From: Candidatus Woesebacteria bacterium
GTDB taxonomy: Bacteria > Patescibacteriota > Microgenomatia > UBA8517
Assembly (NCBI GenBank): GCA_016700095.1
Contig: CP065002.1
Location: 867,141 to 931,140 of the forward strand
Reading direction: 5' to 3'
DNA: 64,000 nucleotides
Shown here: one piece after another, positions 1 through 64,000 of the stretch
How positions within the stretch are numbered: position 1 is the first letter of the stretch
Layout: the number at the start of each line of letters is the position of its first letter
The notes under the pieces: generated by a model
Database searches by the model: none
Told to the model about the DNA's origin: nothing
The model's input: the letters and a program-made list of their open reading frames with translations, nothing else
Translations under genes and position numbers: made by a program

Positions 1-1392
1 TTCGGATTTCTTTTCATAACCCAATTCTTCCACTTTGATTCTCGCGGTATCACCGGGATCAAATATATCCTGAACGTAACGCATCAACCACACTGTATTA
101 TAGGAAGCATCTAGATTTTCGAGATTAACCGTCTGCACTATTTTGTAATTACAGAGACTAAAAAATCCCTCGTTACACTGTTTATTGATATCAGTTTTTT
201 TACTTAAATAAAAGTTATAAGCTTCTTTCTGCGAGTCTTTCACAAATACAGTAGCTACTTTCCCCGAAGAGTTAAGTGATATGTAATCAACCGCACCTCG
301 CCAGTTCTCTCTTTGAAAACGAGTATTGGTTAGGTAGATAAGACTTGATGAGATATTAATAAATAATACTAAACAAATAGCGGCATATCCGAGCTTGGCT
401 TCTAGTTTACTAACACCCAGGCTAATAAGTAAATACAAAGCGGGTAGCACAAAAAGAAGCCTGAAGTACGAAAATACCGGGATCACCAGACCAATAATTG
501 AAGCAGTCAAAATAGGTATAAGTAGCCAGAACAGTAACGTTTTGCTCATTAAATCAATTTTCCGTATCTTAGGTAATGCATAAATTACAAGAGATGAATA
601 AACAATCCCGCAAAAAGCAGTAAGCGTGGCATACAAGTATTTGTTCTCAAAACTTATTCTTCCAAAAATAAATTTAGCAGGGAATATCGCAACTTCATGA
701 AAACTTGTTTTACCCAATATATTCCACCAACCTGGCGCGTTTTCTCGTACACTTAATCCCGATAGTAATTGCTTAATAAATAATGGAGCAAATACCGTGC
801 TTGCCAATCCAATTAAAATTAAAGTTACCGCAAATCGTTTAATATCCTTTCTGTCCCGTTTGATAAATACATAAATTACAAAAACCGGCAACATAAGAAA
901 ACTTAAGTAATGGGTAAATAATGCGAAAAAATATGCTATACCAAAACCGCGCCAATTTTTTGTAATAAGAAAATACACTGAAATTGATATTAAAAATGTT
1001 GCCAGAGAATACATTCTCGCTTCCTGTGAGTAGTAGATAAGTAATCCCGACGTCGCACTAAAACTACTTGCAATGATACCGACTTTTTTATTGGCTACTT
1101 TTTCACCAATTAAGTATGTTACAAAAACTATTCCCAGTGATGATATTAAAGAAATCATACGCAGTGACAACTCACTAACTCCAAACACCCCTACCCAAAA
1201 ATGCAAAACTAAATAATAAAATGGGGGGTGAAAATCGGAAGGTAAGAATTTGGTGAACAAGTCCGGCAAAGTATAAAATGTCGTAAGCACACTAGTTGCC
1301 TCATCAAGCCAAAGAGATTGGTTTATAGAAATTAGCCTTAATAATAAAGACAAAACGAGTATGAAAATTAATCCTATTCTATTTTTAAGCAT
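1..1392 (-). CDS. GT-C fold membrane glycosyltransferase, ArnT/PMT (GT39/PMT_2)-like. Partial: the C-terminus runs off the window start.
   Basis: Hand translation of the minus strand from ATG at 1392 gives MLKNRIGLIFILVLSLLLRLISINQSLWLDEATSV..., a short N-terminus, a TM helix, then a D-E pair, followed by many TM segments. No complete ORF is listed for 1..1429, so the reading frame is open to position 1. Confidence 0.6.
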   Translation of the reverse strand, partial: MLKNRIGLIFILVLSLLLRLISINQSLWLDEATSVLTTFYTLPDLFTKFLPSDFHPPFYYLVLHFWVGVFGVSELSLRMISLISSLGIVFVTYLIGEKVANKKVGIIASSFSATSGLLIYYSQEARMYSLATFLISISVYFLITKNWRGFGIAYFFALFTHYLSFLMLPVFVIYVFIKRDRKDIKRFAVTLILIGLASTVFAPLFIKQLLSGLSVRENAPGWWNILGKTSFHEVAIFPAKFIFGRISFENKYLYATLTAFCGIVYSSLVIYALPKIRKIDLMSKTLLFWLLIPILTASIIGLVIPVFSYFRLLFVLPALYLLISLGVSKLEAKLGYAAICLVLFINISSSLIYLTNTRFQRENWRGAVDYISLNSSGKVATVFVKDSQKEAYNFYLSKKTDINKQCNEGFFSLCNYKIVQTVNLENLDASYNTVWLMRYVQDIFDPGDTARIKVEELGYEKKSE

Positions 1393-1429
1393 TTACTTCA
1401 TGAACGTGTTGTGACTAGATCAGTCAACG

Positions 1430-2269
1430 TTATTTACCCATCTTTTTGAACAATACATACTCACAGATTCCCCAAAATACTCCAAGATCATAAACAATTT
1501 TAAATATCACGAAATTGATCGTCCTACTTTTAATAGACTTAACACAACCAACAACAAGGGAAACCGGCAACAAAGAGCGACTAAGTGCATATATTACTCC
1601 CAAAACGCCAAACTTATATTTTCTTTTACCAACCCATTTAGCTTGCGTAAATATTTCTGCCAGATTATCGGGATTTTCGTGGTAATATTTCGCTCCACTG
1701 ACAACCGACGCTTCGTAACCCAATTTGTCGCTAAGATAATCATCAGTATAATGCCCTCCGGGCAGAAATCCACCAACTCGGTCAAATTCCGACTTCAGGA
1801 GTGCTCTAAACACCTTTTGCTTGTCTGGATAATTTGTGGGGTGTCGTAGTTTTTGCGGCCAACCTTCATTAATATTCCAACACCGAGCCCATACATGTGA
1901 CCAATTGCTCACATATTCATTCTTACTAAAAGTTCCCTTTACTTTGTTTTGAACTATCGGTGTAACAAGATCGGTCAAGAATTTTTTATCAAACGTCATA
2001 TCCGCATCTAGAAAGACTAATATTTTCCCATTTGCTTTTTTTGCCCCCCAATTTCTTGCCATCCCCGGACCCTCATGGCGCTTTCTATAAATGTGTAGTT
2101 TGTAATTGTTAACCGTTACTTTATTGGCAATATCTACTGTTTTATCCTTCGATCCATCATCAACTACAATCACCTCAAAACGGTCAAAGTCTTGGTCGTC
2201 AAGCGAACGCAGGCATTTACTAATAACTTTTGCCTCATTAAAAGTCGGAATAACAATCGATACTTTCAT
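1430..2269 (-). CDS. GT2 (GT-A fold) glycosyltransferase
   Basis: N-terminal VSIVIPTFNEAKVI...VIVVDDGSKDKT...FLDADM (DXD) are hallmark GT2 motifs. 4-bp overlap with the upstream gene. Confidence 0.8.
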   Translation of the reverse strand: MKVSIVIPTFNEAKVISKCLRSLDDQDFDRFEVIVVDDGSKDKTVDIANKVTVNNYKLHIYRKRHEGPGMARNWGAKKANGKILVFLDADMTFDKKFLTDLVTPIVQNKVKGTFSKNEYVSNWSHVWARCWNINEGWPQKLRHPTNYPDKQKVFRALLKSEFDRVGGFLPGGHYTDDYLSDKLGYEASVVSGAKYYHENPDNLAEIFTQAKWVGKRKYKFGVLGVIYALSRSLLPVSLVVGCVKSIKSRTINFVIFKIVYDLGVFWGICEYVLFKKMGK

Positions 2270-3351
2270 ATGATTTTTATAAATAGTTTTTCGTATTCAC
2301 TAACTACAATGTCCCATGAATACCTCATCGCTTGGTTTCGAGACTTCTCTCCCCAATTTGTCTCCAGCGCTTTCGTTATTTCATGCGTAAAATCTTCTTT
2401 GTTTTCGGAATTAATAAATACTCCGGCATCACCTACAATTTCTCTGCGAATCGGATCATCAATAGTAACAATCGGGAGCCCACTTGCCATCGCTTCGACA
2501 AGTACAATACCAAACGCTTCCGACTCAAGGGGTACAAAAACAAATACATCTGCAGAACGATAAACCGACGGCATTGCCGAATGTTCAACCGAAACAAACT
2601 CAATTCGATCGCCAAGTTTTGCCCGACCCAACTTCGTCAGCTCATTTTTTAAATAGCCATTCCCCACTACAAGTAGTTGGTAATGATTGAGTCTGCTTAC
2701 ATTATCTATAACCAAATCAACGCGTTTGCATGGTACTAACGCATTTACAGTAAGTACAACAGGGTGCATCAAGGAGTGTTTATATTTTCTTCCTTGTGGT
2801 GAAAAACGCGCAAGATCAACACCGTTTGGAATATAAGTTGTTTTTACCAGAGGCATTGCCTTTTTTGCCCATACTTGGGCAAGTTTGGATATGGCAACAA
2901 AATAATCGGGAAAACTCCATAAGTTATTCCTATCGTCCCATCCAATTCCGGATTGCCCGGAGATAACCATTTTTGCACCGCTTAACCATGTCGCCAATCG
3001 CACCAGCGCGCATTGCCAGCCACCATTGAGCGGAAGAACAATATCATACTTATTCTTCATCAGTTTGGGGAATATTTTTAGAGTATGTATGGCAATTTTT
3101 CTACTCCAATAATCCATAAACCACCTACGTGCCAAAGTACCCGCCATATCTTTTTTATCCCAGTCTAATATTATTTCCGATTTGATAGTTTTGTAATTCA
3201 CTTTATTCTCTTTTGGTCCTGCTTGATACACAGTAACGTCATGCTTTTCACTCAATCTCTTTGCCAATTCATGTATAAACACTTCACCACCACGATTGAT
3301 TCCCCCAGAGAAAAAGCTTACAAATGCTATTTTTAATTTTTTCTTTTCCAT
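2266..3351 (-). CDS. GT4 (GT-B fold) glycosyltransferase
   Basis: C-terminal EAFGIVLVEAMASGLPIV motif (the E-x7-E region of GT4 retaining transferases). 361 aa. Confidence 0.8.
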   Translation of the reverse strand: MEKKKLKIAFVSFFSGGINRGGEVFIHELAKRLSEKHDVTVYQAGPKENKVNYKTIKSEIILDWDKKDMAGTLARRWFMDYWSRKIAIHTLKIFPKLMKNKYDIVLPLNGGWQCALVRLATWLSGAKMVISGQSGIGWDDRNNLWSFPDYFVAISKLAQVWAKKAMPLVKTTYIPNGVDLARFSPQGRKYKHSLMHPVVLTVNALVPCKRVDLVIDNVSRLNHYQLLVVGNGYLKNELTKLGRAKLGDRIEFVSVEHSAMPSVYRSADVFVFVPLESEAFGIVLVEAMASGLPIVTIDDPIRREIVGDAGVFINSENKEDFTHEITKALETNWGEKSRNQAMRYSWDIVVSEYEKLFIKII

Positions 3352-4724
3352 ATGCTTATATCTTCATCCATCATCCCACTTTCATTATAGTTTACCGTTA
3401 TCCATTTTGTTATTTCTTTTGGCTGATAAGTGCCCAAATCATACCAATTTCCACTTTTTGGTTGTGACCAAATGATAATTTCCGGAGGATTTAACTCCCA
3501 TGCGGCAATAGTGTTTTGTTGAACGTTGGGAATTTCCAAATACCAACCATAATTGTCTACCCACGGTTTTGGAGGTAAAGTTTTCGAGTACACATAAAGC
3601 GACGATGGTAATCCCATTAAGTAGACACTCTCTCCGTACGTAGACACATCACTAATACGATGCGCCAAATTAACGTCTTCGGTACCATAAAATCTAGTCT
3701 CTTTACCCCAATCGTTTGTTATTACTCGCGGGACAATTCCGATAACTAATAAGATACCGGAAATAAGCGCAATTCGTCTAACTTGCCTACTTCTATTTGA
3801 AAAATATGCGGTAAGAAGTATCAAAAAACACAAAGCCGCCTGGAAATGAAAAAACGAAAATCTTGGATAGACCGAAACGAAAGATCCACCGAGGAAAAAA
3901 AGTACAAGCATAATTGTTCGATCTTTGATAATTATATTTCTTGCCTTCACTACTCCAAATACCACAGGGAAAGACAGCAAGGTTAAAATTAGAATATCCT
4001 GGTTTCGCAGTTGCATTTGAACATAGCCGGGAAATTTACTCCAAAACGTGAACGGGTACCATACTACCCAATTTACAAAATATGCCAAGGATCCTTCGAT
4101 GGAAAGTTTAGTCAACAAAATGAAACCAAAGTAGAAAGGTGGAAAAAAAGACGACAGGATAGCTTTCTTGTTTCGCGAATAAACTACGATAAACAATAAG
4201 AATACAATTAAAAATAAACCGGCTGTTTGTTTAATTAAACACGCAATTGAGATAAAACTACTCGCAAGTGCGAAATCGGTCCACCGGGCACTTCCGGTAA
4301 GCGATCGTATTCCGAAATATGTTCCGGCAAGCAAAAATGGCACAAATGCCAAATCGAACCATAGCATATTACCGTCAAGGAAAGGTTGTAGTAAAACGTA
4401 ATAAAGAAGTGCCAACAACGAAATATGTTTATTACCGGTAAGCTTCGAGGCTATTAAATAGACATATAAATCGATAAATATAATAAATATCCAGGTTAAC
4501 AACTTTAAGGCAAAAACATTGTAACCCCATAATGAATACCACAAAGATAACATTCCCGTCAGCATTGGCGGGTATGGATGAATCATGTCCCCAAAAAGTG
4601 CAAATCCGTTATCAAATAAATATGGATATGCTAGCATTTCTGGCCATGCAGTAAATTTCAGACTACCAAGAAAAAACACATGAAGCGAAATTAGTAGTAG
4701 TAGGCCGACAATTGTTTTCTTCAC
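3333..4724 (-). CDS. Polytopic membrane protein, putative GT-C glycosyltransferase (PMT_2/DUF2029-like), with an extracytoplasmic C-terminal domain
   Basis: About 10 predicted TM helices followed by a roughly 130-aa hydrophilic W/Y-rich C-terminus. Sits in an operon with GT2/GT4 genes. No clear DE motif, so the family is uncertain. Confidence 0.45.
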   Translation of the reverse strand: MKKTIVGLLLLISLHVFFLGSLKFTAWPEMLAYPYLFDNGFALFGDMIHPYPPMLTGMLSLWYSLWGYNVFALKLLTWIFIIFIDLYVYLIASKLTGNKHISLLALLYYVLLQPFLDGNMLWFDLAFVPFLLAGTYFGIRSLTGSARWTDFALASSFISIACLIKQTAGLFLIVFLLFIVVYSRNKKAILSSFFPPFYFGFILLTKLSIEGSLAYFVNWVVWYPFTFWSKFPGYVQMQLRNQDILILTLLSFPVVFGVVKARNIIIKDRTIMLVLFFLGGSFVSVYPRFSFFHFQAALCFLILLTAYFSNRSRQVRRIALISGILLVIGIVPRVITNDWGKETRFYGTEDVNLAHRISDVSTYGESVYLMGLPSSLYVYSKTLPPKPWVDNYGWYLEIPNVQQNTIAAWELNPPEIIIWSQPKSGNWYDLGTYQPKEITKWITVNYNESGMMDEDISIWKRKN

Positions 4725-4733
4725 ACTTATATT

Positions 4734-5564
4734 CTACTTCTTAATACCGATAACAGCCAGGCTAGAACCACGTTTCGCGCAAGTTGTTATTAAATTGAAA
4801 GGCGCATAAACAATATTTTTGAAAAAGGCTTTTCTAAGGTTTACTAAATTAAATTTCATTAATGCACCTATACTTGCAACGTCAAAGATCCCCGACCATG
4901 AACCCCACCACACTATTTCAAATCCAGCTTTTCTGATAATCATTTTTAAGGTATTTGGTGTGAAGTGGTGAACGTGTTCATTGGGCATGAGATATCCCCA
5001 ATTATTACCCCGTATCTTTGCATCAAAACCACCGAAATTGGGAACATCGATATAAACCAAACCTTTTATTTTTAAAACCGCATAAATTTTTTTGACAACC
5101 GCGACAGGATCTTCAACATGCTCGAAGGTATGATTCATAATGACAACGTCGAAATAATTTAGGGGAAGTTTTGCTTTTTCGAAAGTCGAATTGGTTGTTT
5201 TAATTCCTTTTTTGTTCGCATATTTAAAAGACGCCGATGGTTCGACTCCCCACACCTGCCAACCATGATCTTTAAATATTGATAGCATTGTACCGGTTGA
5301 AGATCCGATATCTAAAATTTTTCCTTTCTTTTTGTATCTTGATATTGTTTGAAAGCGACGTATAAAAATATTTTTAAACAATTCTTCGTCACTTCGATAC
5401 TCTTTGTCATCGCGATGATAATTATCGTATTTTTCGAAATCGCGACAGTTAGTGCGCACTAAACCACATTCCAAACACTCTACAATGTCTTTTCCATTAA
5501 CTTCGAATAAATGTTTATACTTGTCCGATTTACAATATTTACATGTCATATTAATAACCAACAC
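4734..5564 (-). CDS. Class I SAM-dependent methyltransferase with an N-terminal CxxC...CxxC zinc ribbon
   Basis: CKYCKS...CLECG zinc ribbon, then motif I ILDIGSSTGTM and motif II VVIMNHTFEHV. Confidence 0.7.
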   Translation of the reverse strand: MLVINMTCKYCKSDKYKHLFEVNGKDIVECLECGLVRTNCRDFEKYDNYHRDDKEYRSDEELFKNIFIRRFQTISRYKKKGKILDIGSSTGTMLSIFKDHGWQVWGVEPSASFKYANKKGIKTTNSTFEKAKLPLNYFDVVIMNHTFEHVEDPVAVVKKIYAVLKIKGLVYIDVPNFGGFDAKIRGNNWGYLMPNEHVHHFTPNTLKMIIRKAGFEIVWWGSWSGIFDVASIGALMKFNLVNLRKAFFKNIVYAPFNLITTCAKRGSSLAVIGIKK

Positions 5565-6396
5565 CGGGAGTCAGGAGTTTTCTTTTAATTTTTTTAAGCG
5601 GTGTTTCAAATACAGCTCTTTTTTTGAATGAAGTTTTCATTATGCACCAAGGTGATCTAACAAAAGATGGTCGTTCTCTGAAAAAACTTTCCGGGTAATA
5701 GTAATTTTTTGCTACTTCAATTCCCATTTCATACTTTAGTTTTTTCTTACGTTTTGGTACCAACAAATCACCTTTGTCACCATGTGATCTTTGCAAAAAA
5801 GTCATATGCATATAGGGGGCGTGTATAAATTTGATTTTACGCGCAGATCTGTCCTGAATCATCTTCTTGTCCTTATCCGACCAACCCCATGTACCATGTG
5901 GATTTGTCGACGATAGACCGGGAATCATTCTGTTTATTCCCCTTAATCCCAAATGACCCTTTTTCCCCGCAATTTGATAATTGCCAGCGCTTTCATCCTG
6001 GTAATGAAAGATATCTCCTACCATATTTATACTGGGAACAAACACTGACTCGTACGTGAGTCCTCGTACTTGTCTTATGAAATCCGTAATGTCGCGTATT
6101 GATTTTTCCCACCATACTTCATCTGCATCCACAACCATAAACCAATCCGTATTTGTCGCACTTAACATGTCGGCTCGAACCTCTCTGAATTGTTCCGGAT
6201 TAACTTCGCCAACTAATTTTAGATCGATTTTATTAGGATAACGGTGTTTCAACTCTTTAGCAATTAACACACTATCATCCGTACTCCCCGTATCCCACAA
6301 CAACAACTTGTCAACGTAATCAATTACGCTTTGTACCGAATACCACAGAAAACGGTCTTCATTTTTAAATAAAGTATGTACTGATATGGTGTTCAC
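5551..6396 (-). CDS. GT-A-like glycosyltransferase (DXD-containing), family uncertain
   Basis: TLFKNEDRFL...LLWDTGSTDDS...FMVVDADEVWW matches the GT-A nucleotide-sugar binding layout. Confidence 0.5.
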   Translation of the reverse strand: MNTISVHTLFKNEDRFLWYSVQSVIDYVDKLLLWDTGSTDDSVLIAKELKHRYPNKIDLKLVGEVNPEQFREVRADMLSATNTDWFMVVDADEVWWEKSIRDITDFIRQVRGLTYESVFVPSINMVGDIFHYQDESAGNYQIAGKKGHLGLRGINRMIPGLSSTNPHGTWGWSDKDKKMIQDRSARKIKFIHAPYMHMTFLQRSHGDKGDLLVPKRKKKLKYEMGIEVAKNYYYPESFFRERPSFVRSPWCIMKTSFKKRAVFETPLKKIKRKLLTPGVGY

Positions 6397-7697
6397 TTTG
6401 ATTTATTAAACTCGTAAATTACACATACATAAGTTGCGATAAACAAAAATAAATTACTTAATCCTCCAACTATTACCGGAGCAAAAACACCTCGTGTCGG
6501 CGTTAGATATATGATGCCCAAAATTACAAACGGCAGCTGAATAAAGGTAAGCAAAGTAATGAGTTTAGGCTTCGAAAAAGCGTATATTAACAAATTAACA
6601 GACGGCACCGACAACATAAAAGGAATAGATCCGGCAATAAGCCATTTTAATAAACCACTTGCAACACTGTACTTGTCACCAAAAAACGCTATCACATACG
6701 GAGATACTACGATTCCCGCAAGCAGACCAAAACACATGAGTACAGTCAACCATACAGTCTTCATGAAATATTTTTTTAAGTCATTACTTTTCAAACTGGC
6801 ATATCTCGGAGCTAACACTCTCGCAAAACTTCCGGCAAGAAGCGGAATTCCAAACGACAATTGTCTTGCGGCAGAAAATATCCCTGTTTGGTAGGGCGTC
6901 AAAACTTGCAGTAATAAAATCGTATCAATTCGCCCATTTACGGCACCAGCGATACGTGACAACGCCATCCAAGAAGAAAAGTTAACAAACCCCTTCTCGA
7001 TATTTTTATAATTAATACGAAAAACTACCTGTGTTTTTTGCCAAAAGAAAGCAATAATAAAGGAAATAATATAGCTACCTGCATATACCATCATCGTATT
7101 TATTAACGTCAAGCCAAAGAATGACGACATCATTAAAGTTAGTGCAAGTCTGATTCCACCAATCAACATACTCAAAAGTGCTGATAATCCAAAATTTTTC
7201 TGCGATTGAAAAACTTGTATTTGAAAATCGACAATTAGAAAACCTGCAATCGCCAAGGCCGAAAACACGGTAAGCATCTTTTCTTCTGACTTTAAAACAA
7301 ATGATGAAATAACAGGCGACAACAAAGTAAGCACGACGATAAAAATACAAGCCGAAATAATACGTATTGCAAATACCGTATTTAGAGTTTCTTGTGCTTT
7401 GTCAAACTTTTTTTCTTTCAAATAGTTGGAGACATATCTAAACAAAGTTGATCCCAAACCCATATCACCTATCGCTATCATTATCGCAATGAAACTTAAT
7501 GCAGCGGAAATAATACCGAAAAGTTCAGGTCCCAGTTCTCGTCCGGCAAGTATCGTAAACATAATCGTAAATAATGATGCAATTATGCTCCCCATAAAAA
7601 GAACAGCTGTATCTTTAAAAGTATTTGAGAGAATGATGTTTCTAATTTTTGTTATCATGTTGAACTTTTTTTTCAGGACTAAACCAAAGCGCGACAA
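6393..7697 (-). CDS. Wzx-like oligosaccharide/polysaccharide flippase (MOP superfamily)
   Basis: 434 aa with about 12 TM helices. The N-terminal region with K/R-rich loops is typical of the polysaccharide biosynthesis protein (Wzx) family. Sits inside the glycosylation operon. Confidence 0.6.
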   Translation of the reverse strand: MSRFGLVLKKKFNMITKIRNIILSNTFKDTAVLFMGSIIASLFTIMFTILAGRELGPELFGIISAALSFIAIMIAIGDMGLGSTLFRYVSNYLKEKKFDKAQETLNTVFAIRIISACIFIVVLTLLSPVISSFVLKSEEKMLTVFSALAIAGFLIVDFQIQVFQSQKNFGLSALLSMLIGGIRLALTLMMSSFFGLTLINTMMVYAGSYIISFIIAFFWQKTQVVFRINYKNIEKGFVNFSSWMALSRIAGAVNGRIDTILLLQVLTPYQTGIFSAARQLSFGIPLLAGSFARVLAPRYASLKSNDLKKYFMKTVWLTVLMCFGLLAGIVVSPYVIAFFGDKYSVASGLLKWLIAGSIPFMLSVPSVNLLIYAFSKPKLITLLTFIQLPFVILGIIYLTPTRGVFAPVIVGGLSNLFLFIATYVCVIYEFNKSK

Positions 7698-10350
7698 TGG
7701 CTATAACAACAAGAGACAATGTCGTGTAATACAAACCCCATCTTACATACACTTGTGGTCCGAATTCCAGTTTATATGGAGAGTTTGATGGTTTTATATA
7801 AAAAGCATTTACCATGGAATACGCTGGGATGCTTAATGACGTACTTTGTAAATATGTAATTCTCCAACCGGGATGGAATGCGTCGGTAAATACAATCCAT
7901 CCGTTTTCTTTTTGTGGACTTAACTCATACACAGTCGGGTTTTTCTTTTCAAATTCTAGATTGCTAGATGCGGGTGGTTTATCATTTGTATCATCAGCAT
8001 ACACACGCACACCAAAGTGAGCCATGTAAGTCGAGGAATGGTTTTTTGCTTTATTCCATTCATCGGCGGTAATAAGTGCGACTGTATTAACAGAATTTAT
8101 TCCACCTAGATTTGTAATCGTAAGTTTATTGTCACCATCAAATAGTTTAATGCCTTGTGTGAACCATCTGAATTGCGTCTCACCACTATCTTTATTAAAA
8201 GCTTCACTTACAATCTCACCTTGTTCATTGCCTATTTCATATCTTAATTTCGAATCCATGCCCCCCAAACTTCGTATCGCAAGAATATAACTGGCATCCT
8301 GTACTTCGCCAAAATTAACGACAATTTTTTCACCAATTTTTTCTGAGAGAAATGATCCCAGACGATAATCAAAAGTTTTTGTTTTAATGCCTCGAATTAA
8401 TAACTGGTATTTAAAATCTAAATATTTATCATTATTAAAATACGCCCATTCACTCGCAAATTTTTTAGGGTCAACATAATCCTTTTGTAGAAAAGTCATT
8501 GTAAAATCATCCTCGTTGGTTCCATTAAAAATAATGGTTGCGCTTTCTGAAGCAATTTTATCCAGCAAAAGCGGATTCCACAGACCGTCTTCGAAATACG
8601 CGTTGATTTTGTTAGGCAAACCATCATCGCCAAACTCGGTTTCAATCTCAGGTCCGACTACAGCCAGTAGTTCATCCGCCTTAAATATTCTTGGTACACT
8701 ATTATCAATTTTATAAAAGGAAATATCGTTACTGTCGCGTTCTTTTTTCAACTCAGTATTATTGTTTAGTGCCATTTGCAATCTGTTCCAATCTTTTTGT
8801 TCTTCTCCATTTAACTTATATGGATTTCTGTGATCTTTGGATAATACAAGATACTTAATTCCCAACAATCGATACCAAGCTATATATTTATCGGTTTGAT
8901 AAATGTAATTATATTTATCTGAACTTCCAACAGTCAGATTAGCCAGAGGTCGAAGATTAGGCATATCACTTGCATTTAAAGCTGGGTTGTTCTCGGTTTC
9001 AAAGGTCGAAGGATGTTTGTCCGGGAACCAGAGTGAGCGATAATATTCATGATCCTCACTTAATATGGTGTTTATTTCACTTAGTTCATCGGGGTAATTT
9101 CTTATCGACAAAACAAAATTCATATTCCCGAGCATCGCCGGCGCTACCAGGAAGAGTAGATAAATATACGCAAATAAAGTAATACTTTTACCAAGAAGCG
9201 TATGTTTTGACAACTTGTCGCAAATTGTAGTTAGAAAACTACCCATTGAAATTCCCGCAAGTAACATTACCGGAACAAAAAATTTACTGTTATCTCGAAA
9301 CGACTCACCAAACGGTAAATTCGTTACTGCAAACGAGTATATATTTCCCATTGGCGGAGTTGCCCCCTTAAGTAAGAAAATCAAAAATAGCAAGATAAGA
9401 ATGATTTTAAGTTCACGCTTATCTTTACTGCTAAACAAATTTCCAAAAACCGTAACAGGAATTAGTAAAAAATACCATGCAGGGTACGTGATTTCGCCAA
9501 AGATATTTTTATACCAATGAGGCTGATAGAAAAATATGCCGTTCACAAACGAAATAAAATTCAAATTGGTGACAAAGGAAGCTGAATTTTCAGGATGAAT
9601 TTTTACTAAAGGAATTATCCAATACGAATTAATACATATCCAAGGCAACACAATTAACAATAGATTTTTTATTATCAAACGCCATTTACCGGGTGCTTCG
9701 ATAAAACCCACAAGTAATGCAACAAAAAGAGCAATCAATGCGATCCGTGGATCGGCAATCGTATTTAGAGTGAGAACAAAAAGAGCAAGGAAATATTTTT
9801 TCGGGGATAATTTGGAAATAACGTTGGTTAGTGTCAGTATCGTGAATGGAAATATTCCATAAGAAAGTGCAACACCAACCTGACCACCATCAATTAGTAG
9901 TATGAAATATGTATTTAGTGTGTAAAACAACGAAGCAAAAAACCATACCAACGGTGGATACTTTAATTTTTTTGCAAGATAAATAGGCCCAATAAGTGAA
10001 AGGATGATTGCTGGGAAGAAAAATAATAAGTTAATGATTATATTGTTGGGCAAACCGAGGTATTTACCCATAATTCCATAGAGCATTAGGATTGGTTTAA
10101 TAAAAAGCCTCGGATCGATTGTTCCTAAATTACCATCTCTGTTTATCCAGGAATACGGTTCACTGAAAAGATCGGTAAACTCACGATTCGTAAAGTTGGG
10201 TGCATCACCCCACGACAAATCGGTGTGAATAATGAGGGGATAGAAAACGATAATAACAGGAATAAGTAAACCAATAATAAAAAACGCTACATCGGCGACC
10301 TTATAAGTCCCTGGTATATTAATGCGAATCTTGTCAGTTTTCTTTTGCAT
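7642..10350 (-). CDS. Giant polytopic membrane protein (902 aa), putative GT-C glycosyltransferase (AftD/YfhO-like architecture) with a large extracytoplasmic C-terminal domain
   Basis: About 14 TM helices in the first 420 aa, then a roughly 480-aa soluble region. The N-terminal loop carries a WGDAPNF...D-rich motif. Confidence 0.45.
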   Translation of the reverse strand: MQKKTDKIRINIPGTYKVADVAFFIIGLLIPVIIVFYPLIIHTDLSWGDAPNFTNREFTDLFSEPYSWINRDGNLGTIDPRLFIKPILMLYGIMGKYLGLPNNIIINLLFFFPAIILSLIGPIYLAKKLKYPPLVWFFASLFYTLNTYFILLIDGGQVGVALSYGIFPFTILTLTNVISKLSPKKYFLALFVLTLNTIADPRIALIALFVALLVGFIEAPGKWRLIIKNLLLIVLPWICINSYWIIPLVKIHPENSASFVTNLNFISFVNGIFFYQPHWYKNIFGEITYPAWYFLLIPVTVFGNLFSSKDKRELKIILILLFLIFLLKGATPPMGNIYSFAVTNLPFGESFRDNSKFFVPVMLLAGISMGSFLTTICDKLSKHTLLGKSITLFAYIYLLFLVAPAMLGNMNFVLSIRNYPDELSEINTILSEDHEYYRSLWFPDKHPSTFETENNPALNASDMPNLRPLANLTVGSSDKYNYIYQTDKYIAWYRLLGIKYLVLSKDHRNPYKLNGEEQKDWNRLQMALNNNTELKKERDSNDISFYKIDNSVPRIFKADELLAVVGPEIETEFGDDGLPNKINAYFEDGLWNPLLLDKIASESATIIFNGTNEDDFTMTFLQKDYVDPKKFASEWAYFNNDKYLDFKYQLLIRGIKTKTFDYRLGSFLSEKIGEKIVVNFGEVQDASYILAIRSLGGMDSKLRYEIGNEQGEIVSEAFNKDSGETQFRWFTQGIKLFDGDNKLTITNLGGINSVNTVALITADEWNKAKNHSSTYMAHFGVRVYADDTNDKPPASSNLEFEKKNPTVYELSPQKENGWIVFTDAFHPGWRITYLQSTSLSIPAYSMVNAFYIKPSNSPYKLEFGPQVYVRWGLYYTTLSLVVIAIVALWFSPEKKVQHDNKN

Positions 10351-10496
10351 GTAATGTTAATTTATAAATTGTTAATCCAAGCAAACCAAGGTAGAGGTAT
10401 TTTGATAATTGAATTGCCCGACCGGGGTGATGTGTGGCAAGAAAAAAACAAACTATAAATAGAATTACCGATGTTATACTTACTAATACACGTTTC
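10351..10496. promoter_or_regulatory. Divergent intergenic region between the 902-aa GT-C gene (minus) and the YfhO/GT39 pair (plus). Presumed bidirectional promoter.
   Basis: This is the only strand switch to plus for multi-gene transcription in the first 30 kb. AT-rich with TATAAT-like hexamers. No experimental support. Confidence 0.3.
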
Positions 10497-12458
10497 ATGA
10501 TCAAATTACCAAAGGTATCAACACGCAGTTTAATGCCGTACTTTTTCATAATTCTATCGACTATAGTATTATACCTCCCGGTTTTAATAAATAGTGATCT
10601 TTTTTTGAATAGAGGTAACGACTTAACCGAATTCTTCTGGCCGATTTATTTATATGTCAAAAACCAGATTTTAGCGACACATAAATTGCCATATTGGAAT
10701 GGCATGTTCTTGTCAGGTGTGCCACTTTTACCTGACCCCCAATCGCCTATCTTTTATCTTCCCAATATCATTTTTATGGTCTTGCCCATCGGAGTTGCTT
10801 TTATCATTTCATCGATAATACATACTGCATTTGGGGGAATCGGAACATATTTGGTATGCTACAAGGGACTAAAATTTAAGCTACTACCTTCATTGTTTGG
10901 ATCCTTTGCATATCTACATCTGGCTCGGTATAGCGGCTTCATAGAAGCCGGTCATTTCGGCTTAATAGCGGCCACAACATACATTCCTTACGTTTTTTTA
11001 TCACTAATTATGATCTCAAGAAATCCCTCCCTCACATGGTCGGTAATTTTTGCTTCAAGTTTAGCGGGTATATTTTTCACTCACCCGACAACATTTGTAT
11101 ACGCAGCACTTTTTTCATTTCCGGTATTTTTCACTCTTACTAATTTAACTAGGCGAGCACATAAAACTTGGCTTTTTTATATTATCGGCGGACTTATTTC
11201 ATTTGGATTTACGGCAATAACACTGTTACCTCAATTAAACTGGGTTCCTCAAACTAATAGATTTTTATTATCGGTTGATAAAGATGTATACCCCAAGTGG
11301 AATTCTATTGGCGAATATGCTCAAAGCATTTTCGCTCCGTGGCTTAATGGCATATCAGGGATTAGATCGATCGACTCGGAAAAATGGCTTTTTATTGGTA
11401 TATTGCCAAGTATATTGGCGGTATATGGTTTTACGCAAATTAAAACCGCAAAGAAGAAAGTATGTATAATGCTACTTCTATTTACCTTTGCCCTATTTTC
11501 TCTAAATAACTTGTCACCATTTTACACTGCGCTTCTTAATCAAAATTGGTATGTTTTCGGCCGTGTCTCAACGCGAGTATGGTTTATGGTTTCTTTTCCG
11601 ATTATTTTGCTGGCAACATATGCAATTAATGTTTTAAGCACTAAACACACCAGATTAGCTTACATTCTTGCAATGCTAGCAGTTGTTGAGATTACAACAA
11701 TTTCACTAAGCCACATTACCAAACCGATACGTAACGATAGACTTATAGCAAGTAAAAACGTCTTGTCTTTTCTTGCAAACGACAAAGATAGATTTAGAGT
11801 ATTTTGTACCACCAGATGTTTCTCTCAAAAGGATGTAGCCGAATACGGCTTAGAAACAATCGAAGGATACTCGACCCTGCACCAAAAAAATTATTACCAG
11901 AGTGCATGGGGAATGACCGGAGCTTATTGGAATTATTACACACTCACGCTTCCGCCAATCGGGTCATACAAATATGGGAAATTAGATCCAAATTATGAGA
12001 GTCTGGGCAATTTCAATACAAAATATATCGTATCGCCTTATGAAATAGTCCATTCCGATATCGTGTTTCTTACTGCTATTGATGGTTTTAATATTTATTC
12101 TAATAATAAATACAAACCACGTGGTTATTTTGTTGAAAACGACAAAACGCAGACAGCCGATATTAAATACTACTCTCCCAACAAAATCGTTATTAACGTC
12201 AACACCACATCAAAACATCTAATTCTCGCCGAAGTGTTTAGCCCCGGATGGATTGCTTTGGCCGACACGAAAAAAGTGCAAGTGCAAGAAACCCCCAATG
12301 CACAAAGAGCAATAGATTTACCATTAGATACTAAAATGGTTGAATTATATTATCAACCCGTCGGATATAATTTGGGAAAAACTATTACTGTTGCGACTTT
12401 GATTGGTTTATCGTTCTATGTATTAAGTGTTAACTTGAAGAAAATCAAACTACCTTAA
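10497..12458 (+). CDS. YfhO-family membrane glycosyltransferase (GT-C-like)
   Basis: FFWPIYLYVKNQILATHKLPYWNGMFLSGVPLLPDPQSPIFYLPNI closely resembles the conserved YfhO N-terminal signature (hexose-P-C55-dependent glycosylation of teichoic acids). The ORF track start at 10434 is a GTG codon. ATG codons at 10497 and 10536 are more plausible starts. Confidence 0.6.
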   Translation: MIKLPKVSTRSLMPYFFIILSTIVLYLPVLINSDLFLNRGNDLTEFFWPIYLYVKNQILATHKLPYWNGMFLSGVPLLPDPQSPIFYLPNIIFMVLPIGVAFIISSIIHTAFGGIGTYLVCYKGLKFKLLPSLFGSFAYLHLARYSGFIEAGHFGLIAATTYIPYVFLSLIMISRNPSLTWSVIFASSLAGIFFTHPTTFVYAALFSFPVFFTLTNLTRRAHKTWLFYIIGGLISFGFTAITLLPQLNWVPQTNRFLLSVDKDVYPKWNSIGEYAQSIFAPWLNGISGIRSIDSEKWLFIGILPSILAVYGFTQIKTAKKKVCIMLLLFTFALFSLNNLSPFYTALLNQNWYVFGRVSTRVWFMVSFPIILLATYAINVLSTKHTRLAYILAMLAVVEITTISLSHITKPIRNDRLIASKNVLSFLANDKDRFRVFCTTRCFSQKDVAEYGLETIEGYSTLHQKNYYQSAWGMTGAYWNYYTLTLPPIGSYKYGKLDPNYESLGNFNTKYIVSPYEIVHSDIVFLTAIDGFNIYSNNKYKPRGYFVENDKTQTADIKYYSPNKIVINVNTTSKHLILAEVFSPGWIALADTKKVQVQETPNAQRAIDLPLDTKMVELYYQPVGYNLGKTITVATLIGLSFYVLSVNLKKIKLP

Positions 12459-12489
12459 TTATGATTGCAAATTATTGCATGTTTAGTCA

Positions 12490-13980
12490 ATGAAATTAGT
12501 AATTTACAAAAACTACAAGATTATTTTAATATTAGTACTTTCTAGTTTACTACGTTTTTCCAACTTGCCTGCAAAAATTACTTTTACCGCAGATGAAGCA
12601 TATCTGTCCTACGTCGCCCAAACACTGATTAAAAACTTCCACATCATATGGATTGGTTGGAGTGCATTAGGGTTTGACGTTTACTTAGGGCCCTTATGGA
12701 TATATGTCATTTATCCATTTCTATATTTATCGCACGGAAATCCCATTATTCTGGGTTATATTTCCGGTTTTCTTGGAGTACTAACAACTTTTGCAATTTA
12801 TAAAATCGGCTCTAAATTTTTTAATCACCAAGTAGCCATCTTGTCATCACTAAGTTACGCACTATTGCCCTTATTAATTTATTATGATCAAAAACCTTAT
12901 CCACCCGCCATACCACTTATTAGTCTTCTTGTGACATTTGCTTTACTGAAAGTAAGAAAAAGCGCCAAGTGGTGGGTCGTAATTTCATTTCTTTATGGAC
13001 TGGTTTTTAATATTCACCTTTCATTGGTTTTACTTGCTTTTCCTATCCTTTACGCATTATTTACTGGAAAAAAATATCTTAACAAAAAAATATTAGTCAG
13101 TTCATTTCTGGTATTTATTGTTACCGTTTCACCGCTTATTGTTTTTGATTATTATAAGAAAGGGTACAACATACAAGCTCCCCTAAGAGCGTTTAATGCT
13201 AGTCAAAACTCTACCGAAAAAACCTCCGGTCATTACGACGAATTGTTTTCTTCCTTTGGACGAATTTGGTATTTGAATTCATTTAGTGAAGTCGCCGACG
13301 AAATAATACCAACATGCAAAGAAAATGCGCTATCGACTTACTCACGACCTCCGCTTGGCATATCTATCGTTTCGTTGGCAATTTTTATATCCTTTGCTCT
13401 TAATAAAAAAACATGGAAGGATTATTCGCGTAAAATGTTACTTTTTGTCAGTTTAACATTTATCATTCCTTTTACGTTAGTTACCGTTATTAATCCTGTT
13501 GAATATTATCTGCTGGGGTTTTTCCCGATTTTACTCATTATTACATCAGTAGTTATTTACGACCAAAGAAAAATAGTCAAGATGTTTTTATTGCTACTTA
13601 TGTTTTCGTGTTTGATCTATGCACCATTCGTAACCCTAAGAGCAAATACAAATTACGGTCTTGAGGCAAAAAAAGAACTGGCTCAACAAGTTGCCCAATT
13701 AGTCGACGGCAAACCTTATTACCTGCAAGCCCGTGGCGGTTGTCAAAGCGTGGGTGGATGGCGATATCTTTTTTCCATCTATGGGCAACGACCCGCAAAA
13801 AGCTATGACGACGTAAGTTTTGGCTGGCTTTATCCTGATGAAATAACAAGTGAAAAAAGCGTTTACGAAGTATTAGTTGTTGAGAAACGGGCAAGTGATC
13901 ACACTAATTTATATACTAATTACGTTAACAAGGTAACATCCGGGGGTTATGAGGCTTTGATTTATAAAATTAGTGATTAG
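12490..13980 (+). CDS. GT-C glycosyltransferase, ArnT/PMT (GT39/PMT_2)-like
   Basis: N-terminal TM helix then FTADEAYLSYVAQ (DE motif), with more than 10 TM helices after it. 496 aa. Confidence 0.65.
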   Translation: MKLVIYKNYKIILILVLSSLLRFSNLPAKITFTADEAYLSYVAQTLIKNFHIIWIGWSALGFDVYLGPLWIYVIYPFLYLSHGNPIILGYISGFLGVLTTFAIYKIGSKFFNHQVAILSSLSYALLPLLIYYDQKPYPPAIPLISLLVTFALLKVRKSAKWWVVISFLYGLVFNIHLSLVLLAFPILYALFTGKKYLNKKILVSSFLVFIVTVSPLIVFDYYKKGYNIQAPLRAFNASQNSTEKTSGHYDELFSSFGRIWYLNSFSEVADEIIPTCKENALSTYSRPPLGISIVSLAIFISFALNKKTWKDYSRKMLLFVSLTFIIPFTLVTVINPVEYYLLGFFPILLIITSVVIYDQRKIVKMFLLLLMFSCLIYAPFVTLRANTNYGLEAKKELAQQVAQLVDGKPYYLQARGGCQSVGGWRYLFSIYGQRPAKSYDDVSFGWLYPDEITSEKSVYEVLVVEKRASDHTNLYTNYVNKVTSGGYEALIYKISD

Positions 13981-14705
13981 GTGTGTAACTTTTTTGATAT
14001 ATACCTAGTCCAAAATACCAGAATATATGTTTGAATAAATATCGCCCATTTAACGGTTTGCAAATAGTTGCCGACTATCGCCGATTCACCGACTCTTTGT
14101 AAATATGTTACAGGTACTTCAACGAATGAAAGTTTGTTGGAAACGGTAAGTAAGGTTAATTGAGTATTAAAAAGAGGCGACTTCTCAAATCCCCACTTCC
14201 TTTTAAGAATATTTAGAGCTTTTCTAGAAAACAATTTATAAGTACAGCCCACATCCGTTAAAGCGTTGGTATTAAAAAGCACTTCAATAGTTTTTGCTTC
14301 AATTACATTGGCAAATTTACGAAACACGCCCATACCGGCACCGGAGAGTGACGAAATTAAACTCGTACGTGAACCAAGTACTACTTCAAAATCATTTGAG
14401 TAAACCAGTAGTCGCTCCAGGTCTTTTGCCAAAAAGCTTCCATCCGGTTCACACGCCACTATAAGATCACCTCTTGCCGTGTTTAATCCCTTCTGAAAGG
14501 CATATCCATATCCCTGGCGATCTTCGTATACTATTTTTACACCGGTTTTATTTACTTCTTGGTCTGTACCTTTTTGGGCATTATTGTTTACTACTATGAT
14601 TTCATCAACAAATTGTGTTTTTTGAAAACTTTCGATTACTCTGCGAATCGTTTTTTTCTCGCGGTATGTGGCTAAAACTAAAGAGACTGTTTTTCCTTTA
14701 TACAT
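13977..14705 (-). CDS. GT2, DPM1/GtrB-like polyprenol-phosphate sugar synthase (soluble form)
   Basis: VSLVLATYREKKTI...EIIVVNNN...ACEPDGSF; 242 aa. The Gtr-like arrangement with the adjacent small membrane protein and GT-C is described in the findings. Confidence 0.65.
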   Translation of the reverse strand: MYKGKTVSLVLATYREKKTIRRVIESFQKTQFVDEIIVVNNNAQKGTDQEVNKTGVKIVYEDRQGYGYAFQKGLNTARGDLIVACEPDGSFLAKDLERLLVYSNDFEVVLGSRTSLISSLSGAGMGVFRKFANVIEAKTIEVLFNTNALTDVGCTYKLFSRKALNILKRKWGFEKSPLFNTQLTLLTVSNKLSFVEVPVTYLQRVGESAIVGNYLQTVKWAIFIQTYILVFWTRYISKKLHT

Positions 14706-14707
14706 AT

Positions 14708-15139
14708 TTATTTACATTTATAAAATTCATAAACCGATATTGTGAGCCCCAAGATAAAAGCCTGAAACATATAAATCATTGTTCGCTCGGCCCACACGCC
14801 AACCCCTAGAGCGAGCAATAATTCCGCAAAGGCTAAAAAAAACAACGATATCACAAAAATAACTTTGCTAGTTGCCCCAAGCATTATTACGGCAAGAATC
14901 AAACTAATCATGACAATAATATTTATCGTTAGTGGCAAAAAGGGGTGAAAATATCCGGCAGAATGAAGCAAGACAAGAAGTATTAGAATAATATTATAGG
15001 TAAATAGACCGGAAAGATGTTTATTTGCCCATGCTTTTGTTTTGACCTCTTTATGTCCCCAAAAGGTTCTTGACAGTCGTTTATTTATGTACTTTTTTAG
15101 ATCTTTTAACATAATTATAAAGAGGAAATATGAGCACAC
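14708..15139 (-). CDS. Small 3-4 TM membrane protein, possibly a GtrA/GtcA-like lipid-sugar flippase. Function unproven.
   Basis: 143 aa with hydrophobic helices. Sits between a GtrB-like GT2 and a giant GT-C. No recognisable GtrA signature, and the true start is uncertain. Overlaps the 3' end of the upstream gene. Confidence 0.3.
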   Translation of the reverse strand: MCSYFLFIIMLKDLKKYINKRLSRTFWGHKEVKTKAWANKHLSGLFTYNIILILLVLLHSAGYFHPFLPLTINIIVMISLILAVIMLGATSKVIFVISLFFLAFAELLLALGVGVWAERTMIYMFQAFILGLTISVYEFYKCK

Positions 15140-18038
15140 ATATCACAACCGTCGCCAAACTTACAAATAGTCCAAAGTAATAATATTTCTGTGTGGTATA
15201 GAATATTGTAAATTCCTGTGTAGTGCTATTCCCGGGCATATACCAAGCGTTTGCGTATCCATGGGCACTAAAGTGTAGTGGTTTTCCCAAATATGAGGCG
15301 CTAACGATATTCCAGTTCGGACTATATTTTTCCAAAAACACTAGCAAGTAATTATCATTGATATTTTCCACCTTCACCTTGTACTTCGTTGGGTTAACTT
15401 TTGTAAAAGATACCGTTGGAGTATGTATCGTGTCAGCATTTTGTTCTATTAAAAAAAGCTTATTATCATAGATACGCTTAAAGGAGATATTTTCAAAATA
15501 TGTTTTACTTCTCTTCTCCCGACTATCAACTGGGATTTCTATCACCACATTCATCGTTGAACTTGCTCTGACTGGTTCAACAAAAATTTCTTTTTTATTC
15601 CAATCGGTATCTTCATCGACTTTAGTGGGTAAAACCTTATACTTCGCAGCTCCGCTTTCTTGGACTATATTAACATTCGGTGTATTACCATAGATATATT
15701 TGTATTCATATGAGAACAGATAATTGGCGTATGGATTGAATTCATCTACCGGGACAATTAGACTCTTCTCATTAATACCATCATTAAACACGATCAACAC
15801 ATTGTCGTTATTCAATAATTCTTCTCCTTTGATATGGAGATTTTCATTTCCCTTTAATACCAGATCTTTGCTGATCAGGTTACTGTTCTCAGGATAAACA
15901 ATATCCACATTATGTTCACCCTGCGTGACCTTAATATTTTTGAGTATGTAAAATGTATCGGTTTCAACAATTTCTGTATCTTTATTTAACAGATCCGGGA
16001 AAATTACGCTTAGATCACTTCCGTTGTAACCTCTTTTTTCGATCGCTAATTCATAAATTCCCTCAGGAACATTTATTAAATACCTTTGACGATTTCCAAC
16101 CGGATTACTGCCATAGGTCGTATTGTCTAACTGGAATATGTTTTTCTTGATATCTTGCGAATTATCTATCTTATTTACTTCACTGTCACCAGCGAGAGTA
16201 ATTACGCGATTTGGATCAAGATATGGCAGTAACGTATCAAATACAGAATCATCAGAATTATTTGTATATAGTCCGTTTGCAGTAAGAATTTTACCAGGAT
16301 AGTCAGCATTTTGGTAAAAAGTCCATTCACCGAAAACCAGTTTATCTTTTTCCGGTATTTCTTTTGAATGATATATGGATACGGCGTCATTTTTCATGAA
16401 TAAAGTATCAGCATTCAAAAACGATAGAGACTTAAATACCGAGTCGTAATTCTCCTGTTTGATATTATTATAGATTCCTTGCAATATAGGCTTTAGTCCC
16501 TTACCCAGAAAAACAAAGGATGGTGCCACGGTTTCTTTGGACGAAAATAGATTAAGAACGGTTTCTGTACCCCTATATCCCCATTTAAACTGTTCCAGTT
16601 CATCCTCGGGATAAACAACGATACGAGCACTACTCTCACTATTATCAAGATATTTTTTTGTTTCCCATACATAGTCGGGGATTTTAACAAAAAAACTATC
16701 TGATTTTTGTGGACGAAATATTTTACCTGTTATAAGTGGATACTCATAAAGTAAGCCTCCAATTACAAAAATTACTACTCCCAAATATATCAAGCGCTTG
16801 CCAAGTATTATATTGAGAATTTTCTTGTCACCAAACCTTTTTAATATATTTTCAACAAGTAATCCGGAAAGCACGGCATATGCCAATATCACGTAAGGCG
16901 TAAATATATACCATGGACTTCTGAAAAACGAAAAGTACGGTATATATTTAGCCATCAAATTATATAAACTACCTGTTGGTTCATGTAATCCGGCTCCCAT
17001 AAAGATACCGATTACCAACATAATTCCTGTATATACATACAAATAGTTTTTCTTATTGTTTAGTAAGATGTAGGAAATAATTACAAGCGTTGGAACAACA
17101 AAACTAAACAGAATAAAGGGGAGTTTATAAAAATAGTTTAATGCGTATGGAATATACATCGGAAAACCCGATTGATCAACGGCATACCAATCCCAAGCTC
17201 CTTGTAATCTAATAACATTCAGAAGGCTGGTGTTTTCAGATAATGCCGCAACCCAGTTTGTATATCCAATATTCTCCAGAGTTAATACTGCTCGATCCGC
17301 TAGCATAAAGTGCGAAAACGGTACAACCCAATATAAATTTGACATAATGATAACTACACTCATTAACATTGCACCTAAGAAGATATGTCTGATTTCTCGT
17401 TTTCTAAAAGGTAATATTGTTAGAAAGTAAATTATCACTCCACCCATTAATGTAATAATATATGCAGGATTTATCCCGGCACCTGAAGTAATCATGGAAA
17501 ACAAAACACTATAAAAGAGTAACTTCCCATTCGATAGGGCATCAAATACATATCGATTGGCTAACCCAATAAATAGCGGTAAACCTACCATAACTGCGAG
17601 GTTAGCAACTTTAACGTTTTCCCATGTGTTGAACAAATAAATATTATATGTATAAATAAATACAAGTATTAGCTGAGCAAGTTTATTGTTTTTAAGAAAG
17701 GTTCGCGAAAGATAATAAGAACCAAAAACAATTGAAGAAAACCAAAATACAAGTGAGATTATTTGCACATGCCGTAAATTAAATCCCAAAACATGAGGTA
17801 TAACTTGAATCAAATGAAAAAACCAACCGGAAGTTGACGTTGTCGCATCCGCGCCGGTTCCAATTGTGTCATTCCAAACAAAAAAGCGTCTTTCAAACCA
17901 GACCAGAGGATCAAGTGGAAAGTTGGTATCTAGTCCATTAATGATGACATCGGGTCTACCAACAAACCACAGCAATGGAGTTAGTGACATGGCAAACATT
18001 ATAATTGTAAGCCAATGCTCTTTAATTATTTGTTTCAT
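15081..18038 (-). CDS. Giant GT-C-like membrane glycosyltransferase (985 aa), AftD/DUF3367-like
   Basis: The N-terminal loop GRPDVIINGLDTNFPLDPLVWFERRFFVWNDTIGTG resembles the DTKLDL...W.P..G.G signature of alpha-(1->3)-arabinofuranosyltransferase-like proteins. About 14 TM helices and a roughly 550-aa extracytoplasmic C-terminus. Confidence 0.5.
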   Translation of the reverse strand: MKQIIKEHWLTIIMFAMSLTPLLWFVGRPDVIINGLDTNFPLDPLVWFERRFFVWNDTIGTGADATTSTSGWFFHLIQVIPHVLGFNLRHVQIISLVFWFSSIVFGSYYLSRTFLKNNKLAQLILVFIYTYNIYLFNTWENVKVANLAVMVGLPLFIGLANRYVFDALSNGKLLFYSVLFSMITSGAGINPAYIITLMGGVIIYFLTILPFRKREIRHIFLGAMLMSVVIIMSNLYWVVPFSHFMLADRAVLTLENIGYTNWVAALSENTSLLNVIRLQGAWDWYAVDQSGFPMYIPYALNYFYKLPFILFSFVVPTLVIISYILLNNKKNYLYVYTGIMLVIGIFMGAGLHEPTGSLYNLMAKYIPYFSFFRSPWYIFTPYVILAYAVLSGLLVENILKRFGDKKILNIILGKRLIYLGVVIFVIGGLLYEYPLITGKIFRPQKSDSFFVKIPDYVWETKKYLDNSESSARIVVYPEDELEQFKWGYRGTETVLNLFSSKETVAPSFVFLGKGLKPILQGIYNNIKQENYDSVFKSLSFLNADTLFMKNDAVSIYHSKEIPEKDKLVFGEWTFYQNADYPGKILTANGLYTNNSDDSVFDTLLPYLDPNRVITLAGDSEVNKIDNSQDIKKNIFQLDNTTYGSNPVGNRQRYLINVPEGIYELAIEKRGYNGSDLSVIFPDLLNKDTEIVETDTFYILKNIKVTQGEHNVDIVYPENSNLISKDLVLKGNENLHIKGEELLNNDNVLIVFNDGINEKSLIVPVDEFNPYANYLFSYEYKYIYGNTPNVNIVQESGAAKYKVLPTKVDEDTDWNKKEIFVEPVRASSTMNVVIEIPVDSREKRSKTYFENISFKRIYDNKLFLIEQNADTIHTPTVSFTKVNPTKYKVKVENINDNYLLVFLEKYSPNWNIVSASYLGKPLHFSAHGYANAWYMPGNSTTQEFTIFYTTQKYYYFGLFVSLATVVICVLIFPLYNYVKRSKKVHK

Positions 18039-19680
18039 ATTCTTTCTTTATTTCATCAGTAATTTCAATTAATGATTCAATATCTCCTTGCCATTTATAG
18101 GCTATAATTGCATTACTTGGAATATTATATTCTTTTATTGCATTAAATAACTTATCTTTATCTCTAAAGTATCCAAAACCTCGACCGTCATACTCTTTGT
18201 AACCCTCCTCTTTGATCTCCCAAAGAAATTTGTTTTCATAAAATTGGACAGGAAGTTTTTCCTCGCTATACCAAACCAATAAAGTCTGGCCCAATCCTGA
18301 TTGAAAAGGTAATATTTTGTCGGTTTCTGGAAGTCCAAAATAAGAAGTATCGCTTTGGGTATAAAAAACTACCCTGTCAGGTAATTTGGTATGGCTGGCT
18401 TTAACTGCTAGTAATATATTTTTGCGTATTATTCCATAATCAACAAGTGTTTTAATTTGTCCAGTTAGGGCAACAATGTTTGTAATTATAACTATCGAAA
18501 GCGCGATATGTTGTGCTTTTTTATTTTTAAAAAGAGAATCCACTATCATAATAAGGAGTATAAACACTCCAACGCTTGTTAAGTATAGATTTCTCGAGTC
18601 GAGAACATTAATCTTTCCAAACCGCTCTGGGGACAAAGCATATATTAAGCTGTTTAAAATTACATAAACATAGAAGAACAATATTATATTTTTCTTTTCT
18701 TTGTCTTTGTGTCTTATGTACACAATATATATAAGGTATGAAAATATTACAAAAAAGGCTAAGGATAACCCCTCAAGAATTATTTTCTGTGCAAACAAAT
18801 CAAAGGTGGTTGTCCCAATAACAGGTCGTAACGATTCGGGTATTTTCGCCGCAATGAAATAACTAATTTTTATGAAGTACTGCAGGGGAATCACTGTTTG
18901 CGTAACAGTCTTCATGGGAAACGTAAGTAAGTTGTAAGTAATATCGGTCAAGCTTTGAGTTTCTGTTATCATGGGAGTAGCTCCGACGTTGTGTATAAAT
19001 AACATACCCGCTCGAAGTACAAAAAAGGATACTCCTGTTGCCAATGTTGCTATAAGTTGTTTATGTTTATTTTTGTTATTACTTAGATACAAGATTAGGG
19101 CATACAAAGCAAACATACCAATAGCGATTTCTTTGAACAATAAAGCGGCGATAAGCAACACAATCGAGTATGACCATCTGCGAAAATTTCCAGTTTTTCC
19201 ATATTTTATAAAATAATAGATAGAGATCAACGTGAATGAGGTTGCTCCATGTGTATTAATATTTGCCCCAACCCACGTGGTTGCTTGATAAATTGAAGCG
19301 GAAACACCAAATAGTAATGCAACTATCGATGCATAATATTTCCGCTTTAAATTCAATAAGACTAACTTGTAAACAAGAACAACATTTACTAAGTGCCACA
19401 CTAAACTTGCTCCAAACCACATTTGGTAATTTAAGTTAAATAACTTAAATATTGTTAGAAATACTATTCTTTGAAGTGGATTGTAATGATTTATTTCTAA
19501 TCGAAAGTAGCTAATTACCGTCACAAGAGGATTCTTTCCGACATCTCCCAAAACATCCGCAAACGCCAACCATTCATCTTGAGCAAAAAACGATTGGAAA
19601 CATCTTATGTAAGAAAGACATACTACCGCCAAACATGCAAACAAACCATATTTATCTAGATATTTACTTTTATTTTCCAT
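18022..19680 (-). CDS. GT-C-like membrane glycosyltransferase of the 'FxQD(D/E)' subfamily
   Basis: FFAQDEWLAF follows the first TM helix. About 11 TM helices and a roughly 150-aa soluble C-terminus. Paralogous N-terminal motif to the genes at 23351..25321 and 25318..27987. Confidence 0.45.
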   Translation of the reverse strand: MENKSKYLDKYGLFACLAVVCLSYIRCFQSFFAQDEWLAFADVLGDVGKNPLVTVISYFRLEINHYNPLQRIVFLTIFKLFNLNYQMWFGASLVWHLVNVVLVYKLVLLNLKRKYYASIVALLFGVSASIYQATTWVGANINTHGATSFTLISIYYFIKYGKTGNFRRWSYSIVLLIAALLFKEIAIGMFALYALILYLSNNKNKHKQLIATLATGVSFFVLRAGMLFIHNVGATPMITETQSLTDITYNLLTFPMKTVTQTVIPLQYFIKISYFIAAKIPESLRPVIGTTTFDLFAQKIILEGLSLAFFVIFSYLIYIVYIRHKDKEKKNIILFFYVYVILNSLIYALSPERFGKINVLDSRNLYLTSVGVFILLIMIVDSLFKNKKAQHIALSIVIITNIVALTGQIKTLVDYGIIRKNILLAVKASHTKLPDRVVFYTQSDTSYFGLPETDKILPFQSGLGQTLLVWYSEEKLPVQFYENKFLWEIKEEGYKEYDGRGFGYFRDKDKLFNAIKEYNIPSNAIIAYKWQGDIESLIEITDEIKKEYETNN

Positions 19681-20707
19681 ATGTTTTCAGTTCAGTTTTT
19701 ATATTAAATACGTATTTAATGTAATAATACACTATAGTTATCAAAGTAAAATAAACTAATAAAGGATGAATCATGTATACATAATTTCTTTTGGAAATGG
19801 TAATTCGAACACCGTCAACAAGTGGAAATATTAGTGACATACCATACAGAATAAATAAATATTTTCGAAGCCTTACATCACTGTTGGTTAGTACTTCTCG
19901 GCCGACATACCCACCCTTTCCCATGTCCGACCTAAAAATGTTGTTTTTAACGCGCGACACAATCTTTTTCACATATGTAGCCAAACTAGTGGTTGAATAA
20001 TGAAGAGTTGGATCGTTTTTTGTGATTGCGACAAGTTGCTTATCTTTTATCAGTAGGTAGAAAAGTAATGCTATATATTCAGGATGTTTCGATAAATGCG
20101 GATAGTGTTTCTTCGTGTATGTTGCATCAATCATGCACCCTCCCGCCCAGAGCTCAAATACACTACTGTTAGAGGAATTTGCAAAATCAAATATAACACA
20201 ATCTTTTGTTTCGTTAATTACACGATATTTATTTCTCAGCGATGTGATTAATGATTTATCGTCTTTGGATTCCTTGTAAACAAATTGCGTAAAGGGGTCA
20301 CCGAAGCTATTTATGTAGTAGTTAATTTTTGAATAGTTCAAAGGTGTTTTGTACCCAGTGGTGATAACTGCACGCGTATTTTTTTGTGTCTTAATGGCTT
20401 TTAGTTTTAATTCAACACTATTTACATTTTCCAAAACTTCATCGCTGTCTATAAAAATAATGTAATCCCCGGTCGCCTTGTTGTAACCCACCTGTTTCCC
20501 ATATATTAAATCAACTTTATTATTACGATATATTTTACATTTGTATTTTTTACATATAGCTAGTGTCGTATCTGTCGAACCTCCGTCAGCAATTAAAATT
20601 TCTATGACGGCACGTGTTTTTTGTTTTCTTATCGAACTAAGAGTTTTTTCGATAGTCCTAGAAGAATTCAAAGTTGGTATTACAAAGCTTACTTTATCTT
20701 TTTTCAT
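19670..20707 (-). CDS. GT2 glycosyltransferase with a C-terminal TM helix
   Basis: VSFVIPTLNSSRTI...ILIADGGSTDTT...IFIDSDE (DXD), with a hydrophobic C-terminal segment. Confidence 0.75.
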   Translation of the reverse strand: MKKDKVSFVIPTLNSSRTIEKTLSSIRKQKTRAVIEILIADGGSTDTTLAICKKYKCKIYRNNKVDLIYGKQVGYNKATGDYIIFIDSDEVLENVNSVELKLKAIKTQKNTRAVITTGYKTPLNYSKINYYINSFGDPFTQFVYKESKDDKSLITSLRNKYRVINETKDCVIFDFANSSNSSVFELWAGGCMIDATYTKKHYPHLSKHPEYIALLFYLLIKDKQLVAITKNDPTLHYSTTSLATYVKKIVSRVKNNIFRSDMGKGGYVGREVLTNSDVRLRKYLFILYGMSLIFPLVDGVRITISKRNYVYMIHPLLVYFTLITIVYYYIKYVFNIKTELKTYGK

Positions 20708-20735
20708 TATTGGTTGTAAAAACTTTTAACCATTG

Positions 20736-21050
20736 TTATCGCGTTTTTTCGTGTTCGAGATATTGGTTGCATGGTAAATTTACTTTCGTATTCGCAATTT
20801 CCTCGGTAATTGGAAAACCACCTCTTTTATACCCTATTTCTTGATATGCGAGTGACAAATGTGGAAATGGTAGTTGATCGCAAGTTATTACCGCATGTCC
20901 ACCTCTTGGAACGTCCTTGAAGATTTTATGCATATAAAATTCCCGTTTGAATTTAAATCTAGAATTTTTTCCACTTTCGATTATTGTTAAATTGCCACGT
21001 TCATCTAATATGGTTTGGAGTTTAGTGAATTTGCACTTTTTTATGTCCAT
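20736..21050 (-). CDS. FdtA/WxcM-like cupin (sugar 3,4-ketoisomerase family), apparently truncated or degenerate after about 75 aa. Possible pseudogene remnant.
   Basis: [11 protein letters not shown]...[10 protein letters not shown]...PRGGHA matches the FdtA/QdtA N-terminal half. The conserved HxxKxxxQ...GLYIGP..W C-terminal half is absent; only 104 aa are present versus about 135 expected. Confidence 0.4.
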
Positions 21051-21106
21051 GGATTCTCAATACAGTTTTCAGCAAAGTATACAATATAGTTGCTATAATT
21101 ATATAT

Positions 21107-21574
21107 ATGAATAGTGATGTTTTTATCCATCCACTTTCGGATGTGAGGACAACCAACATTGGTTCAAAAACTAAAGTGTGGCAATTTTCAGTTATTCTTG
21201 AAGGGGCAGTTATCGGAAAAAACTGTAATATCAATTGTCAAACCTTCATCGAAAACGACGTCGTTATCGGCGACAATGTCACGGTAAAATGCGGTGTTTA
21301 TATCTGGGATGGAATACGGTTGAAAGACAATGTCTTTATTGGCCCAAATGTCACTTTTACTAACGATAATTTTCCGAGATCGAAACAATACCCGGAAAAA
21401 TATTTACCGATAATCATAGAAAAAGGTGCTTCGGTCGGTGCAAACTCCACTATTCTCGGCAATATTACAATAGGGGCAAACGCAATGATTGGAGCAGGTA
21501 GTGTGGTTACAAAAAACGTACCACAAAATCAACTTTGGATGGGAAGTCCGGCAAGATGTGTTAAAGAAATATGA
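21107..21574 (+). CDS. Left-handed beta-helix (hexapeptide-repeat) sugar N-acetyltransferase, FdtC/WxcM/PglD-like
   Basis: Repeating [LIV]GxN[VC]x[IV] hexapeptides ([50 protein letters not shown]). 155 aa. Confidence 0.7.
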
Positions 21575-22050
21575 ATATAAATATTGTTTACAACCACCTG
21601 ATTACCCTAAGAGCGAGAATAAGATCGCAGTTCTGGAAATTGTTTCTCAAAAGAATGGGAAAACATGTTGATATTATGGGGAATGTAAAAATCATGAGTC
21701 CGCAAAAAATATCAATAGGAAATAACGTGCTAGTAAATTCGGAAAGTAAATTAGGTGGGCAATGCGGTATCGAGATTGGAAATGATGTGTTGATTGGCTA
21801 CAACGTAAATATCGTTTCGCAAAATCATGCGTATGACGACAGGAACATACCAATTAAAAATCAAGGATTTTACGGACGGAAAATTGTAATTAAAGACGAC
21901 GTATGGATTGGTGCAAACGCCGTAATTCTTCCCGGTGTTACTCTTGGAAAAGGATCCATTGTGGGTGCCAACGCGGTTGTGACAAAAGATGTTGAACCTT
22001 TCACAATAGTGGGCGGAGTACCGGCAAAATTAATAAAACAAAGAATCTAG
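21571..22050 (+). CDS. Hexapeptide-repeat O-acetyltransferase (LacA/NodL/CysE-like)
   Basis: [33 protein letters not shown]...GGVPAKLI is the classic maltose/galactoside acetyltransferase C-terminal signature. ATGA overlap with the preceding acetyltransferase. Confidence 0.8.
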
Positions 22051-23156
22051 TTTTTTAATAAATAGTTCACGATAATTTCCGACGGTTTAATATTAGTTTT
22101 TACAGGTTTTCTTCTTCTTTTTTTATAGTCGGTAAGAAAATCATTTATGATTCCGGTGTCTCCTTTTGACAGTACTACATTTTCGTTTAACCCCTCAATT
22201 TGCTCAGTGTGTTCTCTTAACAACAAACACGGTTTCCCCATTAAGTAAGCTTCAAACTGATTTGTCGCCCCATCGGTTGCGATATATTCAGCTTTTTCCA
22301 TTAATTTAATAAAGGTTGAATAATTAATCAAAGGCATTATTTTTATATTCTTATTTTCCATATCCAGCGATTTAATTATTTTTACTGTGATAGGGTGATT
22401 AAACAGCACACACACAAGTTTCTTTTCTGAATTATCTATCACAGTTTTAATTATCTTTTTCGACCAATTTTTGCGAAATATTACATGTTCTTGTCTGTGT
22501 AATATTAAAATGTAATATTTCTGTTTTGGTATAACATTTTTTTGAATAGTTTGTTTCTTATACCAATTAAACCCTTCAAGTAAAGTATTGAAATGGGTGT
22601 TTATTTTGGGTTTATGGATATTTTTGAGATTATTTGTTGCCCATGTACTCGGAGGAAACAACACATCGGCAAGTCGAATATTGATATTCCTACAAATTTC
22701 TTCGGGAAACGGTTCTTTCAAATTCTTAGACAAATCTCCACTTTCTATGTGAATAATTTTTATGTGTAATATCTTGGCGATAATTGCACCAATTGTAGTT
22801 GTAACTGGATCGCCATATATAATTAAATTGATATTTTTTCTTGCCTGCATTTTTTCTTTATGCAAGATATCAAGACCGAGAATAAAAGCTTTGACCGCCC
22901 ATATTCCAAAACGGAATACTGAAGGCTTAGTGCTTTTGTTTATAAGTAAAGTCGTTTCTAATTGTCCAGTATACTTTTCAACCTCTTTTACGCGAACATT
23001 GTTTTGACCGGACAAAATAATTTTATATTTTTGATTTCTTTTCTTTAGTTCTATCAATATCGGAGCAACACGAATTAATTCAGCGGTAGTGCCAACCATA
23101 AAAACAAAAAGTGTTTTTCTTTTTGTTTGATTATTAACTTGCTTTGTCATTTTCAA
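22047..23156 (-). CDS. UDP-N-acetylglucosamine 2-epimerase family protein (WecB/NeuC-like, Epimerase_2)
   Basis: [50 protein letters not shown] and [24 protein letters not shown] align with WecB VLTVFGTRPEAIKMAPLV, VHGDTTTTLA...VGHVEAGLRT and SPWPEEANR...HFSPTE. Confidence 0.7.
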
Positions 23157-23350
23157 GTAAGTGCAATTTTATATCTTATATATTACTGTTACAATCATTT
23201 CCTAAAAACATAATATGCGATAAATATCTATTTTCATGTCAAGTATAACTAGACTTATAAGTCTTTATAATGAGAGGAGAATTATACGAGTACGCGAAAT
23301 TTTATTAAGAAACCGCATAAATCCCATATTTTTTATCTTTCACTTTAATT

Positions 23351-25321
23351 TTACATTACCAATTCTTGGATTATTGGACTGATGATTACATAGCTTGGAG
23401 TGAAATTATTCTGGCTTTGTAAGTATATATTTCTAAGCAAAGTTCCACCAGGCGGTATTATAAACTGAATATGACTCCCATTTTCTGAATTGTTTTCAAC
23501 TATCGCCTGAGCTTCTTTGGAGTCAAATATTGAACCAAACGTATCATACTCCCAAGATACATGTATTACGTTTTTCAGTATCGTGTTATCAAGTTTAACA
23601 ACTACACTCAAAGGTGCCATAGAATTTATATCATAACTTGAAAAATCGGCTTTTGTACGATTATCTACTTTGTCCCAATTGGGATCTATATTTAAACTCG
23701 TATCCCAGAGCAAACTCTCCCGCAAACGCCAGCTCGTGTTTACAACGGAGTCTGGAGTTACCATGAAAGAATAAATATTCTCAATAGGCAAATTTCTTTC
23801 CGTATAAATTGACTGTATACTCGACAAGTTCTCGGGGTAAATAATTTTATCTATCGAGACATCTAAATTGTAGGCAAACGCTGCCTCCGTAGATAGTTGT
23901 CCTACACGGGAAGCATCTCCAACGCTATATTGTAAATCTTTAAGCGATGCATCGGTAAAAATAATAATCGGTGTGTCTTCAGCTTCCACCTCTTGCCGGA
24001 CAGAATTGAACATACGTCTTGCAGTTACACTGTACTTGTCAACAAATTTATATTGAGTGCTAACTGCGTAATACAAGTGTAAAAATATCAAAATAAAAGC
24101 AATAATAGTTGTTAACGTTGTAACGTGTGATTTATTTTTTGTATCGGATAAGTACAATATGGTTATAAAAAGCGGTGCAACAAACGAAAGTGCCATCATA
24201 TAACGATAGTCACTTGATATGTAAAACTCCGGCTTAACCAGTATTAGACTTAAGGCAGCTCCTGCAAACATAGACAATATAATCAAGATTTGTTTCTTAT
24301 TTATTGAAAAAATAAAATTAAGAACTAAAAATATAAATAGGGCTAATCCAATCAGCGTAGATTCCAACACTACAACGTCTGATATTTTATCGAAAAACAA
24401 TTTCGCAGGCAAAAGATACAATATTATCGCTAATACACTGTACCTTTTAATCCTATTTGACATAAGTGAAAGTAAAATAATGTAAATAATTAGAGGTAGA
24501 AAATATGTCGACAACGACTCTAAATTATATTTTAAAATTGGGTTCGCCAAAAACTTCTGCTGGAGATCCGTCGGTACTATACTATTTGCCAAACTTGATA
24601 ATACCGACGAGACAATCGTGTATTTATCGGCTTTAAATATCGCATTCCCCGTGACTTCATACGTACCGTAATCAATCACATATGAAATCGGGTGAATGAA
24701 AAGCTGCATTAAAAACATGAATAAATAAACAGACGCATTGCGTACACTCTCCTTAACTTTCACCTTGTTAGAATACAATACGATAATTGTTAGTATTGGT
24801 ATTATAATTCCAGTAAACCGATGTGATGCTGACTCCAAGGTGGCAATGAAAAAAAGACAAGATAGTAAAATATCTTTTTTCTCTCGTAGTTTGTAATACC
24901 GAATTAAACTAGCAATTGATAGCAAATAAAAACTAAGTCCCAGCAGTACTCCCGCACCATCTCCGGCAAACATAAATAGCGATTGCTGTCCAGTATATCC
25001 GCTTGCAAATATAATGGTTAATAAATATATTTTATATTTCCCCAACTTTGCTATTTGGTGCAAGAGACAGAAAAGTGCATATACACAAAATGCAAAAAAT
25101 AACAGAGCAATAAGATGGTAATAAAATGAATTTTTCCCAAATAGAGAATTGATTATGTACACAATGTACGTATTTATATGATATGGAAAATCTGGGACAA
25201 TTTTTTCTTGTGCGAAATACAAATGAGTATAATCATCATTCCAAAAATACATCATGAGGGTCTGTCCATAAGAAATAATAATCGTACATATAATAAGAAT
25301 GTTGGGAATAAATTTTTTCAT
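23351..25321 (-). CDS. GT-C-like membrane glycosyltransferase, 'YFWxDD' subfamily (656 aa)
   Basis: YGQTLMMYFWNDDYTHLYF follows TM1. About 12 TM helices and a roughly 200-aa soluble C-terminus. Tandem paralog of 25318..27987. Confidence 0.45.
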   Translation of the reverse strand: MKKFIPNILIICTIIISYGQTLMMYFWNDDYTHLYFAQEKIVPDFPYHINTYIVYIINSLFGKNSFYYHLIALLFFAFCVYALFCLLHQIAKLGKYKIYLLTIIFASGYTGQQSLFMFAGDGAGVLLGLSFYLLSIASLIRYYKLREKKDILLSCLFFIATLESASHRFTGIIIPILTIIVLYSNKVKVKESVRNASVYLFMFLMQLFIHPISYVIDYGTYEVTGNAIFKADKYTIVSSVLSSLANSIVPTDLQQKFLANPILKYNLESLSTYFLPLIIYIILLSLMSNRIKRYSVLAIILYLLPAKLFFDKISDVVVLESTLIGLALFIFLVLNFIFSINKKQILIILSMFAGAALSLILVKPEFYISSDYRYMMALSFVAPLFITILYLSDTKNKSHVTTLTTIIAFILIFLHLYYAVSTQYKFVDKYSVTARRMFNSVRQEVEAEDTPIIIFTDASLKDLQYSVGDASRVGQLSTEAAFAYNLDVSIDKIIYPENLSSIQSIYTERNLPIENIYSFMVTPDSVVNTSWRLRESLLWDTSLNIDPNWDKVDNRTKADFSSYDINSMAPLSVVVKLDNTILKNVIHVSWEYDTFGSIFDSKEAQAIVENNSENGSHIQFIIPPGGTLLRNIYLQSQNNFTPSYVIISPIIQELVM

Positions 25322-27987
25322 TGTGAATCACTACTAAGTTCATCAATCATGTCGTTACTAATCAATTCATTGAGTGATAAACTTCTCACGCTTATATTTG
25401 AAATCTCGAAACTAATTGGGATAGAGAATTTGATGTTAAATCTATCAACAGAAGTACCTCCTGCAGGAATAACAATCTTGTACGTATGATATTTGCCATC
25501 TATAACAATCGGAAAACTACTGCTTTGTTTGTCTATATCTCCTTTATCCGTCTTCCAACTGATAGTCGCAAATGAAATTGGTTCAGCTTGTTCGTATAAA
25601 ATATCCCATTCATTTTTATTACTAGCAAGTGAAAGGGGATCGTCGTAATACGTATGCGCTTGAGCAAACGAAATTGAATTAAATCGATCTTCCACCACTT
25701 CAAACTCCAATAGAGATGGTGAATCGTCTGTTTGAGTTTTGCTGATGACCATTCGTACATATCGAGCATCAGTTGCGGCAAACTTTTCCACAATCTGTTC
25801 TACATTTTTTCTCTCAGGTCCATTTACAACTGATTTTCGAACTGACCAGTTTTTCCGGTCAACTGAAGTTTCTATGCTGTAAGTCACCGGTGCAAGCGAC
25901 GTTTTCCAATTCGTCCATATTACACTTCCAATTTTTTTAACTTTACCCAAATCAACAATCAATTCTTCGTGTCCTTTTTCATTCCAATAAATTCTGTGTC
26001 CTTGCCATGTAGTTGTAATATTTTTATCTACAGCATACCCAACTTCCCTAAATCTCCAATCAGACAGACTATTGCTTACTACTTCCGCATAATAATCGTT
26101 TCTAGCCTTGAGATACTCAAGTATCAAAAGCTTCTCTTTTAGGGAATATTTAATTGGTTTATAATTCGTTGGAGGTATTCCTTTGGCAGCAGAAATAGTA
26201 AGTTTTAACTCAACAGGTACCAACGGGATTGCCACCACATCACTTAATGATGTAAATACGGTGTTTTCCGACCCGTTATTGAGAAGTTCTCGCATTTTGT
26301 AAGTATTGTCTACTAGTCCATTTTTCCCGTAATAGTATGAATACAAATAGTCAATTTCCATGTCCCCATTTGCAATATATAAAACCGTTTCATTGAAGTC
26401 TGTTAAATGTCGCACGTCATATCTGTCAACATCATAATACATGGCAAGGGCAGTCGATTCCGGCATAGAACCTACCGAAAAAAAATCATAGAAGCGTTGA
26501 GGGTAAGGCGGTTCTAGAGACACGTCAAAATAAAATCCAGATCCTTTTTCAATATCAGGCACATATGTTAATAATTTAGTATAAAATTCTCTTGTAGTTT
26601 TACTGCGTGTTTCAACTAAATTAGCTTGATAAGTAAATCCGAAATAAAGGTGCATGGAAAGTATTCCTATTAAAAGACCCTTGCCTAAAAACGACTGTTT
26701 ACTTTTTTTGTTTTCCCCAAGCTTAATAATAGAAACAAATATTATTGCAAACCCAATCACTACATAACTAAAGTAGCGATGTGTTGTTCCCCATATAGCA
26801 CTTGGATACTGAACATAGTAACCAAATACTTGTGTCACAATTACAATAAAGGCAAAGAAAGCTACCTTGGACAGCTTTTTATTCTTGTGTATATTTTGAA
26901 TACAAATTGTAAAACTAAAGACAATAAACTCAATCCCTAGAGCTCCAGAAAATATATCTGCAATTTGCCGATACCAAAGGTAGTCTAATGAATAAAGAAA
27001 TAAGTTTAATATCATTCCCAAAAAAAGAATTCCAATCCCAATAATTTTCTTCTTTGTTGCCTCATGACACATCGCCAGTAGATAAAAAACGGAAAACAAA
27101 CCAAACGCAAAACCAGAAACTACAAAGGCTTGGTCTGAAACTATACGGGGTAAAACGAAGGTTAACAGTTTTTCTTGGAGTGGATATGCAAAAACAGAAT
27201 TACCAATATTTGCAAATAATGGCGCCAAAATTTCTACATTTCCTGCAACTAATTCATTGACTAAACTTACTAAACCCGGCCCACCGAATCCTTCATTGGT
27301 TAGATAACGAAAGTAGAATATAAACAAAAATGGAATCTGTCGAATACCATATTTTAAAAGTGATGTGACCTTTGAAATATTTACTAGAAACAGTGCATCT
27401 AAAACCACAATCGGGACAATAAGCGAGTGAGAACGAATAAATACAAACTCTGTTGCTGCCCAATAAAAAAAGACAGCGAGAAAATAATGAACTTTCTTTT
27501 TCTTTTTTGTAAACTTAACAATCTGTTCAAAAGTTAAGAACGCCAAAATAAGTCCAAAGTTAGTTTGCCATGAATTAATAACTCGAAACATAATGTCACT
27601 ACCTATATAACCTGCTGCAAATATAAGTGTCGAATAGTACGCATATTTTATTTCACCATACAATTCTCGGACAAATCGATGAAAGAAATAGGTTGCGATA
27701 ATATATGTGATAAAACCTATAAAAAAATATCCGAACGGGTCTTTGCCGAAAAGTGGAAAAAACGGAACAAACGGTGTAACTAAATATTTATATGCACCAT
27801 GGCCAATAATACCTTCTCCGAAACTCCCCGCGGCTCCTTCCGGGTTTTGAAGTTTAAAAATAAGAGCTGAATCGTCTTGCCAAAAGTACATTTGTAAAGT
27901 CTGTCCGTATGCAATCAGTACGACAATAATTACAAGAAAGATAAACGATAATTTACCCAAGCGAATGTTTTTAATTCTTTTTTTCAT
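25318..27987 (-). CDS. GT-C-like membrane glycosyltransferase, 'YFWxDD' subfamily (889 aa), with a C-terminal discoidin (F5/8 type C)-like carbohydrate-binding domain
   Basis: YGQTLQMYFWQDDSALIF follows TM1, with about 13 TM helices. In the C-terminal region (about nt 25700..26100) the segment WQGHRIYWNEKGHEELIVDLGKVKKIGSVIW...YSIETSVDRKNWS...ARYVRMVI...LLEFEV matches the discoidin-domain pattern. Confidence 0.5.
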   Translation of the reverse strand: MKKRIKNIRLGKLSFIFLVIIVVLIAYGQTLQMYFWQDDSALIFKLQNPEGAAGSFGEGIIGHGAYKYLVTPFVPFFPLFGKDPFGYFFIGFITYIIATYFFHRFVRELYGEIKYAYYSTLIFAAGYIGSDIMFRVINSWQTNFGLILAFLTFEQIVKFTKKKKKVHYFLAVFFYWAATEFVFIRSHSLIVPIVVLDALFLVNISKVTSLLKYGIRQIPFLFIFYFRYLTNEGFGGPGLVSLVNELVAGNVEILAPLFANIGNSVFAYPLQEKLLTFVLPRIVSDQAFVVSGFAFGLFSVFYLLAMCHEATKKKIIGIGILFLGMILNLFLYSLDYLWYRQIADIFSGALGIEFIVFSFTICIQNIHKNKKLSKVAFFAFIVIVTQVFGYYVQYPSAIWGTTHRYFSYVVIGFAIIFVSIIKLGENKKSKQSFLGKGLLIGILSMHLYFGFTYQANLVETRSKTTREFYTKLLTYVPDIEKGSGFYFDVSLEPPYPQRFYDFFSVGSMPESTALAMYYDVDRYDVRHLTDFNETVLYIANGDMEIDYLYSYYYGKNGLVDNTYKMRELLNNGSENTVFTSLSDVVAIPLVPVELKLTISAAKGIPPTNYKPIKYSLKEKLLILEYLKARNDYYAEVVSNSLSDWRFREVGYAVDKNITTTWQGHRIYWNEKGHEELIVDLGKVKKIGSVIWTNWKTSLAPVTYSIETSVDRKNWSVRKSVVNGPERKNVEQIVEKFAATDARYVRMVISKTQTDDSPSLLEFEVVEDRFNSISFAQAHTYYDDPLSLASNKNEWDILYEQAEPISFATISWKTDKGDIDKQSSSFPIVIDGKYHTYKIVIPAGGTSVDRFNIKFSIPISFEISNISVRSLSLNELISNDMIDELSSDSQ

Positions 27988-28043
27988 AAATTATTCGACG
28001 TTTTATTCGTGGACTTATATTCTCATTTTTCACTATTTATACA

Positions 28044-28808
28044 TTATTTAAAAATATTACTTTTATATATGTTTAGGTTATTTAATATGTAAAGCAGTAA
28101 AACCGCAAGTGAATTAATTCCAAATTTCAAACCGGGTAGCAATTTAATAGAAGAAGACTCTTCGTAAAATCTAACAGGAATTGGTATTTCTCCAATTCTT
28201 ATTCCCTTGGCTATAGCAGAAACCGTGAATTGCTGATCAAAAATAAAATCATTTGAAAATCGCTGAAACGGTACAGTTTCGAGAGTGGTTGCGGAGTAAG
28301 CCCGCATACCCGACATGTGTTCACTAAAATTTACACCCAGTACTGGATTGGCAAATAATGTATACATCCGATTAAACAAGTATTTATGAAGGGGCATTCC
28401 GCCATCTAGCGCTTCTTTGCGAGTTCGTATTCTACTCCCAAATGTGTAACCGTATCGCCCTTGTAAAATTGGCCGAATAAGTTCTTCTATCAAAGTTGCG
28501 TCATACTGATAATCGGGATGAATCATTACAACCACTTGAGGTTTGTACTGAAGCGCTTCCCAGTAACACGTTTTCTGATTACCACCGTAACCAAGATTTT
28601 TCGGATGTTTATAAACTTCAATCCCCAATTTTTGAGCGGTTTTGACAGTTTTATCCTTACTGCCATCATCAACCAATATTATCTTTTTGACAATTTTTTT
28701 GTTTATGTCAGCGAAAGTTTTTTTGAGCGTTTTTTCAGCATTAAATGCTGGCATAACGACTATAACTTTTGGCTTTCCCAACTTTCTTGCGCGTCTTTCT
28801 CTATTCAT
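28044..28808 (-). CDS. GT2, DPM1/GtrB-like polyprenol-phosphate sugar synthase (soluble form)
   Basis: VIVVMPAFNAEKTL...IILVDDGSKDKT...HPDYQYD; 254 aa with no TM. Confidence 0.7.
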   Translation of the reverse strand: MNRERRARKLGKPKVIVVMPAFNAEKTLKKTFADINKKIVKKIILVDDGSKDKTVKTAQKLGIEVYKHPKNLGYGGNQKTCYWEALQYKPQVVVMIHPDYQYDATLIEELIRPILQGRYGYTFGSRIRTRKEALDGGMPLHKYLFNRMYTLFANPVLGVNFSEHMSGMRAYSATTLETVPFQRFSNDFIFDQQFTVSAIAKGIRIGEIPIPVRFYEESSSIKLLPGLKFGINSLAVLLLYILNNLNIYKSNIFK

Positions 28809-28918
28809 ATTCTTAATACATCGATGTATATGGATTGCCTAACGTGGTAACACTGGGTACTGCTTTATATTTATTATAACTAACTCCATTCATTAACATA
28901 GAAGTTAAATGCCCACTT

Positions 28919-30994
28919 TTACAAATTCCCGTGACTATTTGGAAATACGATATCAGTATCTAATTTAATTGGATTTGGGGTCCATCCTCCAAAATCTTCG
29001 GATACATCCGCCTCAAACACTTCCAGTTTATCAAAATATACATCCGACTGTGATTCTTGGTATACACCAATACTCACAACAGCATAACTCGAATTTTTAG
29101 GTATAGCGTGTGCAAATTGTTGTTTGGTAAACTCACTACTTGTTATCCGCGGTGATATTCGAACCGCGGTTCTATTTTTACGTTCGGTCGCATCACTTGC
29201 ATTTTTAAAGTATTCAACAAAGACGAAACCATCTCTGGAGTTCAATCCTTCAAGTTTCGACACATGGGTTATCATTAATCCCTTTATATTATCTACACTA
29301 AAATAATTTGAGCTCCAGCTTCGAAAGTTAACTTTTTCATTTTTGTTAAAGGTAAACTCCAATAACAGATTTTTTACTCTCACATCCCTATCGGGAATTT
29401 TTACTACTACAAAATCAGACTCGGGTGCTAATGCAGGATTTGTAATCGAAAAAATCGAATAATCGGAATATTCTCGAATTACAAGTGCTGGATACGCCTC
29501 TTCAAGTAATTCTACCGGTTTGTTCCAGTATTTAAGAGAATTCATTGTCCCTTGGGACATCCACCAATAAAATTCATTTGTCATCCATTCTAGGTTTATC
29601 GCTACGAAGTCTGCATCATTAAATTCCTCCATACTATAATTATGTTTTTGATCAAACGGTAAACGTTCATAATTAACGCTATCAAAATTAACCGAGGAAT
29701 GTGCTGCTATCTTTGAACCCGGAGGTATATTTTCCTCGATCCATTTTTTAGTAATCAAATAGTTCCATTCCTGTCTATACTCATTTCCCACTACAACAGA
29801 TTTTGATATATTTTCAAACAGAGCTAGTCCAATTAGAGGAATAATAATTAATAAACCCACCTTTTTTGGAACTGATTTTGATATTTGTACTACAAATGCT
29901 GATGCAAAGATCATTAATAATGGAGTTACCGTAATAAAGTTTCTCGTGTAAAACCCTCCTCCAGTAAGAAATGTTATGACAATCAAAAAAGGTACAATCA
30001 CAGATAGCAGCATAAGCTTCTCTTTAAATCTGGTAAAAATACTTATTATTCCCAAAATTACGAGCACGCTTGTAACCCTACCCAAACCATAGTGGTACAA
30101 ATATGAATAAGGGAAAAAATCGAATTCATTTTTACCTGTTTTATATTTCAAAGATACATCTACTATCTGTTCTCTAAATTGCTCAAAGTGAATAAAGTGA
30201 TAAGGATTTATTATTAAAGTAATAACCATTATCGACAATCCTGCAATAAATATTTTTTTGTCAAACAAACAACCTATTAAAGCGCTTTTGTTTTTAAAAT
30301 GAAAATAAAAATGAGCTAAAAGTAAAGGTGGTATGGCGTAAACATGAAACTTTGTGGAAAAAGAAAGTCCAGCTCCAATTCCCGCTAAAAGATAACTCTT
30401 AATACTTGGTTTATCAATAATTCGATAGGTTAGTAATAGTGAAAGTAATAAAAAAAATGCATTATAAATATCTGGTAAAGCGAGGTGGCTGTTTAGAACT
30501 TGTCTGTAATTTACAGCTACAAACACAGATGATAACAATGCAACTTCTTTTGCAAACATTTTTTTTGCAAGTAAATAAGTTAACAAGACATTTCCAACAC
30601 CAACTGATGCCGCAATAATTCTACCCCAAGTAAGAACATGTATTTCTCTAATCCCTAATATACTGAGTTGTAAGATTTTATTAGATTCTTCGGTTGTTAG
30701 TGGAAAGTTATACAATCCGTCGACGAACATGCCAATGTTTGATATGTAAAACTTCCCCCAAGAAAATGGTATAAATATTAATTTAAAAAATAGAGCGTTT
30801 AGTATCGGTATTAAACCCGGATATGCATAGTGAAGGGAATAGCCGTTTGCATCTAGCGTACCATCAATCAATATATAAATCCCTTGAGAATAACTCATTC
30901 CTTCGTCAGCATGATATGGTGGATAACCGGGATAAATACCAGTAAATCGCAAATAAGCTGCAGCAAAAAGAATTGCTAGTAATATTTTTTTCAT
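28919..30994 (-). CDS. GT-C glycosyltransferase, ArnT/PMT (GT39/PMT_2)-like (691 aa), with a roughly 300-aa extracytoplasmic C-terminal domain
   Basis: LRFTGIYPGYPPYHADEGMSYSQ (DE motif after TM1), with about 11 TM helices. Confidence 0.65.
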   Translation of the reverse strand: MKKILLAILFAAAYLRFTGIYPGYPPYHADEGMSYSQGIYILIDGTLDANGYSLHYAYPGLIPILNALFFKLIFIPFSWGKFYISNIGMFVDGLYNFPLTTEESNKILQLSILGIREIHVLTWGRIIAASVGVGNVLLTYLLAKKMFAKEVALLSSVFVAVNYRQVLNSHLALPDIYNAFFLLLSLLLTYRIIDKPSIKSYLLAGIGAGLSFSTKFHVYAIPPLLLAHFYFHFKNKSALIGCLFDKKIFIAGLSIMVITLIINPYHFIHFEQFREQIVDVSLKYKTGKNEFDFFPYSYLYHYGLGRVTSVLVILGIISIFTRFKEKLMLLSVIVPFLIVITFLTGGGFYTRNFITVTPLLMIFASAFVVQISKSVPKKVGLLIIIPLIGLALFENISKSVVVGNEYRQEWNYLITKKWIEENIPPGSKIAAHSSVNFDSVNYERLPFDQKHNYSMEEFNDADFVAINLEWMTNEFYWWMSQGTMNSLKYWNKPVELLEEAYPALVIREYSDYSIFSITNPALAPESDFVVVKIPDRDVRVKNLLLEFTFNKNEKVNFRSWSSNYFSVDNIKGLMITHVSKLEGLNSRDGFVFVEYFKNASDATERKNRTAVRISPRITSSEFTKQQFAHAIPKNSSYAVVSIGVYQESQSDVYFDKLEVFEADVSEDFGGWTPNPIKLDTDIVFPNSHGNL

Positions 30995-31941
30995 TTGATA
31001 GCTTCAGCTTTCCAGAAGTAGCAAAATCGGTCGAATGGCTGGTTTTTTACTAATTTATTACCGTATATACTTGTAAACTCCAACATTTTATCGTAAAACG
31101 GTATTTTGTATAACGCAGGAATTAATATCGTTGAAAAAAATAAAAGTCTTTCTATTCTATGCGGGATTATTTTCCATTTTACAAACTTTGAGTTAAGAAA
31201 CAATTTATAATAATCTCCTTTTGTAAATTGCCTTTCATCCTCACCGAGTGCAAATTGTGGAAACGTTGGAAAAACTTTTCTTAGTTTTAATAATTTGAAC
31301 AAACCACGACCGGTAAAACCAATTGGATTATGTAAGTTGGGGTCAACTGTATATAATATTCCTCCCTTTTTTAAAACCCTATAACTCTCATCTAAAATAC
31401 ATTCCGGATCGGCCACATGATGAAGAATATTAATTGCAACAACTACATCAAAGGTATCAGATCTAAAAGGGAGTTTTCTCGCATCACCAACAACAAAATC
31501 ATTATTGGGAAATTTTTCTTTGGCTCTAATCATTTGTTTTTTAGATAATTCCAACCCAACAACCCGTCTTCCTCTGATATGTGATGTTGATACCCCATTA
31601 CCACAACCAATGTCGAGAACTGCATCGGTTAACTTGGTCGGTATATAATTTGCAGCTTCTCCCGATTCTTCCCAGAATTTTAATTTTTTAAATATTTGCA
31701 TATTCTTTTTGTATACGCTTAATGCACTTTTTGTAACTCCCTTTTGCCACTCATCTTCCCAGGCTTCAGCCTCTATTTCTAAATATGGGTCAAGTTTGGT
31801 AAAAACAGGAACGCCGTTTTCTATCTCATACTTTACCGAATTTGCTGATATTAAAGTATTGTTCTTTCTAATCAATTTCCGCTTTGATATAGGATCAACA
31901 AGAATATCCAGAAGTTTTTTATTTATTTTTTGATTTGGCAT
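30991..31941 (-). CDS. Class I SAM-dependent methyltransferase with an N-terminal Trm112-like domain that has lost its zinc-binding cysteines
   Basis: LLDILVDPISKRKL...YEIENGVPVF parallels Trm112 LLxILVCPxCKGxL...YPIxDGIPVLL with C->D/S substitutions. Motif I VLDIGCGNGVST. Confidence 0.65.
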   Translation of the reverse strand: MPNQKINKKLLDILVDPISKRKLIRKNNTLISANSVKYEIENGVPVFTKLDPYLEIEAEAWEDEWQKGVTKSALSVYKKNMQIFKKLKFWEESGEAANYIPTKLTDAVLDIGCGNGVSTSHIRGRRVVGLELSKKQMIRAKEKFPNNDFVVGDARKLPFRSDTFDVVVAINILHHVADPECILDESYRVLKKGGILYTVDPNLHNPIGFTGRGLFKLLKLRKVFPTFPQFALGEDERQFTKGDYYKLFLNSKFVKWKIIPHRIERLLFFSTILIPALYKIPFYDKMLEFTSIYGNKLVKNQPFDRFCYFWKAEAIK

Positions 31942-32651
31942 AAATATATTATATGACTAAAGGGTTTCTTGCTGTGAGGATAGGTTTTCGAGATAGAATA
32001 TCCATTTCCGCAAAGTAATTCATCCCACTCTTTTTCTCTGCGATAATGAAAATTAAAATCATATAGCTTTTTCTCAAATAAAATAGGTACTATGAAGGCA
32101 TCCGTAAGCCAAGTGAATATTGATTTTAATACAGGTCTTTCAATAATTTCAACGATTATTAACTTTCCATTAGTGTTAAGTTTAGCGAATGTTTCCTTGA
32201 CTACTTTCTCCTGAGATTTTCTATTCGGCAAGTGGTGAAGAACATGAGACAATATAATACAATCGGCTTTCGGATATTTACCCGACACAATATCTCCTTT
32301 TTCAAATTTTGTGTTTTCGACTCCTTTGTTGGCGTCTTTTAGTCTATTTTTGTTTATCTCAATTCCGACCAGCTTCCTATTTTTTGAAGAAAGTGCAAGA
32401 TAATTTGTTAGTATACCGTCACCACAACCAAGATCAATTATTCTTCCTGATTTTGGAACTAGCTTGTTTATTTCCTCGAATGGAGCGTCCCACATTCTAA
32501 TTAACGAAAATATTTCAATAAAACCTGCTCCGTTATATAGCTCAAGAGTTTGTTTGAACAAATTACCATATTTAGGTTTTCCAAAGATAAAAAAATATAT
32601 TTTAAAAAACGCTTTAACGAAAATAATTAATAATGATTTTACTATCGCCAT
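31923..32651 (-). CDS. Class I SAM-dependent methyltransferase
   Basis: Motif I IIDLGCGDGILTNYL and motif II ADCIILSHVLHHL. Confidence 0.65.
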   Translation of the reverse strand: MAIVKSLLIIFVKAFFKIYFFIFGKPKYGNLFKQTLELYNGAGFIEIFSLIRMWDAPFEEINKLVPKSGRIIDLGCGDGILTNYLALSSKNRKLVGIEINKNRLKDANKGVENTKFEKGDIVSGKYPKADCIILSHVLHHLPNRKSQEKVVKETFAKLNTNGKLIIVEIIERPVLKSIFTWLTDAFIVPILFEKKLYDFNFHYRREKEWDELLCGNGYSISKTYPHSKKPFSHIIYLCQIKK

Positions 32652-32693
32652 GGGTTATTGATAATTTATAAGTCTAGAAATATAATTACTTAA

Positions 32694-33614
32694 ATGGAAC
32701 TATCAATCATTCTACCAATTCACAATGAAGAATCAAATATCAATCCTCTGTATGACAGACTTTCTCTTGTTCTTAAGAAATTAAAGGTTAACTATGATTT
32801 AGTTTTTATTAACGACGGAAGCACGGATGATTCATTAAATAAATTACTAGCACTAAGAAATAAAGACAAAAGAGTTAAAATAATAAACTTCTCGCGCAAC
32901 TTTGGTCACATGTCTGCAGTTACGGCTGGTTTAAGAAACGCACAAGGAGATAAGGTTGTCATAATGGATTGCGATTTACAAGACCCTCCGGAAGTTATTC
33001 CTCAGTTGTACAAAAAATCAAAAGACCACGACGTCGTTTATGCGATTAAAGAAAAAAGGAAAGAAGGGCTAGTAAAGCGTGCAATGTTTTCGTTGTTTTA
33101 TATCATCCAAACACACATAGCAGATCTGCCTATACCCGCAAACGCCGGAACTTTTTCAATTCTTGATAAAAAAGTTGTAAAAATAATTGATACTCTACCC
33201 GAAAAGAATAAATTTTTTTCAGGTCTTCGGGTTTGGGTGGGATTTAAACAAGGCAGTATCACTTATGAACGTGCGGCAAGATTGTCAGGTGAGAAAAATT
33301 CTTTAAAAAAGCTTGTTAAACTGGCATTCGACGGATTATTCTCTTTTTCTTATGTCCCCCTTAGAATAGCAAGTATATTAGGAATACTGTTTGCTCTAAT
33401 TGCTTTTGTTTTGGTAATAATTGTTGGTGTTCTTAGGATATTCTTCGACTGGGGAATTGTTGGTTGGGCTTCTACATTAACCACAATTTTATTTATTGGC
33501 GGAGTTCAGTTAATAACGTTAGGTATAATAGGCGAATATTTAGCAAGAATTTATGACGAAGTTAAAAACCGCCCAGAGTATATAATTCAAGATAAACATG
33601 GGTTTGATAAATAA
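32694..33614 (+). CDS. Membrane-anchored GT2 polyprenol-phosphate sugar synthase (GtrB/ArnC/CsbB/DPM1-like)
   Basis: LSIILPIHNEESNI...VFINDGSTDDS...FSRNFGHMSAVTAGL...VIMDCDLQDPPEVIP, plus two C-terminal TM helices. This is the canonical architecture of C55-P-sugar synthases. Confidence 0.8.
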   Translation: MELSIILPIHNEESNINPLYDRLSLVLKKLKVNYDLVFINDGSTDDSLNKLLALRNKDKRVKIINFSRNFGHMSAVTAGLRNAQGDKVVIMDCDLQDPPEVIPQLYKKSKDHDVVYAIKEKRKEGLVKRAMFSLFYIIQTHIADLPIPANAGTFSILDKKVVKIIDTLPEKNKFFSGLRVWVGFKQGSITYERAARLSGEKNSLKKLVKLAFDGLFSFSYVPLRIASILGILFALIAFVLVIIVGVLRIFFDWGIVGWASTLTTILFIGGVQLITLGIIGEYLARIYDEVKNRPEYIIQDKHGFDK

Positions 33615-34712
33615 CTACTCCATATCCTTCTCAACTCTTCGGAAATCATTTATAAATTTATTAAAATCCACTTTTCTTGAAAGATTGTTAAATATAAACT
33701 GATCGTTTACTTTTCTTTGTTGTTGAATTATTTTTCGTTTCTCTAGTGTCACTTTAATATTTCTTATATTATAACCAATGGCATCGATTATCATAACAGC
33801 GCTATTCTTTTGTCCTCTTAGGAAGAACACGAATGCGATTCCCAGTGAAATAAATAAATGTATTGGTAATATGTAAATCAAGTTTATTAATTCAAGATTT
33901 TTAATAAGTGACATAATTCTGTTTTTGTAATAATCGTAATTTATCTTCACAACATCCAATCTTTTTATGGTAAAGCCGACTTTATGTTCAATTGTTGCGT
34001 TAGGGAAATAGACTACTTTCCAACCAGCAAGCCATACACGCCAGCAAAAATCACTTTCTTCGAAGTAAGATACAAAATCATTATCAAAAAGCCCAATTTC
34101 ATCAATTACACTTTTGCGAACAAGCATACATGCCCCCTTGCACGAAAATACTTTAGTTTCCTTATTAAATTCTTTACTGTCTTTTTGCCCAAATCCCCAA
34201 TGTTCGAGAAAACCTATACGTGTAAAGAAACTTCCTGCATTATCCAAGTAACTGATTCTACCCTGCCCTTCCGTAACTATTGGCGAAGGAGGTGCTTGCC
34301 CGTCCGTAGGTTTTGGCGAAGGAGGGTCCATCATAAATATCTTGGGTTGAATTACTCCCAATTTTTTGTCCTTTTCCATGCGAGATACCAACTGGTCCAA
34401 CAAGTCAGGTGAAACAACCGTGTCGTTATTTAGCAGTAACACATAATCTCCTTTGGCAAACTTAATCGCCTGATTGTTAGCAGGAGCAAAACCGAGGTTC
34501 ACTTTATTCACCAATAGGCGGTAGTTGGTAGTTGGTAGAATTATTTTTTTGGCTAATTTTTCACTTCCATCGCTACTTCCATTATCAACAACTATCAATT
34601 CCCAATTTTTATATTTAAGTTTAGAAAGCGAAGTTAAGCAATTTTTAAACACTTCCCCACCATTCCAGTTGACGATAATTATTGAAACTTCAGGAACTAT
34701 TCTAATTCTCAT
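33615..34712 (-). CDS. GT2 glycosyltransferase (WbbL/rhamnosyltransferase-like) with an internal Pro-rich insertion and a C-terminal TM
   Basis: VSIIIVNWNGGE...LIVVDNGSSDGS...LLLNNDTVV (DXD-like). Insertion PPSPKPTDGQAPPSPIVTEGQG, encoded by a short tandem DNA repeat at about 34260..34330. Confidence 0.75.
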   Translation of the reverse strand: MRIRIVPEVSIIIVNWNGGEVFKNCLTSLSKLKYKNWELIVVDNGSSDGSEKLAKKIILPTTNYRLLVNKVNLGFAPANNQAIKFAKGDYVLLLNNDTVVSPDLLDQLVSRMEKDKKLGVIQPKIFMMDPPSPKPTDGQAPPSPIVTEGQGRISYLDNAGSFFTRIGFLEHWGFGQKDSKEFNKETKVFSCKGACMLVRKSVIDEIGLFDNDFVSYFEESDFCWRVWLAGWKVVYFPNATIEHKVGFTIKRLDVVKINYDYYKNRIMSLIKNLELINLIYILPIHLFISLGIAFVFFLRGQKNSAVMIIDAIGYNIRNIKVTLEKRKIIQQQRKVNDQFIFNNLSRKVDFNKFINDFRRVEKDME

Positions 34713-34714
34713 GT

Positions 34715-35605
34715 TTAGTACTTTTTACGAATTGTTGTAATTAATGTTTTTAAAAATTTATTAATACCTACCGCGCTTATGTATCCCAGAATTGCAGAGG
34801 TTGCCTCTAATATCCTAATCGCAATAAAAGTAAGTCCAAGTATTGGATGAAATATAAACTTTTTCCAATTCTTGAAATATGCCTTTCTAAAAAGCATATT
34901 ACCTTGAGAAGAAATTAATTCCGGATGTTTTTTGGCGTATGATGCACTTTTTGCGGCATAATAATATTTCTTTCTAAGTTGTTTGGGCAGTGTTAAAGTT
35001 TCTTCGTGGTGTAGTAACCATTCGGTTGACCAGCCAATCTTGTGTCTTTTACTGATTCGATAGGGTAAATCATAATCTTCAGCCCCGGTTAACTTGACAT
35101 CATAACCATCAAATTCATTAAATATCTTTTTATCAAAAAACCTGGCTACTTCTATTGTCGCATCCCCCATGTACATCTCTCTTTCAAATCTTCTAACCCT
35201 ACTCATAAAACTTCCCCCAGTAGTTTTTTCGGGTATGATAAGTGCCTTATATTTAGAATTGGATATAATTTCTATGCAATTCAAAACGACGTTGGGTGTC
35301 AATTCCATGTCAGCATCCAAAAACACTAAATAATCTCCCTTTGCTCTATTTGCCCCAAAATTTCTCTGGATACTTCTTTCTGCATGCTTTCTGGCATAAA
35401 CACGAGTCGCATATTTATTTGCAATACTTACCGTTTTATCCGTACTTCCATCGTCTACTACAATCGATTCAATGTTTTTATAACTTTGCTTGCCGATGCT
35501 AACCAGCAAACGCTTGATATTCTTCTCTTCGTTAAAGGTGGGAATTATTATTGAAACCTTTGGGTATTTCATATTGCTTTTATAATTCTTCATGTATAAT
35601 AACAA
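34715..35605 (-). CDS. GT2 glycosyltransferase
   Basis: VSIIIPTFNEEKNI...IVVDDGSTDKT...VFLDADMEL. Confidence 0.75.
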   Translation of the reverse strand: MLLYMKNYKSNMKYPKVSIIIPTFNEEKNIKRLLVSIGKQSYKNIESIVVDDGSTDKTVSIANKYATRVYARKHAERSIQRNFGANRAKGDYLVFLDADMELTPNVVLNCIEIISNSKYKALIIPEKTTGGSFMSRVRRFEREMYMGDATIEVARFFDKKIFNEFDGYDVKLTGAEDYDLPYRISKRHKIGWSTEWLLHHEETLTLPKQLRKKYYYAAKSASYAKKHPELISSQGNMLFRKAYFKNWKKFIFHPILGLTFIAIRILEATSAILGYISAVGINKFLKTLITTIRKKY

Positions 35606-35749
35606 ATTAGTTACACAAGTTATAGTTAACTCAGTGTAAAATCATCGGTATATGTTGTCTTTTGACTTTGAGTGTTAAGGATTTCATACATGTCAAATTA
35701 GTGTTGAAAGAGGAAATTATTAACCATGTAACTATTTTAATCCGGTTTT

Positions 35750-36688
35750 ATGACAAAAGCACGTAAATTATCTTTTGTAATTCCTGCAAAAAATGAAGAG
35801 GGATCTATTGAGATACTCTATCAAGAAATTATTAGCGTTGTTAAAAACAAAAAGTATAACTATGAAATAGTATTTATTGACGATGGATCAACGGATAAAA
35901 CTTTTGAAAATTTCACAAAACTTAAAAAAGGCGATCCTTGTGTAAAAGTAATTAAACTAAGAGGAAACTGGGGCAAGGCGGTAGCTATGCAAGCAGGTTT
36001 TACTCATGCAACCGGTGACTTAATATTTACTTTGGATGCTGATCTTCAAGACAACCCCAAAGAGATACCAAAGTTTATTGAAAAAATTGACGAAGGATAT
36101 GACCTCGTCGTTGGTTGGAAAAAAGAACGACATGATCCTTTGAGCAAATTAATATCAACAAGATTATTCAACGGAACGGTTAAATTACTCACAGGACTCA
36201 AAATTCATGATGTAAATTGTGGGTTCAAAGCATACAAAAAGGAAGTTATAAATGATCTACCTTTGTATGGTGATCTATTTCGTTTAATTCCAGTAATCGC
36301 TCAAAAACAAAACTACAAAGTTGGAGAAGTAATTGTCGAACATCGAAAAAGAAAACACGGTAAATCTAAATTTGGCTTAGAGCGTAGTTATAAAGGTATG
36401 CTTGATCTTCTGACGGTAGTATTTTTAACAGGTTATCTCAAACGCCCTGGGCACTTTTTTGGTGGGTTAGGCTTTTTATCTTTTTTTGGAGGATTTCTCG
36501 TCGGAATGTATATCACTTTTCTTCGTTTTACAACCGGGTCAATTCAATATAGACAGCCACTTCTTTTCCTGGGAATCTTGCTTATGGTAATTGGAGTACA
36601 ATTAGTAACCACCGGTTTGTTGGCAGAGCTTACATTACATTTAAATCAGAAATCTTCTGTAGCAAATAAAACCGAAACAATTCTCTAG
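35750..36688 (+). CDS. Membrane-anchored GT2 polyprenol-phosphate sugar synthase (GtrB/ArnC/CsbB/DPM1-like)
   Basis: LSFVIPAKNEEGSI...VFIDDGSTDKT...LRGNWGKAVAMQAGF...FTLDADLQDNPKEIP, plus two C-terminal TM helices. Confidence 0.8.
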   Translation: MTKARKLSFVIPAKNEEGSIEILYQEIISVVKNKKYNYEIVFIDDGSTDKTFENFTKLKKGDPCVKVIKLRGNWGKAVAMQAGFTHATGDLIFTLDADLQDNPKEIPKFIEKIDEGYDLVVGWKKERHDPLSKLISTRLFNGTVKLLTGLKIHDVNCGFKAYKKEVINDLPLYGDLFRLIPVIAQKQNYKVGEVIVEHRKRKHGKSKFGLERSYKGMLDLLTVVFLTGYLKRPGHFFGGLGFLSFFGGFLVGMYITFLRFTTGSIQYRQPLLFLGILLMVIGVQLVTTGLLAELTLHLNQKSSVANKTETIL

Positions 36689-38773
36689 TTACTTATATAT
36701 TTTTACTTCCACCTTATCTATTGTACTCAAGCATTGGTCAATTGGACTCATGACAATACGAGCAAATCTAGTCTCATTGCCTATAAATGGAATGACGATA
36801 TTTTTGTCAGTAGGATAGAATCCCATAAGCGGTACACTCCAATCTTCTTTGGGCATAGTCCCAGGTAAACGTTGCCAATTTGTATTGTCTGTAGAAATTT
36901 GAACATAACCATGCTCTATATCCAGACATCGTGCGTCATCGTACGAAATACTAATTTTAGCTAAATCAACTATCTTTCCGAGATCAACAACAAACCCTTG
37001 ATCTGAATATTCGTATGTAAAACCATAATAGTCTGAAATTGACGAGTATTTCTCGGTTCGATATTTTGCTGTGTTTTCCCACACTTTTAATATCGATGCT
37101 CCATCAACATCTATTGAGTAAATTGGGTGTAATCCCAAATTAAGATATCTGTCGTGAAACGAAGTTAATTCAGTTCCTTGGTACGTCAATGCAATTATAT
37201 ATTCTCCCTCTTGAAGGATCCCGCTTCTGTAAGAATTTGAAAGTCTTATATCAGGTCGTATCCAAATGAGAGGTATGTTGGGGATAAGTTCACGAGCGTA
37301 AGCGAGCTTAGTCCCATGAGGTGTACTTTTATTTATCCATGATATACCTTCCCTATACGCTACGCCAAAACTATTTCCAGCAGCCGGAAAATTTATAGAT
37401 CTGGCACCAATATGTCCTCCTATTAGTGAATTGAAATAAACATTTTCGTTCGGGTGAAGAGAAATTAATCTAAATATATGGAAAGTATAACCAGATATTA
37501 ATACTATCCAAAATAGTGATCGGAGTATTTTTTGCTTACTTACCAGGTTGTAAATCGTCAAAGCACCAATACCGCACAATATTGATAAAGGCGCAACATA
37601 CTCCATTATCTGACGGACTCCACCATAAATATTTGTTCCCGGGGCAGTAACTCTTGCAATTGGAACTATCAACCAAAGAACAACCAGAAAATAAAATCCA
37701 TTATTTCGATTTCGTAAATCACATATAGCCTTTGTTAATCCCAGTGCCGATAGAATAAGAACGATTATCGGGGTTGAGAACACTATCCACAACATGGGGT
37801 ATAGATTAATTCCACCAAAGGCAATGAATCGTTTGTCGAAAGAGTCCGTAAGTCCAATTTCATGATAGAAATTCAATACGGTTTTGATATTAGACAAAGG
37901 ATCTAGCCATAAAAATGGCCATAGTGCAATAAAGATAAATAATGCCAGAATGGGAATACAAAACAGAGTCATTATAAGCGTTTTGTTTTGTAAAAGTATT
38001 TTTTTAATTTCACTACGCCTGGGATACAATAGTAGAATCATCCAGGGCAATACGATGAATGGTAAAAAAAATGCATTAAACTTTGTTCCCAAAGCTAGTC
38101 CGGACGTTATTCCTGCAATCAACAACAATCGCTTTTTCTTTCTGAGAACTCCATACCACACAAGCATAAGTGTTAATAAAATATATACCGCTTCTGGAAT
38201 ATCTTTCTCATTATTAAAATGAGCTTCGGACCAATACAGTGGATACGACAACAAAGTTAAGGCAGATATAAATCCTGCAAGATATGAATTTGTTGTATCA
38301 GAAATCCAATAAAATAAAAAAGCGACCGACATTGAAAAAAGTAATATTGAATATACACGATATGAATCAATATCATTAATTATTCCCCATTTCTGAAATA
38401 GAAAGTAGTTAAATAGCGACGAAATAATATCGCTTGCAGGAGGATGTCCACCATCGTTTTCCATAAAATAATTAAAATCAACTCCAGCATTTTGATATAA
38501 ACTAACACGAGCTACATCTTCTCGCGATTTGTCGATTGGGCTAAAAGCTAGTTTGTCCGGATCTTGCCAGTATTTCGTAAATGTCGGCAAATTCGAGAAA
38601 TCACGAGAACCAGTTAAGAAATAATTCAGATATGCTTGTCCGCGCGGCAAGTGATTGATAGTATCCCAGTTAATTCCATAGTGTGGGAGCGTAACCAATC
38701 CAAGAATAAACACTAGAACAAAAATAAATAAAGTGTACAACCTAATATTGCGAAGTTTTTGGCTTTTAATCAT
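36689..38773 (-). CDS. GT-C-like membrane glycosyltransferase (PMT_2-like, 694 aa) with a C-terminal discoidin-like domain
   Basis: About 12 TM helices. The N-terminal loop HYGINWDTINHLPRGQAY carries a degenerate acidic motif. The C-terminal roughly 115 aa (about nt 36689..37040), DLGKIVDLAKISISY...NWQRLP...TRFARIVM, resembles the discoidin pattern seen in 25318..27987. Confidence 0.5.
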   Translation of the reverse strand: MIKSQKLRNIRLYTLFIFVLVFILGLVTLPHYGINWDTINHLPRGQAYLNYFLTGSRDFSNLPTFTKYWQDPDKLAFSPIDKSREDVARVSLYQNAGVDFNYFMENDGGHPPASDIISSLFNYFLFQKWGIINDIDSYRVYSILLFSMSVAFLFYWISDTTNSYLAGFISALTLLSYPLYWSEAHFNNEKDIPEAVYILLTLMLVWYGVLRKKKRLLLIAGITSGLALGTKFNAFFLPFIVLPWMILLLYPRRSEIKKILLQNKTLIMTLFCIPILALFIFIALWPFLWLDPLSNIKTVLNFYHEIGLTDSFDKRFIAFGGINLYPMLWIVFSTPIIVLILSALGLTKAICDLRNRNNGFYFLVVLWLIVPIARVTAPGTNIYGGVRQIMEYVAPLSILCGIGALTIYNLVSKQKILRSLFWIVLISGYTFHIFRLISLHPNENVYFNSLIGGHIGARSINFPAAGNSFGVAYREGISWINKSTPHGTKLAYARELIPNIPLIWIRPDIRLSNSYRSGILQEGEYIIALTYQGTELTSFHDRYLNLGLHPIYSIDVDGASILKVWENTAKYRTEKYSSISDYYGFTYEYSDQGFVVDLGKIVDLAKISISYDDARCLDIEHGYVQISTDNTNWQRLPGTMPKEDWSVPLMGFYPTDKNIVIPFIGNETRFARIVMSPIDQCLSTIDKVEVKIYK

Positions 38774-38775
38774 TT

Positions 38776-39549
38776 TTAATTCTTTTCAAGGAGAAAGATA
38801 TAATTAGGCATAAACGGTAAGATTAAAGACTGTGGAAGTAACTTGCTAATCGGTTTATATTTCACTAATCCATCAAAACCAAATTTCTCAGGATTCCGTA
38901 AAACAGCTATCGTGTAATCGTGAATAATAAACTTATGACACAATTTTTTAATTCCTTGATGACTAAGGTATTTATTACCCATAAATGAATTACCCTTACC
39001 CATTATTCTAACGTAATAATCAGCCAAGCGACTCGGCAAAAAGGTGAGCAAAGGAAGCTTATATTGAGATTCTATTATCACAAATCTGTTCCGGGCTCCA
39101 AGAAAACATATCCCTCCCGGTTTAAGTATACGATAGATTTCATCAAACATGAGTTTTTGATTCTCAACACAGTTATAAACCTGATTAGCAATTACAATAT
39201 CAAACGAATCATCTTTGTAAGGAATTCTCTCGTCGGTGGTTACTTTAAAATTTAGATTTTTTTTCTTAAATGTAGTTTTTGCTTTTTTTATTGCATTCAC
39301 ATCAACGTCAACTCCCACTACATGTTTATAATACTTTGACATGTAATCTGCGATCGTTCCAATGGATGCCCCATAATCCAATAGTATCAGTTTTTTTGTG
39401 TTTTTTTTGAGATGCGCTGATATTAAATGATGTATTTGACGAGCTTTTTTTTGACGACTCTTCTCACCCATCGCGAAGGGTAAAGCCTCTGAATAATCCT
39501 TATTATTTGCTTTATTTTTTTTCATGCTTAACAAATTACTCGTTACCAT
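38776..39549 (-). CDS. Class I SAM-dependent methyltransferase
   Basis: Motif I LLDYGASIGTIADY and motif II FDIVIANQVYNCV. Confidence 0.65.
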   Translation of the reverse strand: MVTSNLLSMKKNKANNKDYSEALPFAMGEKSRQKKARQIHHLISAHLKKNTKKLILLDYGASIGTIADYMSKYYKHVVGVDVDVNAIKKAKTTFKKKNLNFKVTTDERIPYKDDSFDIVIANQVYNCVENQKLMFDEIYRILKPGGICFLGARNRFVIIESQYKLPLLTFLPSRLADYYVRIMGKGNSFMGNKYLSHQGIKKLCHKFIIHDYTIAVLRNPEKFGFDGLVKYKPISKLLPQSLILPFMPNYIFLLEKN

Positions 39550-39649
39550 CGCACATCTTAATTTAATAAATATTATCTACTTACACGATGCTTAATATAG
39601 GATAGCTCATGATTTATTCTTTATTAAAATAATAATATTAATAGATTCT

Positions 39650-40897
39650 TCACGATAATAGTTTTTTAAATAAATCGTTATATTGTTGTCCTATCGCATT
39701 CCACGAAAATTTAACCTGAACCAGTTGACGGCTATGTTTACCCATTTTATCACGAAGGGGTTTGCTCGCAACAAGTTTACCGAGCACACTTGCGATTTCA
39801 TTTAACGACTTCTCACTTATCAAGTACCCATTCTTTCCATCTTCGATAACAATCTTGTAACCTGGAAAATTTGTAGTTACAATTGGCTTTCCACAAGACA
39901 TTGCCTCCACTACCGAAACAGATTGATCATCTAGATTACCTTTTTCGTCACGTATAGACGGGAGAATAAATACATCTGCTAAATTATAATAATTGACGAG
40001 TTTGTCGTATTTTACCCATCCTGGAAAAATAATATGACTTTCTACGTTTAATTTCTTTACTAATTTTGTCAGGTCATTTCTTTGGTCGCCTTCACCCACA
40101 ATAAGAAAAGTGACTTTGTTGTATTTTTTAAGGACGGTTGGTATTGCTTCAATTAAATAGGAAAACCCTTTCTTGGGAACCAGTCTTCCCACAGACACAA
40201 TCACAACATGATCTTTGGGTATATTGTGTTTTTTTCTAAGTGAAGCAATAGCTGATCGATTTGGCTTAAATATCGATGGATAAGTACCATAGATTATTGG
40301 AGAAAATTTCTTCATAAGTAAATTTCTAGCCTTTATATCGACTGGGTGATTAATTTTTGCAAGATCCTCTAATAACTGCGGGCTGTTGCTTGTAATCCAC
40401 TTAGAACGTCTTGTAGCGAAACGCGCCATCCATCTAAACTGTGGTTTTTGGGCAATGTAAACATCGGAGCCCGGAAGCGTTGATACGACAGGTACTCCTG
40501 TCAAGTACGATGCGATTGATGCAATAAAACCATTCGGTACGATCCAATGTGCATTAATAATATTGATCTTTTCTTTTTTTATTAATTTTATTAGTGCAAC
40601 CAATCCAAAAAAGTACATCAATGGGGACAGAGCATACATTATTTTAGGAACTCCCATGTCGTTTTTCAAAGTATTAGAATAACCCAACATATGGAGACTT
40701 TCCGGCCAAACATATTTATATGTAACAATGGTATATTTTTGATCGCTTACTTTTCGTTTAAATCCTCGTGTATACGGAGTTAAGACAAATACATCATTTC
40801 CAGCTTCAGTTTGCCCATACGCAACACCATCCATAAAGGGAGCCGCATAATCATTCTTGTAACGAGGAAATGTGTGAGTGAGAATGCAGATTTTCAT
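39650..40897 (-). CDS. GT4 (GT-B fold) glycosyltransferase
   Basis: C-terminal VVEAMSCGKPIVTTNFPGYKIVIEDGKNGYLI is typical of GT4. 415 aa. Confidence 0.8.
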   Translation of the reverse strand: MKICILTHTFPRYKNDYAAPFMDGVAYGQTEAGNDVFVLTPYTRGFKRKVSDQKYTIVTYKYVWPESLHMLGYSNTLKNDMGVPKIMYALSPLMYFFGLVALIKLIKKEKINIINAHWIVPNGFIASIASYLTGVPVVSTLPGSDVYIAQKPQFRWMARFATRRSKWITSNSPQLLEDLAKINHPVDIKARNLLMKKFSPIIYGTYPSIFKPNRSAIASLRKKHNIPKDHVVIVSVGRLVPKKGFSYLIEAIPTVLKKYNKVTFLIVGEGDQRNDLTKLVKKLNVESHIIFPGWVKYDKLVNYYNLADVFILPSIRDEKGNLDDQSVSVVEAMSCGKPIVTTNFPGYKIVIEDGKNGYLISEKSLNEIASVLGKLVASKPLRDKMGKHSRQLVQVKFSWNAIGQQYNDLFKKLLS

Positions 40898-41994
40898 TGA
40901 TAATACTCTTTTAGCGTTTTAATTACATATAGAACTTCTCTTTTTCTCATCTGTGGATATATTGGCAACGAAAGAACTTCCTTGCATGATGCTTCAGAAA
41001 CTGGAAAACTATTTGTTTTATTTCCCAAATGTTTATATGATGGTGTTAAATGTATGGGTTTAGGGTAATGTACTGCGCTTGCTATACCCTTATCGCTTAA
41101 ATATTTTATTATTTTTTCTCTATGCTTCACTCGTATAACCAACAAATGATAGACGCCGTACGTCCTTTTGGCTTCTGGCAGTAATACAATTGGGAGATCT
41201 TTCAAACCATTCTGGTATATTTTTGCCAACTCACGTCTTCTTTTATTCCATTTCTCAAGATATTTAATTTTTACATTAAGAATTGCTGCTTGGGTTTCAT
41301 CGAGTCTGCTGTTATAGCCAACAAGAACGCTGTTGTATCTACTTTTTTCACCGTACATTCTCCACAATTTTGCCTTGTCAGATATTTTCTTGTTATTCGT
41401 AAGAATTGCACCTCCGTCGCCATGTGCTCCCAAATTTTTTGTAGGATAAAAACTAAAACATGCAACATCACCAAATGTACCAACTTTTCTATCATTATAT
41501 CTAGCACCGATTGATTGCGCGCAATCTTCAATTAGGAAAAGTTTGTGTTTATTGGCAAATTTCTTTATTGCAATAATTTGAGCAGGATTTCCATACAGAT
41601 GTACAACCACAATTGCTTTAGTCTTATTTGTAATACTGGCCTGTAATTGATTCACGGAAATTAGCAATGATTCCGGATCAACATCAACTAACTTTATTTG
41701 CACACCAGAGTGTGATACTCCAAAAGCAGTCGGATATACATTTGCTGGCACTAACACCTCATCATTCTTTCCAAGTCCCAGTGATTGTATTGCAATTGTT
41801 AACGCATCTGTTCCCGAATGAACTCCTACCGCGTATTTTACACCAATATATGTAGCGAGATAATTTTCAAAACGTGTCACTTCCTCACCAAAAAGATACC
41901 GGCCACTCGATTGTACTTGTTTAACAACTTTATCAAGTTCAGGCTTTAGTTCACGGTATTGTCTTTTCAAATCAACAAATTGAACCGTTTGCAT
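40894..41994 (-). CDS. DegT/DnrJ/EryC1/StrS-family PLP-dependent sugar aminotransferase
   Basis: VQFVDLKRQYRELKPELDKV...GEEVTRFENYLATYIGVKYAVGVHSGTDAL matches the family N-terminus. Probable start at MQTVQF (41994) rather than the ORF-track start at 42030. Confidence 0.8.
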   Translation of the reverse strand: MQTVQFVDLKRQYRELKPELDKVVKQVQSSGRYLFGEEVTRFENYLATYIGVKYAVGVHSGTDALTIAIQSLGLGKNDEVLVPANVYPTAFGVSHSGVQIKLVDVDPESLLISVNQLQASITNKTKAIVVVHLYGNPAQIIAIKKFANKHKLFLIEDCAQSIGARYNDRKVGTFGDVACFSFYPTKNLGAHGDGGAILTNNKKISDKAKLWRMYGEKSRYNSVLVGYNSRLDETQAAILNVKIKYLEKWNKRRRELAKIYQNGLKDLPIVLLPEAKRTYGVYHLLVIRVKHREKIIKYLSDKGIASAVHYPKPIHLTPSYKHLGNKTNSFPVSEASCKEVLSLPIYPQMRKREVLYVIKTLKEYYQ

Positions 41995-42255
41995 AAACAG
42001 GATTCTACCAAATAGGCAATTATCAAGCAATGCTATCCGGAAGAATTTGACATAAACGAGTTACCCCATCAATAGTAAAACACACCCCACGCAATACAGG
42101 GTTTACACATCTCTTTTGTCAATTATTAGACAATTTCCAAAATTACTAAGTAATTTTGTTATTACATTTTATCGACACGCTACTAGATATTTAAAAGGCA
42201 TCAACAAAAAAAAGACTCTCGGAAGCGACACATAGCGTTTACCAGCAAATCAATA

Positions 42256-43293
42256 TTAATTCTTATCTTTTTTCCAATAATGATCCTTGTGTTGCATGTA
42301 ATAATTTAAAGATTTTCTAATTCCCTCTTCTAGTTCGATCTTGGGCGTCCAACCAACTGTTTGTTTAATTTTGGAATAGTTTGCTATATAATCTCCAATT
42401 TCGATCGATTTTCTGTCCGATGGGAAAGGAACTGTTTCGCACTTTCCCCTCCCATGTACTTTTATCACGGATTCTGCAAAACCCTTCAAGCCAACGGGTA
42501 TGCCTCCCAAATTATACACTTCACCCCAGACGGCTTCTGAAGCTCCACAAAGTAAAAATGCGCGTACAACATCATCCACAAAATTTGTATCACGTATCTG
42601 TTCGCCCGTTCCGAACAGTTTGACTTTTTCTCCATCTAGCACTTGTCTAATAAACCAATTTAACACCCCTTGACGCGGATGCTTCATCTGATGCCGAGGT
42701 CCATAGGTATTTGTCATACGAAGGGAACAAGACTTAATTCCATATACTTTGTAATACAGAATATGATAGTACTCACCCGCGTTGATATTTATTCCATTAA
42801 CATCAGTAGGTTCAAGTGGGTGTCGTTCATCTACCGGTAAGTATTGCGCTCTTCCATATTGATTTCTGGTGCCAGCGAAGAGAATTTTTATTTGCGGATT
42901 ATTGTGTCGTACTGCCTCTAAGGTCGATAGCTGACTTACACAATTAATGTCTAGATCGGTATATGGATCCGTCATACTGTCAACATGACTAAGAGTACCA
43001 GCAAGATTGAACATGATATCTTTATTCTGAACTAAATAATTCATACTGTGTTTGTCTCGAACATCTGAAATATTTACGTTGACTTTATTTTTTATAGGGT
43101 CAATATTAAATAAATTTCCACCATAATCCGGAACAAGCGAGTCAATAATTGTCACTTCTGCTCCAAGCTCAACTAGTTTTATCGAAAGTGAACTTCCTAT
43201 AAAACCAAGTCCACCAGTTACCAGCACTCGTTTGCCTTTATAGTATGTTTTTAGTTCGCTTGCTGTTTTTGCTTTAGTCACAACTTTTACCAT
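42256..43293 (-). CDS. Extended-SDR NAD-dependent nucleotide-sugar epimerase/dehydratase
   Basis: Rossmann motif KRVLVTGGLGFIGSSL, and YxxxK embedded in YHILYYKVYGIK. 345 aa. Confidence 0.75.
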   Translation of the reverse strand: MVKVVTKAKTASELKTYYKGKRVLVTGGLGFIGSSLSIKLVELGAEVTIIDSLVPDYGGNLFNIDPIKNKVNVNISDVRDKHSMNYLVQNKDIMFNLAGTLSHVDSMTDPYTDLDINCVSQLSTLEAVRHNNPQIKILFAGTRNQYGRAQYLPVDERHPLEPTDVNGININAGEYYHILYYKVYGIKSCSLRMTNTYGPRHQMKHPRQGVLNWFIRQVLDGEKVKLFGTGEQIRDTNFVDDVVRAFLLCGASEAVWGEVYNLGGIPVGLKGFAESVIKVHGRGKCETVPFPSDRKSIEIGDYIANYSKIKQTVGWTPKIELEEGIRKSLNYYMQHKDHYWKKDKN

Positions 43294-43393
43294 ATGCGAT
43301 AAAATGAATACCTATAATTATACATTTTTATATTATTAACAATAAGCACAAGAAATACTTACACTATTAACAATATACTGGGATGATTAATAA

Positions 43394-43417
43394 ATTGTAT
43401 ACTTAATAATATACAAT
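43394..43417. promoter_or_regulatory. Perfect 8-bp inverted repeat ATTGTATA-N8-TATACAAT in the long intergenic region upstream of the epimerase-aminotransferase operon. Candidate operator.
   Basis: Read directly from the sequence. Lies about 100 bp upstream of the minus-strand start at 43293. Confidence 0.3.
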
Positions 43418-43466
43418 GTCGTCTGACATAATTATCAACTTGTTTTAACCCAGATTGACAAAAGAC

Positions 43467-43482
43467 TGACAATGTACTGTCA
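43467..43482. promoter_or_regulatory. Inverted repeat TGACA-N6-TGTCA, preceded by a TTGACA hexamer. Candidate regulator-binding site or promoter element.
   Basis: Read directly from the sequence (gattgacaaaagactgacaatgtactgtcatt). Confidence 0.25.
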
Positions 43483-43700
43483 TTAAATTAACTTCCTTAT
43501 TTATAGTACAAAATTATTTATACCAATCTCATAAAATGAAATGCTATGTATACAAAAATATTTAACTTCACCAAAAATATATGCTAGTAAAGTCGCATAT
43601 TCAAGAAGCGCTTGTCAACCAATCCATTATATCGCAACTACTAAGCTGAAAATATTTCGCAATTTGTTAATAAAGACGATTGTAGCAACGGTAGATCGTG

Positions 43701-44312
43701 TTATATTTTTTCGGATAAATCTGAAGCTTTGTTTGCCAAGTCAACAAGAAGTTTTTCGTCGTTTGTCATAGATAAGAAAATCGCTAGCTTTGATATATTT
43801 TCAAGTCTGGTGTTTATGCCATGCACTTTCTGACCATAGTTTCCACCTTTTTTGCTTATGTCGTTAACCTTTTCTTCCGCTTTGTCCAACTCTTCAATTG
43901 CATCTTTGAGCGTATCTGAGGCAGCATCTTTTTTACCTTCGTTTAGTAATTTTTCAGTTTCCAGAGTCCGTTTGACTGCAATAAATACATGATAATCTAC
44001 TTTCTGCGAACTTCCAAAGATAAGTGCACCTCTTGTTTTTTCTTTAATCCTTTTTAAGAAATACATTTTTTCCGTACGTGTCTTTCCCGCAACAAGTGGC
44101 CAAAACAATTCGTACGAATTTATCTCACTATCTTCTTTTTCTCCCATTTCCCAAAGCATATTTCCCTCTGCTTCATCGGTTGCGGTTTTGTCCTCTGACA
44201 GTTTCATTTTTGCACTCGGAGACACTTCGTTAGTCTTTTCCGCCAATATCATACTTGACGAGCCAGAAATAATAAGTGCTGCTAAAAACATACTAAGTAG
44301 GATTTTCTTCAT
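43701..44312 (-). CDS. Secreted or lipoprotein-like protein with a signal peptide and a K/E-rich coiled-coil C-terminus. Hypothetical.
   Basis: MKKILLSMFLAALIISGSSSMILA looks like a signal peptide. The remainder is hydrophilic and charged. Flanked by unusually long AT-rich intergenic regions. Confidence 0.45.
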   Translation of the reverse strand: MKKILLSMFLAALIISGSSSMILAEKTNEVSPSAKMKLSEDKTATDEAEGNMLWEMGEKEDSEINSYELFWPLVAGKTRTEKMYFLKRIKEKTRGALIFGSSQKVDYHVFIAVKRTLETEKLLNEGKKDAASDTLKDAIEELDKAEEKVNDISKKGGNYGQKVHGINTRLENISKLAIFLSMTNDEKLLVDLANKASDLSEKI

Positions 44313-44386
44313 ATTAATAATTATATAGTAAATTTATTACAGCGCAATACTCCTCCAAATATTTAATTTACCAATGAATGCGTTTT

Positions 44387-45532
44387 CTAGTTTACTGTTC
44401 GGGCTACGTTTTCAAGAAGCGATAAGCTTAACTTCCTCGACTTTTTCCACGTAAATTTCTCCGCCCAATCTCTTGATCCCTTAACTAACACGTCGTATTT
44501 TTTCTTGTCATTAACAAGCATATAAATAACATCTGCAAAATTAACCGGTGAATTGGGTTTTATCAAATATCCGCTATATTTATCTTTCACACTATCAACA
44601 AGTCCCGGTGCGGTATAGGCTACAACCGGCGTACCTACAGCATTGGCTTCAATATTTACAAGTCCGAACCCTTCAAGGATTGATGGATTTATCAAAATAT
44701 GACTTCTTGCAAGAAGTTCGAATTTTTTCGCCTCTGATACAAAACCCCAGAATTTTGTTTTCTCATAAATCCCCAGGTTCTTTGCTAGTTTGGTTAAATA
44801 AGCCACATAGTCCGACCCGCCCTTACCTATTATCCAATACTTATAATTCTTGGTATCAGATTCCTCTTTAGCTCTTTGATTGATTAAAGCGAATGTTTTT
44901 ATCGCATCTTCAATCCCCTTGTCCTTTGCGAGTGCTCCTAAAAATGTAATGGTAATATCTTTTTCTTTTTTAGGGAAAGGTTTAGGTAAAGTAATCAATG
45001 TTCCATGCGGAACTACTGTTATACTTTTTCGTGGAAGCCTCATTTTACTTAATTCATCTTTTGCCGATTGAGAACCTACCATAAATTTTACTTTCCTATA
45101 AATTACAAACTGAAACGGCTCTGCAAGATAGCCAATTATGCCGACAATCAAATTTAACGGTTTAGGTAAATCATTTTTCAACCACACACCACGGGCAACT
45201 TCTTGTAGTACGGCGAGTTTAGGCTTTCTCACATAAAACGGAGTAAAAAAGGGGATACCGTGAAATTGATCCACAACAACATCATATTTTTGCTTGCCAA
45301 ATATATACCAGAAAAAGGCTGCAATATGCACTCCCAATATTTGATTGGCACGTCTAAATATTCTCACACCATCTAACTCTTGATCGCGCAAGGCATTTTG
45401 AAAATTTGAAGTAAATAGCGTTACATTATGACCTGCTTTAACCCACCCCTTCATGTGTTCATGCATCACCTGCTCGGCACCCCCCGCCAGGGGATGTTTT
45501 GGTCCGCGCCAGGAAAATACTAATATATTCAT
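44387..45532 (-). CDS. GT4 (GT-B fold) glycosyltransferase
   Basis: GT-B layout. N-terminal MNILVFSWRGPKHPLAGGAEQ. C-terminal ...INPSILEGFGLVNIEANAVGTPVVAY. Confidence 0.75.
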   Translation of the reverse strand: MNILVFSWRGPKHPLAGGAEQVMHEHMKGWVKAGHNVTLFTSNFQNALRDQELDGVRIFRRANQILGVHIAAFFWYIFGKQKYDVVVDQFHGIPFFTPFYVRKPKLAVLQEVARGVWLKNDLPKPLNLIVGIIGYLAEPFQFVIYRKVKFMVGSQSAKDELSKMRLPRKSITVVPHGTLITLPKPFPKKEKDITITFLGALAKDKGIEDAIKTFALINQRAKEESDTKNYKYWIIGKGGSDYVAYLTKLAKNLGIYEKTKFWGFVSEAKKFELLARSHILINPSILEGFGLVNIEANAVGTPVVAYTAPGLVDSVKDKYSGYLIKPNSPVNFADVIYMLVNDKKKYDVLVKGSRDWAEKFTWKKSRKLSLSLLENVARTVN

Positions 45533-45533
45533 A

Positions 45534-46400
45534 CTAAGTTATTATCAGTATAACACCACCAAACATTATGACTGCACCGACAAGTTTATTTGCAATGTAC
45601 GTTTCATGAAAGAAATACCAACCAAATAAAGTATTGAATATTATCGCTAGTTTGAAAATTGCCGTTACCAAACCAAGGTTTTGCATACTAAACGCTAAAT
45701 AGGCACATGTTTGACCAACAGCCCCCAGTATCCCAATAAGTAAATATGTTTTTTTGTCCTTCGCTATACTAACCAAAGGACGTACCTTGTTTTTTATCAG
45801 TAACAAAGAAAGAATGAGTGTAGAAATAATTAATCCTACAAAAGAAGCAAAAGGGGGAACAGCAGGATAGGTGTTCTGAATGGCAATTTTTTCAAATATC
45901 GGAGTAACGCTCCATATTAGGTATGCAAGTAGCGCAAGTCGGACACCTTTTTCATTAAAAGTTTCCATAAAAGATGAAATAACATTTTTGTAGTTTTTTT
46001 GCCGCAGAAGATATGTCCCCACGACAATAAATATAATTCCTAAAATGTCTCGTCCGCCTAGCTTTTCTTTTAGCAAAAGATAAGAGACTATGGCAGTAAA
46101 TGCCGGATTATAAGCAGACATTGAACTTACAAGTGACAGATCAGTTGTTTTTAGAGCTTTATAAACCAATATCGCCGCGAGTGTTCCAAGGGTAGAACTA
46201 ATTAGGATACTTACAATAAAGATGTGATTAATAAAGGGGATTTGATATTTAATAATAATTATCAAAAAAAGAAATAGTATTACAAGTAACTGTGATACGA
46301 ACAAATAAACTCTCTCGTCGGTTGCACGTAAAATCTTTTTGGCGAATACGTTAGTAACCGATGAAGTTAGTGCAAAGGATATTGAGTATAAAAACCACAT
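45534..46400 (-). CDS. EamA/DMT-superfamily 10-TM transporter
   Basis: 288 aa with two repeated 5-TM halves. Composition is typical of EamA domains. Confidence 0.6.
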   Translation of the reverse strand: MWFLYSISFALTSSVTNVFAKKILRATDERVYLFVSQLLVILFLFLIIIIKYQIPFINHIFIVSILISSTLGTLAAILVYKALKTTDLSLVSSMSAYNPAFTAIVSYLLLKEKLGGRDILGIIFIVVGTYLLRQKNYKNVISSFMETFNEKGVRLALLAYLIWSVTPIFEKIAIQNTYPAVPPFASFVGLIISTLILSLLLIKNKVRPLVSIAKDKKTYLLIGILGAVGQTCAYLAFSMQNLGLVTAIFKLAIIFNTLFGWYFFHETYIANKLVGAVIMFGGVILIIT

Positions 46401-46430
46401 TTACGTTGTTAACTAGCCTATCGGAGATAT

Positions 46431-47213
46431 TTATTTTTTATCATAATAATGTAGTATTTTTAGTTTGTTATAAACAGCCAAGGTGTCCCACGCCATTTTG
46501 AATGGCGAGTTGGGATTAAATATGGGAAAAAATTGGATTCTACTTTTACCTACATTAAAGTTTAGCTCGATCGGTGCTTCGTAAATTCTTGTATATCCCA
46601 TGTGGTTTGCAAGAGCCAGCATTTCAATGTCCATGGCAAATCTATCAATTGATAGTTTGGGGAGAATTTTTTTAATGACTTCTTTTTTAAATATTTTTAT
46701 CCCGCTTTGGGTGTCTGTCAGAGATAAACCAAAAAGTAATTTAATACCGAAAGAATATCCGACACTTAGTATCCTCCTTAATAACGGGTAATCAAGTTTG
46801 GACGCAGGGTGTCGTTTACTGCCGACAATTACATCTGCATCGTACCATTCCATATGAGCGAGTAACATCATAATTCCCTTTTCTTTGATGTCGCGACCTG
46901 CATCCATGAAAGATATCAAATCTCCATTCGCTTCTTTCATACCGGTACGGACAGCATACCCCTTGCCCCTATTTTCTTTATAACTAATAAACTTGAGGTT
47001 CGAATAATGAAGTTTTTTTACCTCCGCAGAGGTGTTATCAAACTGGCCATCTTCAACGCAGATTATTTCAAAGTCGTATTTCTCCGGTAACCCTTGTTTT
47101 AATGTTTTAATCAATATTTCTAGATCCGTTTTGATAGTTTTCCCCTCCTTGTAGGAAGGAACCACAATTGAAACTAGTGTCTTTGTACTTTTCTTCATAC
47201 TACGTTTTAACAT
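46431..47213 (-). CDS. GT2, DPM1/GtrB-like glycosyltransferase (soluble)
   Basis: VSIVVPSYKEGKTI...ICVEDGQFDNT...ENRGKGYAVRTG...FMDAGRD. Confidence 0.7.
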   Translation of the reverse strand: MLKRSMKKSTKTLVSIVVPSYKEGKTIKTDLEILIKTLKQGLPEKYDFEIICVEDGQFDNTSAEVKKLHYSNLKFISYKENRGKGYAVRTGMKEANGDLISFMDAGRDIKEKGIMMLLAHMEWYDADVIVGSKRHPASKLDYPLLRRILSVGYSFGIKLLFGLSLTDTQSGIKIFKKEVIKKILPKLSIDRFAMDIEMLALANHMGYTRIYEAPIELNFNVGKSRIQFFPIFNPNSPFKMAWDTLAVYNKLKILHYYDKK

Positions 47214-48465
47214 AGTTTAAACGCTTTAATTCATTGTAACCCAGGTATACAAATAATACTAAAAGTGTAAAGCCCATAAGTATTGTATTCACATATAAAA
47301 CTTCTCTTATCGTAGAATGAACATTCCAGAGTACAAATATTTGAACGATTGAAGTGACCAATGGAAACATCACTACTTGCGTCCGGTGGATCGACAGTAA
47401 GAAATTTACAATTAAGCTTGCAAGGGTATAAAAAGTAATAAATAAACCCATCCAAACAAGTTCCGGCGCAACAATAAGATAATCCTTTCCATACAAAAGT
47501 CCAATTGCCAGGTCGGGCAGTAAATAGTAGAACACCAAAACCAAAGACGATAATAAAAAGACCGCAGAGACACTTAGATAAAAGGTTGTTCTATAATTCT
47601 CTCCCTTTGAGCGTTTACCTGCGACAATCGGAAACATAACTGAAGCGACTGGTTGCGTTGCAAAAAATATAATTTTCCCCAACATGGAAAGAGCAGCATA
47701 ATACCCTGCAATCGGATTTTCCGGACCGAAGAAATGTTTTATTATAATTAAATCAACGGTAAATATTGATGTAAATGCCATAGCTTGCAGGAGAACAGGG
47801 AAAGCAAATTTAATAATAGGATAGATATTGTAGTCTAATGAGGATTTTTCCGATATTTCCTTTTTGATGACAATTTCAGAATAATAGTATGCCATCACGG
47901 AAGACATAACTATTGCAAAAGTAGCTCCGGGAACTTTGAGTCCAAAGAAAACCAGGACGATACCTAAAAATAACTTCGCCGTACTTGAAATCGAATCGGA
48001 AACAACCACACCTGTAAATTTTAATATTCCCTGAAGGAGCGCTTTGTTTACAATTGTTAACAACATAAAATAAACAATCGGTGCTATAAAAATAAGACTA
48101 TAAAATTCGCCCAAGTGTAAAAAATTCTTCAACGGATAGGCAGATAGAAGCATAACAACACTGGCAATTATCGAAAATCTTTTAAGTAATTTTTTTAAAG
48201 TAAAATATATGTGATCTCTTTCTGATTTGCTTTTGGCTGATGATATAAATTTAACAATCGCAAAACTAGTGGAGGTTGGAATAATTCCGACAATATAAAG
48301 GATAGAGAAAATTATCGCCAAGTTTCCGTAATCAACCGGTCCAAGCACTCTTCCCATCAGAAGATGATAAATATAATTAATTCCGTTATTACCCAAACTT
48401 CCCCCAACCATCAAAAGACTACCAAGAAGCAAAGGGTTTCTAATTAAGTCTTTTGCCTTTTTCAT
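47200..48465 (-). CDS. Wzx/MurJ-like flippase (MOP superfamily)
   Basis: About 12 TM helices. Likely start MKKAKDLIRN at 48465; the ORF-track start at 48513 abuts the gmd stop. Confidence 0.6.
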   Translation of the reverse strand: MKKAKDLIRNPLLLGSLLMVGGSLGNNGINYIYHLLMGRVLGPVDYGNLAIIFSILYIVGIIPTSTSFAIVKFISSAKSKSERDHIYFTLKKLLKRFSIIASVVMLLSAYPLKNFLHLGEFYSLIFIAPIVYFMLLTIVNKALLQGILKFTGVVVSDSISSTAKLFLGIVLVFFGLKVPGATFAIVMSSVMAYYYSEIVIKKEISEKSSLDYNIYPIIKFAFPVLLQAMAFTSIFTVDLIIIKHFFGPENPIAGYYAALSMLGKIIFFATQPVASVMFPIVAGKRSKGENYRTTFYLSVSAVFLLSSLVLVFYYLLPDLAIGLLYGKDYLIVAPELVWMGLFITFYTLASLIVNFLLSIHRTQVVMFPLVTSIVQIFVLWNVHSTIREVLYVNTILMGFTLLVLFVYLGYNELKRLNYVKT

Positions 48466-48513
48466 ACAATCTTGTACGATTATACTGCAGAAAAATGAAG
48501 CGATACAGCGCAA

Positions 48514-49539
48514 CTATTTCAAGCGGGCAATATTGGCATCGACAAGCATTGCAACAAGATCACTAAATTCAGTTCTCGGTTTCCAACCAAGCACTTTCAC
48601 AGCTTTTTTGGGATCGGCAACAAGTGGCCCCGTTTCTGTCGGCCGTACAAACCTCGGGTCAATAGTCACATATTCATTCCAGTCTTTTCCAACATAACCA
48701 AATGCCTCCTCACAAAGCTCACGAATCGTATGCGTTTCACCCGTACCGATTACATAATCGTCTGGCTTACTTTGTTGTAACATTAACCACATACTTTCGA
48801 CATAATCACCGGCAAAACCCCAATCCCTTTTGGCTTCTAAATTTCCCAATGCGACTTTTTTATTTTTAAAAATCGGCTCTCCTTCTTCGTTTAAATGTTC
48901 ACTGGTTTTGATACCCAACTTTGCACACGCTGCCGCATATGTTACTTTCTGAGTAACAAATCCCAAACCACGCCTTGGTGATTCATGATTAAAAAGAATT
49001 CCACAAGAAATAAACATTCCATAGCTTTTCCGATAAATTTTAGCGATGTTATGCGCATACAATTTTGCGGCTGCATATGGGTTCGCGGGATTAAACGGTG
49101 TGTCCTCATTCTGGGGAATTTCTTTCACCCAACCAAACATTTCAGAACTTGACGCTTGATAAAAACGGGCTTTAGGACAGCGTTCGCGTATACATTCCAT
49201 TACACGTTGTGCCCCAACACCTGTTATTTCCGCTGTATGGACGGGCTGTTTAAAAGATTCGGCAGGCGAAGACTGCGAGGCGAGATTATAAACTTCGTCT
49301 ACATCACCTATAACCGAAAGGGCATTGGTAAGTGATACCGGATCCAACAAATCAGCTTGTACGATATTTAATTGATGTTGAAAATGAGCAATATTTGCAT
49401 ACAAAAAGTGACTGGTTTTTCTTACAATCCCCGATACCTCGTAACCTTTTTTCAATAAAAACTCTGCCAAATACGATCCGTCTTGTCCCGTGACACCCGT
49501 AATTAATGCTTTTTTGTTTTTAAGTTTTTTCATTGACAA
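48514..49539 (-). CDS. gmd: GDP-mannose 4,6-dehydratase
   Basis: KKALITGVTGQDGSYLAEFLLKKGYEVSGIVRKTS is the canonical Gmd N-terminus. Downstream ...NIAKIYRKSYGMFISCGILFNHESPRRG matches the Gmd NHESPRRG motif. 341 aa. Confidence 0.85.
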   Translation of the reverse strand: MSMKKLKNKKALITGVTGQDGSYLAEFLLKKGYEVSGIVRKTSHFLYANIAHFQHQLNIVQADLLDPVSLTNALSVIGDVDEVYNLASQSSPAESFKQPVHTAEITGVGAQRVMECIRERCPKARFYQASSSEMFGWVKEIPQNEDTPFNPANPYAAAKLYAHNIAKIYRKSYGMFISCGILFNHESPRRGLGFVTQKVTYAAACAKLGIKTSEHLNEEGEPIFKNKKVALGNLEAKRDWGFAGDYVESMWLMLQQSKPDDYVIGTGETHTIRELCEEAFGYVGKDWNEYVTIDPRFVRPTETGPLVADPKKAVKVLGWKPRTEFSDLVAMLVDANIARLK

Positions 49540-49697
49540 CTTTATTTATATATTAATAATTAGAAAAGTAACTACACTCAACCTGACTCTTTAATAATAT
49601 TTTCAACCCCGAACTTTAACTTTTGATTAATTCAATCATTCGCGAATTAAAACGCGAAGACTTCTTGAATTAGAATAAATTCTAACATACTCGTCAA

Positions 49698-50813
49698 TTA
49701 ATTGATTCCGTAAGCTTTGATTGTCTCTTTGGCCGTAATTGTCCAGTTATATTTCTTAACGTGTAATAACCCCTTGGAAATACATGTCTTTCGTTTTTTC
49801 TCGTTTTTATACAACAAACTAAAAGATTGCGCAAATCCGTCCACACTATCAGGATCAACAAAAATAGCTGCCTTTTCAGCAATTTCCACCAATGCTTGAG
49901 TTTTGCTTGCGACAACCGGAACACCGCAAGCCATGGCTTCAAGAACAGGAAAACCAAAACCTTCCGAAAACGACGGTTGGCAATATACTGTTGCCAAATT
50001 GTATATTTTTACCAAATCCTCGTCACTGACAAAACCCAATCTTTTTACTCTTGGATTATCCTTTAGTAAATCCAGTATTTGCTTGTAATGCTTAACTTCA
50101 GGATGTGGTTTTCCGAAAAGGAATCTCGCCCAATCTCTTGGTCCGTGTAGTTGGGAAATTTCCGAAGTATAATTCTCAATATAAAGCGCTTGTTTCCCCA
50201 CAATAATTAAATCGGTTTTAATTTTGTTGCATGCTTGTATTAAAGTTCCAATATTTTTGTTGTAATTGACGTCACCGACATATAAGACAAATCTTTTGGG
50301 AAGCAAATATTTCTTAACGATATTTTCTTGCCAAGTATCATTCTTTAATTGATTAAAGTGGCTAGCAGGCGCTAAATGCGTGACAAATATCTTTTCGCTT
50401 GGAATACCCAAAAACCTGACAATATCCTTTTTGGATGCCTCAGTATCGGTCACAACTGCGTAAACACGTCGCAGTTGCCTTTTTTGATCTTGTAGTTTTA
50501 CTTTACCTCGCACACCCGAAGGATACTGATTGGGGTGTAAAAGTGGTATCACGTCGTGAATTGTAACTACTATTTTAGCATCAACTTGAGGTAATTTACT
50601 TTCGTAAAGTTTGAAAAACGGAAAATGAATAATATCAAACTTATGAGCATTTTTTATAAGCGTTTGGGTGTCAAGTCCAGTTATATCTAGCGAAAACTCA
50701 CCGGCAATTTTCTCCAAACTTTCAAGTAAATATTTCGTATAAAAACCTACCCCCCTCACTTTGTCTTGTGATTTTAGGGGTCCTATGTCAATTGCTACTT
50801 TCATATCATTCAA
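49698..50813 (-). CDS. GT4 (GT-B fold) glycosyltransferase
   Basis: MKVAIDIGPLKSQDKVRGVGFYTKYLL resembles the GT4/GT1 mannosyltransferase N-terminus. C-terminal SFSEGFGFPVLEAMACGVPVVAS. Confidence 0.75.
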   Translation of the reverse strand: MNDMKVAIDIGPLKSQDKVRGVGFYTKYLLESLEKIAGEFSLDITGLDTQTLIKNAHKFDIIHFPFFKLYESKLPQVDAKIVVTIHDVIPLLHPNQYPSGVRGKVKLQDQKRQLRRVYAVVTDTEASKKDIVRFLGIPSEKIFVTHLAPASHFNQLKNDTWQENIVKKYLLPKRFVLYVGDVNYNKNIGTLIQACNKIKTDLIIVGKQALYIENYTSEISQLHGPRDWARFLFGKPHPEVKHYKQILDLLKDNPRVKRLGFVSDEDLVKIYNLATVYCQPSFSEGFGFPVLEAMACGVPVVASKTQALVEIAEKAAIFVDPDSVDGFAQSFSLLYKNEKKRKTCISKGLLHVKKYNWTITAKETIKAYGIN

Positions 50814-51177
50814 CTAATACATGTTTCTCGGGTGACATTCCCGGAATAGAAGTTACTTTTATCCAAGTACTGTTTCCTTGAGCAAAATGAATTTGACCTG
50901 GCATAATTGTAAAACTCCGTCCAGGTGTGATTGTATGCTCGCGCCCTTCAACGTTAATTATTAGATTGCCTTTTATAACCTCAATTACTTCTTGTGATTG
51001 CCTATGATAATGGGTTATTTTTTTATCAATAACCGCAATATAAACACTTCTTTGTGGATTTAATTCTCTTGATTCAAGTTCACAAATTACTTCACCGGTA
51101 TGAAGTAGATCGTCAACGTATATTTTTTTCCCGGGATAAAGAATTTTCAACTCACTTATTATCTTTTTTGCCTCCAT
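50806..51177 (-). CDS. Small cupin-domain protein (possible sugar isomerase or epimerase)
   Basis: HYHRQSQEVIEVIKGNLIINVEGREHTITPGRSFTIMPGQIHFAQ fits the cupin_2 two-His motif pattern. 123 aa. Confidence 0.5.
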   Translation of the reverse strand: MEAKKIISELKILYPGKKIYVDDLLHTGEVICELESRELNPQRSVYIAVIDKKITHYHRQSQEVIEVIKGNLIINVEGREHTITPGRSFTIMPGQIHFAQGNSTWIKVTSIPGMSPEKHVLVE

Positions 51178-51210
51178 ATTATTTATTGCGTTATTACTTT
51201 GCTCTTTACG

Positions 51211-51954
51211 TTACTTATAATCAGACGGGTAAAGCGTGATTTCAGCCTCATATTCATCTTTCTCAATTATAGCAATAAATTTGTCAGCTACCCACGAAGG
51301 AGTAAAATATGATTTGCCTCGTAAATTTTCCTCAATTTTATCTTCCAGAGACAGTGGGCCGAAATCAGTTAATGTACTACCTAAGTCTATATGAACAAAA
51401 TGAATATTCGACCCATGATATTCAGCGGCAAGTGACAAAGTCATTCCCCTCAAGGCATATTTCGTGGCACAATATACACTCCTGCAAGGAGTAGGGATTT
51501 TACCCATACCCGAACCCACATTTATAACGACAGAGTCCTCGGATTTTTTAAGGTGAGGCAGAAGTTCTTTTGTTAAGTAAAAGGGTGTCGTTACGTTTAT
51601 CGCAACACTATCTTCCCATTCATTAATACCTGCATCTTCTAAACTTTTGTATACACCAACACCAGCTGCATTTACCAAAATATCAATTTTTTCAGTTAAA
51701 CCCAGTATCTTTTCCGCCGTCTCTTTAACTTTTTGTGTTTTTGTTGCATCCATTTGAATGTACTCATGACCATCTCCATCGAGTCTGTCAATCAAATCCT
51801 TGAGTTTACTTTCAGTCCTAGACAGTAAAATAAGTTTCACTCCCTTTTGGGCTAACTTAACTGAAAGTACTGAGCCAATTCCACCAGTTGCACCTGTAAT
51901 AACCGCCGTTTTATTTTTCAAATTCATACTTGATATTACCATATTCGTATTCAC
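51211..51954 (-). CDS. Classical short-chain dehydrogenase/reductase (SDR)
   Basis: KTAVITGATGGIGSVLSVKLAQKG (TGxxxGxG), NAAGVG, and the catalytic YCATKYAL (YxxxK). The start may be ATG at 51927. Confidence 0.8.
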   Translation of the reverse strand: MNTNMVISSMNLKNKTAVITGATGGIGSVLSVKLAQKGVKLILLSRTESKLKDLIDRLDGDGHEYIQMDATKTQKVKETAEKILGLTEKIDILVNAAGVGVYKSLEDAGINEWEDSVAINVTTPFYLTKELLPHLKKSEDSVVINVGSGMGKIPTPCRSVYCATKYALRGMTLSLAAEYHGSNIHFVHIDLGSTLTDFGPLSLEDKIEENLRGKSYFTPSWVADKFIAIIEKDEYEAEITLYPSDYK

Positions 51955-51991
51955 TCTTGCCCTGTGAGTTTAAAATAATTAAAATACTTGT

Positions 51992-52924
51992 ATGCCTACA
52001 AAAATATTCGGCCACAAAGCACCAGATACCGATACCATATGCTCTGCTGTTTCCTATGCATGGTTTCTAAATCAAAAAGACATTGATGCAAAGGCTTATA
52101 GATTGGGAGACTTAAACAAAGAAACACAGTTCGTGTTGGAAAATTTTAATGTCCCTTCACCTGATTTGCTTGGTCACCTTGAGGAAAAAGATAAAGTAGT
52201 AATTGTCGATACCAACAATCCAGAAGAATTACCTGACGACCTTCAAAAGGCCGAAATAATTCAAGTGATTGATCACCACAAATTAACAGGTGGAATTAAA
52301 ACTAACTATCCCATACCGGTAATAATTAAGCCACTTGCTTCAACGGCTACGATTATTTGGAAGCACATAAAACATTCCGGAATTGAAATCGACCTGGCAA
52401 ATGCAGGACTTCTACTCGCAGGGATAATATCCGATACCTTGAATTTAACCAGCCCTACGACAACCGAGAAAGACAGAAGCGCTGTTAAAGAGCTAAACGA
52501 AATTGTCAAACTAGATATCAATGAATTTGCCGGTAAAATGTTTGAAGCGAAGGGTGATTTAACGGGCATGTCGCCTAGGCAAATTGTTTTAGTGGATAGT
52601 AAGATTTTTGAGTTTGGAACGAAGAAAGTTCGGATATCCGTGTTAGAAACAACCAAACCCGATAATGCGCTAAATATGCAATCTGATTTAGAAAAGGATT
52701 TACAAGAATTGAAACTTAAGGAAAATCTCGATTTCGCATTTTTCTTTGCAGTCGATATTCTTAACTCAAGAGCAGTACTCATATCTGGTACTAACGAAGA
52801 AAATAATCTTGCCGAAGAAGCTTTTAACGCTAAGTTTGAGAACGGTAGAATTATGCTCCCCGGTGTAGTGTCACGCAAAAAACAAATAGTACCCGTACTC
52901 CAGACTGTAATCGAAAAACTCTAG
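51992..52924 (+). CDS. ppaC: Family II (Mn-dependent, DHH-family) inorganic pyrophosphatase
   Basis: IFGHKAPDTDTICSAVSYAWFL (H-x-x-PD-x-D motif) and VIDHHKL (DHH motif). The 310-aa length is typical of PpaC. Confidence 0.85.
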   Translation: MPTKIFGHKAPDTDTICSAVSYAWFLNQKDIDAKAYRLGDLNKETQFVLENFNVPSPDLLGHLEEKDKVVIVDTNNPEELPDDLQKAEIIQVIDHHKLTGGIKTNYPIPVIIKPLASTATIIWKHIKHSGIEIDLANAGLLLAGIISDTLNLTSPTTTEKDRSAVKELNEIVKLDINEFAGKMFEAKGDLTGMSPRQIVLVDSKIFEFGTKKVRISVLETTKPDNALNMQSDLEKDLQELKLKENLDFAFFFAVDILNSRAVLISGTNEENNLAEEAFNAKFENGRIMLPGVVSRKKQIVPVLQTVIEKL

Positions 52925-52979
52925 ATAAAGCATAGTATAAAAAGACAACATAATTTAAATTTTTGCGAAAGTAGTATAA

Positions 52980-54182
52980 TTGTTGCAAATGAAAAAATAC
53001 TACGGCGAAGAAACGCGAAAGGCGCTTGATAATTTCCACATGACCAACACCCCGGTTGATCTTCGTTTGATTAAAGCGGTCGCAATTGTAAAACTTGCAG
53101 CCATTAAAGCAAACGTAAAAACCGGCAAAATAAAAAGAGAGCTCGGTCGACCGATAATCAAGGCGGCTAAAGAAGTAATTGACGGAAAACTTGACACTCA
53201 ATTCCCGACCGACCAAATCCAAGGTGGTGCCGGTACGTCAATAAATATGAATGTAAATGAAGTGATTACATCTCGAGCAAATGAAATACTAGGCAGTAGT
53301 TCTATTCATTATTTAGATCATGTCAATTCATCGCAATCAACAAACGATGTAATTCCAACCGCTATAAGAATCGTAATTCTTGAAGAGCTCGGCAAATATT
53401 TGATTTCGTTAAATAAATTGTCAATTACATTTGCCAAAAAAGAAAAAGAGTTTTGCAATATTGTTAAAGTAGGAAGAACCCATTTGCAAGACGCTGTACC
53501 GATTACCTTGGGTCGAGAATTCGGCGCATACAAGAATTTAATCAAAAGAGATATTAAAAGACTTGAGGAAATAAAAAAATATCTTCTTATCACCAATCTG
53601 GGTGGTACAGCAATCGGAACAAGTGAAAATGCTTCCAAAGACTATATCACAGCTATTCATGAATACTTAGAAATGGAAACGGGCTATAAATTCACACCAT
53701 CACATGACTTAGTCGATGCTACTCAAAACATCGACCCCTTGATCCACGCTTCGTATCTCATACAGCTTTCCAGTGTGGGAATATCCAAAATTTGTAGTGA
53801 CTTAAGACTACTTGCCTCAGGACCGCGTGCAGGGTTAGCTGAAATACTTTTACCATCATACCAAAAAGGTTCAAGCATAATGCCGGGAAAAACTAACCCC
53901 GTTATACTGGAAGCTTTTAACCAAGTCACATATCAGGTAATTGGCAATACCCAAGTAGCTACACAAGTAATTCTTGCCGGTGAACTAGAGTTGAACACCA
54001 TGCTTCCCGTTTTTTCAAAGACGATAATAGAGTCATTAACTTTTTTAACCAACGGCATCAATTCGGTAAATGATACCGTTTCAACAATAAAGGCAAATTC
54101 CGAAAAAATTCAATCTAACCTTGATACTAGTCTTGTACTGTCGACTCAATTGTCAAAATTCATTGGATACGACAGAGCATAG
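52980..54182 (+). CDS. Class II fumarase/aspartase-family lyase, terminated by an in-frame TAG about 40 codons before the expected end
   Basis: Signature GSSIMPGKTNP (the GSSxMPxKxN motif), and YGEETRKALDNF at the N-terminus. The protein ends ...IGYDRA* while homologs continue. Confidence 0.75.
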   Translation: MLQMKKYYGEETRKALDNFHMTNTPVDLRLIKAVAIVKLAAIKANVKTGKIKRELGRPIIKAAKEVIDGKLDTQFPTDQIQGGAGTSINMNVNEVITSRANEILGSSSIHYLDHVNSSQSTNDVIPTAIRIVILEELGKYLISLNKLSITFAKKEKEFCNIVKVGRTHLQDAVPITLGREFGAYKNLIKRDIKRLEEIKKYLLITNLGGTAIGTSENASKDYITAIHEYLEMETGYKFTPSHDLVDATQNIDPLIHASYLIQLSSVGISKICSDLRLLASGPRAGLAEILLPSYQKGSSIMPGKTNPVILEAFNQVTYQVIGNTQVATQVILAGELELNTMLPVFSKTIIESLTFLTNGINSVNDTVSTIKANSEKIQSNLDTSLVLSTQLSKFIGYDRA

Positions 54183-54308
54183 TTTCTGGTGACTAAAGCT
54201 ATTGAACACACATCTCAACTAAAAGACGAAGCTATAAACGACAACATCGATGCTCATATAATTGACGCGGTGTTTGGTAAAACAAAGACCGTGAAGAAGT
54301 TTTATTAA
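54183..54308 (+). other. In-frame continuation of the fumarase-family ORF after the TAG (41 codons), retaining homology to the fumarase C-terminus
   Basis: FLVTKAIEHTSQLKDEAINDNIDAHIIDAVFGKTKT is read in the same frame immediately after TAG. This parallels FumC ...[25 protein letters not shown].... Confidence 0.45.
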
Positions 54309-55177
54309 GACTTAATACTCCCTACCCAATACTTCCAATAAGCAAGGGGGAAGTGCATCGCCGAGTAAGCTGACCACAGAAAACCGCGAATTCCATCTTT
54401 GTAACCTTTGTGGCGGATAAATAACATAACAAAAAGATAAGTGGGTTTAATAAATGAAAAATACATAAATTTCCTTTTATTTTTTTTGATTCCAACTTTT
54501 TCCATTTGTCCAGCCGTTATACTTGTATATCTATCGGCGCGATAAAGATAACGATCCAAAGTAGGAGATTCATGGTGTTCAAGATCATTAAACAACCAAG
54601 CAATTTCCCCATCAACTTCCATCAGTTCATGAACGCTTTTGGCAGGTAAACGAGCTTTCCCCTGTTTAATTAAACGAATTACGGCATCCGGATAAACTCC
54701 TGCATGCTTAAGCGGTTTACCGACAAAGTAATTTATACGAGGAATAAAAAATGCACATATTTCACCGGTTTCTTTTCCCAAAGAACCATCTCTTTGCCTA
54801 ATAATTTTTTCGTGTCTTTGGAATAGCTTCCATTTTTTAAGATCTATAATCTTCCTTGACCTTATTTTGTCGTCGTTATTATTTAATATGTTTTGTATTT
54901 CAATTGCTAATTCCTTGGAAACTCTTTCGTCAGCATCAAGTTGTAATATCCAATCTCCTTTTGCTTTTTCGATGGCAAATTGCTTTGTCTGATGGAAGTT
55001 TGTTGTGTGTTTGAATTCATATACTTTAGCACCACATTCTCTGGCAATTGCTATAGTTTTATCAATTGAACCATCGTCAACCACGATTATCTCATCAGCA
55101 ATTGATTTTACGGACAGTAAACAACTTTTTATATTATTTTGTTCGTTTTGAACCGCAAGAACAACTGATAATTTCAT
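54305..55177 (-). CDS. GT2 glycosyltransferase
   Basis: LSVVLAVQNEQNNI...IIVVDDGSIDKT...LQLDADERV (DXD). Confidence 0.75.
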   Translation of the reverse strand: MKLSVVLAVQNEQNNIKSCLLSVKSIADEIIVVDDGSIDKTIAIARECGAKVYEFKHTTNFHQTKQFAIEKAKGDWILQLDADERVSKELAIEIQNILNNNDDKIRSRKIIDLKKWKLFQRHEKIIRQRDGSLGKETGEICAFFIPRINYFVGKPLKHAGVYPDAVIRLIKQGKARLPAKSVHELMEVDGEIAWLFNDLEHHESPTLDRYLYRADRYTSITAGQMEKVGIKKNKRKFMYFSFIKPTYLFVMLFIRHKGYKDGIRGFLWSAYSAMHFPLAYWKYWVGSIKS

Positions 55178-55183
55178 AGTGAA

Positions 55184-56608
55184 TTAATACCAAAACTGAT
55201 CTTGAAAATTAATAATAGTTTTGATATTTAGGTGGAGAGCAATTATTGTAAATATAACTAAAATTACTTGCACGATTCTCTTAATAATATTATTATTCGT
55301 TAATTCATACAACATTGGTGGTGTAAGTAATCCTACAAAAGTGTATTGAAATTTTCTAATTTCACTGAGACCAAATTTCTTTTCACCAGTACCATAAATA
55401 TAACTTGAAGCAAACGGAACTGTTAAGACAAAAAAGGTAGAAAGTAATTTTGGTTTTTTTATAACATTTATTATGACATCCGCCATTGCCCATGCTAAGA
55501 ACGGGTAAAAGGGAATTCTATACCAACCTTTGCTGTGCCCTGACATAATGAAAAAAAACACCAAATACGACCCGAGAAAAACTGGAATTATAATATCTTT
55601 TAAGTTTATCTTCCTCCTTTCTCTACTTTGAATACCAATAGCAAATGCTGATATCCAACCAAAAATAATCCAACCATCAACATCCATAACTTTCTCGCCT
55701 ATCCTATATGTAACAAACAAACTAAATATATTCCCTGGTAGATATAACTCCCTACCGCTTGACACATTAATAATTTTGAGAAATATATCTATGTTATAAA
55801 AATATCCATAAACAAACCACGCGAAGACAAAAAGAAATATTGTCCCGGCTAAAACAAGTGATTGTTTGTAGTATTTTAACGCAAATAGGCATCCAAACAC
55901 TGCAATGGGAACGAATATACCAGGAGTTTTATACATTAAACTCGAAGCGCTAACAAAAGAAAGAAGCAAGAGTACAATTATGTTTTTTCTTTTTGTATAT
56001 ATCAACAAAAGCAAAATTGACAACATTGAAGAAAAAGCTATCATGTTCTCGGATAACACCAAACGACTACTTAAAACGAAAGTGGGCACAGTAGCATAGA
56101 TCATAGATGCCAAAAGTGCCTCTATATATCCATGCGTTAACCAAACAACAATAAAAAGTATAAATATACTAAGGGTTGCCAGTTTTATCATCGGATATCT
56201 AACAAGCCCGACATCAACATTTTCGAGATCATATATTCCTTTTGTATACAAATAGCCACCGGTTAACAAACCAAATCCGGGTGGTTCATCAAACCACGGC
56301 TTCACCATTCTAAATTTAGTTCCTCTTATTGTTACCATTGGGAAATCTCCATAATCATCCCAAAAAGACCATGAACTAGGTACTTTATCCTTAATCAGGC
56401 TTAGTCCATTAAAAGGAGCTTTGTATTCATCAGCGGTGTCATTGATTGGGGGGAAAAACGTAAATTTTTCCATACGCAAGTTAAAGCCAAGTCTCGCAAC
56501 TATATATGCAGTAATTAGAACGACAATTAGTTTAGCTGTTTTGTGCGTATTAAAATAGTTTATAACTTTATGTATTCTTTCTCTCAATATTTTATATGTT
56601 ATCGACAT
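55184..56608 (-). CDS. GT-C glycosyltransferase, PMT_2/GT39-like (474 aa)
   Basis: VKPWFDEPPGFGLLTGGYLYTKG is a DE-containing first-loop motif. About 11 TM helices. Confidence 0.6.
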   Translation of the reverse strand: MSITYKILRERIHKVINYFNTHKTAKLIVVLITAYIVARLGFNLRMEKFTFFPPINDTADEYKAPFNGLSLIKDKVPSSWSFWDDYGDFPMVTIRGTKFRMVKPWFDEPPGFGLLTGGYLYTKGIYDLENVDVGLVRYPMIKLATLSIFILFIVVWLTHGYIEALLASMIYATVPTFVLSSRLVLSENMIAFSSMLSILLLLIYTKRKNIIVLLLLSFVSASSLMYKTPGIFVPIAVFGCLFALKYYKQSLVLAGTIFLFVFAWFVYGYFYNIDIFLKIINVSSGRELYLPGNIFSLFVTYRIGEKVMDVDGWIIFGWISAFAIGIQSRERRKINLKDIIIPVFLGSYLVFFFIMSGHSKGWYRIPFYPFLAWAMADVIINVIKKPKLLSTFFVLTVPFASSYIYGTGEKKFGLSEIRKFQYTFVGLLTPPMLYELTNNNIIKRIVQVILVIFTIIALHLNIKTIINFQDQFWY

Positions 56609-56626
56609 CTATAGCTGGTTTTCATT

Positions 56627-57904
56627 TTATAATTTATTTATTATATTTGCCACCTTTTCACCCAATTCAACTGCGTAATTTGTTCCTCTATCCCAAGGAT
56701 AAACTTGTTGAATGTTAGCTAAGTACAGACCTTCAATTGGAGTTTCAAAAGGTGGTATTTGCTTAGAATAATTAAGGGGAATTATTGGTTGTGCAAACGA
56801 AGCCTTGAATACATAGCTATCATTTATCCAAGACTTATTAAAAGATCGATTAATTCTTTTTAACGACGTGGTAAATTCATTAACGAGTGCTTCTTGTGTA
56901 TATGAGAAATACTTATGATTAACGGGTAAATAATTTCCAATATAAACTAAGTTTTCATCGTTGTAGTGTTTTTTATCTATAAGATGTGTATGTTCGACAA
57001 CAGCGAGAAATGGAAACGATGTATCGTTCACATTTAACCAATAAGTATTGTCTTTTAGAAATTCGTGTTTTAATGACAACAGAAGTGTTATGGCGCCCAA
57101 TCCCTTAAGCGGTTTTAAACTATTTATATAACCTTGGGGTAACCCGCTTGTTAATTTTATAAACATACTCGTTGGAAGAGTGCAAATCACAAAATCATAT
57201 TCGTTAGGTGTTCGCCCCTTGTTTGTGATTAATATTCCCTTTTTAGTTTTTTCAATTCCAATTGTTTCTTCATTGTAAATAATTTTTCCTCCTTCTTTCT
57301 GAAATTCATCTGCGATGCTTTGCGCAAACGCTTGAAAACCCTCCTCGGGATATCCCAAAGCCGAACTTCTTTTTTTTATTCTTGCCCAAAACCATGATGC
57401 CGGAATCTCTTTGGAGAAGTCACCAAACTTACCTTCCATCAAAGGTTGCCAAATTAATTGCCAAGATTTTCTACCCATATATCTTTCCAGATAATTATGA
57501 GCAGTCTGCGATTCCATTTTTTTCCAAAAAGGCGTAGTTTTTAAATAAGCAAGTACCATGCCGGTTCGAATCCTGTCAGTTACGGATAATTGGGAAAATT
57601 GCAGTAAACTTAAGGGGCTGTCAAGTTGAAATAATTCATCTTTAATAATAACTGATGTTTTTGGTCTAGAAAAAATTATCGGGTGATGTATTTCTTTGGC
57701 AAGTTTTTTGATATACGTATCTGAAGTAAACCAATGATGATAGTGTTCTTCAATAGCCCACTCCCATTTGCCGGCTCGAAAGCCACTCGCCAAACCGCCG
57801 GGTTTTGATGAGGATTCATAAATAGTTACACCGTGTCCCTTTTTTGCCAAAGTTAAACCAGCCGTTAGGCCCACATAACCAGCACCGATTATTCCAATTT
57901 TCAT
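56627..57904 (-). CDS. Rossmann-fold FAD/NAD(P)-dependent oxidoreductase (amine-oxidase / protoporphyrinogen-oxidase / UDP-galactopyranose-mutase-like superfamily)
   Basis: MKIGIIGAGYVGLTAGLTLAKKGHGVTIYESSSKPGGLASGF is a GxGxxG dinucleotide-binding motif followed by an acidic residue and GG. 425 aa. Confidence 0.6.
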   Translation of the reverse strand: MKIGIIGAGYVGLTAGLTLAKKGHGVTIYESSSKPGGLASGFRAGKWEWAIEEHYHHWFTSDTYIKKLAKEIHHPIIFSRPKTSVIIKDELFQLDSPLSLLQFSQLSVTDRIRTGMVLAYLKTTPFWKKMESQTAHNYLERYMGRKSWQLIWQPLMEGKFGDFSKEIPASWFWARIKKRSSALGYPEEGFQAFAQSIADEFQKEGGKIIYNEETIGIEKTKKGILITNKGRTPNEYDFVICTLPTSMFIKLTSGLPQGYINSLKPLKGLGAITLLLSLKHEFLKDNTYWLNVNDTSFPFLAVVEHTHLIDKKHYNDENLVYIGNYLPVNHKYFSYTQEALVNEFTTSLKRINRSFNKSWINDSYVFKASFAQPIIPLNYSKQIPPFETPIEGLYLANIQQVYPWDRGTNYAVELGEKVANIINKL

Positions 57905-57906
57905 AA

Positions 57907-59553
57907 TTAATTTGCTACAATTTTATAAGCGGTACTACCATTTGGAAACTTAATAGTCTTAACAATATTAGCCGCATCAGGAATTTCCTCATCAGTCCCA
58001 ACTATGAGTGAATTAGGATAAGTGTTGGGGGTGTTGGGCCATTCAATTGAATTAAATCTAAACTTTTCAAATTCTCTGACAGTTGAAAAACCATACCCAT
58101 CACGAGGGGACAAAACATGTGCTCCCTGAAATTCGGCGGTGGGAACTTTGAGATAAAACAAAGTTAAAATGTATGGTTGATCATACCGATCAGTAATAAT
58201 TATATAATCAAACTCATCTTTCACACTTTCAACATAAGAGATCATTTCTTGAAATCCGTATTGCGAAGAATAAGGATATGCACGAGGCATGTGAAAATTA
58301 TATAAATATTCATATCTCGCAAACGACCAGACTAACATGATGAACATAATTGGAAATAATGTGTATTTTAATAAAGTATTTTGTTTAAATATATTAAGCA
58401 TGTTTGTCAAACCATATGCCGATATAAGGCAAAGGGGTATTATCATGTTATGAGAACGAAGTGCATGTGGCGATTGAAAAGTTAATGCGGCAGCAAAAGG
58501 AGCAATCAAAAGCCACCAAAGCATAAAACTCCATTTACTATTTACTCCTCTTGAAATGAAATAAAGGCCAGCGATCAAAAGCAGTGAATCAATCAAATAC
58601 ATCTGGCCGTGGTCGGGGACTTTATTGCGTTGAATATCATCGCCTGATATAAACAAAAAGTCTCCCGAGAAGTGCTCTCCCCAATTTTCTGCAATCGCAA
58701 TAGCATAATTTACGAGTTTGTTGTGGATTAATTCAGCCACTAGACCATCAACGTTTTCATGTTCGCCGCGCTGTTCATTAATTTTATTTAATGGTCCAAT
58801 ATCAGCAAATATTCCTACTCCGGCGGCACGCGACATACCTGCCTCTCCGGTTAAATCTTTTGCAAGCGGCAGCAGAAGGACCAATCCGAAGATCCCAGCA
58901 ATTAGTATGGGTTTAAAATTTTTCAGTAAATATTTAAAATTACTAAGTACATATCCAAGTAATAAAAGTGGGATCACAATTCTTGCGGCATGATAAGTAT
59001 ATAGGCCAAGGACAAAAAACAAAGATGAGTATTTGAAATACCTAGTATTCTTAGCGGATTTCACCAGGAACAAGACACCTATTGTTATAAAAAACGTAGC
59101 AATATTTACTTCCCATCCACCTCTTGAAAAATGTATATGCCACGGAGAAATAGCCAAAAATAATGCTGCAATAGTAGGAAAATCGAGTGTCAAATTTAAT
59201 ATTTTTATTTTTACGTCTTTTCCGCGTAGTTCTTTGGCTAATAGGTAGATAAGAATAATAGTTGCAGTTCCCATTAGCGCGCCGGGGGCTCTTACCACCC
59301 ATATGTTAAGACCCAATAGTTTAACAAACGGCAATACAATATAGAAATATAAACCTGGTTTATAATCATTAAACGATTGGAAGTGAAGCGGCCATGCGTT
59401 GCCGTGTTCATCCATTCCTGTATTTACCAAACTCCAAGCATTGTAACCAATTGCAGCCTCGTCGGCGTTTAATGCAGGCAATGTGTTTAATCTATTAAAT
59501 CGCAAATACAACCCTAAAATTAGTATTAATATTATCAATATGTTTTTTCTCAT
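57907..59553 (-). CDS. GT-C glycosyltransferase, ArnT/PMT (GT39/PMT_2)-like. Tandem paralog 1 of 4.
   Basis: LRFNRLNTLPALNADEAAIGYNAWSL (DE motif), WHIHFSRGGWE motif, about 12 TM helices. Confidence 0.7.
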   Translation of the reverse strand: MRKNILIILILILGLYLRFNRLNTLPALNADEAAIGYNAWSLVNTGMDEHGNAWPLHFQSFNDYKPGLYFYIVLPFVKLLGLNIWVVRAPGALMGTATIILIYLLAKELRGKDVKIKILNLTLDFPTIAALFLAISPWHIHFSRGGWEVNIATFFITIGVLFLVKSAKNTRYFKYSSLFFVLGLYTYHAARIVIPLLLLGYVLSNFKYLLKNFKPILIAGIFGLVLLLPLAKDLTGEAGMSRAAGVGIFADIGPLNKINEQRGEHENVDGLVAELIHNKLVNYAIAIAENWGEHFSGDFLFISGDDIQRNKVPDHGQMYLIDSLLLIAGLYFISRGVNSKWSFMLWWLLIAPFAAALTFQSPHALRSHNMIIPLCLISAYGLTNMLNIFKQNTLLKYTLFPIMFIMLVWSFARYEYLYNFHMPRAYPYSSQYGFQEMISYVESVKDEFDYIIITDRYDQPYILTLFYLKVPTAEFQGAHVLSPRDGYGFSTVREFEKFRFNSIEWPNTPNTYPNSLIVGTDEEIPDAANIVKTIKFPNGSTAYKIVAN

Positions 59554-59555
59554 AA

Positions 59556-61268
59556 CTAGAATACCTTATATCGATTTACATTTGACTCATCAAGAACCTC
59601 AACAAGTCTAAAAATCATCTCACCGGTTGGTAAGGTAATTTCTCCGATTTGTTTAAATTCTCCCGGATCAACTGAATCCTGGATTGGAATTGTCTCGGAA
59701 TCCGCAGCAAACAATGTACCAAAGTCTCCACGCGCTGTCGTCCAATTTAAGTATTCAAAACTTATATTATCAAGATTTGTCACCCTACCAACATCACCAT
59801 ACCTGCTTTCTTCTAGGTATGCATTTTTTTGATAAGTCGCAGGATCGTATTTCTGATAAAAAAGAAAATAAATATACGGTTGAGCATACGTAAAATGTAT
59901 TTTTACTTTTTTATAATCATGTTGGATTGGTGTAATTATTTCGACTAGTTGTTTATATCCATAATCCCAATATCTCGCGTTATGAATTGGTTGGTGAACG
60001 AAATATGCATCGAGAAAATAAAATACACTCGCCAAATACAATAAAAATACTCCTAAAATGCCAACATATTTCACCTTACCCCATTCCGACACTTTCTGTG
60101 AAAAGAAAGACAGACCAAAAGCAGTCACTACTACCAAAGGAATAACCATGTTATAAGACCTCACTGCATGAATTTGGTCGCGCGATAAGGCGGATGGCAA
60201 AGGAGCAAGCAAAAGCCAAAGTAAAATGAAACGAGCACCTGTGTTGTTAGCATTTATCAAAATATATAGACCGCAAAGTAAAAAAAGTGAATCAACAAAT
60301 AGCATTTCTCCCGAGCTGGGAGCTGAATGTCTGGGATTTTGCCAATCACCCTCAAAAAATAGAAATCTCGGAGAAAAGTGATTGAACCACCTTCCCATAA
60401 TTCCCTTGGTTATATTTAGATTTTCAGAATAATAAAGATAGTATTCCGGCGATCCAAATTTAACATCCGCAGTCGCCAAAAGATCCGTTAGATATTCTTG
60501 CGGCCTTGTATATGAAAACACGCTAAACACCTTCAGCCGTCCAGTTTCCCCTTTTGAAAATGATGCAATTATTGGAAATGCCACAATCAGTCCAACAAAA
60601 AAAGACAACACTAAAACTTTTAAGTTAATCTTACTAATTTTCTTTCTGTAAATAATTGCAAGAAGAAATAGAACTATTAGACTGGAAAGTTTCGCGCCTT
60701 GATAGGCAGTCAATGTCGCTCCGAAAGATAGTGCAGCAGGTATCAGATATTTATTATTTGTAAACGATTTTAGAACACAATATATCCCCAAAAGTGTCAA
60801 TGTTAACGCTATGTTAATTTCCCAAGCACCTCGTGAAAAATGAATGTGCCAGGGTGAAATAGCAAGGATAAGTGATGATAATAACGCCGGAGAAAATACT
60901 CCTTTATTTTTTTTATTTTCTACTTCTAATAATAAATTGACAATATGATAAATTATAAAAACTGCAAATATTCCTGAAAGTGAACTGGCCAAACGAACAG
61001 ACACTTCATTAAGGTCAAAAAGAAATACAAACGGAACTGTGGCGTATACATACAAACCGGGTTTGTAATCTCCAAAGGATTTAAATACAATCGGGAGCAG
61101 TTTTCCATATTCATCACGTCCTGTTTTTAGAATCGAGTATGCGTTATAACCAAGCGCCGCCTCATCGGGAGTTAAATGTGGTGGATTTACTCCCAGATTC
61201 CATATTCGCAAAAAGGCAGCAATTACCAATATAGCTAGAAGTGAATAACGTTTCATGTATTGTCTCAT
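59556..61268 (-). CDS. GT-C glycosyltransferase, ArnT/PMT (GT39/PMT_2)-like. Tandem paralog 2 of 4.
   Basis: LRIWNLGVNPPHLTPDEAALGYNAYSI, WHIHFSRGAWE. About 50% amino-acid identity to paralog 1 in the N-terminal region. Confidence 0.7.
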   Translation of the reverse strand: MRQYMKRYSLLAILVIAAFLRIWNLGVNPPHLTPDEAALGYNAYSILKTGRDEYGKLLPIVFKSFGDYKPGLYVYATVPFVFLFDLNEVSVRLASSLSGIFAVFIIYHIVNLLLEVENKKNKGVFSPALLSSLILAISPWHIHFSRGAWEINIALTLTLLGIYCVLKSFTNNKYLIPAALSFGATLTAYQGAKLSSLIVLFLLAIIYRKKISKINLKVLVLSFFVGLIVAFPIIASFSKGETGRLKVFSVFSYTRPQEYLTDLLATADVKFGSPEYYLYYSENLNITKGIMGRWFNHFSPRFLFFEGDWQNPRHSAPSSGEMLFVDSLFLLCGLYILINANNTGARFILLWLLLAPLPSALSRDQIHAVRSYNMVIPLVVVTAFGLSFFSQKVSEWGKVKYVGILGVFLLYLASVFYFLDAYFVHQPIHNARYWDYGYKQLVEIITPIQHDYKKVKIHFTYAQPYIYFLFYQKYDPATYQKNAYLEESRYGDVGRVTNLDNISFEYLNWTTARGDFGTLFAADSETIPIQDSVDPGEFKQIGEITLPTGEMIFRLVEVLDESNVNRYKVF

Positions 61269-61321
61269 GTTACTGACAAAATCTAATTTGCTCTTTGCGA
61301 TATATAATTCTAATTGACAAG

Positions 61322-63148
61322 CTATTGATTAGCATATATTTCAAAGGCGGGTTCATTATTCAAAAAGTATACAGTTTCGTATTTTTTCCATCCACTAGGC
61401 ATATTTCCGGGTGAGGTGATTAACAAACATTTTATTTCATTGCAATTAATATCCCCACCACTTTCAAGCACAAAGTGGTTTTCTTCTCTATCGCCACTTT
61501 TTATTTGCCAATCATTGACAAAATAAAACTTATCAAATGCATCTACCCAAAACCATTCCGTTTGCTCAAAACGAATGAGATTCGGATCATTCCGATACGA
61601 CTCGGGTTTCCATCGCCATGGCGCCCCACCCCCAACCCCTCCGTAGAAAAGAAAAAATTCGTGAGGTTCACCGTATTTTTTAGTCACTATTATTTTGTCG
61701 TAATCGTAATAGTACTGTTTAGTGTATTGAACTACTTGTTGATACCCGTATTGCCAACTCCATGAATAGTTACTTCTATATGAAGTAAAGTATCCATGCA
61801 AATAGTTCTCGGCGGATAAGATTATCAAGAAAATATAAATTGGTGTTATTATCCATGCCATATTTTTTAAAGTTATACGTTTTCCCTTGTTAACGAAATT
61901 CATAAACGTTAAATAACCAAATGCAGTTATAATCATTGGTGAAGGAAGCATTGTCGAGGAACGTAAAACATGTGGTGCTTCCCGAGTAATACTCGACGCA
62001 ATAGGTCCGACAAAAAACCAAAAAAGAATAATATTTCCTACTCTGTTTTTTAGTCTCAACAAAGCAAAGACTCCGATTACAAGAAATATTGCGTTAATAA
62101 TATAGAGTAACCCGTGTTTGGGAACGCTAAACTGATATTGACTACCGCCGTCGGTAAACAAATAATCACCCTTAAAATGAGATGTCCAATTGCTTGCTGC
62201 CTTTTTAATAAAAAATGTTCCCTTATTATGTAAAGCCCGTGCTATAAACGGACTATAAGGTGATGAATTTCGTAATTCATCAATTTGTGCAATTGCACCC
62301 TCGTCAACTATTTCCACTTTACTGTATCTAGCTTGTCCAGCAGGATTAACCAATTGAGCAAACATGGAAGCTGTAAAGAAAAAGAGAATGATAAACGAGA
62401 ATTTTACCAAATGTACATTTCTAAGATAAATCCCTGCAATTTCCAACCTATAACCTAAAACTAAAATTACGACAAACAAGGGAACAAATATCCTTGCTGA
62501 ATTGTAGGTCCAAACGGCTAATCCAAAAAATACTGCCGACCAAACTAAATTCATATATTTTTTCTCTGCCGATATTAGCAAGTAGGTCGCAAACGTAATG
62601 AAAAAGAGCGCAAGATTAGCCTCAAAAGCTGCACGGGAAAGAAATAGTGTCCAGGGTTCAATAGCAACAAGAAACGCTGTAAGTAAAGAGAGATTTTTTA
62701 ATCTTTCTTTTGACGCTATTTCGTTTTGGAAAAGCGTATGTGTCAAGAAATAAGAAACAATTACCAACCCGACACCGGCAAGCATTGAGGGTAATCTCAC
62801 TGCTAGTGTATTTACACCAAATAGTTTTTCCGATAATGCTGTAACATAAATATACACCGGCAATTTATAATCTCCATAAGCACGAAATATTGTTGGCATC
62901 TTCTTACCCCATTCGTCATATCCCGAAGAAAGAAGTGAATATGCATTATAACCATGGCTCACCTCATCCCAATTTAGCGATGGGGGTGTATTGTCAATAG
63001 CTACAAACCGTACAAGAATGGAAAAAACCACAATAGAAAGAAGTGTCATGTTTTTTGTGTTTCTTACTTTGTGAATTACAGGACACGATAAAACACCCCG
63101 ACCACAATTTCGCAGTAAATATTTTATAGTTTTTCTCATAGATTTCAT
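61322..63148 (-). CDS. GT-C glycosyltransferase, ArnT/PMT (GT39/PMT_2)-like. Tandem paralog 3 of 4.
   Basis: DNTPPSLNWDEVSHGYNAYSLL (DE motif). Multiple TM helices and a soluble C-terminal domain. Confidence 0.65.
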   Translation of the reverse strand: MKSMRKTIKYLLRNCGRGVLSCPVIHKVRNTKNMTLLSIVVFSILVRFVAIDNTPPSLNWDEVSHGYNAYSLLSSGYDEWGKKMPTIFRAYGDYKLPVYIYVTALSEKLFGVNTLAVRLPSMLAGVGLVIVSYFLTHTLFQNEIASKERLKNLSLLTAFLVAIEPWTLFLSRAAFEANLALFFITFATYLLISAEKKYMNLVWSAVFFGLAVWTYNSARIFVPLFVVILVLGYRLEIAGIYLRNVHLVKFSFIILFFFTASMFAQLVNPAGQARYSKVEIVDEGAIAQIDELRNSSPYSPFIARALHNKGTFFIKKAASNWTSHFKGDYLFTDGGSQYQFSVPKHGLLYIINAIFLVIGVFALLRLKNRVGNIILFWFFVGPIASSITREAPHVLRSSTMLPSPMIITAFGYLTFMNFVNKGKRITLKNMAWIITPIYIFLIILSAENYLHGYFTSYRSNYSWSWQYGYQQVVQYTKQYYYDYDKIIVTKKYGEPHEFFLFYGGVGGGAPWRWKPESYRNDPNLIRFEQTEWFWVDAFDKFYFVNDWQIKSGDREENHFVLESGGDINCNEIKCLLITSPGNMPSGWKKYETVYFLNNEPAFEIYANQ

Positions 63149-64000
63149 TTTAAAGCAAATTCCGTCGAACTGGGATTAACAAAATAAATCGCCGTCTCGC
63201 CACTGGGATAAGCAACTTCATACTCAGGTACGGTATTTAATGGAAATTCTTCTTTCTTTCCCACCAGTAATGTCTTACCTAAATATTTTCGTTTTTCGAA
63301 ATCAATATTTTCAAACTTGATATTTCCCAATGAATAACTTCCAAGTTGGTCGAGAAATTTTAAATTTAGATCGCGATATCTACCCCAATTTTTTGCTTCA
63401 CCTTGAACCATCTTAGGGTCATATTCGTTGTAAAAGGCAAAATAAATATGGGGTTCGGAAAGTGTACGACTCACAATTATAAACTGATATCCTTTTATAT
63501 TATTTAAATACTTAACCATGTCCTTTCTTCCATAAAGCATAGATGGCGCGGTGACGTAAGCCGACTTGCCAAAATACTGATAAGAAAACTCAATTAAGTT
63601 AAAACCAATAAGTGCTGCCAATGTAATTACGAGAAGTCGTCTTTGGGGCACCGACACATTATCAATTCTAATAAGTGTGAGTATCCAATAAGCACCAATT
63701 GCCATGGCAATTTGTAAGGCAGGAAGCATTATCACCGATCTGTTACCAGCAAAACCGACACCTGTAGACAGCGCTGCAGGAATCGGAGCACACACTAACC
63801 AAAAAACAATTAACCACATCTCCTTCAGGTGTCTATACTTAACCACGCCGACAAGAAATGCAAAAAGTAGTATCAATTCAAATGGATAGATTACTCCACG
63901 GCCCGGTATCATTCCATACGTCGCTTCGGCAGGTCCGTGGTCTACGAGAAATTTGAGTGAATAGTATTGTTTATAGTTTTCAAAGAATCTATTAGTAGTA
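63145..64000 (-). CDS. GT-C glycosyltransferase, ArnT/PMT-like. Tandem paralog 4 of 4. Partial: the N-terminus lies beyond the window end.
   Basis: Hand translation shows the frame stays open upstream of the internal Met at 63912 to the window end (...NRFFENYKQYYSLKFLVDHGPAEATYGMIPG...). WLVCAPIPAALS aligns with WWLLIAPFAAALT and WLLLAPLPSALS of paralogs 1 and 2. Confidence 0.6.
   Translation of the reverse strand, partial: TTNRFFENYKQYYSLKFLVDHGPAEATYGMIPGRGVIYPFELILLFAFLVGVVKYRHLKEMWLIVFWLVCAPIPAALSTGVGFAGNRSVIMLPALQIAMAIGAYWILTLIRIDNVSVPQRRLLVITLAALIGFNLIEFSYQYFGKSAYVTAPSMLYGRKDMVKYLNNIKGYQFIIVSRTLSEPHIYFAFYNEYDPKMVQGEAKNWGRYRDLNLKFLDQLGSYSLGNIKFENIDFEKRKYLGKTLLVGKKEEFPLNTVPEYEVAYPSGETAIYFVNPSSTEFALK

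Follow-up and report, generated by a model that had tools for sequence, protein, structure and literature searches.

The GT-C glycosyltransferases with the closest architecture to the protein described here are EmbC, AftD and the GT136 enzyme ORF12, whose CBMs bind the acceptor polysaccharide (PMC11127046). In ORF12 of Citrobacter youngae the CBM is C-terminal and immunoglobulin-like, and the enzyme is part of a three-component system that includes a GT2-type donor synthase. In the assays performed, ORF12 did not need its CBM for activity (PMC11127046), which counts against the acceptor-binding reading favored below. The combination of GT-C and CBM is a known kind of architecture; the present case adds one more example, which is not surprising and leaves the view of how such enzymes work unchanged. 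A literature search for CBM32 with GT-C, for discoidin with Patescibacteria and for Patescibacteria with GT39 revealed no relevant paper.

The gene is located in a 64,000-nucleotide stretch, here called the window, of a Candidatus Woesebacteria genome (candidate phyla radiation). It occupies positions 36689..38773 of the minus strand, stop codon included, and encodes a protein of 694 residues; the open reading frame and its tail sequence were found where the first-pass annotation had placed them. The assignment of the protein to the GT-C class was likewise borne out. Pfam revealed a PMT_2 match at aa 133-276 (32.3 bits, cut-off 26.1), and the identical NCBI protein is named 'glycosyltransferase family 39 protein [Candidatus Woesebacteria bacterium]'; the database labels for the family do not go beyond 'glycosyltransferase family 39 / PMT_2'. 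Foldseek matched the AF2 model of the full protein (pLDDT 90, pTM 0.88) to STT3 (6s7o), ArnT (5f15, 5ezm), AglB, PglB, DPY19 and Pmt4 with E-values of 1e-7 to 7e-5 and a probability of 1.0, ArnT 5f15 being among the best fold matches (E 2.8e-7). These results identify the protein as a GT-C enzyme of the ArnT/PMT/STT3 structural class. Searched against PDB sequences, the full family profile yielded nothing meaningful (E>0.2) and no significant PMT match, so that it is fold comparison that ties the family to ArnT and STT3. NCBIfam contains no model that matches this protein or the 889-residue membrane protein discussed below. Another PMT_2 protein of the window (691 residues, 28919..30994) was considered as a paralogue with the same tail and rejected, as it shares a 63-residue membrane match only (E 0.003) and no tail match.

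According to the helix map of the AF2 model, aa 1-440 (37454..38773, minus strand) form a multi-helix membrane core. The family alignment displays an invariant block composed of Y32, G33, N35, W36, D37, I39, N40, H41, R44 and G45 (YGxNWDxINH), in which D37 (codon 38663..38665) is situated in the first outward loop straight after TM1 (helix 2-31). This position in GT-C enzymes makes D37 a candidate for the catalytic base. The other invariant charged residues of the core are E183, H185, K190, D191, K231 and R374. The secondary structure of the model displays a mixed alpha/beta domain (aa 441-574; 37052..37453, minus strand) that connects the last membrane helix to the tail. It is highly conserved, with R474, N499, R516, S517, G523, E524 and D541 invariant, and is probably extracytoplasmic, as suggested by the K/R-rich N-terminus of the protein and the ArnT/PglB-like fold.

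The tail, aa 575-694 (36692..37051, minus strand), assumes a compact beta-sandwich of the jelly-roll, galactose-binding-domain-like type in AF2 models of both the full-length protein and the tail alone. The first-pass annotation, which had described it as discoidin-like, located it correctly at 36689-37040, except for an upper coordinate that is one base out of frame, a trivial deviation. Its proposed relationship to the F5/8 type C family was borne out at the family level: 36 of 42 orthologue tails match PF00754 (E<1; best 4.7e-7), although the tail of the window protein misses the gathering cut-off of 28.2 bits (14.6 bits in the whole protein, 18.5 bits alone). A precomputed PF00754 assignment is found on one homologue (P0012) of the 120 listed. 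When 1.84 billion proteins were searched with a tail profile, 120 matches were obtained, chiefly members of the 694-residue family. Where a match covers the greater part of the profile, it nearly always ends at the C-terminus of a protein of ~650-720 residues or of a shorter, fragment-like one; one match runs on into a methyltransferase. Proteins matched in several stretches were genuine multi-F5/8 proteins by Pfam in all five cases checked, with E-values down to 8e-14. The best sequence-level matches were without exception F5/8/CBM32 modules, bacterial and carbohydrate-binding, and included neither C2 nor DOC domains. Comparison with solved CBM32s by Foldseek resulted in identities of 12-20% and TM-scores of ~0.5, indicative of a trimmed, divergent form of the fold (120 residues vs 130-160); the structural matches also included APC10/DOC, IFT25, muskelin and factor V/VIII C2. 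Homology and fold together establish the tail as a trimmed, divergent discoidin/CBM32-like domain. To call it lectin-like is a statement on fold and homology; carbohydrate binding by the tail is suggested by this kinship, and its binding site, if present, may be unlike that of CBM32. The fold class and an invariant pair of cysteines suggest that the tail is extracytoplasmic.

Across the family six positions of the tail are invariant and seven near-invariant, C616 and C681 included. The protein contains five cysteines, of which only C616 (36926..36928) and C681 (36731..36733) are invariant across 47 family members; the two delimit the span 36731..36928 on the minus strand and likely form a disulfide. 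The most conserved part of the tail is a family-specific loop, RLPGTMPKEDWSVPLMGFYPTD, at aa 635-656 (36806..36871, minus strand), an insertion relative to the canonical domain that produces a 9-residue gap in alignments to the domain of the 889-residue protein. In its consensus, RLPGxMPxEDWxxxxxGxQP, the prolines P641 and P654 are invariant, and G638, W645 and Q653 are conserved in at least 90%. Model confidence is lowest in this loop (pLDDT 66-73 in the full-length model and 42 in that of the tail alone). The conserved residues W633, W645 and Q653 are candidates for sugar binding.

The second discoidin domain of the window belongs to an 889-residue membrane protein (ORF 25318..27987), which is named 'discoidin domain-containing protein' at NCBI. 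Pfam identified a canonical F5/8 type C (CBM32) domain in aa 641-756 (25720..26067, minus strand) with an E-value of 3.9e-11 and 43.6 bits, which passes the PF00754 cut-off. Against PDB sequences, the family profile matched two solved CBM32 structures, 2j7m and 2j1a (E 1.1e-10), and nothing beyond the CBM32 region. Contrary to the first-pass annotation, the domain is not C-terminal but internal, as it is followed by 133 residues. The two proteins had also been described as different GT-C backbones. Different they are, since no profile match was found outside the discoidin region, but the 889-residue protein has no GT-C match in Pfam or NCBIfam, and only 1 of its 35 homologues matches PMT_2 (3.1e-5). 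An invariant D38-D39 near the N-terminus of its family is consistent with a GT-C enzyme.

The claim that both discoidin domains align beyond chance was confirmed, though weakly for the pair taken alone. BLASTP gave 22% identity over 92 columns with a marginal E-value of 0.03, which is not relied on. In Smith-Waterman alignment the pair scored 49, compared with 27 +/- 4.6 for shuffled sequences (z=4.8), and 2 of 2000 shuffles attained this score. The profile built from 42 orthologue tails matched aa 671-751 of the 889-residue protein, in register with the pairwise alignment (670-749), with E=2.5e-6 in HMMER as a single comparison and with 87% probability and E=3.9e-6 in hhalign. When the profiles of the two whole families were compared by hhalign, the discoidin region was the single match (93%, E=3.2e-7). 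No homology was detected between the membrane cores of the two families (hhalign probability <1%), and an origin of the two proteins as diverged paralogues was rejected on these grounds.

The 694-residue family, with at least 644 matches, is widespread among Microgenomates. The 120 homologues listed are full-length, cover 95-100% of the query and share 42-73% identity with it. In the 889-residue family, whose identities range from 24 to 51%, PF00754 was found on 92 of 93 matches, and all 35 homologues carry the discoidin domain. Each fusion has thus been kept across its own Microgenomates family. Because homology between the backbones is undetectable and either fusion has persisted in its own family, the two fusions are independent, as the first-pass annotation had proposed, and under selection. 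Its further conclusion that the fusion is functional also stands, on the better argument that both have been retained throughout large families of their own rather than on the co-occurrence of both in one window.

The gene abuts a convergent gene for a GT2 glycosyltransferase of 312 residues (35750..36688, plus strand); the stop codons of the two adjoin without a spacer. Pfam matched Glycos_transf_2 at 8.5e-34, and NCBIfam gave ArnC as the best model (7.8e-51, positions 4-292 of 316, hence near full-length), followed by PgfS (4.3e-37), both under the equivalog cut-offs. In its C-terminal part the sequence displays two hydrophobic segments. This ArnC/GtrB/PgfS-like polyprenyl-phosphate glycosyltransferase likely makes a lipid-linked sugar donor. 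In regions of 5-10 kb around the 694-family gene in five other genomes, an ArnC-like GT2 orthologue (61-65% identity) was convergent to the GT-C orthologue, adjacent or within ~2 kb, at 5 of 5 independent loci. A GT2_365 orthologue was also present at all five, and orthologues of GT4, DegT and dehydratase genes occurred at two to three. The conserved GT2 pairing indirectly supports a polyprenyl-phosphate sugar as the probable donor of the GT-C enzyme. An 889-family gene was found within 5-10 kb of the 694-family gene in none of these five genomes, so that the placing of both fusions in one locus was loosely worded; in the window they lie 8.7 kb apart. A GtrA-type flippase was sought beside the GT2/GT-C pair, and none is adjacent. 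Small ORFs at 21107..22050, considered as flippase genes, encode hexapeptide acyltransferases. The search of the window turned up just two flippase candidates, an EamA-family gene (45534..46400) and a Wzx-like gene (47200..48513); neither adjoins the pair.

The location of both fusions in the same 64-kb glycan island and the restriction of their likeness to the discoidin region might indicate that recombination inside the island passed the module from one gene to the other, in which case the acquisitions would not be independent. Arguing against this origin, which we regard as very improbable, are the identity of just 22% between the domains, the ~9-residue family-specific loop and the cysteine pair by which they differ, and their terminal position in one protein and internal position in the other. 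Moreover, each domain has stayed with its own backbone in deep families (24-51% and 42-73% identity), the tail type is almost confined to the ~650-720-residue backbone, and in the five other genomes no 889-family gene was found within 5-10 kb. The tail might also serve as a structural cap only, a generic jelly-roll that stabilizes the enzyme and whose likeness to discoidin is a relic or the result of convergence. The score of the window protein under the Pfam threshold, the TM-scores of only ~0.5, the shortness of the tail relative to canonical modules and the occurrence of non-lectin periplasmic domains in GT-C enzymes such as PglB and ArnT agree with such a role. Convergence is nevertheless unlikely because independent sequence methods (PF00754 on 36 of 42 tails, hhalign at 93%, F5/8 proteins to 8e-14 among the non-family matches checked) all point to one superfamily. 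In addition, residues of a surface loop and a cysteine pair that remain invariant at 42-73% overall identity point to more than the constraint on a scaffold, and we consider a mere cap quite doubtful.

A functional module need not bind sugar. The galactose-binding-like fold also serves protein binding in APC10/DOC, IFT25 and muskelin and membrane binding in factor V/VIII C2, which counts against the glycan-binding reading. The tail could accordingly be a discoidin-fold module for a non-carbohydrate ligand, either the membrane surface or a lipid-linked substrate, in the manner of factor V/VIII C2, which binds phospholipid, or a partner protein, in the manner of DOC/APC10, and would then position the enzyme or build a complex. 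We hold such a ligand to be unlikely, as the best sequence matches are all carbohydrate-binding bacterial modules rather than C2 or DOC domains, the gene lies in a conserved glycan-synthesis cluster, and every characterized extra beta-sandwich on GT-C enzymes binds glycan (PMC11127046).

In the reading that we consider the probable one, the gene encodes a polyprenyl-phosphate-sugar-dependent GT-C enzyme whose CBM32-like tail holds the acceptor near the active site. The ArnC/GtrB-like GT2 would load a sugar on polyprenyl phosphate at the cytoplasmic face of the membrane. The sugar may be of the amino-deoxy type, produced through the conserved upstream genes for a 4,6-dehydratase-like protein and a DegT-type aminotransferase. 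The lipid-linked sugar would then be flipped across the membrane, and the GT-C core would pass it to an acceptor at the cell surface, with D37 in the first outward loop as the likely base. The C-terminal module would hold this acceptor close to the active site and thereby raise its local concentration or select where it is modified, a role shown for the CBMs of EmbC, AftD and GT136 ORF12. A tail of the carbohydrate-binding type points to a glycan or glycoconjugate as the most likely acceptor, rather than a bare protein or lipid. The tail could be expressed as a soluble fragment of 120 residues and used to fish for the surface polymer of unculturable organisms.

Besides the ArnC-like GT2 and further GT2s, the conserved cluster contains the GT-C gene with the CBM32-like tail and genes for a 4,6-dehydratase-like protein, a DegT aminotransferase, a GT4 enzyme and a methyltransferase. 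More tentatively, it may represent an Arn-like three-component pathway of surface modification in Microgenomates, in which an ArnT-like enzyme has been re-targeted from lipid A to a polysaccharide or glycoprotein of the envelope that only the candidate phyla radiation possesses, with the tail recognizing the polymer. If so, the family-specific Pro/Trp loop would be part of the recognizing element, and the tail could lend itself directly as a probe for the glycan on the surface of these uncultured bacteria. The resemblance to the ArnT/ArnC/ArnB pathway of lipid A aminoarabinose modification consists in the fold match to ArnT, the GT2 with ArnC as its best model and the aminotransferase of the DegT/ArnB class (ArnB 7.6e-56, PseC best at 4.3e-74 in NCBIfam, all under the equivalog cut-offs). 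As the NCBIfam scores are far under these cut-offs, the GT2 and the aminotransferase are not Arn orthologues. ArnT itself lacks a discoidin tail and uses the lipid A phosphate as acceptor. Patescibacteria are reported to lack LPS, and lipid A seems an unlikely acceptor here.

With mycobacterial EmbA/B/C and AftD and with ORF12, the protein shares the order of a multi-helix GT-C core followed by a beta-sandwich and, probably, the extracytoplasmic location of this module and a polyprenyl-phosphate donor. As in ORF12, the module is C-terminal and the enzyme has a GT2 partner. The protein differs from these enzymes in that no sequence relationship was found, the core is PMT_2/ArnT-like and the host is a Patescibacterium; its module is of the F5/8 type C/CBM32 class, unlike the immunoglobulin-like CBM of ORF12. 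No PRPP-dependent enzyme was seen, and hence the donor does not appear to belong to a pentofuranose system. Eukaryotic and actinobacterial protein O-mannosyltransferases (GT39) resemble the protein in the PMT_2 match, the family-39 name at NCBI and the fold matches to Pmt4 and Pmt1-Pmt2. Eukaryotic PMTs also carry a lectin-like luminal module (MIR), which is a beta-trefoil located in a loop, unlike the C-terminal discoidin fold found here, and nothing tested indicates a protein acceptor. Relative to the CBM32s of glycoside hydrolases (Clostridium perfringens GH84C 2j1a, NanJ 2v72, GH31 4lpl and GH89 4a42), the tail is shorter (120 vs 126-142 residues), just 13-17% identical and distinguished by the 22-residue Pro/Trp-rich loop and its own cysteine pair. 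Whereas those modules accompany secreted hydrolases, the tail described here is attached to a biosynthetic membrane enzyme.

The 694-aa protein encoded by the minus-strand ORF called at 36689..38773 is a widespread Microgenomates ArnT/PMT-like enzyme with a cryptic CBM32-like module. Pfam places PMT_2 at residues 133-276 with 32.3 bits, against a gathering cut-off of 26.1. An AlphaFold2 model obtained from an alignment of 47 family members (mean pLDDT 90, pTM 0.88) was matched by Foldseek to STT3, AglB, PglB, ArnT, DPY19 and Pmt4 (E 1e-7 to 7e-5); STT3, AglB and PglB are the catalytic subunits of oligosaccharyltransferases. The catalytic acidic residue of GT-C enzymes sits just past the first membrane helix, directly after which the family carries the invariant block YGxNWD37xINH; by analogy, D37 is the putative catalytic residue. 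The protein search yielded at least 644 matches. Among the 120 listed, query coverage is 95-100% and identity 42-73%, and in nearly all of them automated annotation has missed the tail. Most come from metagenome assemblies; the few with a taxon name belong to Woesebacteria, Daviesbacteria, "Patescibacteria group" and one Woesearchaeota-labelled bin. An identical protein is on record from a 1.27-Mb contig as 'glycosyltransferase family 39 protein'. The homologue with the Woesearchaeota label (P0033, 'Candidatus Woesearchaeota archaeon') is close and full-length, at 48% identity; either its contig was placed in the wrong bin, or the gene has passed between candidate-phyla-radiation bacteria and DPANN archaea.

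The C-terminus of the ORF has exactly the sequence that the first-pass annotation quoted as discoidin-like; the tail domain is aa 575-694. With the window protein by itself, the Pfam F5/8 type C match is sub-threshold (E 0.038, 14.6 bits), whereas one-by-one scans of 42 orthologue tails revealed PF00754 in 36 and PF22633 in 34, and no further Pfam family was matched by more than one of them. The five weak matches of the tail profile among PDB sequences (4a42, 4txw, 4lpl, 3hnm, 4zrx) are all CBM32 or F5/8 modules. A search of 1.84 billion representative proteins with the tail HMM gave 120 matches. Those spanning most of the profile lie nearly all at the C-terminus of proteins of about 650-720 aa or of shorter ones, apparently pieces of genes of this kind; each of the others is a long protein matched partially at several places, and the five that were checked are genuine multi-domain F5/8 proteins (PF00754 E 1e-32 to 1e-114). 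Because these independent lines (orthologue scans, PDB profile, large-scale search) agree, the tail belongs to the discoidin/CBM32 superfamily, in which it is divergent and trimmed; the window copy falls below the formal Pfam cut-off, yet it conforms in fold and in profile comparisons. The domain is short (120 aa). C616 and C681, the sole invariant cysteines among five in the protein, are predicted to form a disulfide. A conserved 22-residue loop, RLPGxMPxEDWxxxxxGxQP (aa 635-656), faces a gap in the alignment with the canonical domain and has the lowest model confidence. An exception in the HMM search is P0219 (400 aa), in which the tail domain (aa 181-290) is followed by a methyltransferase domain (aa 317-391), seemingly through read-through, through the joining of two genes in one gene call, or as a real fusion. 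At two other loci with the gene, L003 and L004, a methyltransferase gene lies 3' of the GT-C gene on the same strand.

The comparator ORF, 25318..27987 (minus), is real and encodes 889 aa with a canonical F5/8 domain at residues 641-756 (Pfam, E 3.9e-11). Since another 133 residues come after it, this domain is internal and not, as had been assumed, C-terminal. The proposed likeness of the two modules exceeds chance, weakly in pairwise alignment and clearly by profiles. BLASTP of the single sequences gave 22% identity over 92 columns (E=0.03), and the Smith-Waterman score of 49 versus 27 +/- 4.6 (z=4.8) was reached by 2 of 2000 shuffles. The profile of the 42 orthologue tails matches aa 671-751 of the 889-aa protein in the register of the pairwise alignment (HMMER E=2.5e-6 as a single comparison; hhalign 87%, E=3.9e-6), and the two whole-family profiles share exactly one match, the discoidin region (93%, E=3.2e-7).

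The 889-aa family comprises 93 matches, the named ones being "discoidin domain-containing protein"; the F5/8 domain is present in all 35 members tested, and the family profile reaches solved CBM32 modules (E 1e-10). The GT-C label of this protein is unproven because the Pfam scan found no GT-C match in its membrane region, PMT_2 was touched by just one of 35 homologues, and profile-profile comparison revealed no similarity to the membrane core of the 694-aa family. A GT-C identity would fit with the DD that is invariant close to its N-terminus. Residues 757-889 (25318..25719, minus), about 133 in number and without Pfam assignment, may be a second, overlooked binding module; two homologues show faint matches to PF24607, the third carbohydrate-binding module of AftD (E 0.037). 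Directly downstream, with a 4-nt overlap (25318..25321), lies a 656-aa ORF (23351..25321, minus) in which the Pfam scan found no match and no F5/8 domain. In their membrane regions the two proteins are distant tandem paralogues, 21% identical over 559 columns (E 7e-16), and both have an N-terminal YGQTLxMYFWxDD. Their C-terminal ends are beta-rich and have W...D..G ... PxGGT in common, in a weak, non-significant local alignment.

The independence of the two discoidin fusions, as proposed in the first-pass annotation, is well supported by sequence comparison: the backbones are unrelated, the modules are 22% identical and differently positioned, and the tail type is almost confined to its own backbone. 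An exchange of modules between the two genes is unlikely. That the fusions are functional follows from the deep conservation of each and not from their presence in one window, the argument originally given; the 5-10 kb surrounding the 694-family gene, as retrieved from five other genomes, contained no member of the 889-aa family.

The 694-aa gene lies in a very large envelope-glycan island, also rich in GT2, GT4, methyltransferase and sugar-nucleotide genes. Nine further large membrane ORFs, starting at 10434, 12490, 15081 (AftD-like GT-C), 18022, 25318 (counted via one homologue only), 28919, 57907, 59556 and 61322, have at least a weak match to PMT_2/PMT, GT-C_AftD or YfhO; five pass the Pfam cut-off. 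Large polytopic membrane ORFs are unusually dense over 7642..63148, and a 902-aa ORF (7642..10350) has no Pfam match at all. Convergent to the 694-aa gene is a 312-aa GT2 (35750..36688, plus) that matches ArnC (7.8e-51) and PgfS (4.3e-37) nearly end to end, under the equivalog cut-offs, and has two hydrophobic segments at its C-terminus, the signature of a polyprenyl-phosphate glycosyltransferase. The two stops abut (36688/36689, within 36686..36691), which therefore leaves no room for separate terminators. In each of five other, independent loci a GT2 orthologue (61-65% identity) points towards the GT-C orthologue and is either its direct neighbour or no more than about 2 kb away. These loci also contain the 365-aa GT2 (33615..34712, minus), which in the window has a Pro/Ser/Gly-rich low-complexity insert, PPSPKPTDGQAPPSPIVTEGQG, at about aa 130-155 amid the catalytic domain. 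Two to three of the five have the upstream genes for a GT4, a DegT-type aminotransferase and a 4,6-dehydratase-like protein; PseC is the best model for the aminotransferase (4.3e-74), a hint that the sugar may be of the amino-dideoxy kind. The order over 33615..45532 (GT4, DUF5667, 4,6-dehydratase-like, DegT aminotransferase, GT4, methyltransferase, GT-C, reversed ArnC-like GT2, GT2, GT2) is partly kept across distant Microgenomates (L001, L003, L004, L006, L007) and complete in L006 and L007.

The evidence best supports a lipid-linked-donor system like GtrB/GtrC, ArnC/ArnT or CsbB/YfhO, for which we infer donor, acceptor, topology, disulfide and sugar binding. The ArnC-like GT2 would load polyprenyl phosphate with a sugar, the lipid-linked sugar would be flipped across the membrane, and the GT-C core would transfer it outside the cell to an acceptor polymer held by the CBM32-like tail. 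Two rivals to sugar binding remain: the tail may bind a membrane or a protein, and C2 and DOC domains, which have non-carbohydrate ligands, are among its fold matches; or it may serve as a structural cap and nothing more. In practical terms the tail offers a clue to the surface glycans of candidate-phyla-radiation bacteria and might serve to probe them.

A literature search found no published description of this F5/8-GT-C combination or of the 694-aa family; the architecture of a GT-C enzyme with an extracytoplasmic CBM is established. EmbA/B/C, AftD and ORF12, with which family GT136 was founded, are GT-C enzymes with CBMs that bind the acceptor polysaccharide (PMC11127046). The CBM is important in EmbC and dispensable in ORF12 under the conditions tested (PMC11127046). 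These enzymes are the direct precedent for a GT-C core with a CBM32-like tail that would bind the acceptor.

Follow-up and report, generated by a model that had tools for sequence, protein, structure and literature searches.

An uncharacterised family of FAD-dependent enzymes associated with GT-C glycosyltransferases in Microgenomates and with PplT flippases in Chloroflexota

In the mycobacterial decaprenyl-phosphate-arabinose system, DprE1/DprE2 stand alongside AftD/Emb glycosyltransferases of the GT-C type, which use polyprenyl-phosphate sugars. In the P. aeruginosa counterpart of this system, the GT-C TfpW puts D-Araf on pilin (10.1101/2020.04.19.049825). A further arrangement is found in MprF and in archaeal AglD (GT2 plus PF03706), where a PF03706/PplT translocator adjoins an enzyme producing a modified membrane lipid or is fused to it; the usual fusion partner of a PplT domain is the enzyme making the lipid that the domain moves (10.1101/2022.03.11.483950; PMC5898192). 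The PplT survey (10.1101/2022.03.11.483950) does not mention a combination of PplT with a flavoprotein, and the words oxidase, oxidoreductase and FAD do not occur in its text. The flavoenzyme considered here, encoded in a window of 64,000 nucleotides from a Candidatus Woesebacteria bacterium, resembles DprE1 in being encoded with polyprenyl-phosphate-sugar-using GT-Cs; AftD-like and PMT-like GT-Cs share its island, and NAD(P)-dependent SDRs are common in its vicinity. However, the two enzymes are not homologous, since DprE1 has a VAO/FAD_binding_4 fold and the flavoenzyme a GR2/amine-oxidase fold. Unlike in the DprE pathway, no UbiA-type phosphoribosyltransferase was seen here, and the SDR is not a conserved partner. 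DprE1 also hands its electrons to menaquinone or O2, neither of which is expected in CPR bacteria. Like the PplT systems, 15 Chloroflexota loci have PplT followed by the enzyme, here the flavoenzyme, as does one fusion with a GT2 in front, although a flavoprotein thereby takes the place of the aminoacyl-PG synthase or glycosyltransferase.

The flavoenzyme is a member of NF005560 (PRK07233), a large family without any characterised member, for which functional statements are drawn from genomic context. The NF005560 model matches over the full length with 399.7 bits (cutoff 252), followed by the models for HpnE (hydroxysqualene dehydroxylase), PPO and PDS; the flavoenzyme scores far under the cutoffs of the HpnE, PDS/CrtI and PPO families. 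The protein keeps intact GxGxxG...E30 and GG motifs at its N-terminus. It has neither a TM segment nor a signal peptide; it is soluble-looking and probably membrane-peripheral. Homologues number more than 6,400 at E<=1e-10 and form 782 clusters at 50% identity at E<=1e-30, and the family occupies more than 591 genome loci across Microgenomates and Chloroflexota. Among 41 family sequences (53-60% identity), 75 residues are invariant, many of them His, Arg, Asp, Tyr and Trp. The closest characterised relatives are HpnE by sequence and PDS by structure, yet NF005560 differs from HpnE, PDS/CrtI and PPO in its own invariant motifs ExHYHHxF (52-59) and VYPWDRGTN (401-409), in its many invariant charged residues, and in hosts that lack squalene/hopanoid, carotenoid and haem pathways. 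Within this interesting but uncharacterised family, the member encoded in the window is an ordinary one.

The original prediction had read three minus-strand genes of the window as a cupin, a classical SDR and a Rossmann flavoenzyme acting as a redox trio. The reading frames and labels hold (matches to Cupin_2, adh_short, and Amino_oxidase plus NAD_binding_8), and the cupin and SDR do lie near gmd, but the trio is not contiguous and belongs to separate operons (Table 1). The flavoenzyme had also been placed just upstream of a tandem array of four PMT-like genes; instead, it is embedded among GT-Cs in a tight minus-strand operon, in which three GT-Cs are transcribed before it and a GT-C and a GT2 after it. 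The leading 255-aa ORF overlaps the next gene by 4 nt and found no match in a family search. The GT-C just upstream of the flavoenzyme is the orthologue of 6279-7973 in locus L010 (49% identity), while the one just downstream has no counterpart between flavoenzyme and GT2 in L010, L011 and L026. The minus-strand genes at 44387..50813 are the remainder of the same ancestral glycan locus, which is split by the plus-strand pair at 51992..54182. Within this pair, an in-frame TAG interrupts the reading frame of the aspartase/fumarase-like gene.

Table 1. Genes of the flavoenzyme operon and of the adjoining glycan locus, in order of transcription of the minus strand
Feature	Coordinates	Strand	Remarks
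255-aa ORF	63145..63912	-	First gene of operon; 4 N-terminal TM segments, soluble C-terminal part
PMT/PMT_2-type GT-C, 608 aa	61322..63148	-	
PMT_2-type GT-C, 570 aa	59556..61268	-	
PMT_2-type GT-C, 548 aa	57907..59553	-	~9 TM; 2 nt upstream of flavoenzyme start
Flavoenzyme, 425 aa	56627..57904	-	FAD; NF005560/PRK07233; PPO/PDS/amine-oxidase fold
PMT-like GT-C, 474 aa	55184..56608	-	Directly downstream of flavoenzyme
GT2 glycosyltransferase, 290 aa	54305..55177	-	Last gene of operon
Aspartase/fumarase-like gene	52980-54182	+	Outside the system
Mn-dependent inorganic pyrophosphatase	51992-52924	+	Outside the system
Classical SDR, 247 aa	51211..51954	-	First gene of downstream operon
Small mono-cupin, 123 aa	50806..51177	-	HxH...E...H metal motif
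GT4	49698-50813	-	Glycan locus, collinear with L010
Gmd	48514-49539	-	GDP_Man_Dehyd E 3.9e-111
Wzx-like flippase	47200-48513	-	Collinear with L010
GT2	46431-47213	-	Collinear with L010
EamA	45534-46400	-	
GT4	44387-45532	-	Collinear with L010

Our comparison of 81 loci, 35 of them pil-type and 15 PplT-type (Chloroflexota), identifies the flavoenzyme as a conserved component in two settings, the GT-C surface-glycosylation operons of Microgenomates (CPR) and the PplT-flippase modules of Chloroflexota. A GT-C occupies position +1 in 42% of loci and position +2 in 46%, against 4.6% at distances of at least five genes (Fisher p = 6e-16, a value that overstates independence as the loci are phylogenetically related), and 58 of the 81 have a GT-C or PplT flippase-like protein no more than three genes from the flavoenzyme. 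Most of the PplT-type loci carry PF03706/PplT directly upstream (position -1 for 14 of 16 matches, -2 for the other two), and in L079 the PplT gene and the start of the flavoenzyme gene share 4 nt. An orthologue of the GT2 follows directly 3', often overlapping, in L010, L011, L026, L087, L088 and L089, but just 13 of 81 loci have, within three genes, a GT2 that might supply a lipid-linked sugar, and the 50 pil-type and PplT-type loci have none. Genes for SDRs, UGDH, HAD-like proteins and methyltransferases often lie close by. In Levybacteria-type loci the flavoenzyme operon comes after pilN/pilO, recalling the GT-C pilin glycosylation by TfpW. Rare fusions, all scoring above the family cutoff, and all single-member clusters derived from metagenomes, join the flavoenzyme to PplT with a GT2 in front, to a ~10-TM membrane domain (three contigs, adjoining AftD-like and PMT_2 GT-Cs), or to a SAM methyltransferase (n=2). 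The proposed functional tie between flavoenzyme and GT-C array is supported by an association conserved across two phyla and by these fusions, and among the three redox genes it is the only conserved association beyond chance.

We tentatively favour a reading in which the flavoenzyme is a cytoplasmic-face FAD enzyme that would act upon a polyprenyl-phosphate-linked lipid feeding the GT-Cs; a flippase (PplT, one of the Wzx type or another) would then translocate the modified lipid, and the neighbouring PMT_2/ArnT-like GT-Cs would use it up. That the substrate is lipid-linked is probable from this context. That the chemistry takes place on the head group is a more hesitant suggestion, and remodelling of a lipid-linked sugar for AftD/PMT-like GT-Cs may be regarded, by analogy, as one of two comparably likely chemistries. 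In the version that we prefer, the substrate would be a polyprenyl-phosphate-monosaccharide whose sugar is remodelled by the flavin, either through ring-carbon oxidation as in DprE1 or, more likely in these quinone-less anaerobes, through a UGM-like isomerisation that is redox-neutral. A flavin dehydrogenase would need an electron acceptor, and none is known from CPR bacteria. Head-group chemistry is supported by the mobile-loop Arg170 of UGM, which aligns with the invariant R175, by retained equivalents of H56 and N268, by the abundance of His, Arg, Asp, Tyr and Trp among the invariant residues, and by the SDR, UGDH, HAD-like and methyltransferase genes so often found nearby. Against a sugar substrate, HpnE and PDS work on isoprenoid chains, and the flavoenzyme-adjacent GT2 resembles transferases of the GmaR/SunS type (its closest solved relatives, over the N-terminal part only) and not polyprenyl-phosphate-sugar synthases of the GtrB/DPMS type. 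A generic lipid substrate fits at least as well, given the scarcity of nearby GT2 genes.

In the second chemistry the flavoenzyme would modify the lipid carrier's own isoprenoid chain and serve all GT-C modules of the cell, for example by saturating an isoprene unit, the alpha one or another (which would yield a dolichol-like carrier of the kind that PMT-type GT-Cs prefer), by desaturation or by cis/trans isomerisation. As a complete account this is rather unlikely, but several features are consistent with it: the constant partners (GT-C, PplT) handle lipids while sugar-specific genes vary, 68 of 81 loci have no GT2 close by, and very high conservation suggests a single universal substrate. 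The window carries at least 12 GT-Cs and one flavoenzyme copy, and its second GT-C module (28919-38773, syntenic with L003/L005) has no flavoenzyme in cis. A reductase would suit anaerobic, quinone-free hosts, and in L090 a ferredoxin gene lies two genes downstream; BfaA/BfaB provide a precedent for an FAD-reductase and methyltransferase pair acting on lipid double bonds. However, so many invariant polar and charged residues would be unusual in an enzyme with a hydrocarbon tunnel, the UGDH, SDR and HAD-like neighbours are left unexplained, and the PplT partners already known act on head groups. A 2026 review (PMC13586052) describes neither a bacterial pathway to alpha-saturated polyprenols nor a PDS-like polyprenol reductase.

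The leading interpretation of the original prediction, a soluble Glf-like pyranose/furanose mutase of a nucleotide sugar (UDP-Galf, UDP-Araf or similar) whose product is afterwards loaded onto a lipid carrier, is improbable. The reaction is redox-neutral, as suits anaerobes, UGDH and extended-SDR neighbours could supply UDP-pentoses, and alignment with E. coli Glf by hhalign spans 259 columns at 25% identity, adding a shared P[FY]xxxxEH strand to the residues named above; yet the hhalign probability is just 45% local and 27% global. Pfam GLF (PF03275) has no match at E<=0.01, and no UGM model is present among the best 25 of 36 NCBIfam matches (weakest of these E 6e-5). The essential Arg278 of UGM (R280 in KpUGM, where the R280A mutant is inactive) is replaced by Ala301, Tyr151 by Leu and W156 by Phe, and Tyr181 and Phe182 fall in a deletion. 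The full-length match is instead of the amine-oxidase/PPO/PDS type (Amino_oxidase E 1.2e-20 over residues 12-397), in a protein 60 residues longer than Glf with a PPO/PDS-like C-terminal part, and the PplT and polytopic-membrane-domain fusions indicate a lipid rather than a soluble substrate. By the standard that the original prediction had set, such a full-length match lacking Glf features defeats the Glf reading.

Still less probable is a single DprE1/DprE2-like unit, in which the flavin would oxidise a lipid-linked sugar, the SDR reduce it to the epimer and the cupin act as isomerase. Orthologues of the SDR do accompany the flavoenzyme in three other Woesebacteria-type loci (L087-L089), 2-5 kb downstream of the flavoenzyme-GT2 pair, with a cupin homologue in just one (L088), and other lineages have a different NAD(P) enzyme nearby, such as the HpnA/3beta-HSD-like extended SDR within three genes in 8 of 35 pil-type loci. 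Nevertheless, opposite-strand housekeeping genes divide the genes between operons, and each locus has its own set of genes in between (AKR, DHODH, SET, IS200-type transposase). In L010, L011 and L026 the GT2 is directly followed by GT4, with neither SDR nor cupin. Finally, it is highly unlikely that the flavoenzyme is an ordinary housekeeping enzyme (PPO, amine oxidase or carotenoid desaturase) placed in the glycosylation island fortuitously, as the JGI label "protoporphyrinogen oxidase" on many homologues and the full-length Amino_oxidase match might suggest, since the PPO model TIGR00562 gives 21.8 bits against a cutoff of 97.85, the CrtI and PDS models match the N-terminal FAD motif alone, the GT-C/PplT synteny is kept across two phyla, fusions exist, and CPR bacteria are not known to have haem or carotenoid pathways.

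The SDR and cupin are outside the flavoenzyme unit and look like lineage-specific additions heading the GT4-Gmd-Wzx operon. With Gmd they look like insertions, because the uninterrupted orthologous locus L010 lacks all three. The SDR (adh_short E 3.6e-44) has the motifs TGxxxGxG (TGATGGIG), NAAG and YxxxK, which upholds its assignment as a classical SDR, but only generic SDR, FabG and hydroxybutyrate-dehydrogenase models match, all under their cutoffs. The cupin shows Cupin_2 (E 2.5e-8) and beyond this only weak PMI-like similarity, and overlaps the downstream GT4 by 8 nt. Most likely, the two tailor a nucleotide sugar or sugar phosphate within the GT4-Gmd-Wzx operon. The public annotation starts the SDR at Met10 (238 aa, 51211-51927), and 51927 is the probable start.

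The flavoenzyme, a 425-aa FAD protein, belongs to a family whose genes sit beside those of membrane glycosyltransferases (GT-Cs) or of the lipid-flippase domain PplT. By exact matches the window lies on a 1.27-Mb contig of a Candidatus Woesebacteria bacterium (Patescibacteria/Microgenomates). The entire 64-kb window is a glycosylation island (GC ~35%) with at least 12 GT-C genes, one of them AftD-like, along with numerous genes for GT2, GT4 and methyltransferases and two for Wzx-like flippases. The three ORFs of the original prediction were recovered at their coordinates, all on the minus strand, and their labels as a cupin, an SDR and a FAD-Rossmann protein hold by Pfam. They do not form the single redox unit that had been proposed, since the SDR and cupin lie in a separate operon, beyond two plus-strand housekeeping genes. 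The flavoenzyme operon is tight and runs from the 255-aa membrane ORF through three PMT_2-type GT-Cs to the flavoenzyme, which begins 2 nt from the preceding GT-C stop, and on to a fourth GT-C and a GT2. The plus-strand genes that come after it encode a Mn-pyrophosphatase and an aspartase-like protein, and the second minus-strand operon carries the SDR and cupin at its head, then GT4, Gmd, Wzx, GT2, EamA and GT4. In the public annotation the SDR begins at Met10, giving 238 aa.

Features of the window discussed in the text (window positions; MT, methyltransferase)
Feature	Position	Strand	Remarks
Cupin_2 protein	50806-51177	-	Pfam E 2.5e-8
Classical SDR	51211-51954	-	Pfam adh_short E 3.6e-44; TGATGGIG, NAAG and YxxxK motifs
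Flavoenzyme, 425 aa	56627-57904	-	NAD_binding_8 and full-length Amino_oxidase, residues 12-397, E 1.2e-20
Membrane ORF, 255 aa	63145-63912	-	Opens flavoenzyme operon; 4 N-terminal TM segments and soluble domain; no match in Pfam or NCBIfam
PMT_2-type GT-C	61322-63148	-	Precedes flavoenzyme
PMT_2-type GT-C	59556-61268	-	Precedes flavoenzyme
PMT_2-type GT-C	57907-59553	-	Precedes flavoenzyme
Fourth GT-C	55184-56608	-	Flavoenzyme operon
GT2	54305-55177	-	End of flavoenzyme operon
Aspartase/fumarase-like gene	52980-54308	+	In-frame TAG at 54180-54182
AftD-like GT-C	15081-18038
Second GT-C module	28919-38773		GT-C, GT2, GT2, GT2, MT, MT, GT-C
GT2 within second module	32694-33614		On the opposite strand
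Island ORF, 902 aa	7642-10350		No match in Pfam
Island ORF, 552 aa	18022-19680		No match in Pfam
Island ORF, 656 aa	23351-25321		No match in Pfam

The flavoenzyme is a full-length, ordinary member of the known but orphan family NF005560 (PRK07233), which it matches with 399.7 bits (cutoff 252) over residues 1-423 and profile positions 1-429 of 435. This family carries the name 'hypothetical protein' only, and we found no mention of PRK07233 in the literature searched. Homologues number more than 6,400 at E<=1e-10, with 782 clusters of 50% identity at E<=1e-30, and the cluster names of distant members are uninformative. Among GTDB species representatives more than 591 loci hold a homologue, essentially in Microgenomates (Levy-, Woese-, Davies-, Roizman-, Blackburn-, Gottesman- and Chisholmbacteria) and Chloroflexota (Anaerolineae, Thermoflexus, Ardenticatenales and Caldilineae). 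Identity within the CPR is unusually high (53-60%), with 75 invariant positions that include ExHYHHxF (52-59), W171/F172/R175/R179, Y185-P186, P298-F299...E304 and VYPWDRGTN (401-409). Many contigs (L007, L015, L016, L018, L024-L027 and others) are titled 'uncultured Gammaproteobacteria bacterium', yet have Microgenomates-type gene content and synteny; these titles are apparently mislabels produced by an automated pipeline.

The Amino_oxidase profile (PF01593) is covered at positions 3-417 of 443, the GR2 FAD-fold motifs (N-terminal GxGxxG...E and GG doublet) are present, and the predicted structure resembles those of PDS, PPO and MAO. Fold comparison gave values of 34.5 for rice PDS, 33.5 for B. 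subtilis PPO, 31.1 for a eukaryotic UDP-galactopyranose mutase (UGM, 4dsg) and 26.8 and 24.2 for bacterial UGM (3hdq and 4mo2), so that fold alone cannot tell a PDS-like from a UGM-like function. Single-sequence and profile searches of the PDB returned N-terminal FAD-motif matches only and no close solved relative. The next-best NCBIfam models score far under their cutoffs, with PRK07208 at 66 bits, HpnE (TIGR03467) at 60 bits versus 283, PPO (TIGR00562) at 21.8 versus 97.85 and crtI_fam (TIGR02734) at 30 versus 238, the last at the N-terminus only, the likeness to CrtD/CrtI being confined to the N-terminal motif. As all these scores fall below curated cutoffs, equivalog identity with HpnE, PPO or PDS-CrtI is rejected, and so is a housekeeping PPO/amine-oxidase reading, on the family cutoffs together with the conserved synteny.

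This synteny was assessed in 81 loci, with ORFs called by a simple longest-ORF rule and neighbour classes assigned with HMMs from window genes and neighbour clusters. A GT-C occupies position +1 in 42% and position +2 in 46% of loci, versus 4.6% at five or more genes off (Fisher p = 6e-16, a value that overstates independence because the loci are related). Within three genes of the flavoenzyme there is a GT-C or PplT protein in 58 of the 81 loci, and a GT2 in only 13. The Levybacteria-type layout (35 loci) reads PilN, PilO, a 107-aa protein, a 465-aa Big_13 surface protein, flavoenzyme, GT-C, GT-C, often followed by an HpnA/3beta-HSD-like extended SDR and then by a 181-aa protein with a DxD motif, which we read as putatively HAD-like; one such locus, L019, shows a 4-nt overlap between the flavoenzyme start and the gene before it. 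This layout suggests pilus or surface protein glycosylation in the CPR, a subject on which we found in the literature searched only the TfpW precedent and nothing on the NF005560 family. In the Chloroflexota-type layout (15 loci) a PF03706/TIGR00374 'flippase-like' gene (PplT) lies upstream, at position -1 in 14 of 16 hits and overlapping the flavoenzyme start by 4 nt in L079, and a UDP-glucose 6-dehydrogenase (UGDH) gene follows in 7 or 8 of the 15, the two counts differing by one. The remaining 31 loci, the window among them, are of Woese- and other types and combine GT-C arrays with GT2, GT4 or methyltransferase genes. As far as we could find, this conserved coupling of the flavoenzyme family to GT-C and PplT is undescribed so far. 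In the Levybacteria-type loci (about 35, in L013-L054, e.g., L019 5095-14266) the flavoenzyme and two GT-Cs directly extend a type IV pilus operon, and the 465-aa Big_13 protein is Thr/Pro-rich with TM segments at both ends.

The same partners recur in fusion proteins, all of which score above the NF005560 cutoff (382-461 bits) and to which we give moderate weight because they form single-member clusters. One (P0369; L091 1826-5415) joins PplT to the flavoenzyme and is preceded by an overlapping GT2. PF03706 is the flippase domain of MprF, and PplT is typically fused to the enzyme producing its translocated lipid, as in MprF and archaeal AglD (10.1101/2022.03.11.483950; PMC5898192). Another fusion (P0333, three contigs, e.g., L090 8001-13504) joins a polytopic membrane domain of ~10 TM segments to the flavoenzyme and is flanked by AftD-like and PMT_2 GT-Cs, GT2, ferredoxin and a radical-SAM gene; in L090 the fusion gene is followed by GT2, a small ferredoxin, which could act as electron donor, and the radical-SAM gene. 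Two examples of a fusion with a class-I methyltransferase mirror the gene order of L003 and L005, where the methyltransferase follows the flavoenzyme.

Identity with UGM (Glf), which the original prediction had entertained, does not survive. The Pfam GLF profile (PF03275) gives no flavoenzyme match at E<=0.01, no UGM model is among the 25 of 36 NCBIfam matches listed (down to E 6e-5), and UGM sequences in the PDB match essentially at the N-terminal FAD motif only. For comparison of residues we used E. coli K-12 Glf (EcUGM) from its annotated record and the active-site residue table of PMC3322874. UGM has two essential arginines that bind the diphosphate, R170 and R278 (R174 and R280 in KpUGM), and the KpUGM R280A mutant is inactive (PMC3322874). 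The hhalign alignment spans 259 columns, of which 25% are identical, and has a probability of 45%. In it, EcUGM H56, R170 of the mobile loop and N268 are conserved as H56, the invariant R175 and N291, the aromatic character of W156 is retained in F160, and H59 is replaced by F59, A. fumigatus UGM likewise having Phe. Y151, W156, Y181, Y311 and Y346 are conserved UGM aromatics that bind nucleotide or phosphate. Y151 is lost to Leu155, Y181 and F182 fall within a 9-residue deletion and have no counterpart, and R278 is lost to Ala301. Only the first of the two arginines is thus kept. From these comparisons we conclude that the flavoenzyme is not a UDP-galactopyranose mutase. For the C-terminal UGM residues E298, Y311, R340 and Y346 the global hhalign alignment was unreliable; a manual alignment suggests that D348 pairs with D405 and R340 with Asn397. 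The kept positions may allow a UGM-like geometry for a substrate lacking a nucleotide.

DprE1 is likewise not a homologue, as Pfam finds no match to its VAO-type FAD_binding_4 fold and structure prediction gives an amine-oxidase/PDS type. The likeness to DprE1/DprE2-AftD/Emb lies in the probable supply of GT-C glycosylation by lipid-linked donors, which is also the likeness to TfpW pilin arabinosylation in P. aeruginosa, to the Arn pathway and to three-component O-antigen modification. Among the parts of a three-component extracytoplasmic glycosylation system (a GtrB/DPMS-type GT2 for the polyprenyl-P-sugar, a small flippase and a GT-C), GT-Cs are present, and the adjacent GT2 resembles GmaR/SunS through its N-terminal part alone and matches PpgS and Dol-P-hexose transferase weakly; no GtrA was seen, and Wzx and EamA genes lie in the neighbouring operon.

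The flavoenzyme is a cytoplasmic protein whose sequence has neither a TM segment nor a signal peptide. It probably acts at the cytoplasmic face on a polyprenyl-phosphate-type membrane lipid, and the lipid product would be flipped and then used by the GT-Cs. Two chemistries of similar weight compete for this step. We have a weak and tentative preference for remodelling of the sugar on a polyprenyl-P-monosaccharide, based on the kinds of genes found as partners (PplT, GT2, methyltransferase, SDR, UGDH and HAD-like), the large number of polar and aromatic residues that are invariant, and the retention of Arg, His and Asn as in UGM. Modification of the carrier's isoprenoid chain, which we rate somewhat lower, would accord with the activity of the nearest characterised relatives, HpnE and PDS, on isoprenoid chains, with the lack of a nearby GT2 at most loci, with the single flavoenzyme copy in the window, and with the second GT-C module, which is syntenic with L003/L005 and has no flavoenzyme in cis. 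The CPR are generally regarded as quinone-free anaerobes, which makes a flavin reaction that is redox-neutral or reductive likelier than a DprE1-type dehydrogenation. The polyprenol reductases in a 2026 review are of the SRD5A3 type only (PMC13586052), and our literature search found nothing joining polyprenol reductase, phytoene desaturase and dolichol.

It is somewhat unlikely, in our estimate, that NF005560 catalyzes a reaction for which no enzyme is known, be it lipid-level sugar remodelling or polyprenyl-phosphate saturation. Sugar remodelling would here be a flavin-dependent, redox-neutral reaction on the sugar while it is linked to polyprenyl phosphate, carried out by a pyranose-to-furanose mutase or a single-enzyme epimerase, and would take the place of DprE1/DprE2, without homology to them, in anaerobes that lack quinones. 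A saturase would yield dolichol-like carriers and would be the first bacterial polyprenyl-phosphate saturase. In either case NF005560 would define the donor lipid on which the very large GT-C repertoires of Microgenomates and Anaerolineae draw, pilus-operon GT-Cs among them. CPR/Microgenomates and Anaerolineae encode unusually large GT-C sets, and the flavoenzyme family provides a concrete handle on their chemistry because it directly adjoins GT-Cs or the lipid-flippase domain.

For the window itself the outcome is corrective: the three genes are not one redox unit, the flavoenzyme is not Glf and the locus is an ordinary one. In L010, from another Patescibacteria genome, counterparts of the window genes (36-52% identity) stand in one unbroken row of four GT-Cs, flavoenzyme, GT2, GT4, PIG-V-like GT-C, Wzx, GT2 and GT4, an order with which L011 and L026 agree, and SDR and cupin homologues were not found in these three loci. 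By this comparison the SDR, cupin, Gmd, EamA, fourth GT-C and two plus-strand genes are lineage-specific insertions, and the window locus is an ordinary conserved Microgenomates glycan-assembly operon with such insertions into the ancestral locus. The Gmd slot is taken by an 8-TM protein in L010 (11315-12451), L011 (11082-12212) and L026 (11110-12348). In L010 this protein has 378 aa, 8 TM segments by inspection, an N-terminal FDGEHY motif and no match in a PDB search; judged from the motif alone, the protein in these loci looks like a PIG-V-type GT-C.

SDR orthologues are common in Microgenomates (45-73% identity), and in three Woesebacteria-type loci one lies 2-5 kb downstream of the flavoenzyme-GT2 pair, with intervening genes that vary by locus (aldo-keto reductase, DHODH, SET, IS200-type transposases). 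The cupin recurs in one related locus only, L088. A role for the SDR as a conserved DprE2-like partner is rejected because it belongs to the other operon, is absent from L010, L011 and L026 and is separated by varying genes. The junction between GT2 and SDR looks like a hot spot of rearrangement, consistent with the variable insertions there. In L088 (9244-9927) and L089 (9225-9905) the opposite strand carries an IS200/Y1-type transposase directly upstream of the SDR, and L088 also bears a 54-aa SDR fragment. In NCBIfam the SDR has generic matches only (SDR, FabG and hydroxybutyrate-dehydrogenase models), every one below cutoff. The cupin has the metal motif HxH...E...H and weakly resembles small 'mannose-6-phosphate isomerase' cupins; Cupin_2 is its sole profile above cutoff (MPI_cupin_dom, 19.9 bits versus 27), NCBIfam gave no match and the PDB a weak one to the small cupin 7zvm (E 3e-4). 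Identity as a sugar-nucleotide isomerase/epimerase (FdtA, RmlC) or PMI is not supported, as no family-specific profile exceeded its cutoff. Because the NCBIfam and PDB matches are generic or weak, no specific function is assignable to either protein; their place at the front of the GT4-Gmd-Wzx operon suggests that they may tailor a sugar phosphate or a nucleotide sugar.

Elsewhere in the window, the second GT-C module is collinear with L003/L005 (38-64% identity), where the flavoenzyme follows the third GT2 and precedes the methyltransferase; the corresponding slot of the window holds the opposite-strand GT2, and the sole flavoenzyme copy is 20 kb away. Beyond its in-frame TAG, the reading frame of the aspartase/fumarase-like gene runs on for ~42 codons resembling the missing C-terminal segment, for which a pseudogene, a sequencing error or stop read-through are possible explanations.

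What the first reader, a model, noticed from the sequence alone, without database searches (positions are those of the whole stretch)
54150..54308. Fumarase/aspartase-family gene interrupted by an in-frame TAG, with 41 downstream codons still homologous to the enzyme C-terminus
The ORF ends ...LSKFIGYDRA-TAG. The same frame immediately continues FLVTKAIEHTSQLKDEAINDNIDAHIIDAVFGKTKTVKKFY-TAA. This parallels the FumC tail [30 protein letters not shown].... So the stop replaces a residue inside a conserved helix. TAG is used as a genuine stop by other genes here, for example the ppaC end at 52922..52924, the acetyltransferase end at 22048..22050, and 36686..36688. Stop-codon reassignment is therefore unlikely. 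A recent nonsense mutation, a C-terminally truncated but possibly functional enzyme, a sequencing error, or low-level readthrough are the remaining options. The gene is one of only two housekeeping genes in the window.
Basis: seen in the sequence. Interest (0 to 1): 0.55.

Follow-up and report, generated by a model that had tools for sequence, protein, structure and literature searches.

The report
Aspartase gene cut short by TAG

Summary
The ORF 52989..54182 (397 aa, Lyase_1) ends in TAG. The same frame continues for 41 codons to TAA at 54306..54308. The tail is homologous to the C-terminal domain of aspartases: it scores 9.0 bits against a profile of homolog tails, and the best of 500 shuffles scores 4.9. 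Its codon usage is typical of coding sequence, and an AlphaFold2 model of the read-through product folds it as the canonical helices. All 75 aligned homologs have a sense codon at that column (Ala, Ser, Thr or Glu). TAG is a normal terminator here: it ends 15 of the 51 long ORFs, including domain-complete genes. An independently assembled Logan contig from run SRR11674018 is 100% identical over 6,930 nt, including the TAG, so a consensus error is unlikely. The stop corresponds to Ala422 of Bacillus AspB, in helix α16, which contacts the catalytic SS loop. All catalytic motifs lie upstream and are intact. The best reading is a recent single-base nonsense mutation, for example TCG or GAG to TAG. 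Whether the 397-aa product still works is open. Several Patescibacteria homologs are naturally short (408–424 aa), and a C-terminally clipped AspB fragment is stable enough to crystallise. Nothing supports recoding or programmed readthrough. Interest is low.

The parts
52989..54182 (+). Truncated aspartate ammonia-lyase ORF (397 aa plus the TAG stop). It is identical to NCBI protein QQS38638.1.
   Evidence: Pfam Lyase_1 E 2e-79. NCBIfam aspartate ammonia-lyase NF008909 scores 466 bits and aspA TIGR00839 scores 414, against 356 for fumC. P0001 is a 100% identical 397-aa protein on a 1.27-Mb Ca. Woesebacteria contig.
53868..53897 (+). SS-loop signature GSSIMPGKTN (aa 294-303), the catalytic loop. 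It is intact.
   Evidence: Read directly from the sequence. S295, K301 and N303 fall in columns that are invariant across 76 sequences.
54180..54182 (+). Premature in-frame TAG, at the column of AspB Ala422 (start of helix α16 of the C-terminal domain).
   Evidence: Homologs at this column have A 39, S 17, T 9, E 4 and 6 others, and none has a stop. The alignment to AspB 1J3U places the stop at A422. The TAG is identical in the Logan contig.
54183..54305 (+). The 41 codons orphaned by the stop, formerly the last four helices of domain 3.
   Evidence: The tail scores 9.0 bits against the homolog-tail profile, above all 500 shuffles. Its codon-usage score is 8.7, against 9.0±3.2 for coding windows. 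AF2 gives pLDDT 88-95 for residues 399-430, with helices at 400-407, 411-417, 422-429 and 433-438. The read-through model aligns with full-length AspB over 438-440 columns at TM 0.94-0.95.
54306..54308 (+). The ancestral stop codon TAA. It overlaps the stop of the convergent GT2 gene within the sequence TTAA.
54189..54308 (+). A mechanical 39-aa ORF starting at a GTG 6 nt after the TAG. It is the only conceivable reinitiation product, and nothing supports it.
   Evidence: It appears in the ORF list. The exact peptide is absent from the 15-billion-protein collection. This genome shows no SD motifs, so a ribosome-binding-site test is uninformative.
54305..55177 (-). Convergent neighbour, a family-2 glycosyltransferase. 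Its stop abuts the ancestral end of the aspartase gene.
   Evidence: Pfam Glycos_transf_2.

Best explanation
This is a genuine, evolutionarily recent single-base nonsense mutation in an aspartate ammonia-lyase gene that was ancestrally 439 codons long. The genome is a Candidatus Woesebacteria (Patescibacteria) genome. The one-step precursors compatible with the homolog column are TCG (Ser) and GAG (Glu). TAG is read as a stop, so the product is a 397-aa protein. That protein keeps domains 1 and 2, all three conserved active-site regions including the SS loop, and the first two helices of domain 3. It lacks helix α16 and the three helices after it. In AspB, those helices pack against the SS loop of a neighbouring subunit. 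Shown here: the stop is real, the tail is homologous and still looks like coding sequence, and the code is standard. Inferred: the mutation is recent, and the enzyme is impaired or deregulated rather than fully normal. On that reading the gene is either an early-stage pseudogene or a tolerated short form.
For: The stop and the open tail are seen directly. A Logan contig from SRR11674018 is 100% identical over 6,930 nt, including the TAG. All 75 homologs have a sense codon at the column, and none ends there. The tail is homologous: 9.0 bits against a best shuffle of 4.9. It keeps the consensus residues L, V, A, L and E of the proximal helix. The tail's codon-usage score of 8.7 is typical of genes here (9.0±3.2); it exceeds 99.2% of random open frames and 93% of open windows in non-coding frames. 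The body scores 591 bits against a profile of relatives no more than 54% identical, which is at the top of the range, and it has no other lesion. AF2 folds the read-through product with mean pLDDT 93.6, including the tail, and the model matches full-length AspB at TM about 0.95. TAG terminates 15 of 51 ORFs, including the domain-complete ppaC-like gene and GDP-mannose dehydratase. No other interrupted gene was seen in the window.
Against: The tail is the most divergent of the 71 tails tested: 8.8 bits, against a next-lowest of 17.9 and a median of 40.8, and 17% identity where about 27% is expected. This could mean the tail has been free of selection for longer than 'recent' implies, or that this lineage's tail was already weakly constrained. 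No close relative exists (the next-best protein is 55% identical), so the age of the mutation and dN/dS cannot be measured. Read-level allele frequencies were not available. The Logan contig may come from the same reads that were used to build or polish the genome.
Confidence: 0.8

Rival explanations
1. The 397-aa form is a working enzyme, and shortening of domain 3 is tolerated or even favoured in Patescibacteria. On this reading the locus is a snapshot of C-terminal domain loss in progress rather than gene death. This overlaps the best explanation, since the same mutation is involved; the two differ only in the functional outcome.
For: The body is highly conserved, with every invariant residue intact. 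Among Patescibacteria-type homologs there are at least three other independent short forms with intact cores: P0082 has 12 residues after the column, the P0029/P0037/P0038 clade has 19-24, and P0043 has 25. The downstream DNA of P0082 and of the P0029/P0037/P0038 clade is plainly non-coding. Chymotrypsin-clipped AspB (PDB 3R6Y, 401 aa, ending about 20 residues earlier than this product) is stable enough to crystallise. In AspB, the α16 residues including A422 stabilise the open, inactive SS loop, and disrupting them (A422S, Y429D) raises activity (PMC11744663). The tail is the most diverged in the family.
Against: No homolog is as short as this one. The tail is still open and still has coding-like codon usage, which does not fit long-standing disuse. 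From my own memory of Fibriansah et al. 2011 (the paper is not held in the library), the clipped AspB fragment showed that the C-terminal domain matters for control of the SS loop and for activity. No activity data exist for any short form.
Confidence: 0.3
2. The TAG is a sequencing or consensus error, and the real genome has a sense codon.
For: The tail looks fully coding and the gene is otherwise perfect. The genome is a single metagenome-derived contig.
Against: An assembly of run SRR11674018 made by a different pipeline (Logan) gives the identical base and 6,930 of 6,930 identical positions around it. The difference would be a substitution rather than a homopolymer indel. No other broken gene was found among 51 ORFs.
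Confidence: 0.05
3. Full-length or two-piece protein is still made, either by low-level TAG readthrough or by termination and reinitiation at GTG 54189.
For: The tail remains open for all 41 codons, with coding-like codon usage. A GTG lies 6 nt after the stop.
Against: The stop is not conserved in any homolog. There is no significant downstream RNA structure (z = -1.3) and no hairpin or terminator. No tRNA genes lie in the window. The 39-aa peptide is not recorded anywhere. The preserved tail is explained equally well by a recent mutation.
Confidence: 0.05
4. TAG is reassigned to an amino acid in this organism, through an alternative code or pyrrolysine.
For: None beyond the single in-frame TAG.
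Against: TAG ends 29% of ORFs (15 of 51), often with a second stop within a few codons. The Pfam domains of the ppaC-like gene and GDP-mannose dehydratase are complete at their TAG stops. The same-frame TAG junctions at 48514 and 4734 separate unrelated proteins.
Confidence: 0.01

Closest known systems
AspB, aspartate ammonia-lyase of Bacillus sp. YM55-1 (PDB 1J3U, 3R6V; clipped form 3R6Y)
   Same: AspB is the best solved relative (E 7e-106, about 42% identity). It shares the three-domain fold, the SS loop GSSIMPGKxN and the active-site motifs. The read-through model superposes on it over its whole length (TM 0.94-0.95).
   Different: The ORF here stops at the equivalent of AspB Ala422, so it lacks α16 and the following helices. 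It is 20-25 residues shorter at the N-terminus, like other Patescibacteria forms. It scores below the NCBIfam aspartase cut-offs. No activity has been tested.
Patescibacteria-type short aspartase homologs (P0082 at 408 aa; P0029, P0037 and P0038 at 419-424 aa; P0043)
   Same: They belong to the same family and are 48-51% identical to this protein. Their catalytic cores are intact and their C-terminal domains are shortened.
   Different: For the four whose loci were read (P0082, P0029, P0037, P0038), the genes end cleanly, with non-coding, stop-rich DNA downstream. Here a 41-codon homologous remnant is still present, and the cut is 12-25 residues earlier.
Ordinary nonsense-mutation pseudogenes or truncated alleles in bacterial genomes
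   Same: There is a single in-frame stop at a position where homologs carry a sense codon. Homology is preserved in the same frame beyond it. The genetic code is standard.
   Different: Nothing distinguishes this case in kind. The only special point is that the lesion removes a regulatory subdomain and not the catalytic core.

Membership tests
Aspartase/fumarase superfamily (Pfam Lyase_1) | A Lyase_1 domain scoring above the gathering score | tested here: met
   267.5 bits against a cut-off of 27, covering aa 3-319.
Aspartase/fumarase superfamily (Pfam Lyase_1) | The SS-loop signature GSSxMPxKxN and the conserved TSxNMN and HLQDA regions | tested here: met
   GSSIMPGKTN at aa 294-303, GTSINMN at aa 82-88 and THLQDA at aa 164-169. 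These fall in columns that are invariant or nearly invariant across 76 sequences.
Aspartase/fumarase superfamily (Pfam Lyase_1) | A complete C-terminal domain (Pfam FumaraseC_C) | tested here: not met
   The 397-aa ORF gives no hit. The read-through product gives only 18.4 bits against a cut-off of 32.5. Nearly all homologs carry PF10415.
Aspartate ammonia-lyase (NCBIfam NF008909 and TIGR00839 aspA) | A score above the curated cut-off of the family model | tested here: not met
   NF008909 gives 466 bits against 510, and TIGR00839 gives 414 against 681. The aspartase models still score best, ahead of fumC at 356. The intact relative P0002 also falls just short (506.9 against 510), so the whole clade is divergent.
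Aspartate ammonia-lyase (NCBIfam NF008909 and TIGR00839 aspA) | Deamination of L-aspartate to fumarate and ammonia | not testable with these tools
   This needs an enzyme assay of the 397-aa protein and the revertant.
Nonsense-truncated gene or incipient pseudogene | An in-frame stop where homologs have a sense codon, with same-frame homology continuing downstream | tested here: met
Nonsense-truncated gene or incipient pseudogene | The stop is present in the reads and is not an assembly artefact | tested here: inconclusive
   An independent Logan assembly of SRR11674018 is identical. Allele frequencies in the reads could not be inspected.
Stop-codon reassignment (TAG read as sense) | TAG avoided as a terminator, and in-frame TAGs recurring at conserved positions in many genes | tested here: not met
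   TAG ends 15 of 51 ORFs, and only this one gene is interrupted.
Stop-codon reassignment (TAG read as sense) | A suppressor tRNA (anticodon CUA) or pyl genes | not testable with these tools
Programmed stop-codon readthrough | The stop is conserved among orthologs, with a stimulatory context or downstream structure | tested here: not met
   No homolog has a stop there. The downstream fold gives z = -1.3.

The most novel reading that the evidence does not exclude
The locus catches, mid-process, a recurrent and tolerated (possibly adaptive) loss of the distal C-terminal domain in Patescibacteria aspartases. Cutting at the AspB-Ala422 position removes the helix that holds the SS loop open. The result would be a leaner, deregulated but active enzyme. 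Short homologs that have already lost the remnant (P0082, the P0029/P0037/P0038 clade, P0043) would be later stages of the same path.
Probability: 0.2. Interest if true: 0.35.

Novelty: new member of a known kind. Interest (0 to 1): 0.15.

Why it matters
It matters mainly for annotation. The 397-aa protein deposited as 'aspartate ammonia-lyase' (QQS38638.1) is a truncated allele of a 439-codon gene, and metabolic reconstructions of this Woesebacteria genome should not assume full activity. There is also minor interest for enzymology. The cut falls exactly at the α16 position (AspB Ala422), which engineering work has linked to control of the SS loop, and several Patescibacteria homologs are naturally short. 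Assays of these natural truncations could therefore show how dispensable domain 3 is. There are no implications for the genetic code.

Tried and rejected
(1) TAG recoding. I checked stop usage and the two other places where ORFs are joined in frame by TAG alone or by TAG plus three codons: 48514..49539 with 47200..48513, and 4734..5564 with 3333..4724. Both pairs are unrelated adjacent genes: a GDP-mannose dehydratase next to a flippase, and what looks from its sequence like a methyltransferase next to a large membrane protein (the second pair was not scanned against Pfam).

(2) Close relatives for a dN/dS or allele comparison. The protein search, exact-pattern DNA scans of genome contigs and metagenome contigs, a genome contigs locus search, and exact look-ups of both neighbouring genes found only the same Logan contig. 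Otherwise they found relatives at most 55% identical.

(3) Synteny with the nearest homologs. There is none.

(4) A terminator, hairpin or RNA structure in or after the tail. None was found, and Rfam gave no hit in the window.

(5) A ribosome-binding-site test for reinitiation at GTG 54189. It is uninformative, because only 1 of 38 genes has an SD-like motif.

(6) Literature on the activity of C-terminally truncated aspartase. Fibriansah et al. 2011 is not held in the library, and keyword searches returned mostly irrelevant papers. Only PMC11744663 was useful.

(7) The source paper of the genome. It was not identified. PMC8518188 was checked and does not mention the run.

(8) Other broken genes in the window, as a sign of an error-prone assembly. 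None was found.

Full report
**What is in the sequence.** On the + strand an ORF runs from ATG 52989 to a TAG at 54180..54182. A TTG at 52980 is only the longest possible start. The ORF encodes 397 aa ending ...LSKFIGYDRA. The same frame continues for 41 codons, FLVTKAIEHTSQLKDEAINDNIDAHIIDAVFGKTKTVKKFY, to a TAA at 54306..54308. That TAA overlaps, within the sequence TTAA, the stop of a convergent family-2 glycosyltransferase gene at 54305..55177.

**Identity of the gene.** The 397-aa product has a full Pfam Lyase_1 domain (E 2e-79). Among NCBIfam models it scores best against aspartate ammonia-lyase: NF008909 gives 466 bits and aspA TIGR00839 gives 414, ahead of class II fumarase at 356. All of these are below the curated cut-offs. 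The intact relative P0002 also falls just below, so the whole clade is divergent. The catalytic SS loop GSSIMPGKTN (aa 294-303; nt 53868..53897) is present, as are the other invariant residues of the family. An identical 397-aa protein is deposited as QQS38638.1, 'aspartate ammonia-lyase [Candidatus Woesebacteria bacterium]', on a contig of 1,274,238 bp. The next-best protein among 5.8 billion cluster representatives is only 55% identical. The nearest genome hits are Gracilibacteria and Peribacteria at 51%.

**Is the downstream homology real?** Yes.
- Homologs are typically 434-450 aa (Patescibacteria type) or about 470 aa (Bacillota) and carry the FumaraseC_C domain.
- In alignments of 28 and 76 sequences the tail aligns in frame with their C-termini. 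It keeps the consensus L-V-x-x-A...L-x-x-E of the first helix.
- Pfam FumaraseC_C is detected only when the stop is read through, and only weakly (E 0.003).
- Against a profile built from homolog tails, the tail scores 9.0 bits; none of 500 shuffles exceeds 4.9.
- At the TAG column the 75 homologs have A (39), S (17), T (9), E (4) and six other residues. None has a stop and none ends there. Ser (TCG) and Glu (GAG) are each one substitution away from TAG.

**Is it an artefact?** Probably not. A Logan contig assembled independently from run SRR11674018 (16.9 kb) is identical to the window at all 6,930 compared positions (window 49989..56918), including the TAG. The difference from a sense codon would be a substitution, not a homopolymer indel. 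No other gene among the 51 long ORFs of the window looks split or truncated. I could not inspect read pile-ups, and the Logan run may be the same data that were used to build or polish the genome. A small residual doubt therefore remains.

**Is TAG a stop here?** Yes.
- TAG ends 15 of the 51 ORFs, against 27 for TAA and 9 for TGA.
- The DHH/DHHA2 pyrophosphatase-like gene and a GDP-mannose 4,6-dehydratase are domain-complete at their TAGs.
- In two places ORFs are joined in frame by TAG alone or by TAG plus three codons (near 48514 and near 4734). Both turned out to be unrelated neighbouring genes.
- The window contains no tRNA genes, so a suppressor tRNA elsewhere in the genome cannot be excluded directly. 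The stop usage argues strongly against one.

**How old is the mutation?** Two signals point in somewhat different directions.
- The tail still looks like coding sequence. It is open for 41 codons, which happens by chance in 5.4% of windows at this composition. Its codon-usage log-odds of 8.7 sits at the 47th percentile of true coding windows (9.0±3.2). That value exceeds 99.2% of random open frames and 93% of open windows in non-coding frames.
- An AlphaFold2 model of the read-through product (76-sequence alignment) has mean pLDDT 93.6. Tail residues 399-430 score 88-95 and form helices at 400-407, 411-417 and 422-429, with a low-confidence helix at 433-438. The model superposes on full-length AspB over 438-440 columns at TM 0.94-0.95. 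This model is driven by the alignment, so it shows compatibility with the fold, not proof of it.
- On the other hand, the tail is the most divergent of the 71 tails tested. With relatives more than 54% identical left out of the profile, the body scores 591 bits, at the top of the range. The tail scores 8.8 bits, against a next-lowest of 17.9 and a median of 40.8. Tail identity to homologs is 17%, where about 27% is expected.
- The most economical reconciliation is that the distal C-terminus was already weakly constrained in this lineage. The closest relatives P0002, P0004 and P0007 also lack the terminal LTxP motif, and P0035 and P0031 also have poor tails. On that view the stop arose recently. 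Without a close relative, this remains an inference.

**What the truncation removes.** The sequence alignment to Bacillus sp. YM55-1 AspB (1J3U; E 7e-106) puts the TAG at Ala422. [quoted passage not shown] That domain sits next to the SS loop of an adjacent subunit. Ile406, Tyr418, Ala421, Ala422, Ala425 and Tyr429 form a hydrophobic cluster that stabilises the open, unliganded loop. The mutations A422S and Y429D increase activity by destabilising that state. The 397-aa product keeps the equivalents of Tyr418 and Ala421 and loses the rest of α16 and the following three helices. The active site itself is built from regions in domains 1 and 2 of three subunits, and it is untouched.

PDB 3R6Y is a 401-residue chymotrypsin-treated AspB. 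Its aligned part ends about 20 residues earlier than the product here, so a core without domain 3 can be stable. From my own memory of the abstract of Fibriansah et al. 2011 (the paper is not held in the library), kinetics of that fragment indicated that the C-terminal domain is important for control of the SS loop and for activity.

**Natural short forms.** Among Patescibacteria-type homologs, P0082 has only 12 residues after the TAG column, the P0029/P0037/P0038 clade has 19-24, and P0043 has 25. These lineages are 42-49% identical to one another, and their nearest full-length relatives are 51-63% identical, so the shortenings are independent. I read the loci of P0082, P0029, P0037 and P0038. 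Their downstream DNA is stop-rich and non-coding, so they are settled short forms rather than fresh nonsense alleles. This makes a tolerated or partly functional 397-aa enzyme plausible. However, none of these forms is as short as the one here.

**Readthrough or reinitiation.** Nothing supports either. The stop is not conserved. The RNA downstream folds no better than shuffles (z = -1.3). There is no hairpin or terminator in the tail. The 39-aa GTG-initiated peptide is not recorded anywhere. SD motifs are essentially absent in this genome (1 of 38 genes), so a ribosome-binding-site argument cannot be made either way.

**Verdict.** This is a real and ordinary feature: a nonsense allele of an accessory metabolic gene in a reduced CPR genome, caught while the orphaned 3' end is still recognisable. 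My probabilities are as follows.
- About 0.8 for a genuine, recent nonsense mutation. Within that, the split between an impaired incipient pseudogene and a tolerated working short form is roughly even.
- About 0.05 each for a sequencing or consensus error and for readthrough or reinitiation.
- About 0.01 for recoding.

Novelty is limited to a new instance of a known kind, and interest is about 0.15.

Noticed in passing
window, upstream of 38 ATG-start ORFs across 1430..63912: Shine-Dalgarno-like motifs (GGAG, GAGG, AGGA, AAGG, GGTG) are essentially absent in the 25 nt upstream of gene starts: only 1 of 38 genes has one. This suggests SD-independent initiation in this Woesebacteria genome.
   Followed up: partly
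L003 2001-3260 (P0037) and L006 2001-3275 (P0038): These two short Patescibacteria aspartase homologs are 100% identical up to the column of the TAG, but their C-terminal 19-24 residues are clearly different. Both contigs end shortly afterwards. This may be a strain-variable junction or an assembly breakpoint at the gene's 3' end.
   Followed up: partly
L002 2001-3227 (P0082); L004/L005 2001-3269 (P0029); P0043: The aspartase C-terminal domain has been shortened repeatedly and independently in Patescibacteria-type homologs (12, 19-24 and 25 residues after the TAG column). The catalytic residues are intact in all of them. The downstream DNA of P0082 and of the P0029/P0037/P0038 clade is non-coding; the P0043 locus was not read.
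   Followed up: partly
window 1..64000: Almost every gene lies on the minus strand, and GC skew is negative in all but one of the 2-kb windows. The scanned ORFs, about 20 of the 51, are dominated by cell-envelope glycosylation genes: GT2, GT4, PMT/GT-C-like membrane proteins, two Wzx-like flippases (6393..7697 and 47200..48513), two GDP-mannose-dehydratase-like genes (42256..43293 and 48514..49539), and a UDP-GlcNAc 2-epimerase. There is no tRNA and no Rfam hit in 64 kb.
   Followed up: partly
window 48511..48516 and 4725..4736: Two pairs of minus-strand genes lie in the same frame and are separated only by a TAG, or by a TAG plus three codons. They look superficially like read-through fusions, but they are unrelated proteins.
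   Followed up: yes
window 54305..54308: The ancestral aspartase stop (TAA) and the stop of the convergent GT2 gene share the tetranucleotide TTAA. The intact genes would therefore have had no intergenic spacer and no terminator between them. The 123-nt gap seen now is created solely by the premature TAG.
   Followed up: yes
window 7642..10350, 18022..19680, 14708..15139: Large minus-strand ORFs of 902 and 552 aa, and a 143-aa ORF, have no Pfam match at E ≤ 1e-4 within the glycosylation cluster.
   Followed up: no
whole window versus genome contigs: Neither the exact DNA pattern around the TAG nor the exact peptide words of this protein occur in the GTDB species-representative collection. This genome is apparently not a representative there. 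The aspartase's nearest genomic relatives are Gracilibacteria and Peribacteria at 51% identity, with no shared synteny. The gene therefore seems patchily distributed, possibly horizontally acquired, and accessory.
   Followed up: partly

Follow-up and report, generated by a model that had tools for sequence, protein, structure and literature searches.

A conserved array of four predicted GT-C glycosyltransferase paralogs, probably for surface glycan assembly, in Woesebacteria and related Microgenomates

In the window (the whole stretch of DNA analysed, 64,000 nucleotides, from Candidatus Woesebacteria, an ultra-small bacterium of the CPR), four neighbouring genes, P4, P3, P2 and P1, form an array conserved in Woesebacteria and related Microgenomates. 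Judging from their sequences, the four encode polytopic GT-C glycosyltransferases that are PMT_2/ArnT-like, paralogous and born by duplication. We consider it probable that they constitute an ancient, co-transcribed array whose products carry out four non-redundant transfers on one conserved surface glycoconjugate. Its appearance is that of a fixed assembly line for a cell-surface glycan rather than of a locus in rapid diversification. No paper on these GT-C arrays was found in the literature.

Four head-to-tail paralogs

All four open reading frames of the initial annotation, which had described consecutive minus-strand genes, were recovered in head-to-tail arrangement.

P1: 57907..59553, minus strand, 548 aa; GT-C fold; GenBank QQS38642.1, 'glycosyltransferase family 39 protein'; final gene of the array and its best-conserved member
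P2: 59556..61268, minus strand, 570 aa (566 aa in GenBank QQS38643.1); paralogous GT-C glycosyltransferase
P3: 61322..63148, minus strand, 608 aa (605 aa in GenBank QQS38644.1); paralogous GT-C
P4: 63145..64000, minus strand, C-terminal 284 aa within the window; frame open to base 63999

The four genes are separated by -4, 53 and 2 nt, the stop of P4 overlapping the start of P3 (ATGA), and packing around the array is operon-like (intergenic gaps of -4, 53, 2 and 2 nt). No terminator-like site exceeding chance was found in the array region. Translation of P3 may really begin at the internal Met34, for a protein of 575 aa. The size range first assigned to all four proteins, 548-608 aa, holds for P1, P2 and P3 but not for P4, which is cut by the window edge. 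On a Logan assembly contig (L001, run SRR11674018) P4 reaches at least 554 aa; along 7098 nt this contig agrees with the window without a mismatch and has the same gene order.

P1, P2 and P3 are 30-34% identical and find each other with phmmer E-values of 5e-78 (the P1-P2 pair), 1e-75 and 4e-61, and P4, as far as it is visible, matches P2 (E 5e-12). Shared motifs run throughout the paralog alignment. Homology beyond TM composition is borne out by the mutual phmmer matches, with E of 4e-61 or better among P1-P3, and an origin of these GT-C enzymes by duplication is supported as well. Collapsed or duplicated assembly copies are excluded because the paralogs share so little identity, and the Logan contig agrees.

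Conservation across Microgenomates

The locus was compared at 80 species-level loci from Woesebacteria, Blackburnbacteria, Shapirobacteria and other Microgenomates, gene order being counted at the 60 loci with enough upstream DNA. The complete tetrad P4>P3>P2>P1, in the same order and on the same strand, is present at 51 of these 60 informative loci. A P2 ortholog occupies position -1 at 69 of 79 loci, a P3 ortholog position -2 at 65 of 79, and a P4 ortholog position -3 or -4 at 57 loci. The protein at the same position scores 400-690 bits, compared with 200-250 bits for paralogs. Mean identity within an orthogroup is 50% for P2, 48% for P3 and 45% for P4 (overall range 0.45-0.55) and lies at 0.30-0.34 between orthogroups, each of which separates cleanly from the others in a neighbour-joining tree. 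P2 or P4 is absent in some lineages (9/60 loci); therefore, not every step is indispensable. At 13 loci additional paralogs separate P4 from P3. Further copies, of a heterogeneous kind, lie upstream of P4.

Conservation differs by region as follows.

EL1 loop: 0.67-0.76 within an orthogroup, 0.52 between orthogroups
EL4 loop: 0.44-0.59 within, 0.23 between
C-terminal domain: 0.38-0.59 within, 0.27 between

In every orthogroup, EL1 ranks highest in conservation. All four paralogs preserve the catalytic loop; the large outer loop that follows TM7 and the C-terminal domain of 120 aa are preserved only within an orthogroup, each orthogroup having its own group-specific invariant signatures. Divergence of the C-terminal extracytoplasmic domains had been noted before, and paralog identity is indeed lowest there and in the extracytoplasmic loop (15-33%). 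It is in these divergent extracytoplasmic parts that specificity for acceptor or linkage would lie.

Taken together, the per-position orthologs, the fixed order, the clean splits and the conservation of loop and C-terminal domain within each orthogroup indicate that the duplications are older than the radiation of the sampled lineages and that each copy is under purifying selection. Synonymous sites are saturated because even the nearest relatives are only ~60% identical. The earlier picture of serial duplication followed by diversification holds for the duplication and for the extracytoplasmic differences, but not for ongoing change, since orthologs at 45-55% identity keep a fixed order.

Motifs

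The initial annotation had assigned three motifs to all four proteins. The DE motif, a presumed catalytic acid pair in the first extracytoplasmic loop, is present as ADEAA in P1, PDEAA in P2 and WDEVS in P3, and D31 and E32 are invariant among 27 P1 orthologs. All four paralogs retain this motif, together with the other shared residues facing the outside of the membrane.

DE motif, Asp31-Glu32 codons of P1: 59458..59463, minus strand
Equivalent codons: P2 61161-61166 and P3 62963-62968, minus strand
Second extracytoplasmic loop motif of P1, AISPWHIHFSRGG: DNA 59117..59155, minus strand; P2 counterpart at 60826-60864

The DE and SR motifs of P4 lie beyond the window edge and were read from the translation of the Logan contig, where TPDEAS and SPWHIMMSRGGFE are present. 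In GT-C enzymes, an extracellular loop usually bears a DxD motif or a modified form of it (PMC8035078). The second motif, WHIHFSRG(G/A)WE, is shared within the window by P1 and P2 alone, P3 reading WTLFLSRAAFE; P137, W138, S143, R144 and E148 are kept across all orthogroups. The DNA around this motif still aligns as described, the strings at 59117 (P1) and 60826 (P2) being identical at 32/39 bases. The third motif survives only loosely: P1 has WWLLIAPFAAALT, P2 LWLLLAPLPSALS, P3 FWFFVGPIASSIT and P4 FWLVCAPIPAALS. The K/R-rich leader with a phase-variation-free start, earlier described as a recurrent pattern, is just the positive-inside rule, and the sole homopolymer of at least 8 bases in the region is a T8 within P2, at 60907.

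Glycan island and proposed function

The array sits in a glycan island with about 16 GT-C-like genes in the window.

OX: 56627..57904, minus strand, 425 aa; FAD-dependent oxidoreductase (Pfam Amino_oxidase, E 1e-20; NCBIfam PRK07233 at 399.7 bits, above the 252 cut-off)
P0: 55184..56608, minus strand, 474 aa; QQS38640.1, 'phospholipid carrier-dependent glycosyltransferase'; distant PMT-type GT-C (Pfam PMT, E 4e-6)
GT2a: 54305..55177, minus strand, 290 aa; QQS38639.1; soluble GT2 (Pfam Glycos_transf_2, E 2e-18)
GT4a: 49698..50813, minus strand, 371 aa; GT4 (Pfam Glycos_transf_1, E 4e-30)
ArnC/PgfS-like GT2 genes, full-length, with two C-terminal TM helices: 32694-33614; 35750-36688
Dpm1/AglJ-like GT2 genes: 13977-14705; 28044-28808; 46431-47213
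Wzx flippases: 6393-7697; 47200-48513

In 61 of 63 loci GT2a is found no more than 5 kb downstream of P1, and it is usually followed by GT4a (~50/63). The slot between P1 and GT2a holds OX in 13 of 63 loci only. P0 has no phmmer match to P1-P4 and a counterpart in 0 of 80 related loci; it is a lineage-specific insertion outside the conserved array.

We propose that each array enzyme takes its sugar from a polyprenyl-phosphate-sugar and, at the external side of the cytoplasmic membrane, attaches it to a position or acceptor of its own, so that the four steps would be non-redundant, in a logic like that of ALG3/9/12 in the ER lumen or of mycobacterial EmbC/A/B, Aft and Mpt. The target would be one conserved surface glycoconjugate, whether glycolipid, wall polymer or protein. 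GT2a and GT4a probably build its precursor in the cytoplasm, and a Wzx-type flippase would then flip it. GT2a, the adjoining conserved gene, has no predicted TM segment and is not a donor synthase of the GtrB/ArnC type; the donor source is therefore assigned to genes 20-40 kb distant, the candidate synthases of ArnC/PgfS/Dpm1 type elsewhere in the same 64-kb island. That the enzymes act as sequential steps on one glycan is what we infer from co-conservation alone, and parallel acceptors or hetero-oligomers fit the same pattern.

Family assignment and alternative readings

It is possible, though we think it unlikely, that the four are strict GT39 protein O-glycosyl (mannosyl) transferases, working as obligate hetero-oligomers (cf. 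yeast Pmt1-Pmt2, mycobacterial EmbA-EmbB) on S-layer/pilus-type surface or secreted proteins. The GenBank name already in place for Candidatus Woesebacteria, 'glycosyltransferase family 39 protein', points that way, as does Pfam PMT (PF02366), which is above cut-off for P3 (E 1e-6, next to PMT_2 at E 3e-7) and precomputed for many P1 orthologs. In addition, the DE motif agrees with the loop-1 motif of PMTs, and strict co-inheritance of paralogs is the expectation for obligate heteromers. The 'GT39-like' label used in the initial annotation finds support only in Pfam PMT_2/PMT matches that are weak (E 1e-5 to 1e-7) and in part under the gathering score, as for P2 (PMT_2 at 24.7 bits, slightly under the 26.1 cut-off). 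Against a strict GT39 identity, the MIR and PMT_4TMC domains are absent from the Pfam results, and characterised bacterial PMT_2 proteins act on glycopolymers (PMC8035078). The AlphaFold model has a predicted GT-C fold about equally near STT3/AglB, ALG12, ArnT and Pmt4, and PMT matches are no better than the others. Among solved structures none is related at a significant level in sequence; ArnT alone comes near (E 0.075).

We regard as improbable that at least one paralog is an oligosaccharyltransferase or ligase, transferring a pre-assembled glycan en bloc to protein or wall, with a polyprenyl-diphosphate as its carrier, as STT3, AglB and PglB do. A (W)xYG motif is conserved directly after the last TM helix, where oligosaccharyltransferases have WWDYG, P2 even reading YWDYGY, and Wzx flippases for PP-linked units lie within the island. 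Yet the WWD part is unconserved in every orthogroup, DYKPP lines up with ArnT's KPP stretch, and Pfam gave no STT3 match. The EL1 motif PDEAxxGY, which we take to resemble ArnT/PMT, also counts against this function. Oligosaccharyltransferase structures are, moreover, generic top matches of bacterial PMT_2/YfhO GT-Cs (PMC8035078).

Still harder to uphold is a single catalytic paralog with the others as degenerate pseudo-enzymes, scaffolds or acceptor-binding subunits. The second motif is divergent in P3, and small GT-Cs have been speculated to need acceptor-binding partner proteins (PMC8035078), but D31, E32, D48, D63, K65 and E148 are at least 90% conserved across the four orthogroups, R88, S143, R144, R242 and R366 are invariant, and EL1 tops conservation in every one.

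The same very low probability attaches to recent serial duplication with ongoing, possibly positive diversification of specificity and strain-variable copy content: the paralogs do differ most in extracytoplasmic loop and C-terminal domain, more variable accessory paralogs accompany the core, GT-C-like genes abound in the window and P0 is lineage-specific, but fixed order (51/60 loci) at 45-55% ortholog identity, orthogroups that are clean clades, divergent regions conserved within them (38-59%) and paralog identity low enough to mean old duplications have already largely refuted the glycan-diversifying locus of the initial annotation for P1-P4.

Comparison with known systems

Our preferred reading, four non-redundant transfers by a fixed array, has several partial precedents. 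In Gram-positive bacteria, PMT_2-type GT-Cs together with a C55-P-sugar synthase and a flippase glycosylate wall polymers (PMC8035078). The array proteins have in common with GtlB, GttB, GacL, CsdD/F, GtsC and YkcB the Pfam PMT_2 signature, 8-13 TM helices, an acidic outer-loop motif and the same structural top matches, AftD, ArnT, STT3, AglB and PglB (PMC8035078). As in multi-component transmembrane glycosylation systems, the island has GtrB/ArnC-like C55-P-sugar synthases and flippases. Those systems, however, consist of a single GT-C and a single GT-A synthase next to it, whereas Woesebacteria have four paralogous GT-Cs in one conserved array, beside a GT2 that is soluble and not GtrB-like.

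ArnT (GT83, undecaprenyl-phosphate-L-Ara4N:lipid A transferase; PDB 5EZM/5F15) resembles the array proteins in size (~550 aa) and in its TM bundle with a C-terminal periplasmic alpha/beta domain of ~120 aa. It is also their best sequence match among solved structures, DYKPP lying against KPP, at an E-value that is not significant; identity is 12% and no NCBIfam ArnT model matched. Patescibacteria are generally held to be without lipid A; therefore, the acceptor of the array must differ from that of ArnT.

The ER-luminal mannosyltransferases ALG3/ALG9/ALG12 and the protein O-mannosyltransferases Pmt1/2/4 (GT58/GT22/GT39) are likewise paralogous GT-Cs that act one after another in a set order (ALG) or as obligate dimers (PMT), on the non-cytoplasmic face and with polyprenyl-phosphate mannose as donor. 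They differ in being eukaryotic and genomically unclustered, with ~10-13% identity to the array, which is without the MIR domain. Mycobacterial embCAB comprises three tandem paralogous GT-C arabinosyltransferases that use polyprenyl-phosphate sugar donors, each copy with its own acceptor. The Emb proteins, of ~1100 aa and with carbohydrate-binding modules, are structurally much farther from the array proteins than STT3, ArnT or ALG12. The likeness lies in the head-to-tail paralogous GT-C genes and in an array kept across a whole lineage, with four copies (often five or six) in Microgenomates compared with three in embCAB.

Results

Four tandem GT-C genes form a single tight family

Four genes for GT-C glycosyltransferases, P1 to P4, lie head to tail on the minus strand at the end of the window, in the transcribed order P4>P3>P2>P1.

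P1: 57907-59553, minus strand, complete ORF of 548 aa
P2: 59556-61268, minus strand, complete ORF of 570 aa
P3: 61322-63148, minus strand, complete ORF of 608 aa
P4: 63145 to the window edge, minus strand, 284 aa visible

P4 has a frame that stays open as far as base 63999, and thus only its C-terminal 284 residues fall within the window. L001, a 7.9-kb Logan assembly contig from run SRR11674018, agrees with the window at 0 mismatches across 7098 nt and stops short of both the P4 start and the next gene. On L001, P4 is at least 554 aa long, with TPDEAS and SPWHIMMSRGGFE in the part beyond the window. The genes are closely packed: the P4 stop and the P3 start overlap (ATGA), 53 nt separate P3 from P2, and 2 nt each separate P2 from P1 and P1 from the next gene. 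A promoter and terminator scan, with counts at chance level, found no terminator-like sites above chance between the array genes. P3 has more than one possible start: an N-terminal 33-residue extension (MKSMRKTIKYLLRNCGRGVLSCPVIHKVRNTKN) precedes a second Met that opens the first TM helix, and GenBank takes a third start giving 605 aa.

The initial annotation held that the four genes are homologous, and phmmer bears this out beyond shared TM composition, with E values of 5e-78 for P1-P2, 1e-75 for P1-P3, 4e-61 for P2-P3 and 5e-12 for the P4 fragment against P2. Pairwise identity among the paralogs is 24-32%, which rules out assembly duplicates. The two DNA strings quoted for the motif regions were located at 59117 and 60826 and share 32 of 39 bases. 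The DE motif reported for all four proteins is present in P1-P3 within the window and in P4 outside it. The proposed WHIHFSRG motif occurs in P1 and P2 only; P3 reads WTLFLSRAAFE. The idea of phase variation was set aside, since repeat tracts are absent at the gene starts. Neither P0, a more distant PMT-type GT-C, nor any other ORF in the window, the other GT-C genes included, matches P1-P4 with phmmer at E<1. The four form a family that is separate and tighter.

Family assignment and predicted fold

P1-P3 are the same proteins as GenBank QQS38642-QQS38644, annotated on a 1.27-Mb contig as 'glycosyltransferase family 39 protein [Candidatus Woesebacteria bacterium]'. Pfam PMT_2 (PF13231; gathering threshold 26.1 bits) gives weak matches, to P1 (28.6 bits) and P3 (31.1 bits) above threshold and P2 (24.7 bits) below it. 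The visible part of P4 has no PMT_2 match because the matching region falls outside the window, and most orthologs carry a precomputed PF13231 assignment. With the P1 profile at E<=1e-30 the family is large, counting ~4,700 representatives as clusters at 50% identity.

P1 was modelled with AlphaFold2 on the basis of 27 orthologs (pLDDT 80, pTM 0.85); the model has ~11 TM helices and a C-terminal alpha/beta domain. Structural comparison with this model gave STT3B (22.3), AglB (22.2), ALG12 (22.0), ArnT (20.9), Pmt4 (19.3), PglB (17.3) and AftD (16.9). Both the polytopic membrane fold common to STT3, ArnT, PMT and ALG enzymes and the conserved acidic motif (D31/E32, P1 numbering) in the first extracytoplasmic loop, EL1, place the proteins in the GT-C superfamily, for which an acidic DxD or modified motif in an outer loop has been described (PMC8035078).

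Narrower assignments did not hold. GT39 PMTs in the strict sense, which transfer mannose to Ser/Thr of proteins, combine PF02366 with a C-terminal 4-TM module, PMT_4TMC, and eukaryotic members carry a MIR domain. Domain content did not support membership of P1-P4 in this group, as PMT (PF02366) scores above cut-off for P3 only (28.7 bits) and no paralog has a Pfam match to PMT_4TMC or MIR at E<=0.01. Among NCBIfam models, none is specific for P1-P4: Agl23 stays below threshold (24.8 against a cut-off of 126) and no ArnT model matches. A sequence search of solved structures with the P1 profile returned nothing relevant and none significantly related; a profile of all four orthogroups gave ArnT 5EZM as its sole PDB match, at E 0.075, with DYKPP aligned to the KPP stretch of ArnT. 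Membership in ArnT (GT83) was set aside on the same searches. The STT3/AglB/PglB family (GT66) does not fit either, since (W)xYG is kept but WWD is not and no STT3 Pfam match was found. P2 reads YWDYGY directly past its last TM helix, around NARYWDYGYKQL, resembling the WWDYG of oligosaccharyltransferases (OST). W.YGY alone is kept across the P2 orthogroup and YG alone across all four groups.

The tetrad is conserved across Microgenomates

P1 has numerous orthologs in public data that are 53-60% identical to it, as against 32% between P1 and its neighbours. Its closest homologs are ~60% identical and synonymous sites are saturated. From GTDB genomes of Woesebacteria, Blackburnbacteria, Shapirobacteria and other Microgenomates we collected 80 loci at species level, each with 10-kb flanks, and typed each ORF by phmmer against the window proteins. 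Upstream of P1 and on the same strand, a P2-type gene stands at -1 in 69/79 loci, a P3-type gene at -2 in 65/79 and a P4-type gene at -3 or -4 in 57/79. Sixty loci extend 6.5 kb or more upstream, and 51 of them have the complete ordered tetrad. Two glycosyltransferase genes recur downstream of the array, GT2a in 61/63 loci and GT4a in ~50/63. Mean identity within orthogroups is 0.55 (P1), 0.50 (P2), 0.48 (P3) and 0.45 (P4), and 0.30-0.34 between them; in a neighbour-joining tree of 361 sequences, every orthogroup forms a clean split (72/72, 71+1, 69+2 and 60+2). From the fixed order, the identity gap and the clean splits, we conclude that the duplications took place before these candidate phyla diverged and that all four copies have been retained.

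The complete Woesebacteria genome L038 has a like neighbourhood, with the tetrad, GT2a, SDR, GT4a, Wzx, GT2 and an F5/8-type-C protein. Many tetrad-bearing GTDB records (L002, L003, L006 and others) are titled 'uncultured Gammaproteobacteria bacterium' and one 'Clostridia bacterium'. Given their 50-56% identity and full synteny with Woesebacteria, those titles look like placeholders or mislabels.

Conservation differs by region

Identity within and between orthogroups by region
EL1 (catalytic loop): within 0.67-0.76; between 0.52
EL4 (large outer loop after TM7): within 0.44-0.59; between 0.23
C-terminal domain: within 0.38-0.59; between 0.27

D31 and E32 are invariant in P1 orthologs and at least 90% conserved over all four orthogroups, in which D48, D63, K65 and E148 are kept along with them, and R88, S143, R144, R242 and R366 are invariant. 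Every orthogroup also has near-invariant signatures of its own in the outer loop and C-terminal domain. In our reading of the P1 model, the shared motifs would all face outward: loop 1 would carry DE, loop 2 PW..SR..E, and the large loop past TM7 FLF..G and P..G, with ..R before TM10 and YG past the last helix. This regional pattern is characteristic of long-standing sub- or neo-functionalisation maintained by purifying selection; all copies share their catalytic machinery, and the presumed acceptor-binding parts are copy-specific yet stable.

The surroundings of the array vary

Less stable relatives flank the core: in 21 loci a fifth orthogroup (28 members) stands upstream of P4, in 13 loci there are additional copies between P4 and P3, and the remaining copies are heterogeneous. 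Arrays of this family also occur in more distant genomes such as Curtissbacteria L078, but their genes are not clear 1:1 orthologs of P1-P4. The arrays in L078 and L073 are tandem, with five to seven members that match P1-P4 at paralog level (250-290 bits), and reflect either independent re-expansion or divergence past 1:1 orthology. In the window, several further genes lie downstream of P1.

P0: 55184-56608, minus strand, PMT-type GT-C of 474 aa, between OX and GT2a (QQS38640.1, 429 aa with a shorter start)
OX: 56627-57904, minus strand, FAD oxidoreductase (NCBIfam PRK07233 above cut-off), in 13/63 loci
SDR: 51211-51954, minus strand, flanking the conserved GT2a together with OX and recurring in a minority of loci
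51992-52924, plus strand, putative DHH-family phosphoesterase-like gene, by our reading of the sequence
52980-54182, plus strand, Lyase_1 of fumarase/aspartase type, only 400 aa

None of the 80 related loci has a counterpart of P0, which is therefore a lineage-specific insertion into the conserved operon. OX and SDR beside GT-C genes recall, by resemblance only, the epimerisation of a lipid-linked sugar by DprE1/DprE2. The two plus-strand genes break the GT2a-SDR-GT4a run, which is contiguous in most related genomes. The idea of diversification may thus apply to the surroundings of the array, but it does not apply to P1-P4.

A glycan island with candidate donor synthases

The 64-kb window is a glycan island. 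Alongside ~16 polytopic GT-C-like genes and two Wzx flippases, it contains numerous genes of the GT2 and GT4 families, methyltransferases and sugar-nucleotide modifying enzymes. The GT-C-like proteins are of PMT_2, AftD-like or YfhO-like type, or have 9-13 TM helices and no Pfam match. Set against a main contig of 1.27 Mb, ~16 GT-Cs are a very large coding share for extracytoplasmic glycosylation.

Examples of GT-C-like genes
1-1392, minus strand
3333-4724, minus strand
7642-10350, minus strand
10434-12458, plus strand
12490-13980, plus strand
15081-18038, minus strand
18022-19680, minus strand
23351-25321, minus strand
28919-30994, minus strand
36689-38773, minus strand
55184-56608, minus strand (P0)

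GT2 genes of synthase type
32694-33614, PgfS-like, full-length match (PgfS E 4e-73), two C-terminal TM helices
35750-36688, ArnC-like, full-length match (ArnC E 8e-51), two C-terminal TM helices
13977-14705, 28044-28808 and 46431-47213, three shorter genes, Dpm1/AglJ/PpgS-like

These five genes plausibly make polyprenyl-phosphate sugar donors. Several GT2 genes stand directly beside a GT-C gene (for example 35750-36688 and 36689-38773; 28044-28808 and 28919-30994; 13977-14705 and 12490-13980), and such neighbours look like classic synthase and GT-C pairs. An 889-aa membrane protein (25318-27987, minus strand) has ~7 TM helices and an F5/8 type C (discoidin, galactose-binding-like) domain; it recurs in the glycan island of L038 (17459-19879) and may be an acceptor- or glycan-binding component.

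Discussion

Very little is known of the surface chemistry of CPR/Patescibacteria, and the tetrad offers a modest handle on their surface glycans. That four distinct GT-Cs keep a fixed order in dozens of species suggests an extracytoplasmic glycan that is conserved rather than a variable antigen. The tetrad is also a defined set of genes that can be expressed heterologously, and it can serve as a marker in comparative studies. We found no paper on GT-C arrays or a conserved tetrad in Microgenomates or Woesebacteria. The finding is incremental: the proteins were already annotated as GT39-family, both their fold and their likely chemistry are those usual among GT-C enzymes, and nothing in these data contradicts current knowledge.

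The comparisons show, at the level of sequence, four paralogs that are catalytically intact, co-oriented, tightly packed and co-inherited, with the specificity regions of each stable. Their chemistry is probably conventional. In the mechanism we propose, each paralog would move a sugar from a polyprenyl-phosphate donor at the outer face of the membrane, the use of such donors being inferred from the fold and the candidate synthase genes of the island. Within a conserved surface glycoconjugate, each would have its own target position or acceptor, and the precursor would be built by GT2a and GT4a and then flipped.

Three other, less probable readings are weighed beside this mechanism. The paralogs could form a hetero-oligomeric, PMT-like protein O-glycosyltransferase; the PF02366 match of P3, which the other paralogs lack, would suit this. 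An OST-like enzyme transferring a glycan en bloc would agree with the high places of STT3B and AglB in the structural comparison. Bacterial PMT_2/YfhO-type GT-Cs in general give the same top matches (PMC8035078), and therefore the OST matches are not specific; the reading from WWDYG is set aside because YG alone is conserved. Alternatively, some copies could be non-catalytic, as the divergent second motif of P3 might suggest; the acidic residues of EL1 are kept in all four. The recent serial duplication and diversification put forward in the initial annotation is contradicted by the fixed synteny, the clean orthogroup tree and the conservation of loops and C-terminal domain within orthogroups.

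Returning to the proposed division of labour among P1-P4, a wider version, which we regard as rather doubtful, is that the tetrad and its GT2/GT4 partners serve Woesebacteria and related Microgenomates as core envelope machinery that defines the lineage, working in these bacteria as a 'luminal-type' assembly line for one specific, conserved outer-face glycoconjugate. On that view, this glycoconjugate could be central to surface building in ultra-small, presumably host-attached cells, and the four orthogroups would correspond to as many fixed linkages in the polymer.

In a three-component transmembrane glycosylation system, the GT-C adjoins a GT-A enzyme that is anchored in the membrane and makes the polyprenyl-phosphate sugar, and a flippase belongs to the set. 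In the window, candidate synthases and Wzx flippases share the 64-kb island with the array without adjoining it, and the neighbour of P1-P4, GT2a, is soluble and not of the GtrB-like or synthase type. The proposed scheme would work like ALG3/9/12, or like the Emb (embCAB), Aft and Mpt enzymes of mycobacteria.
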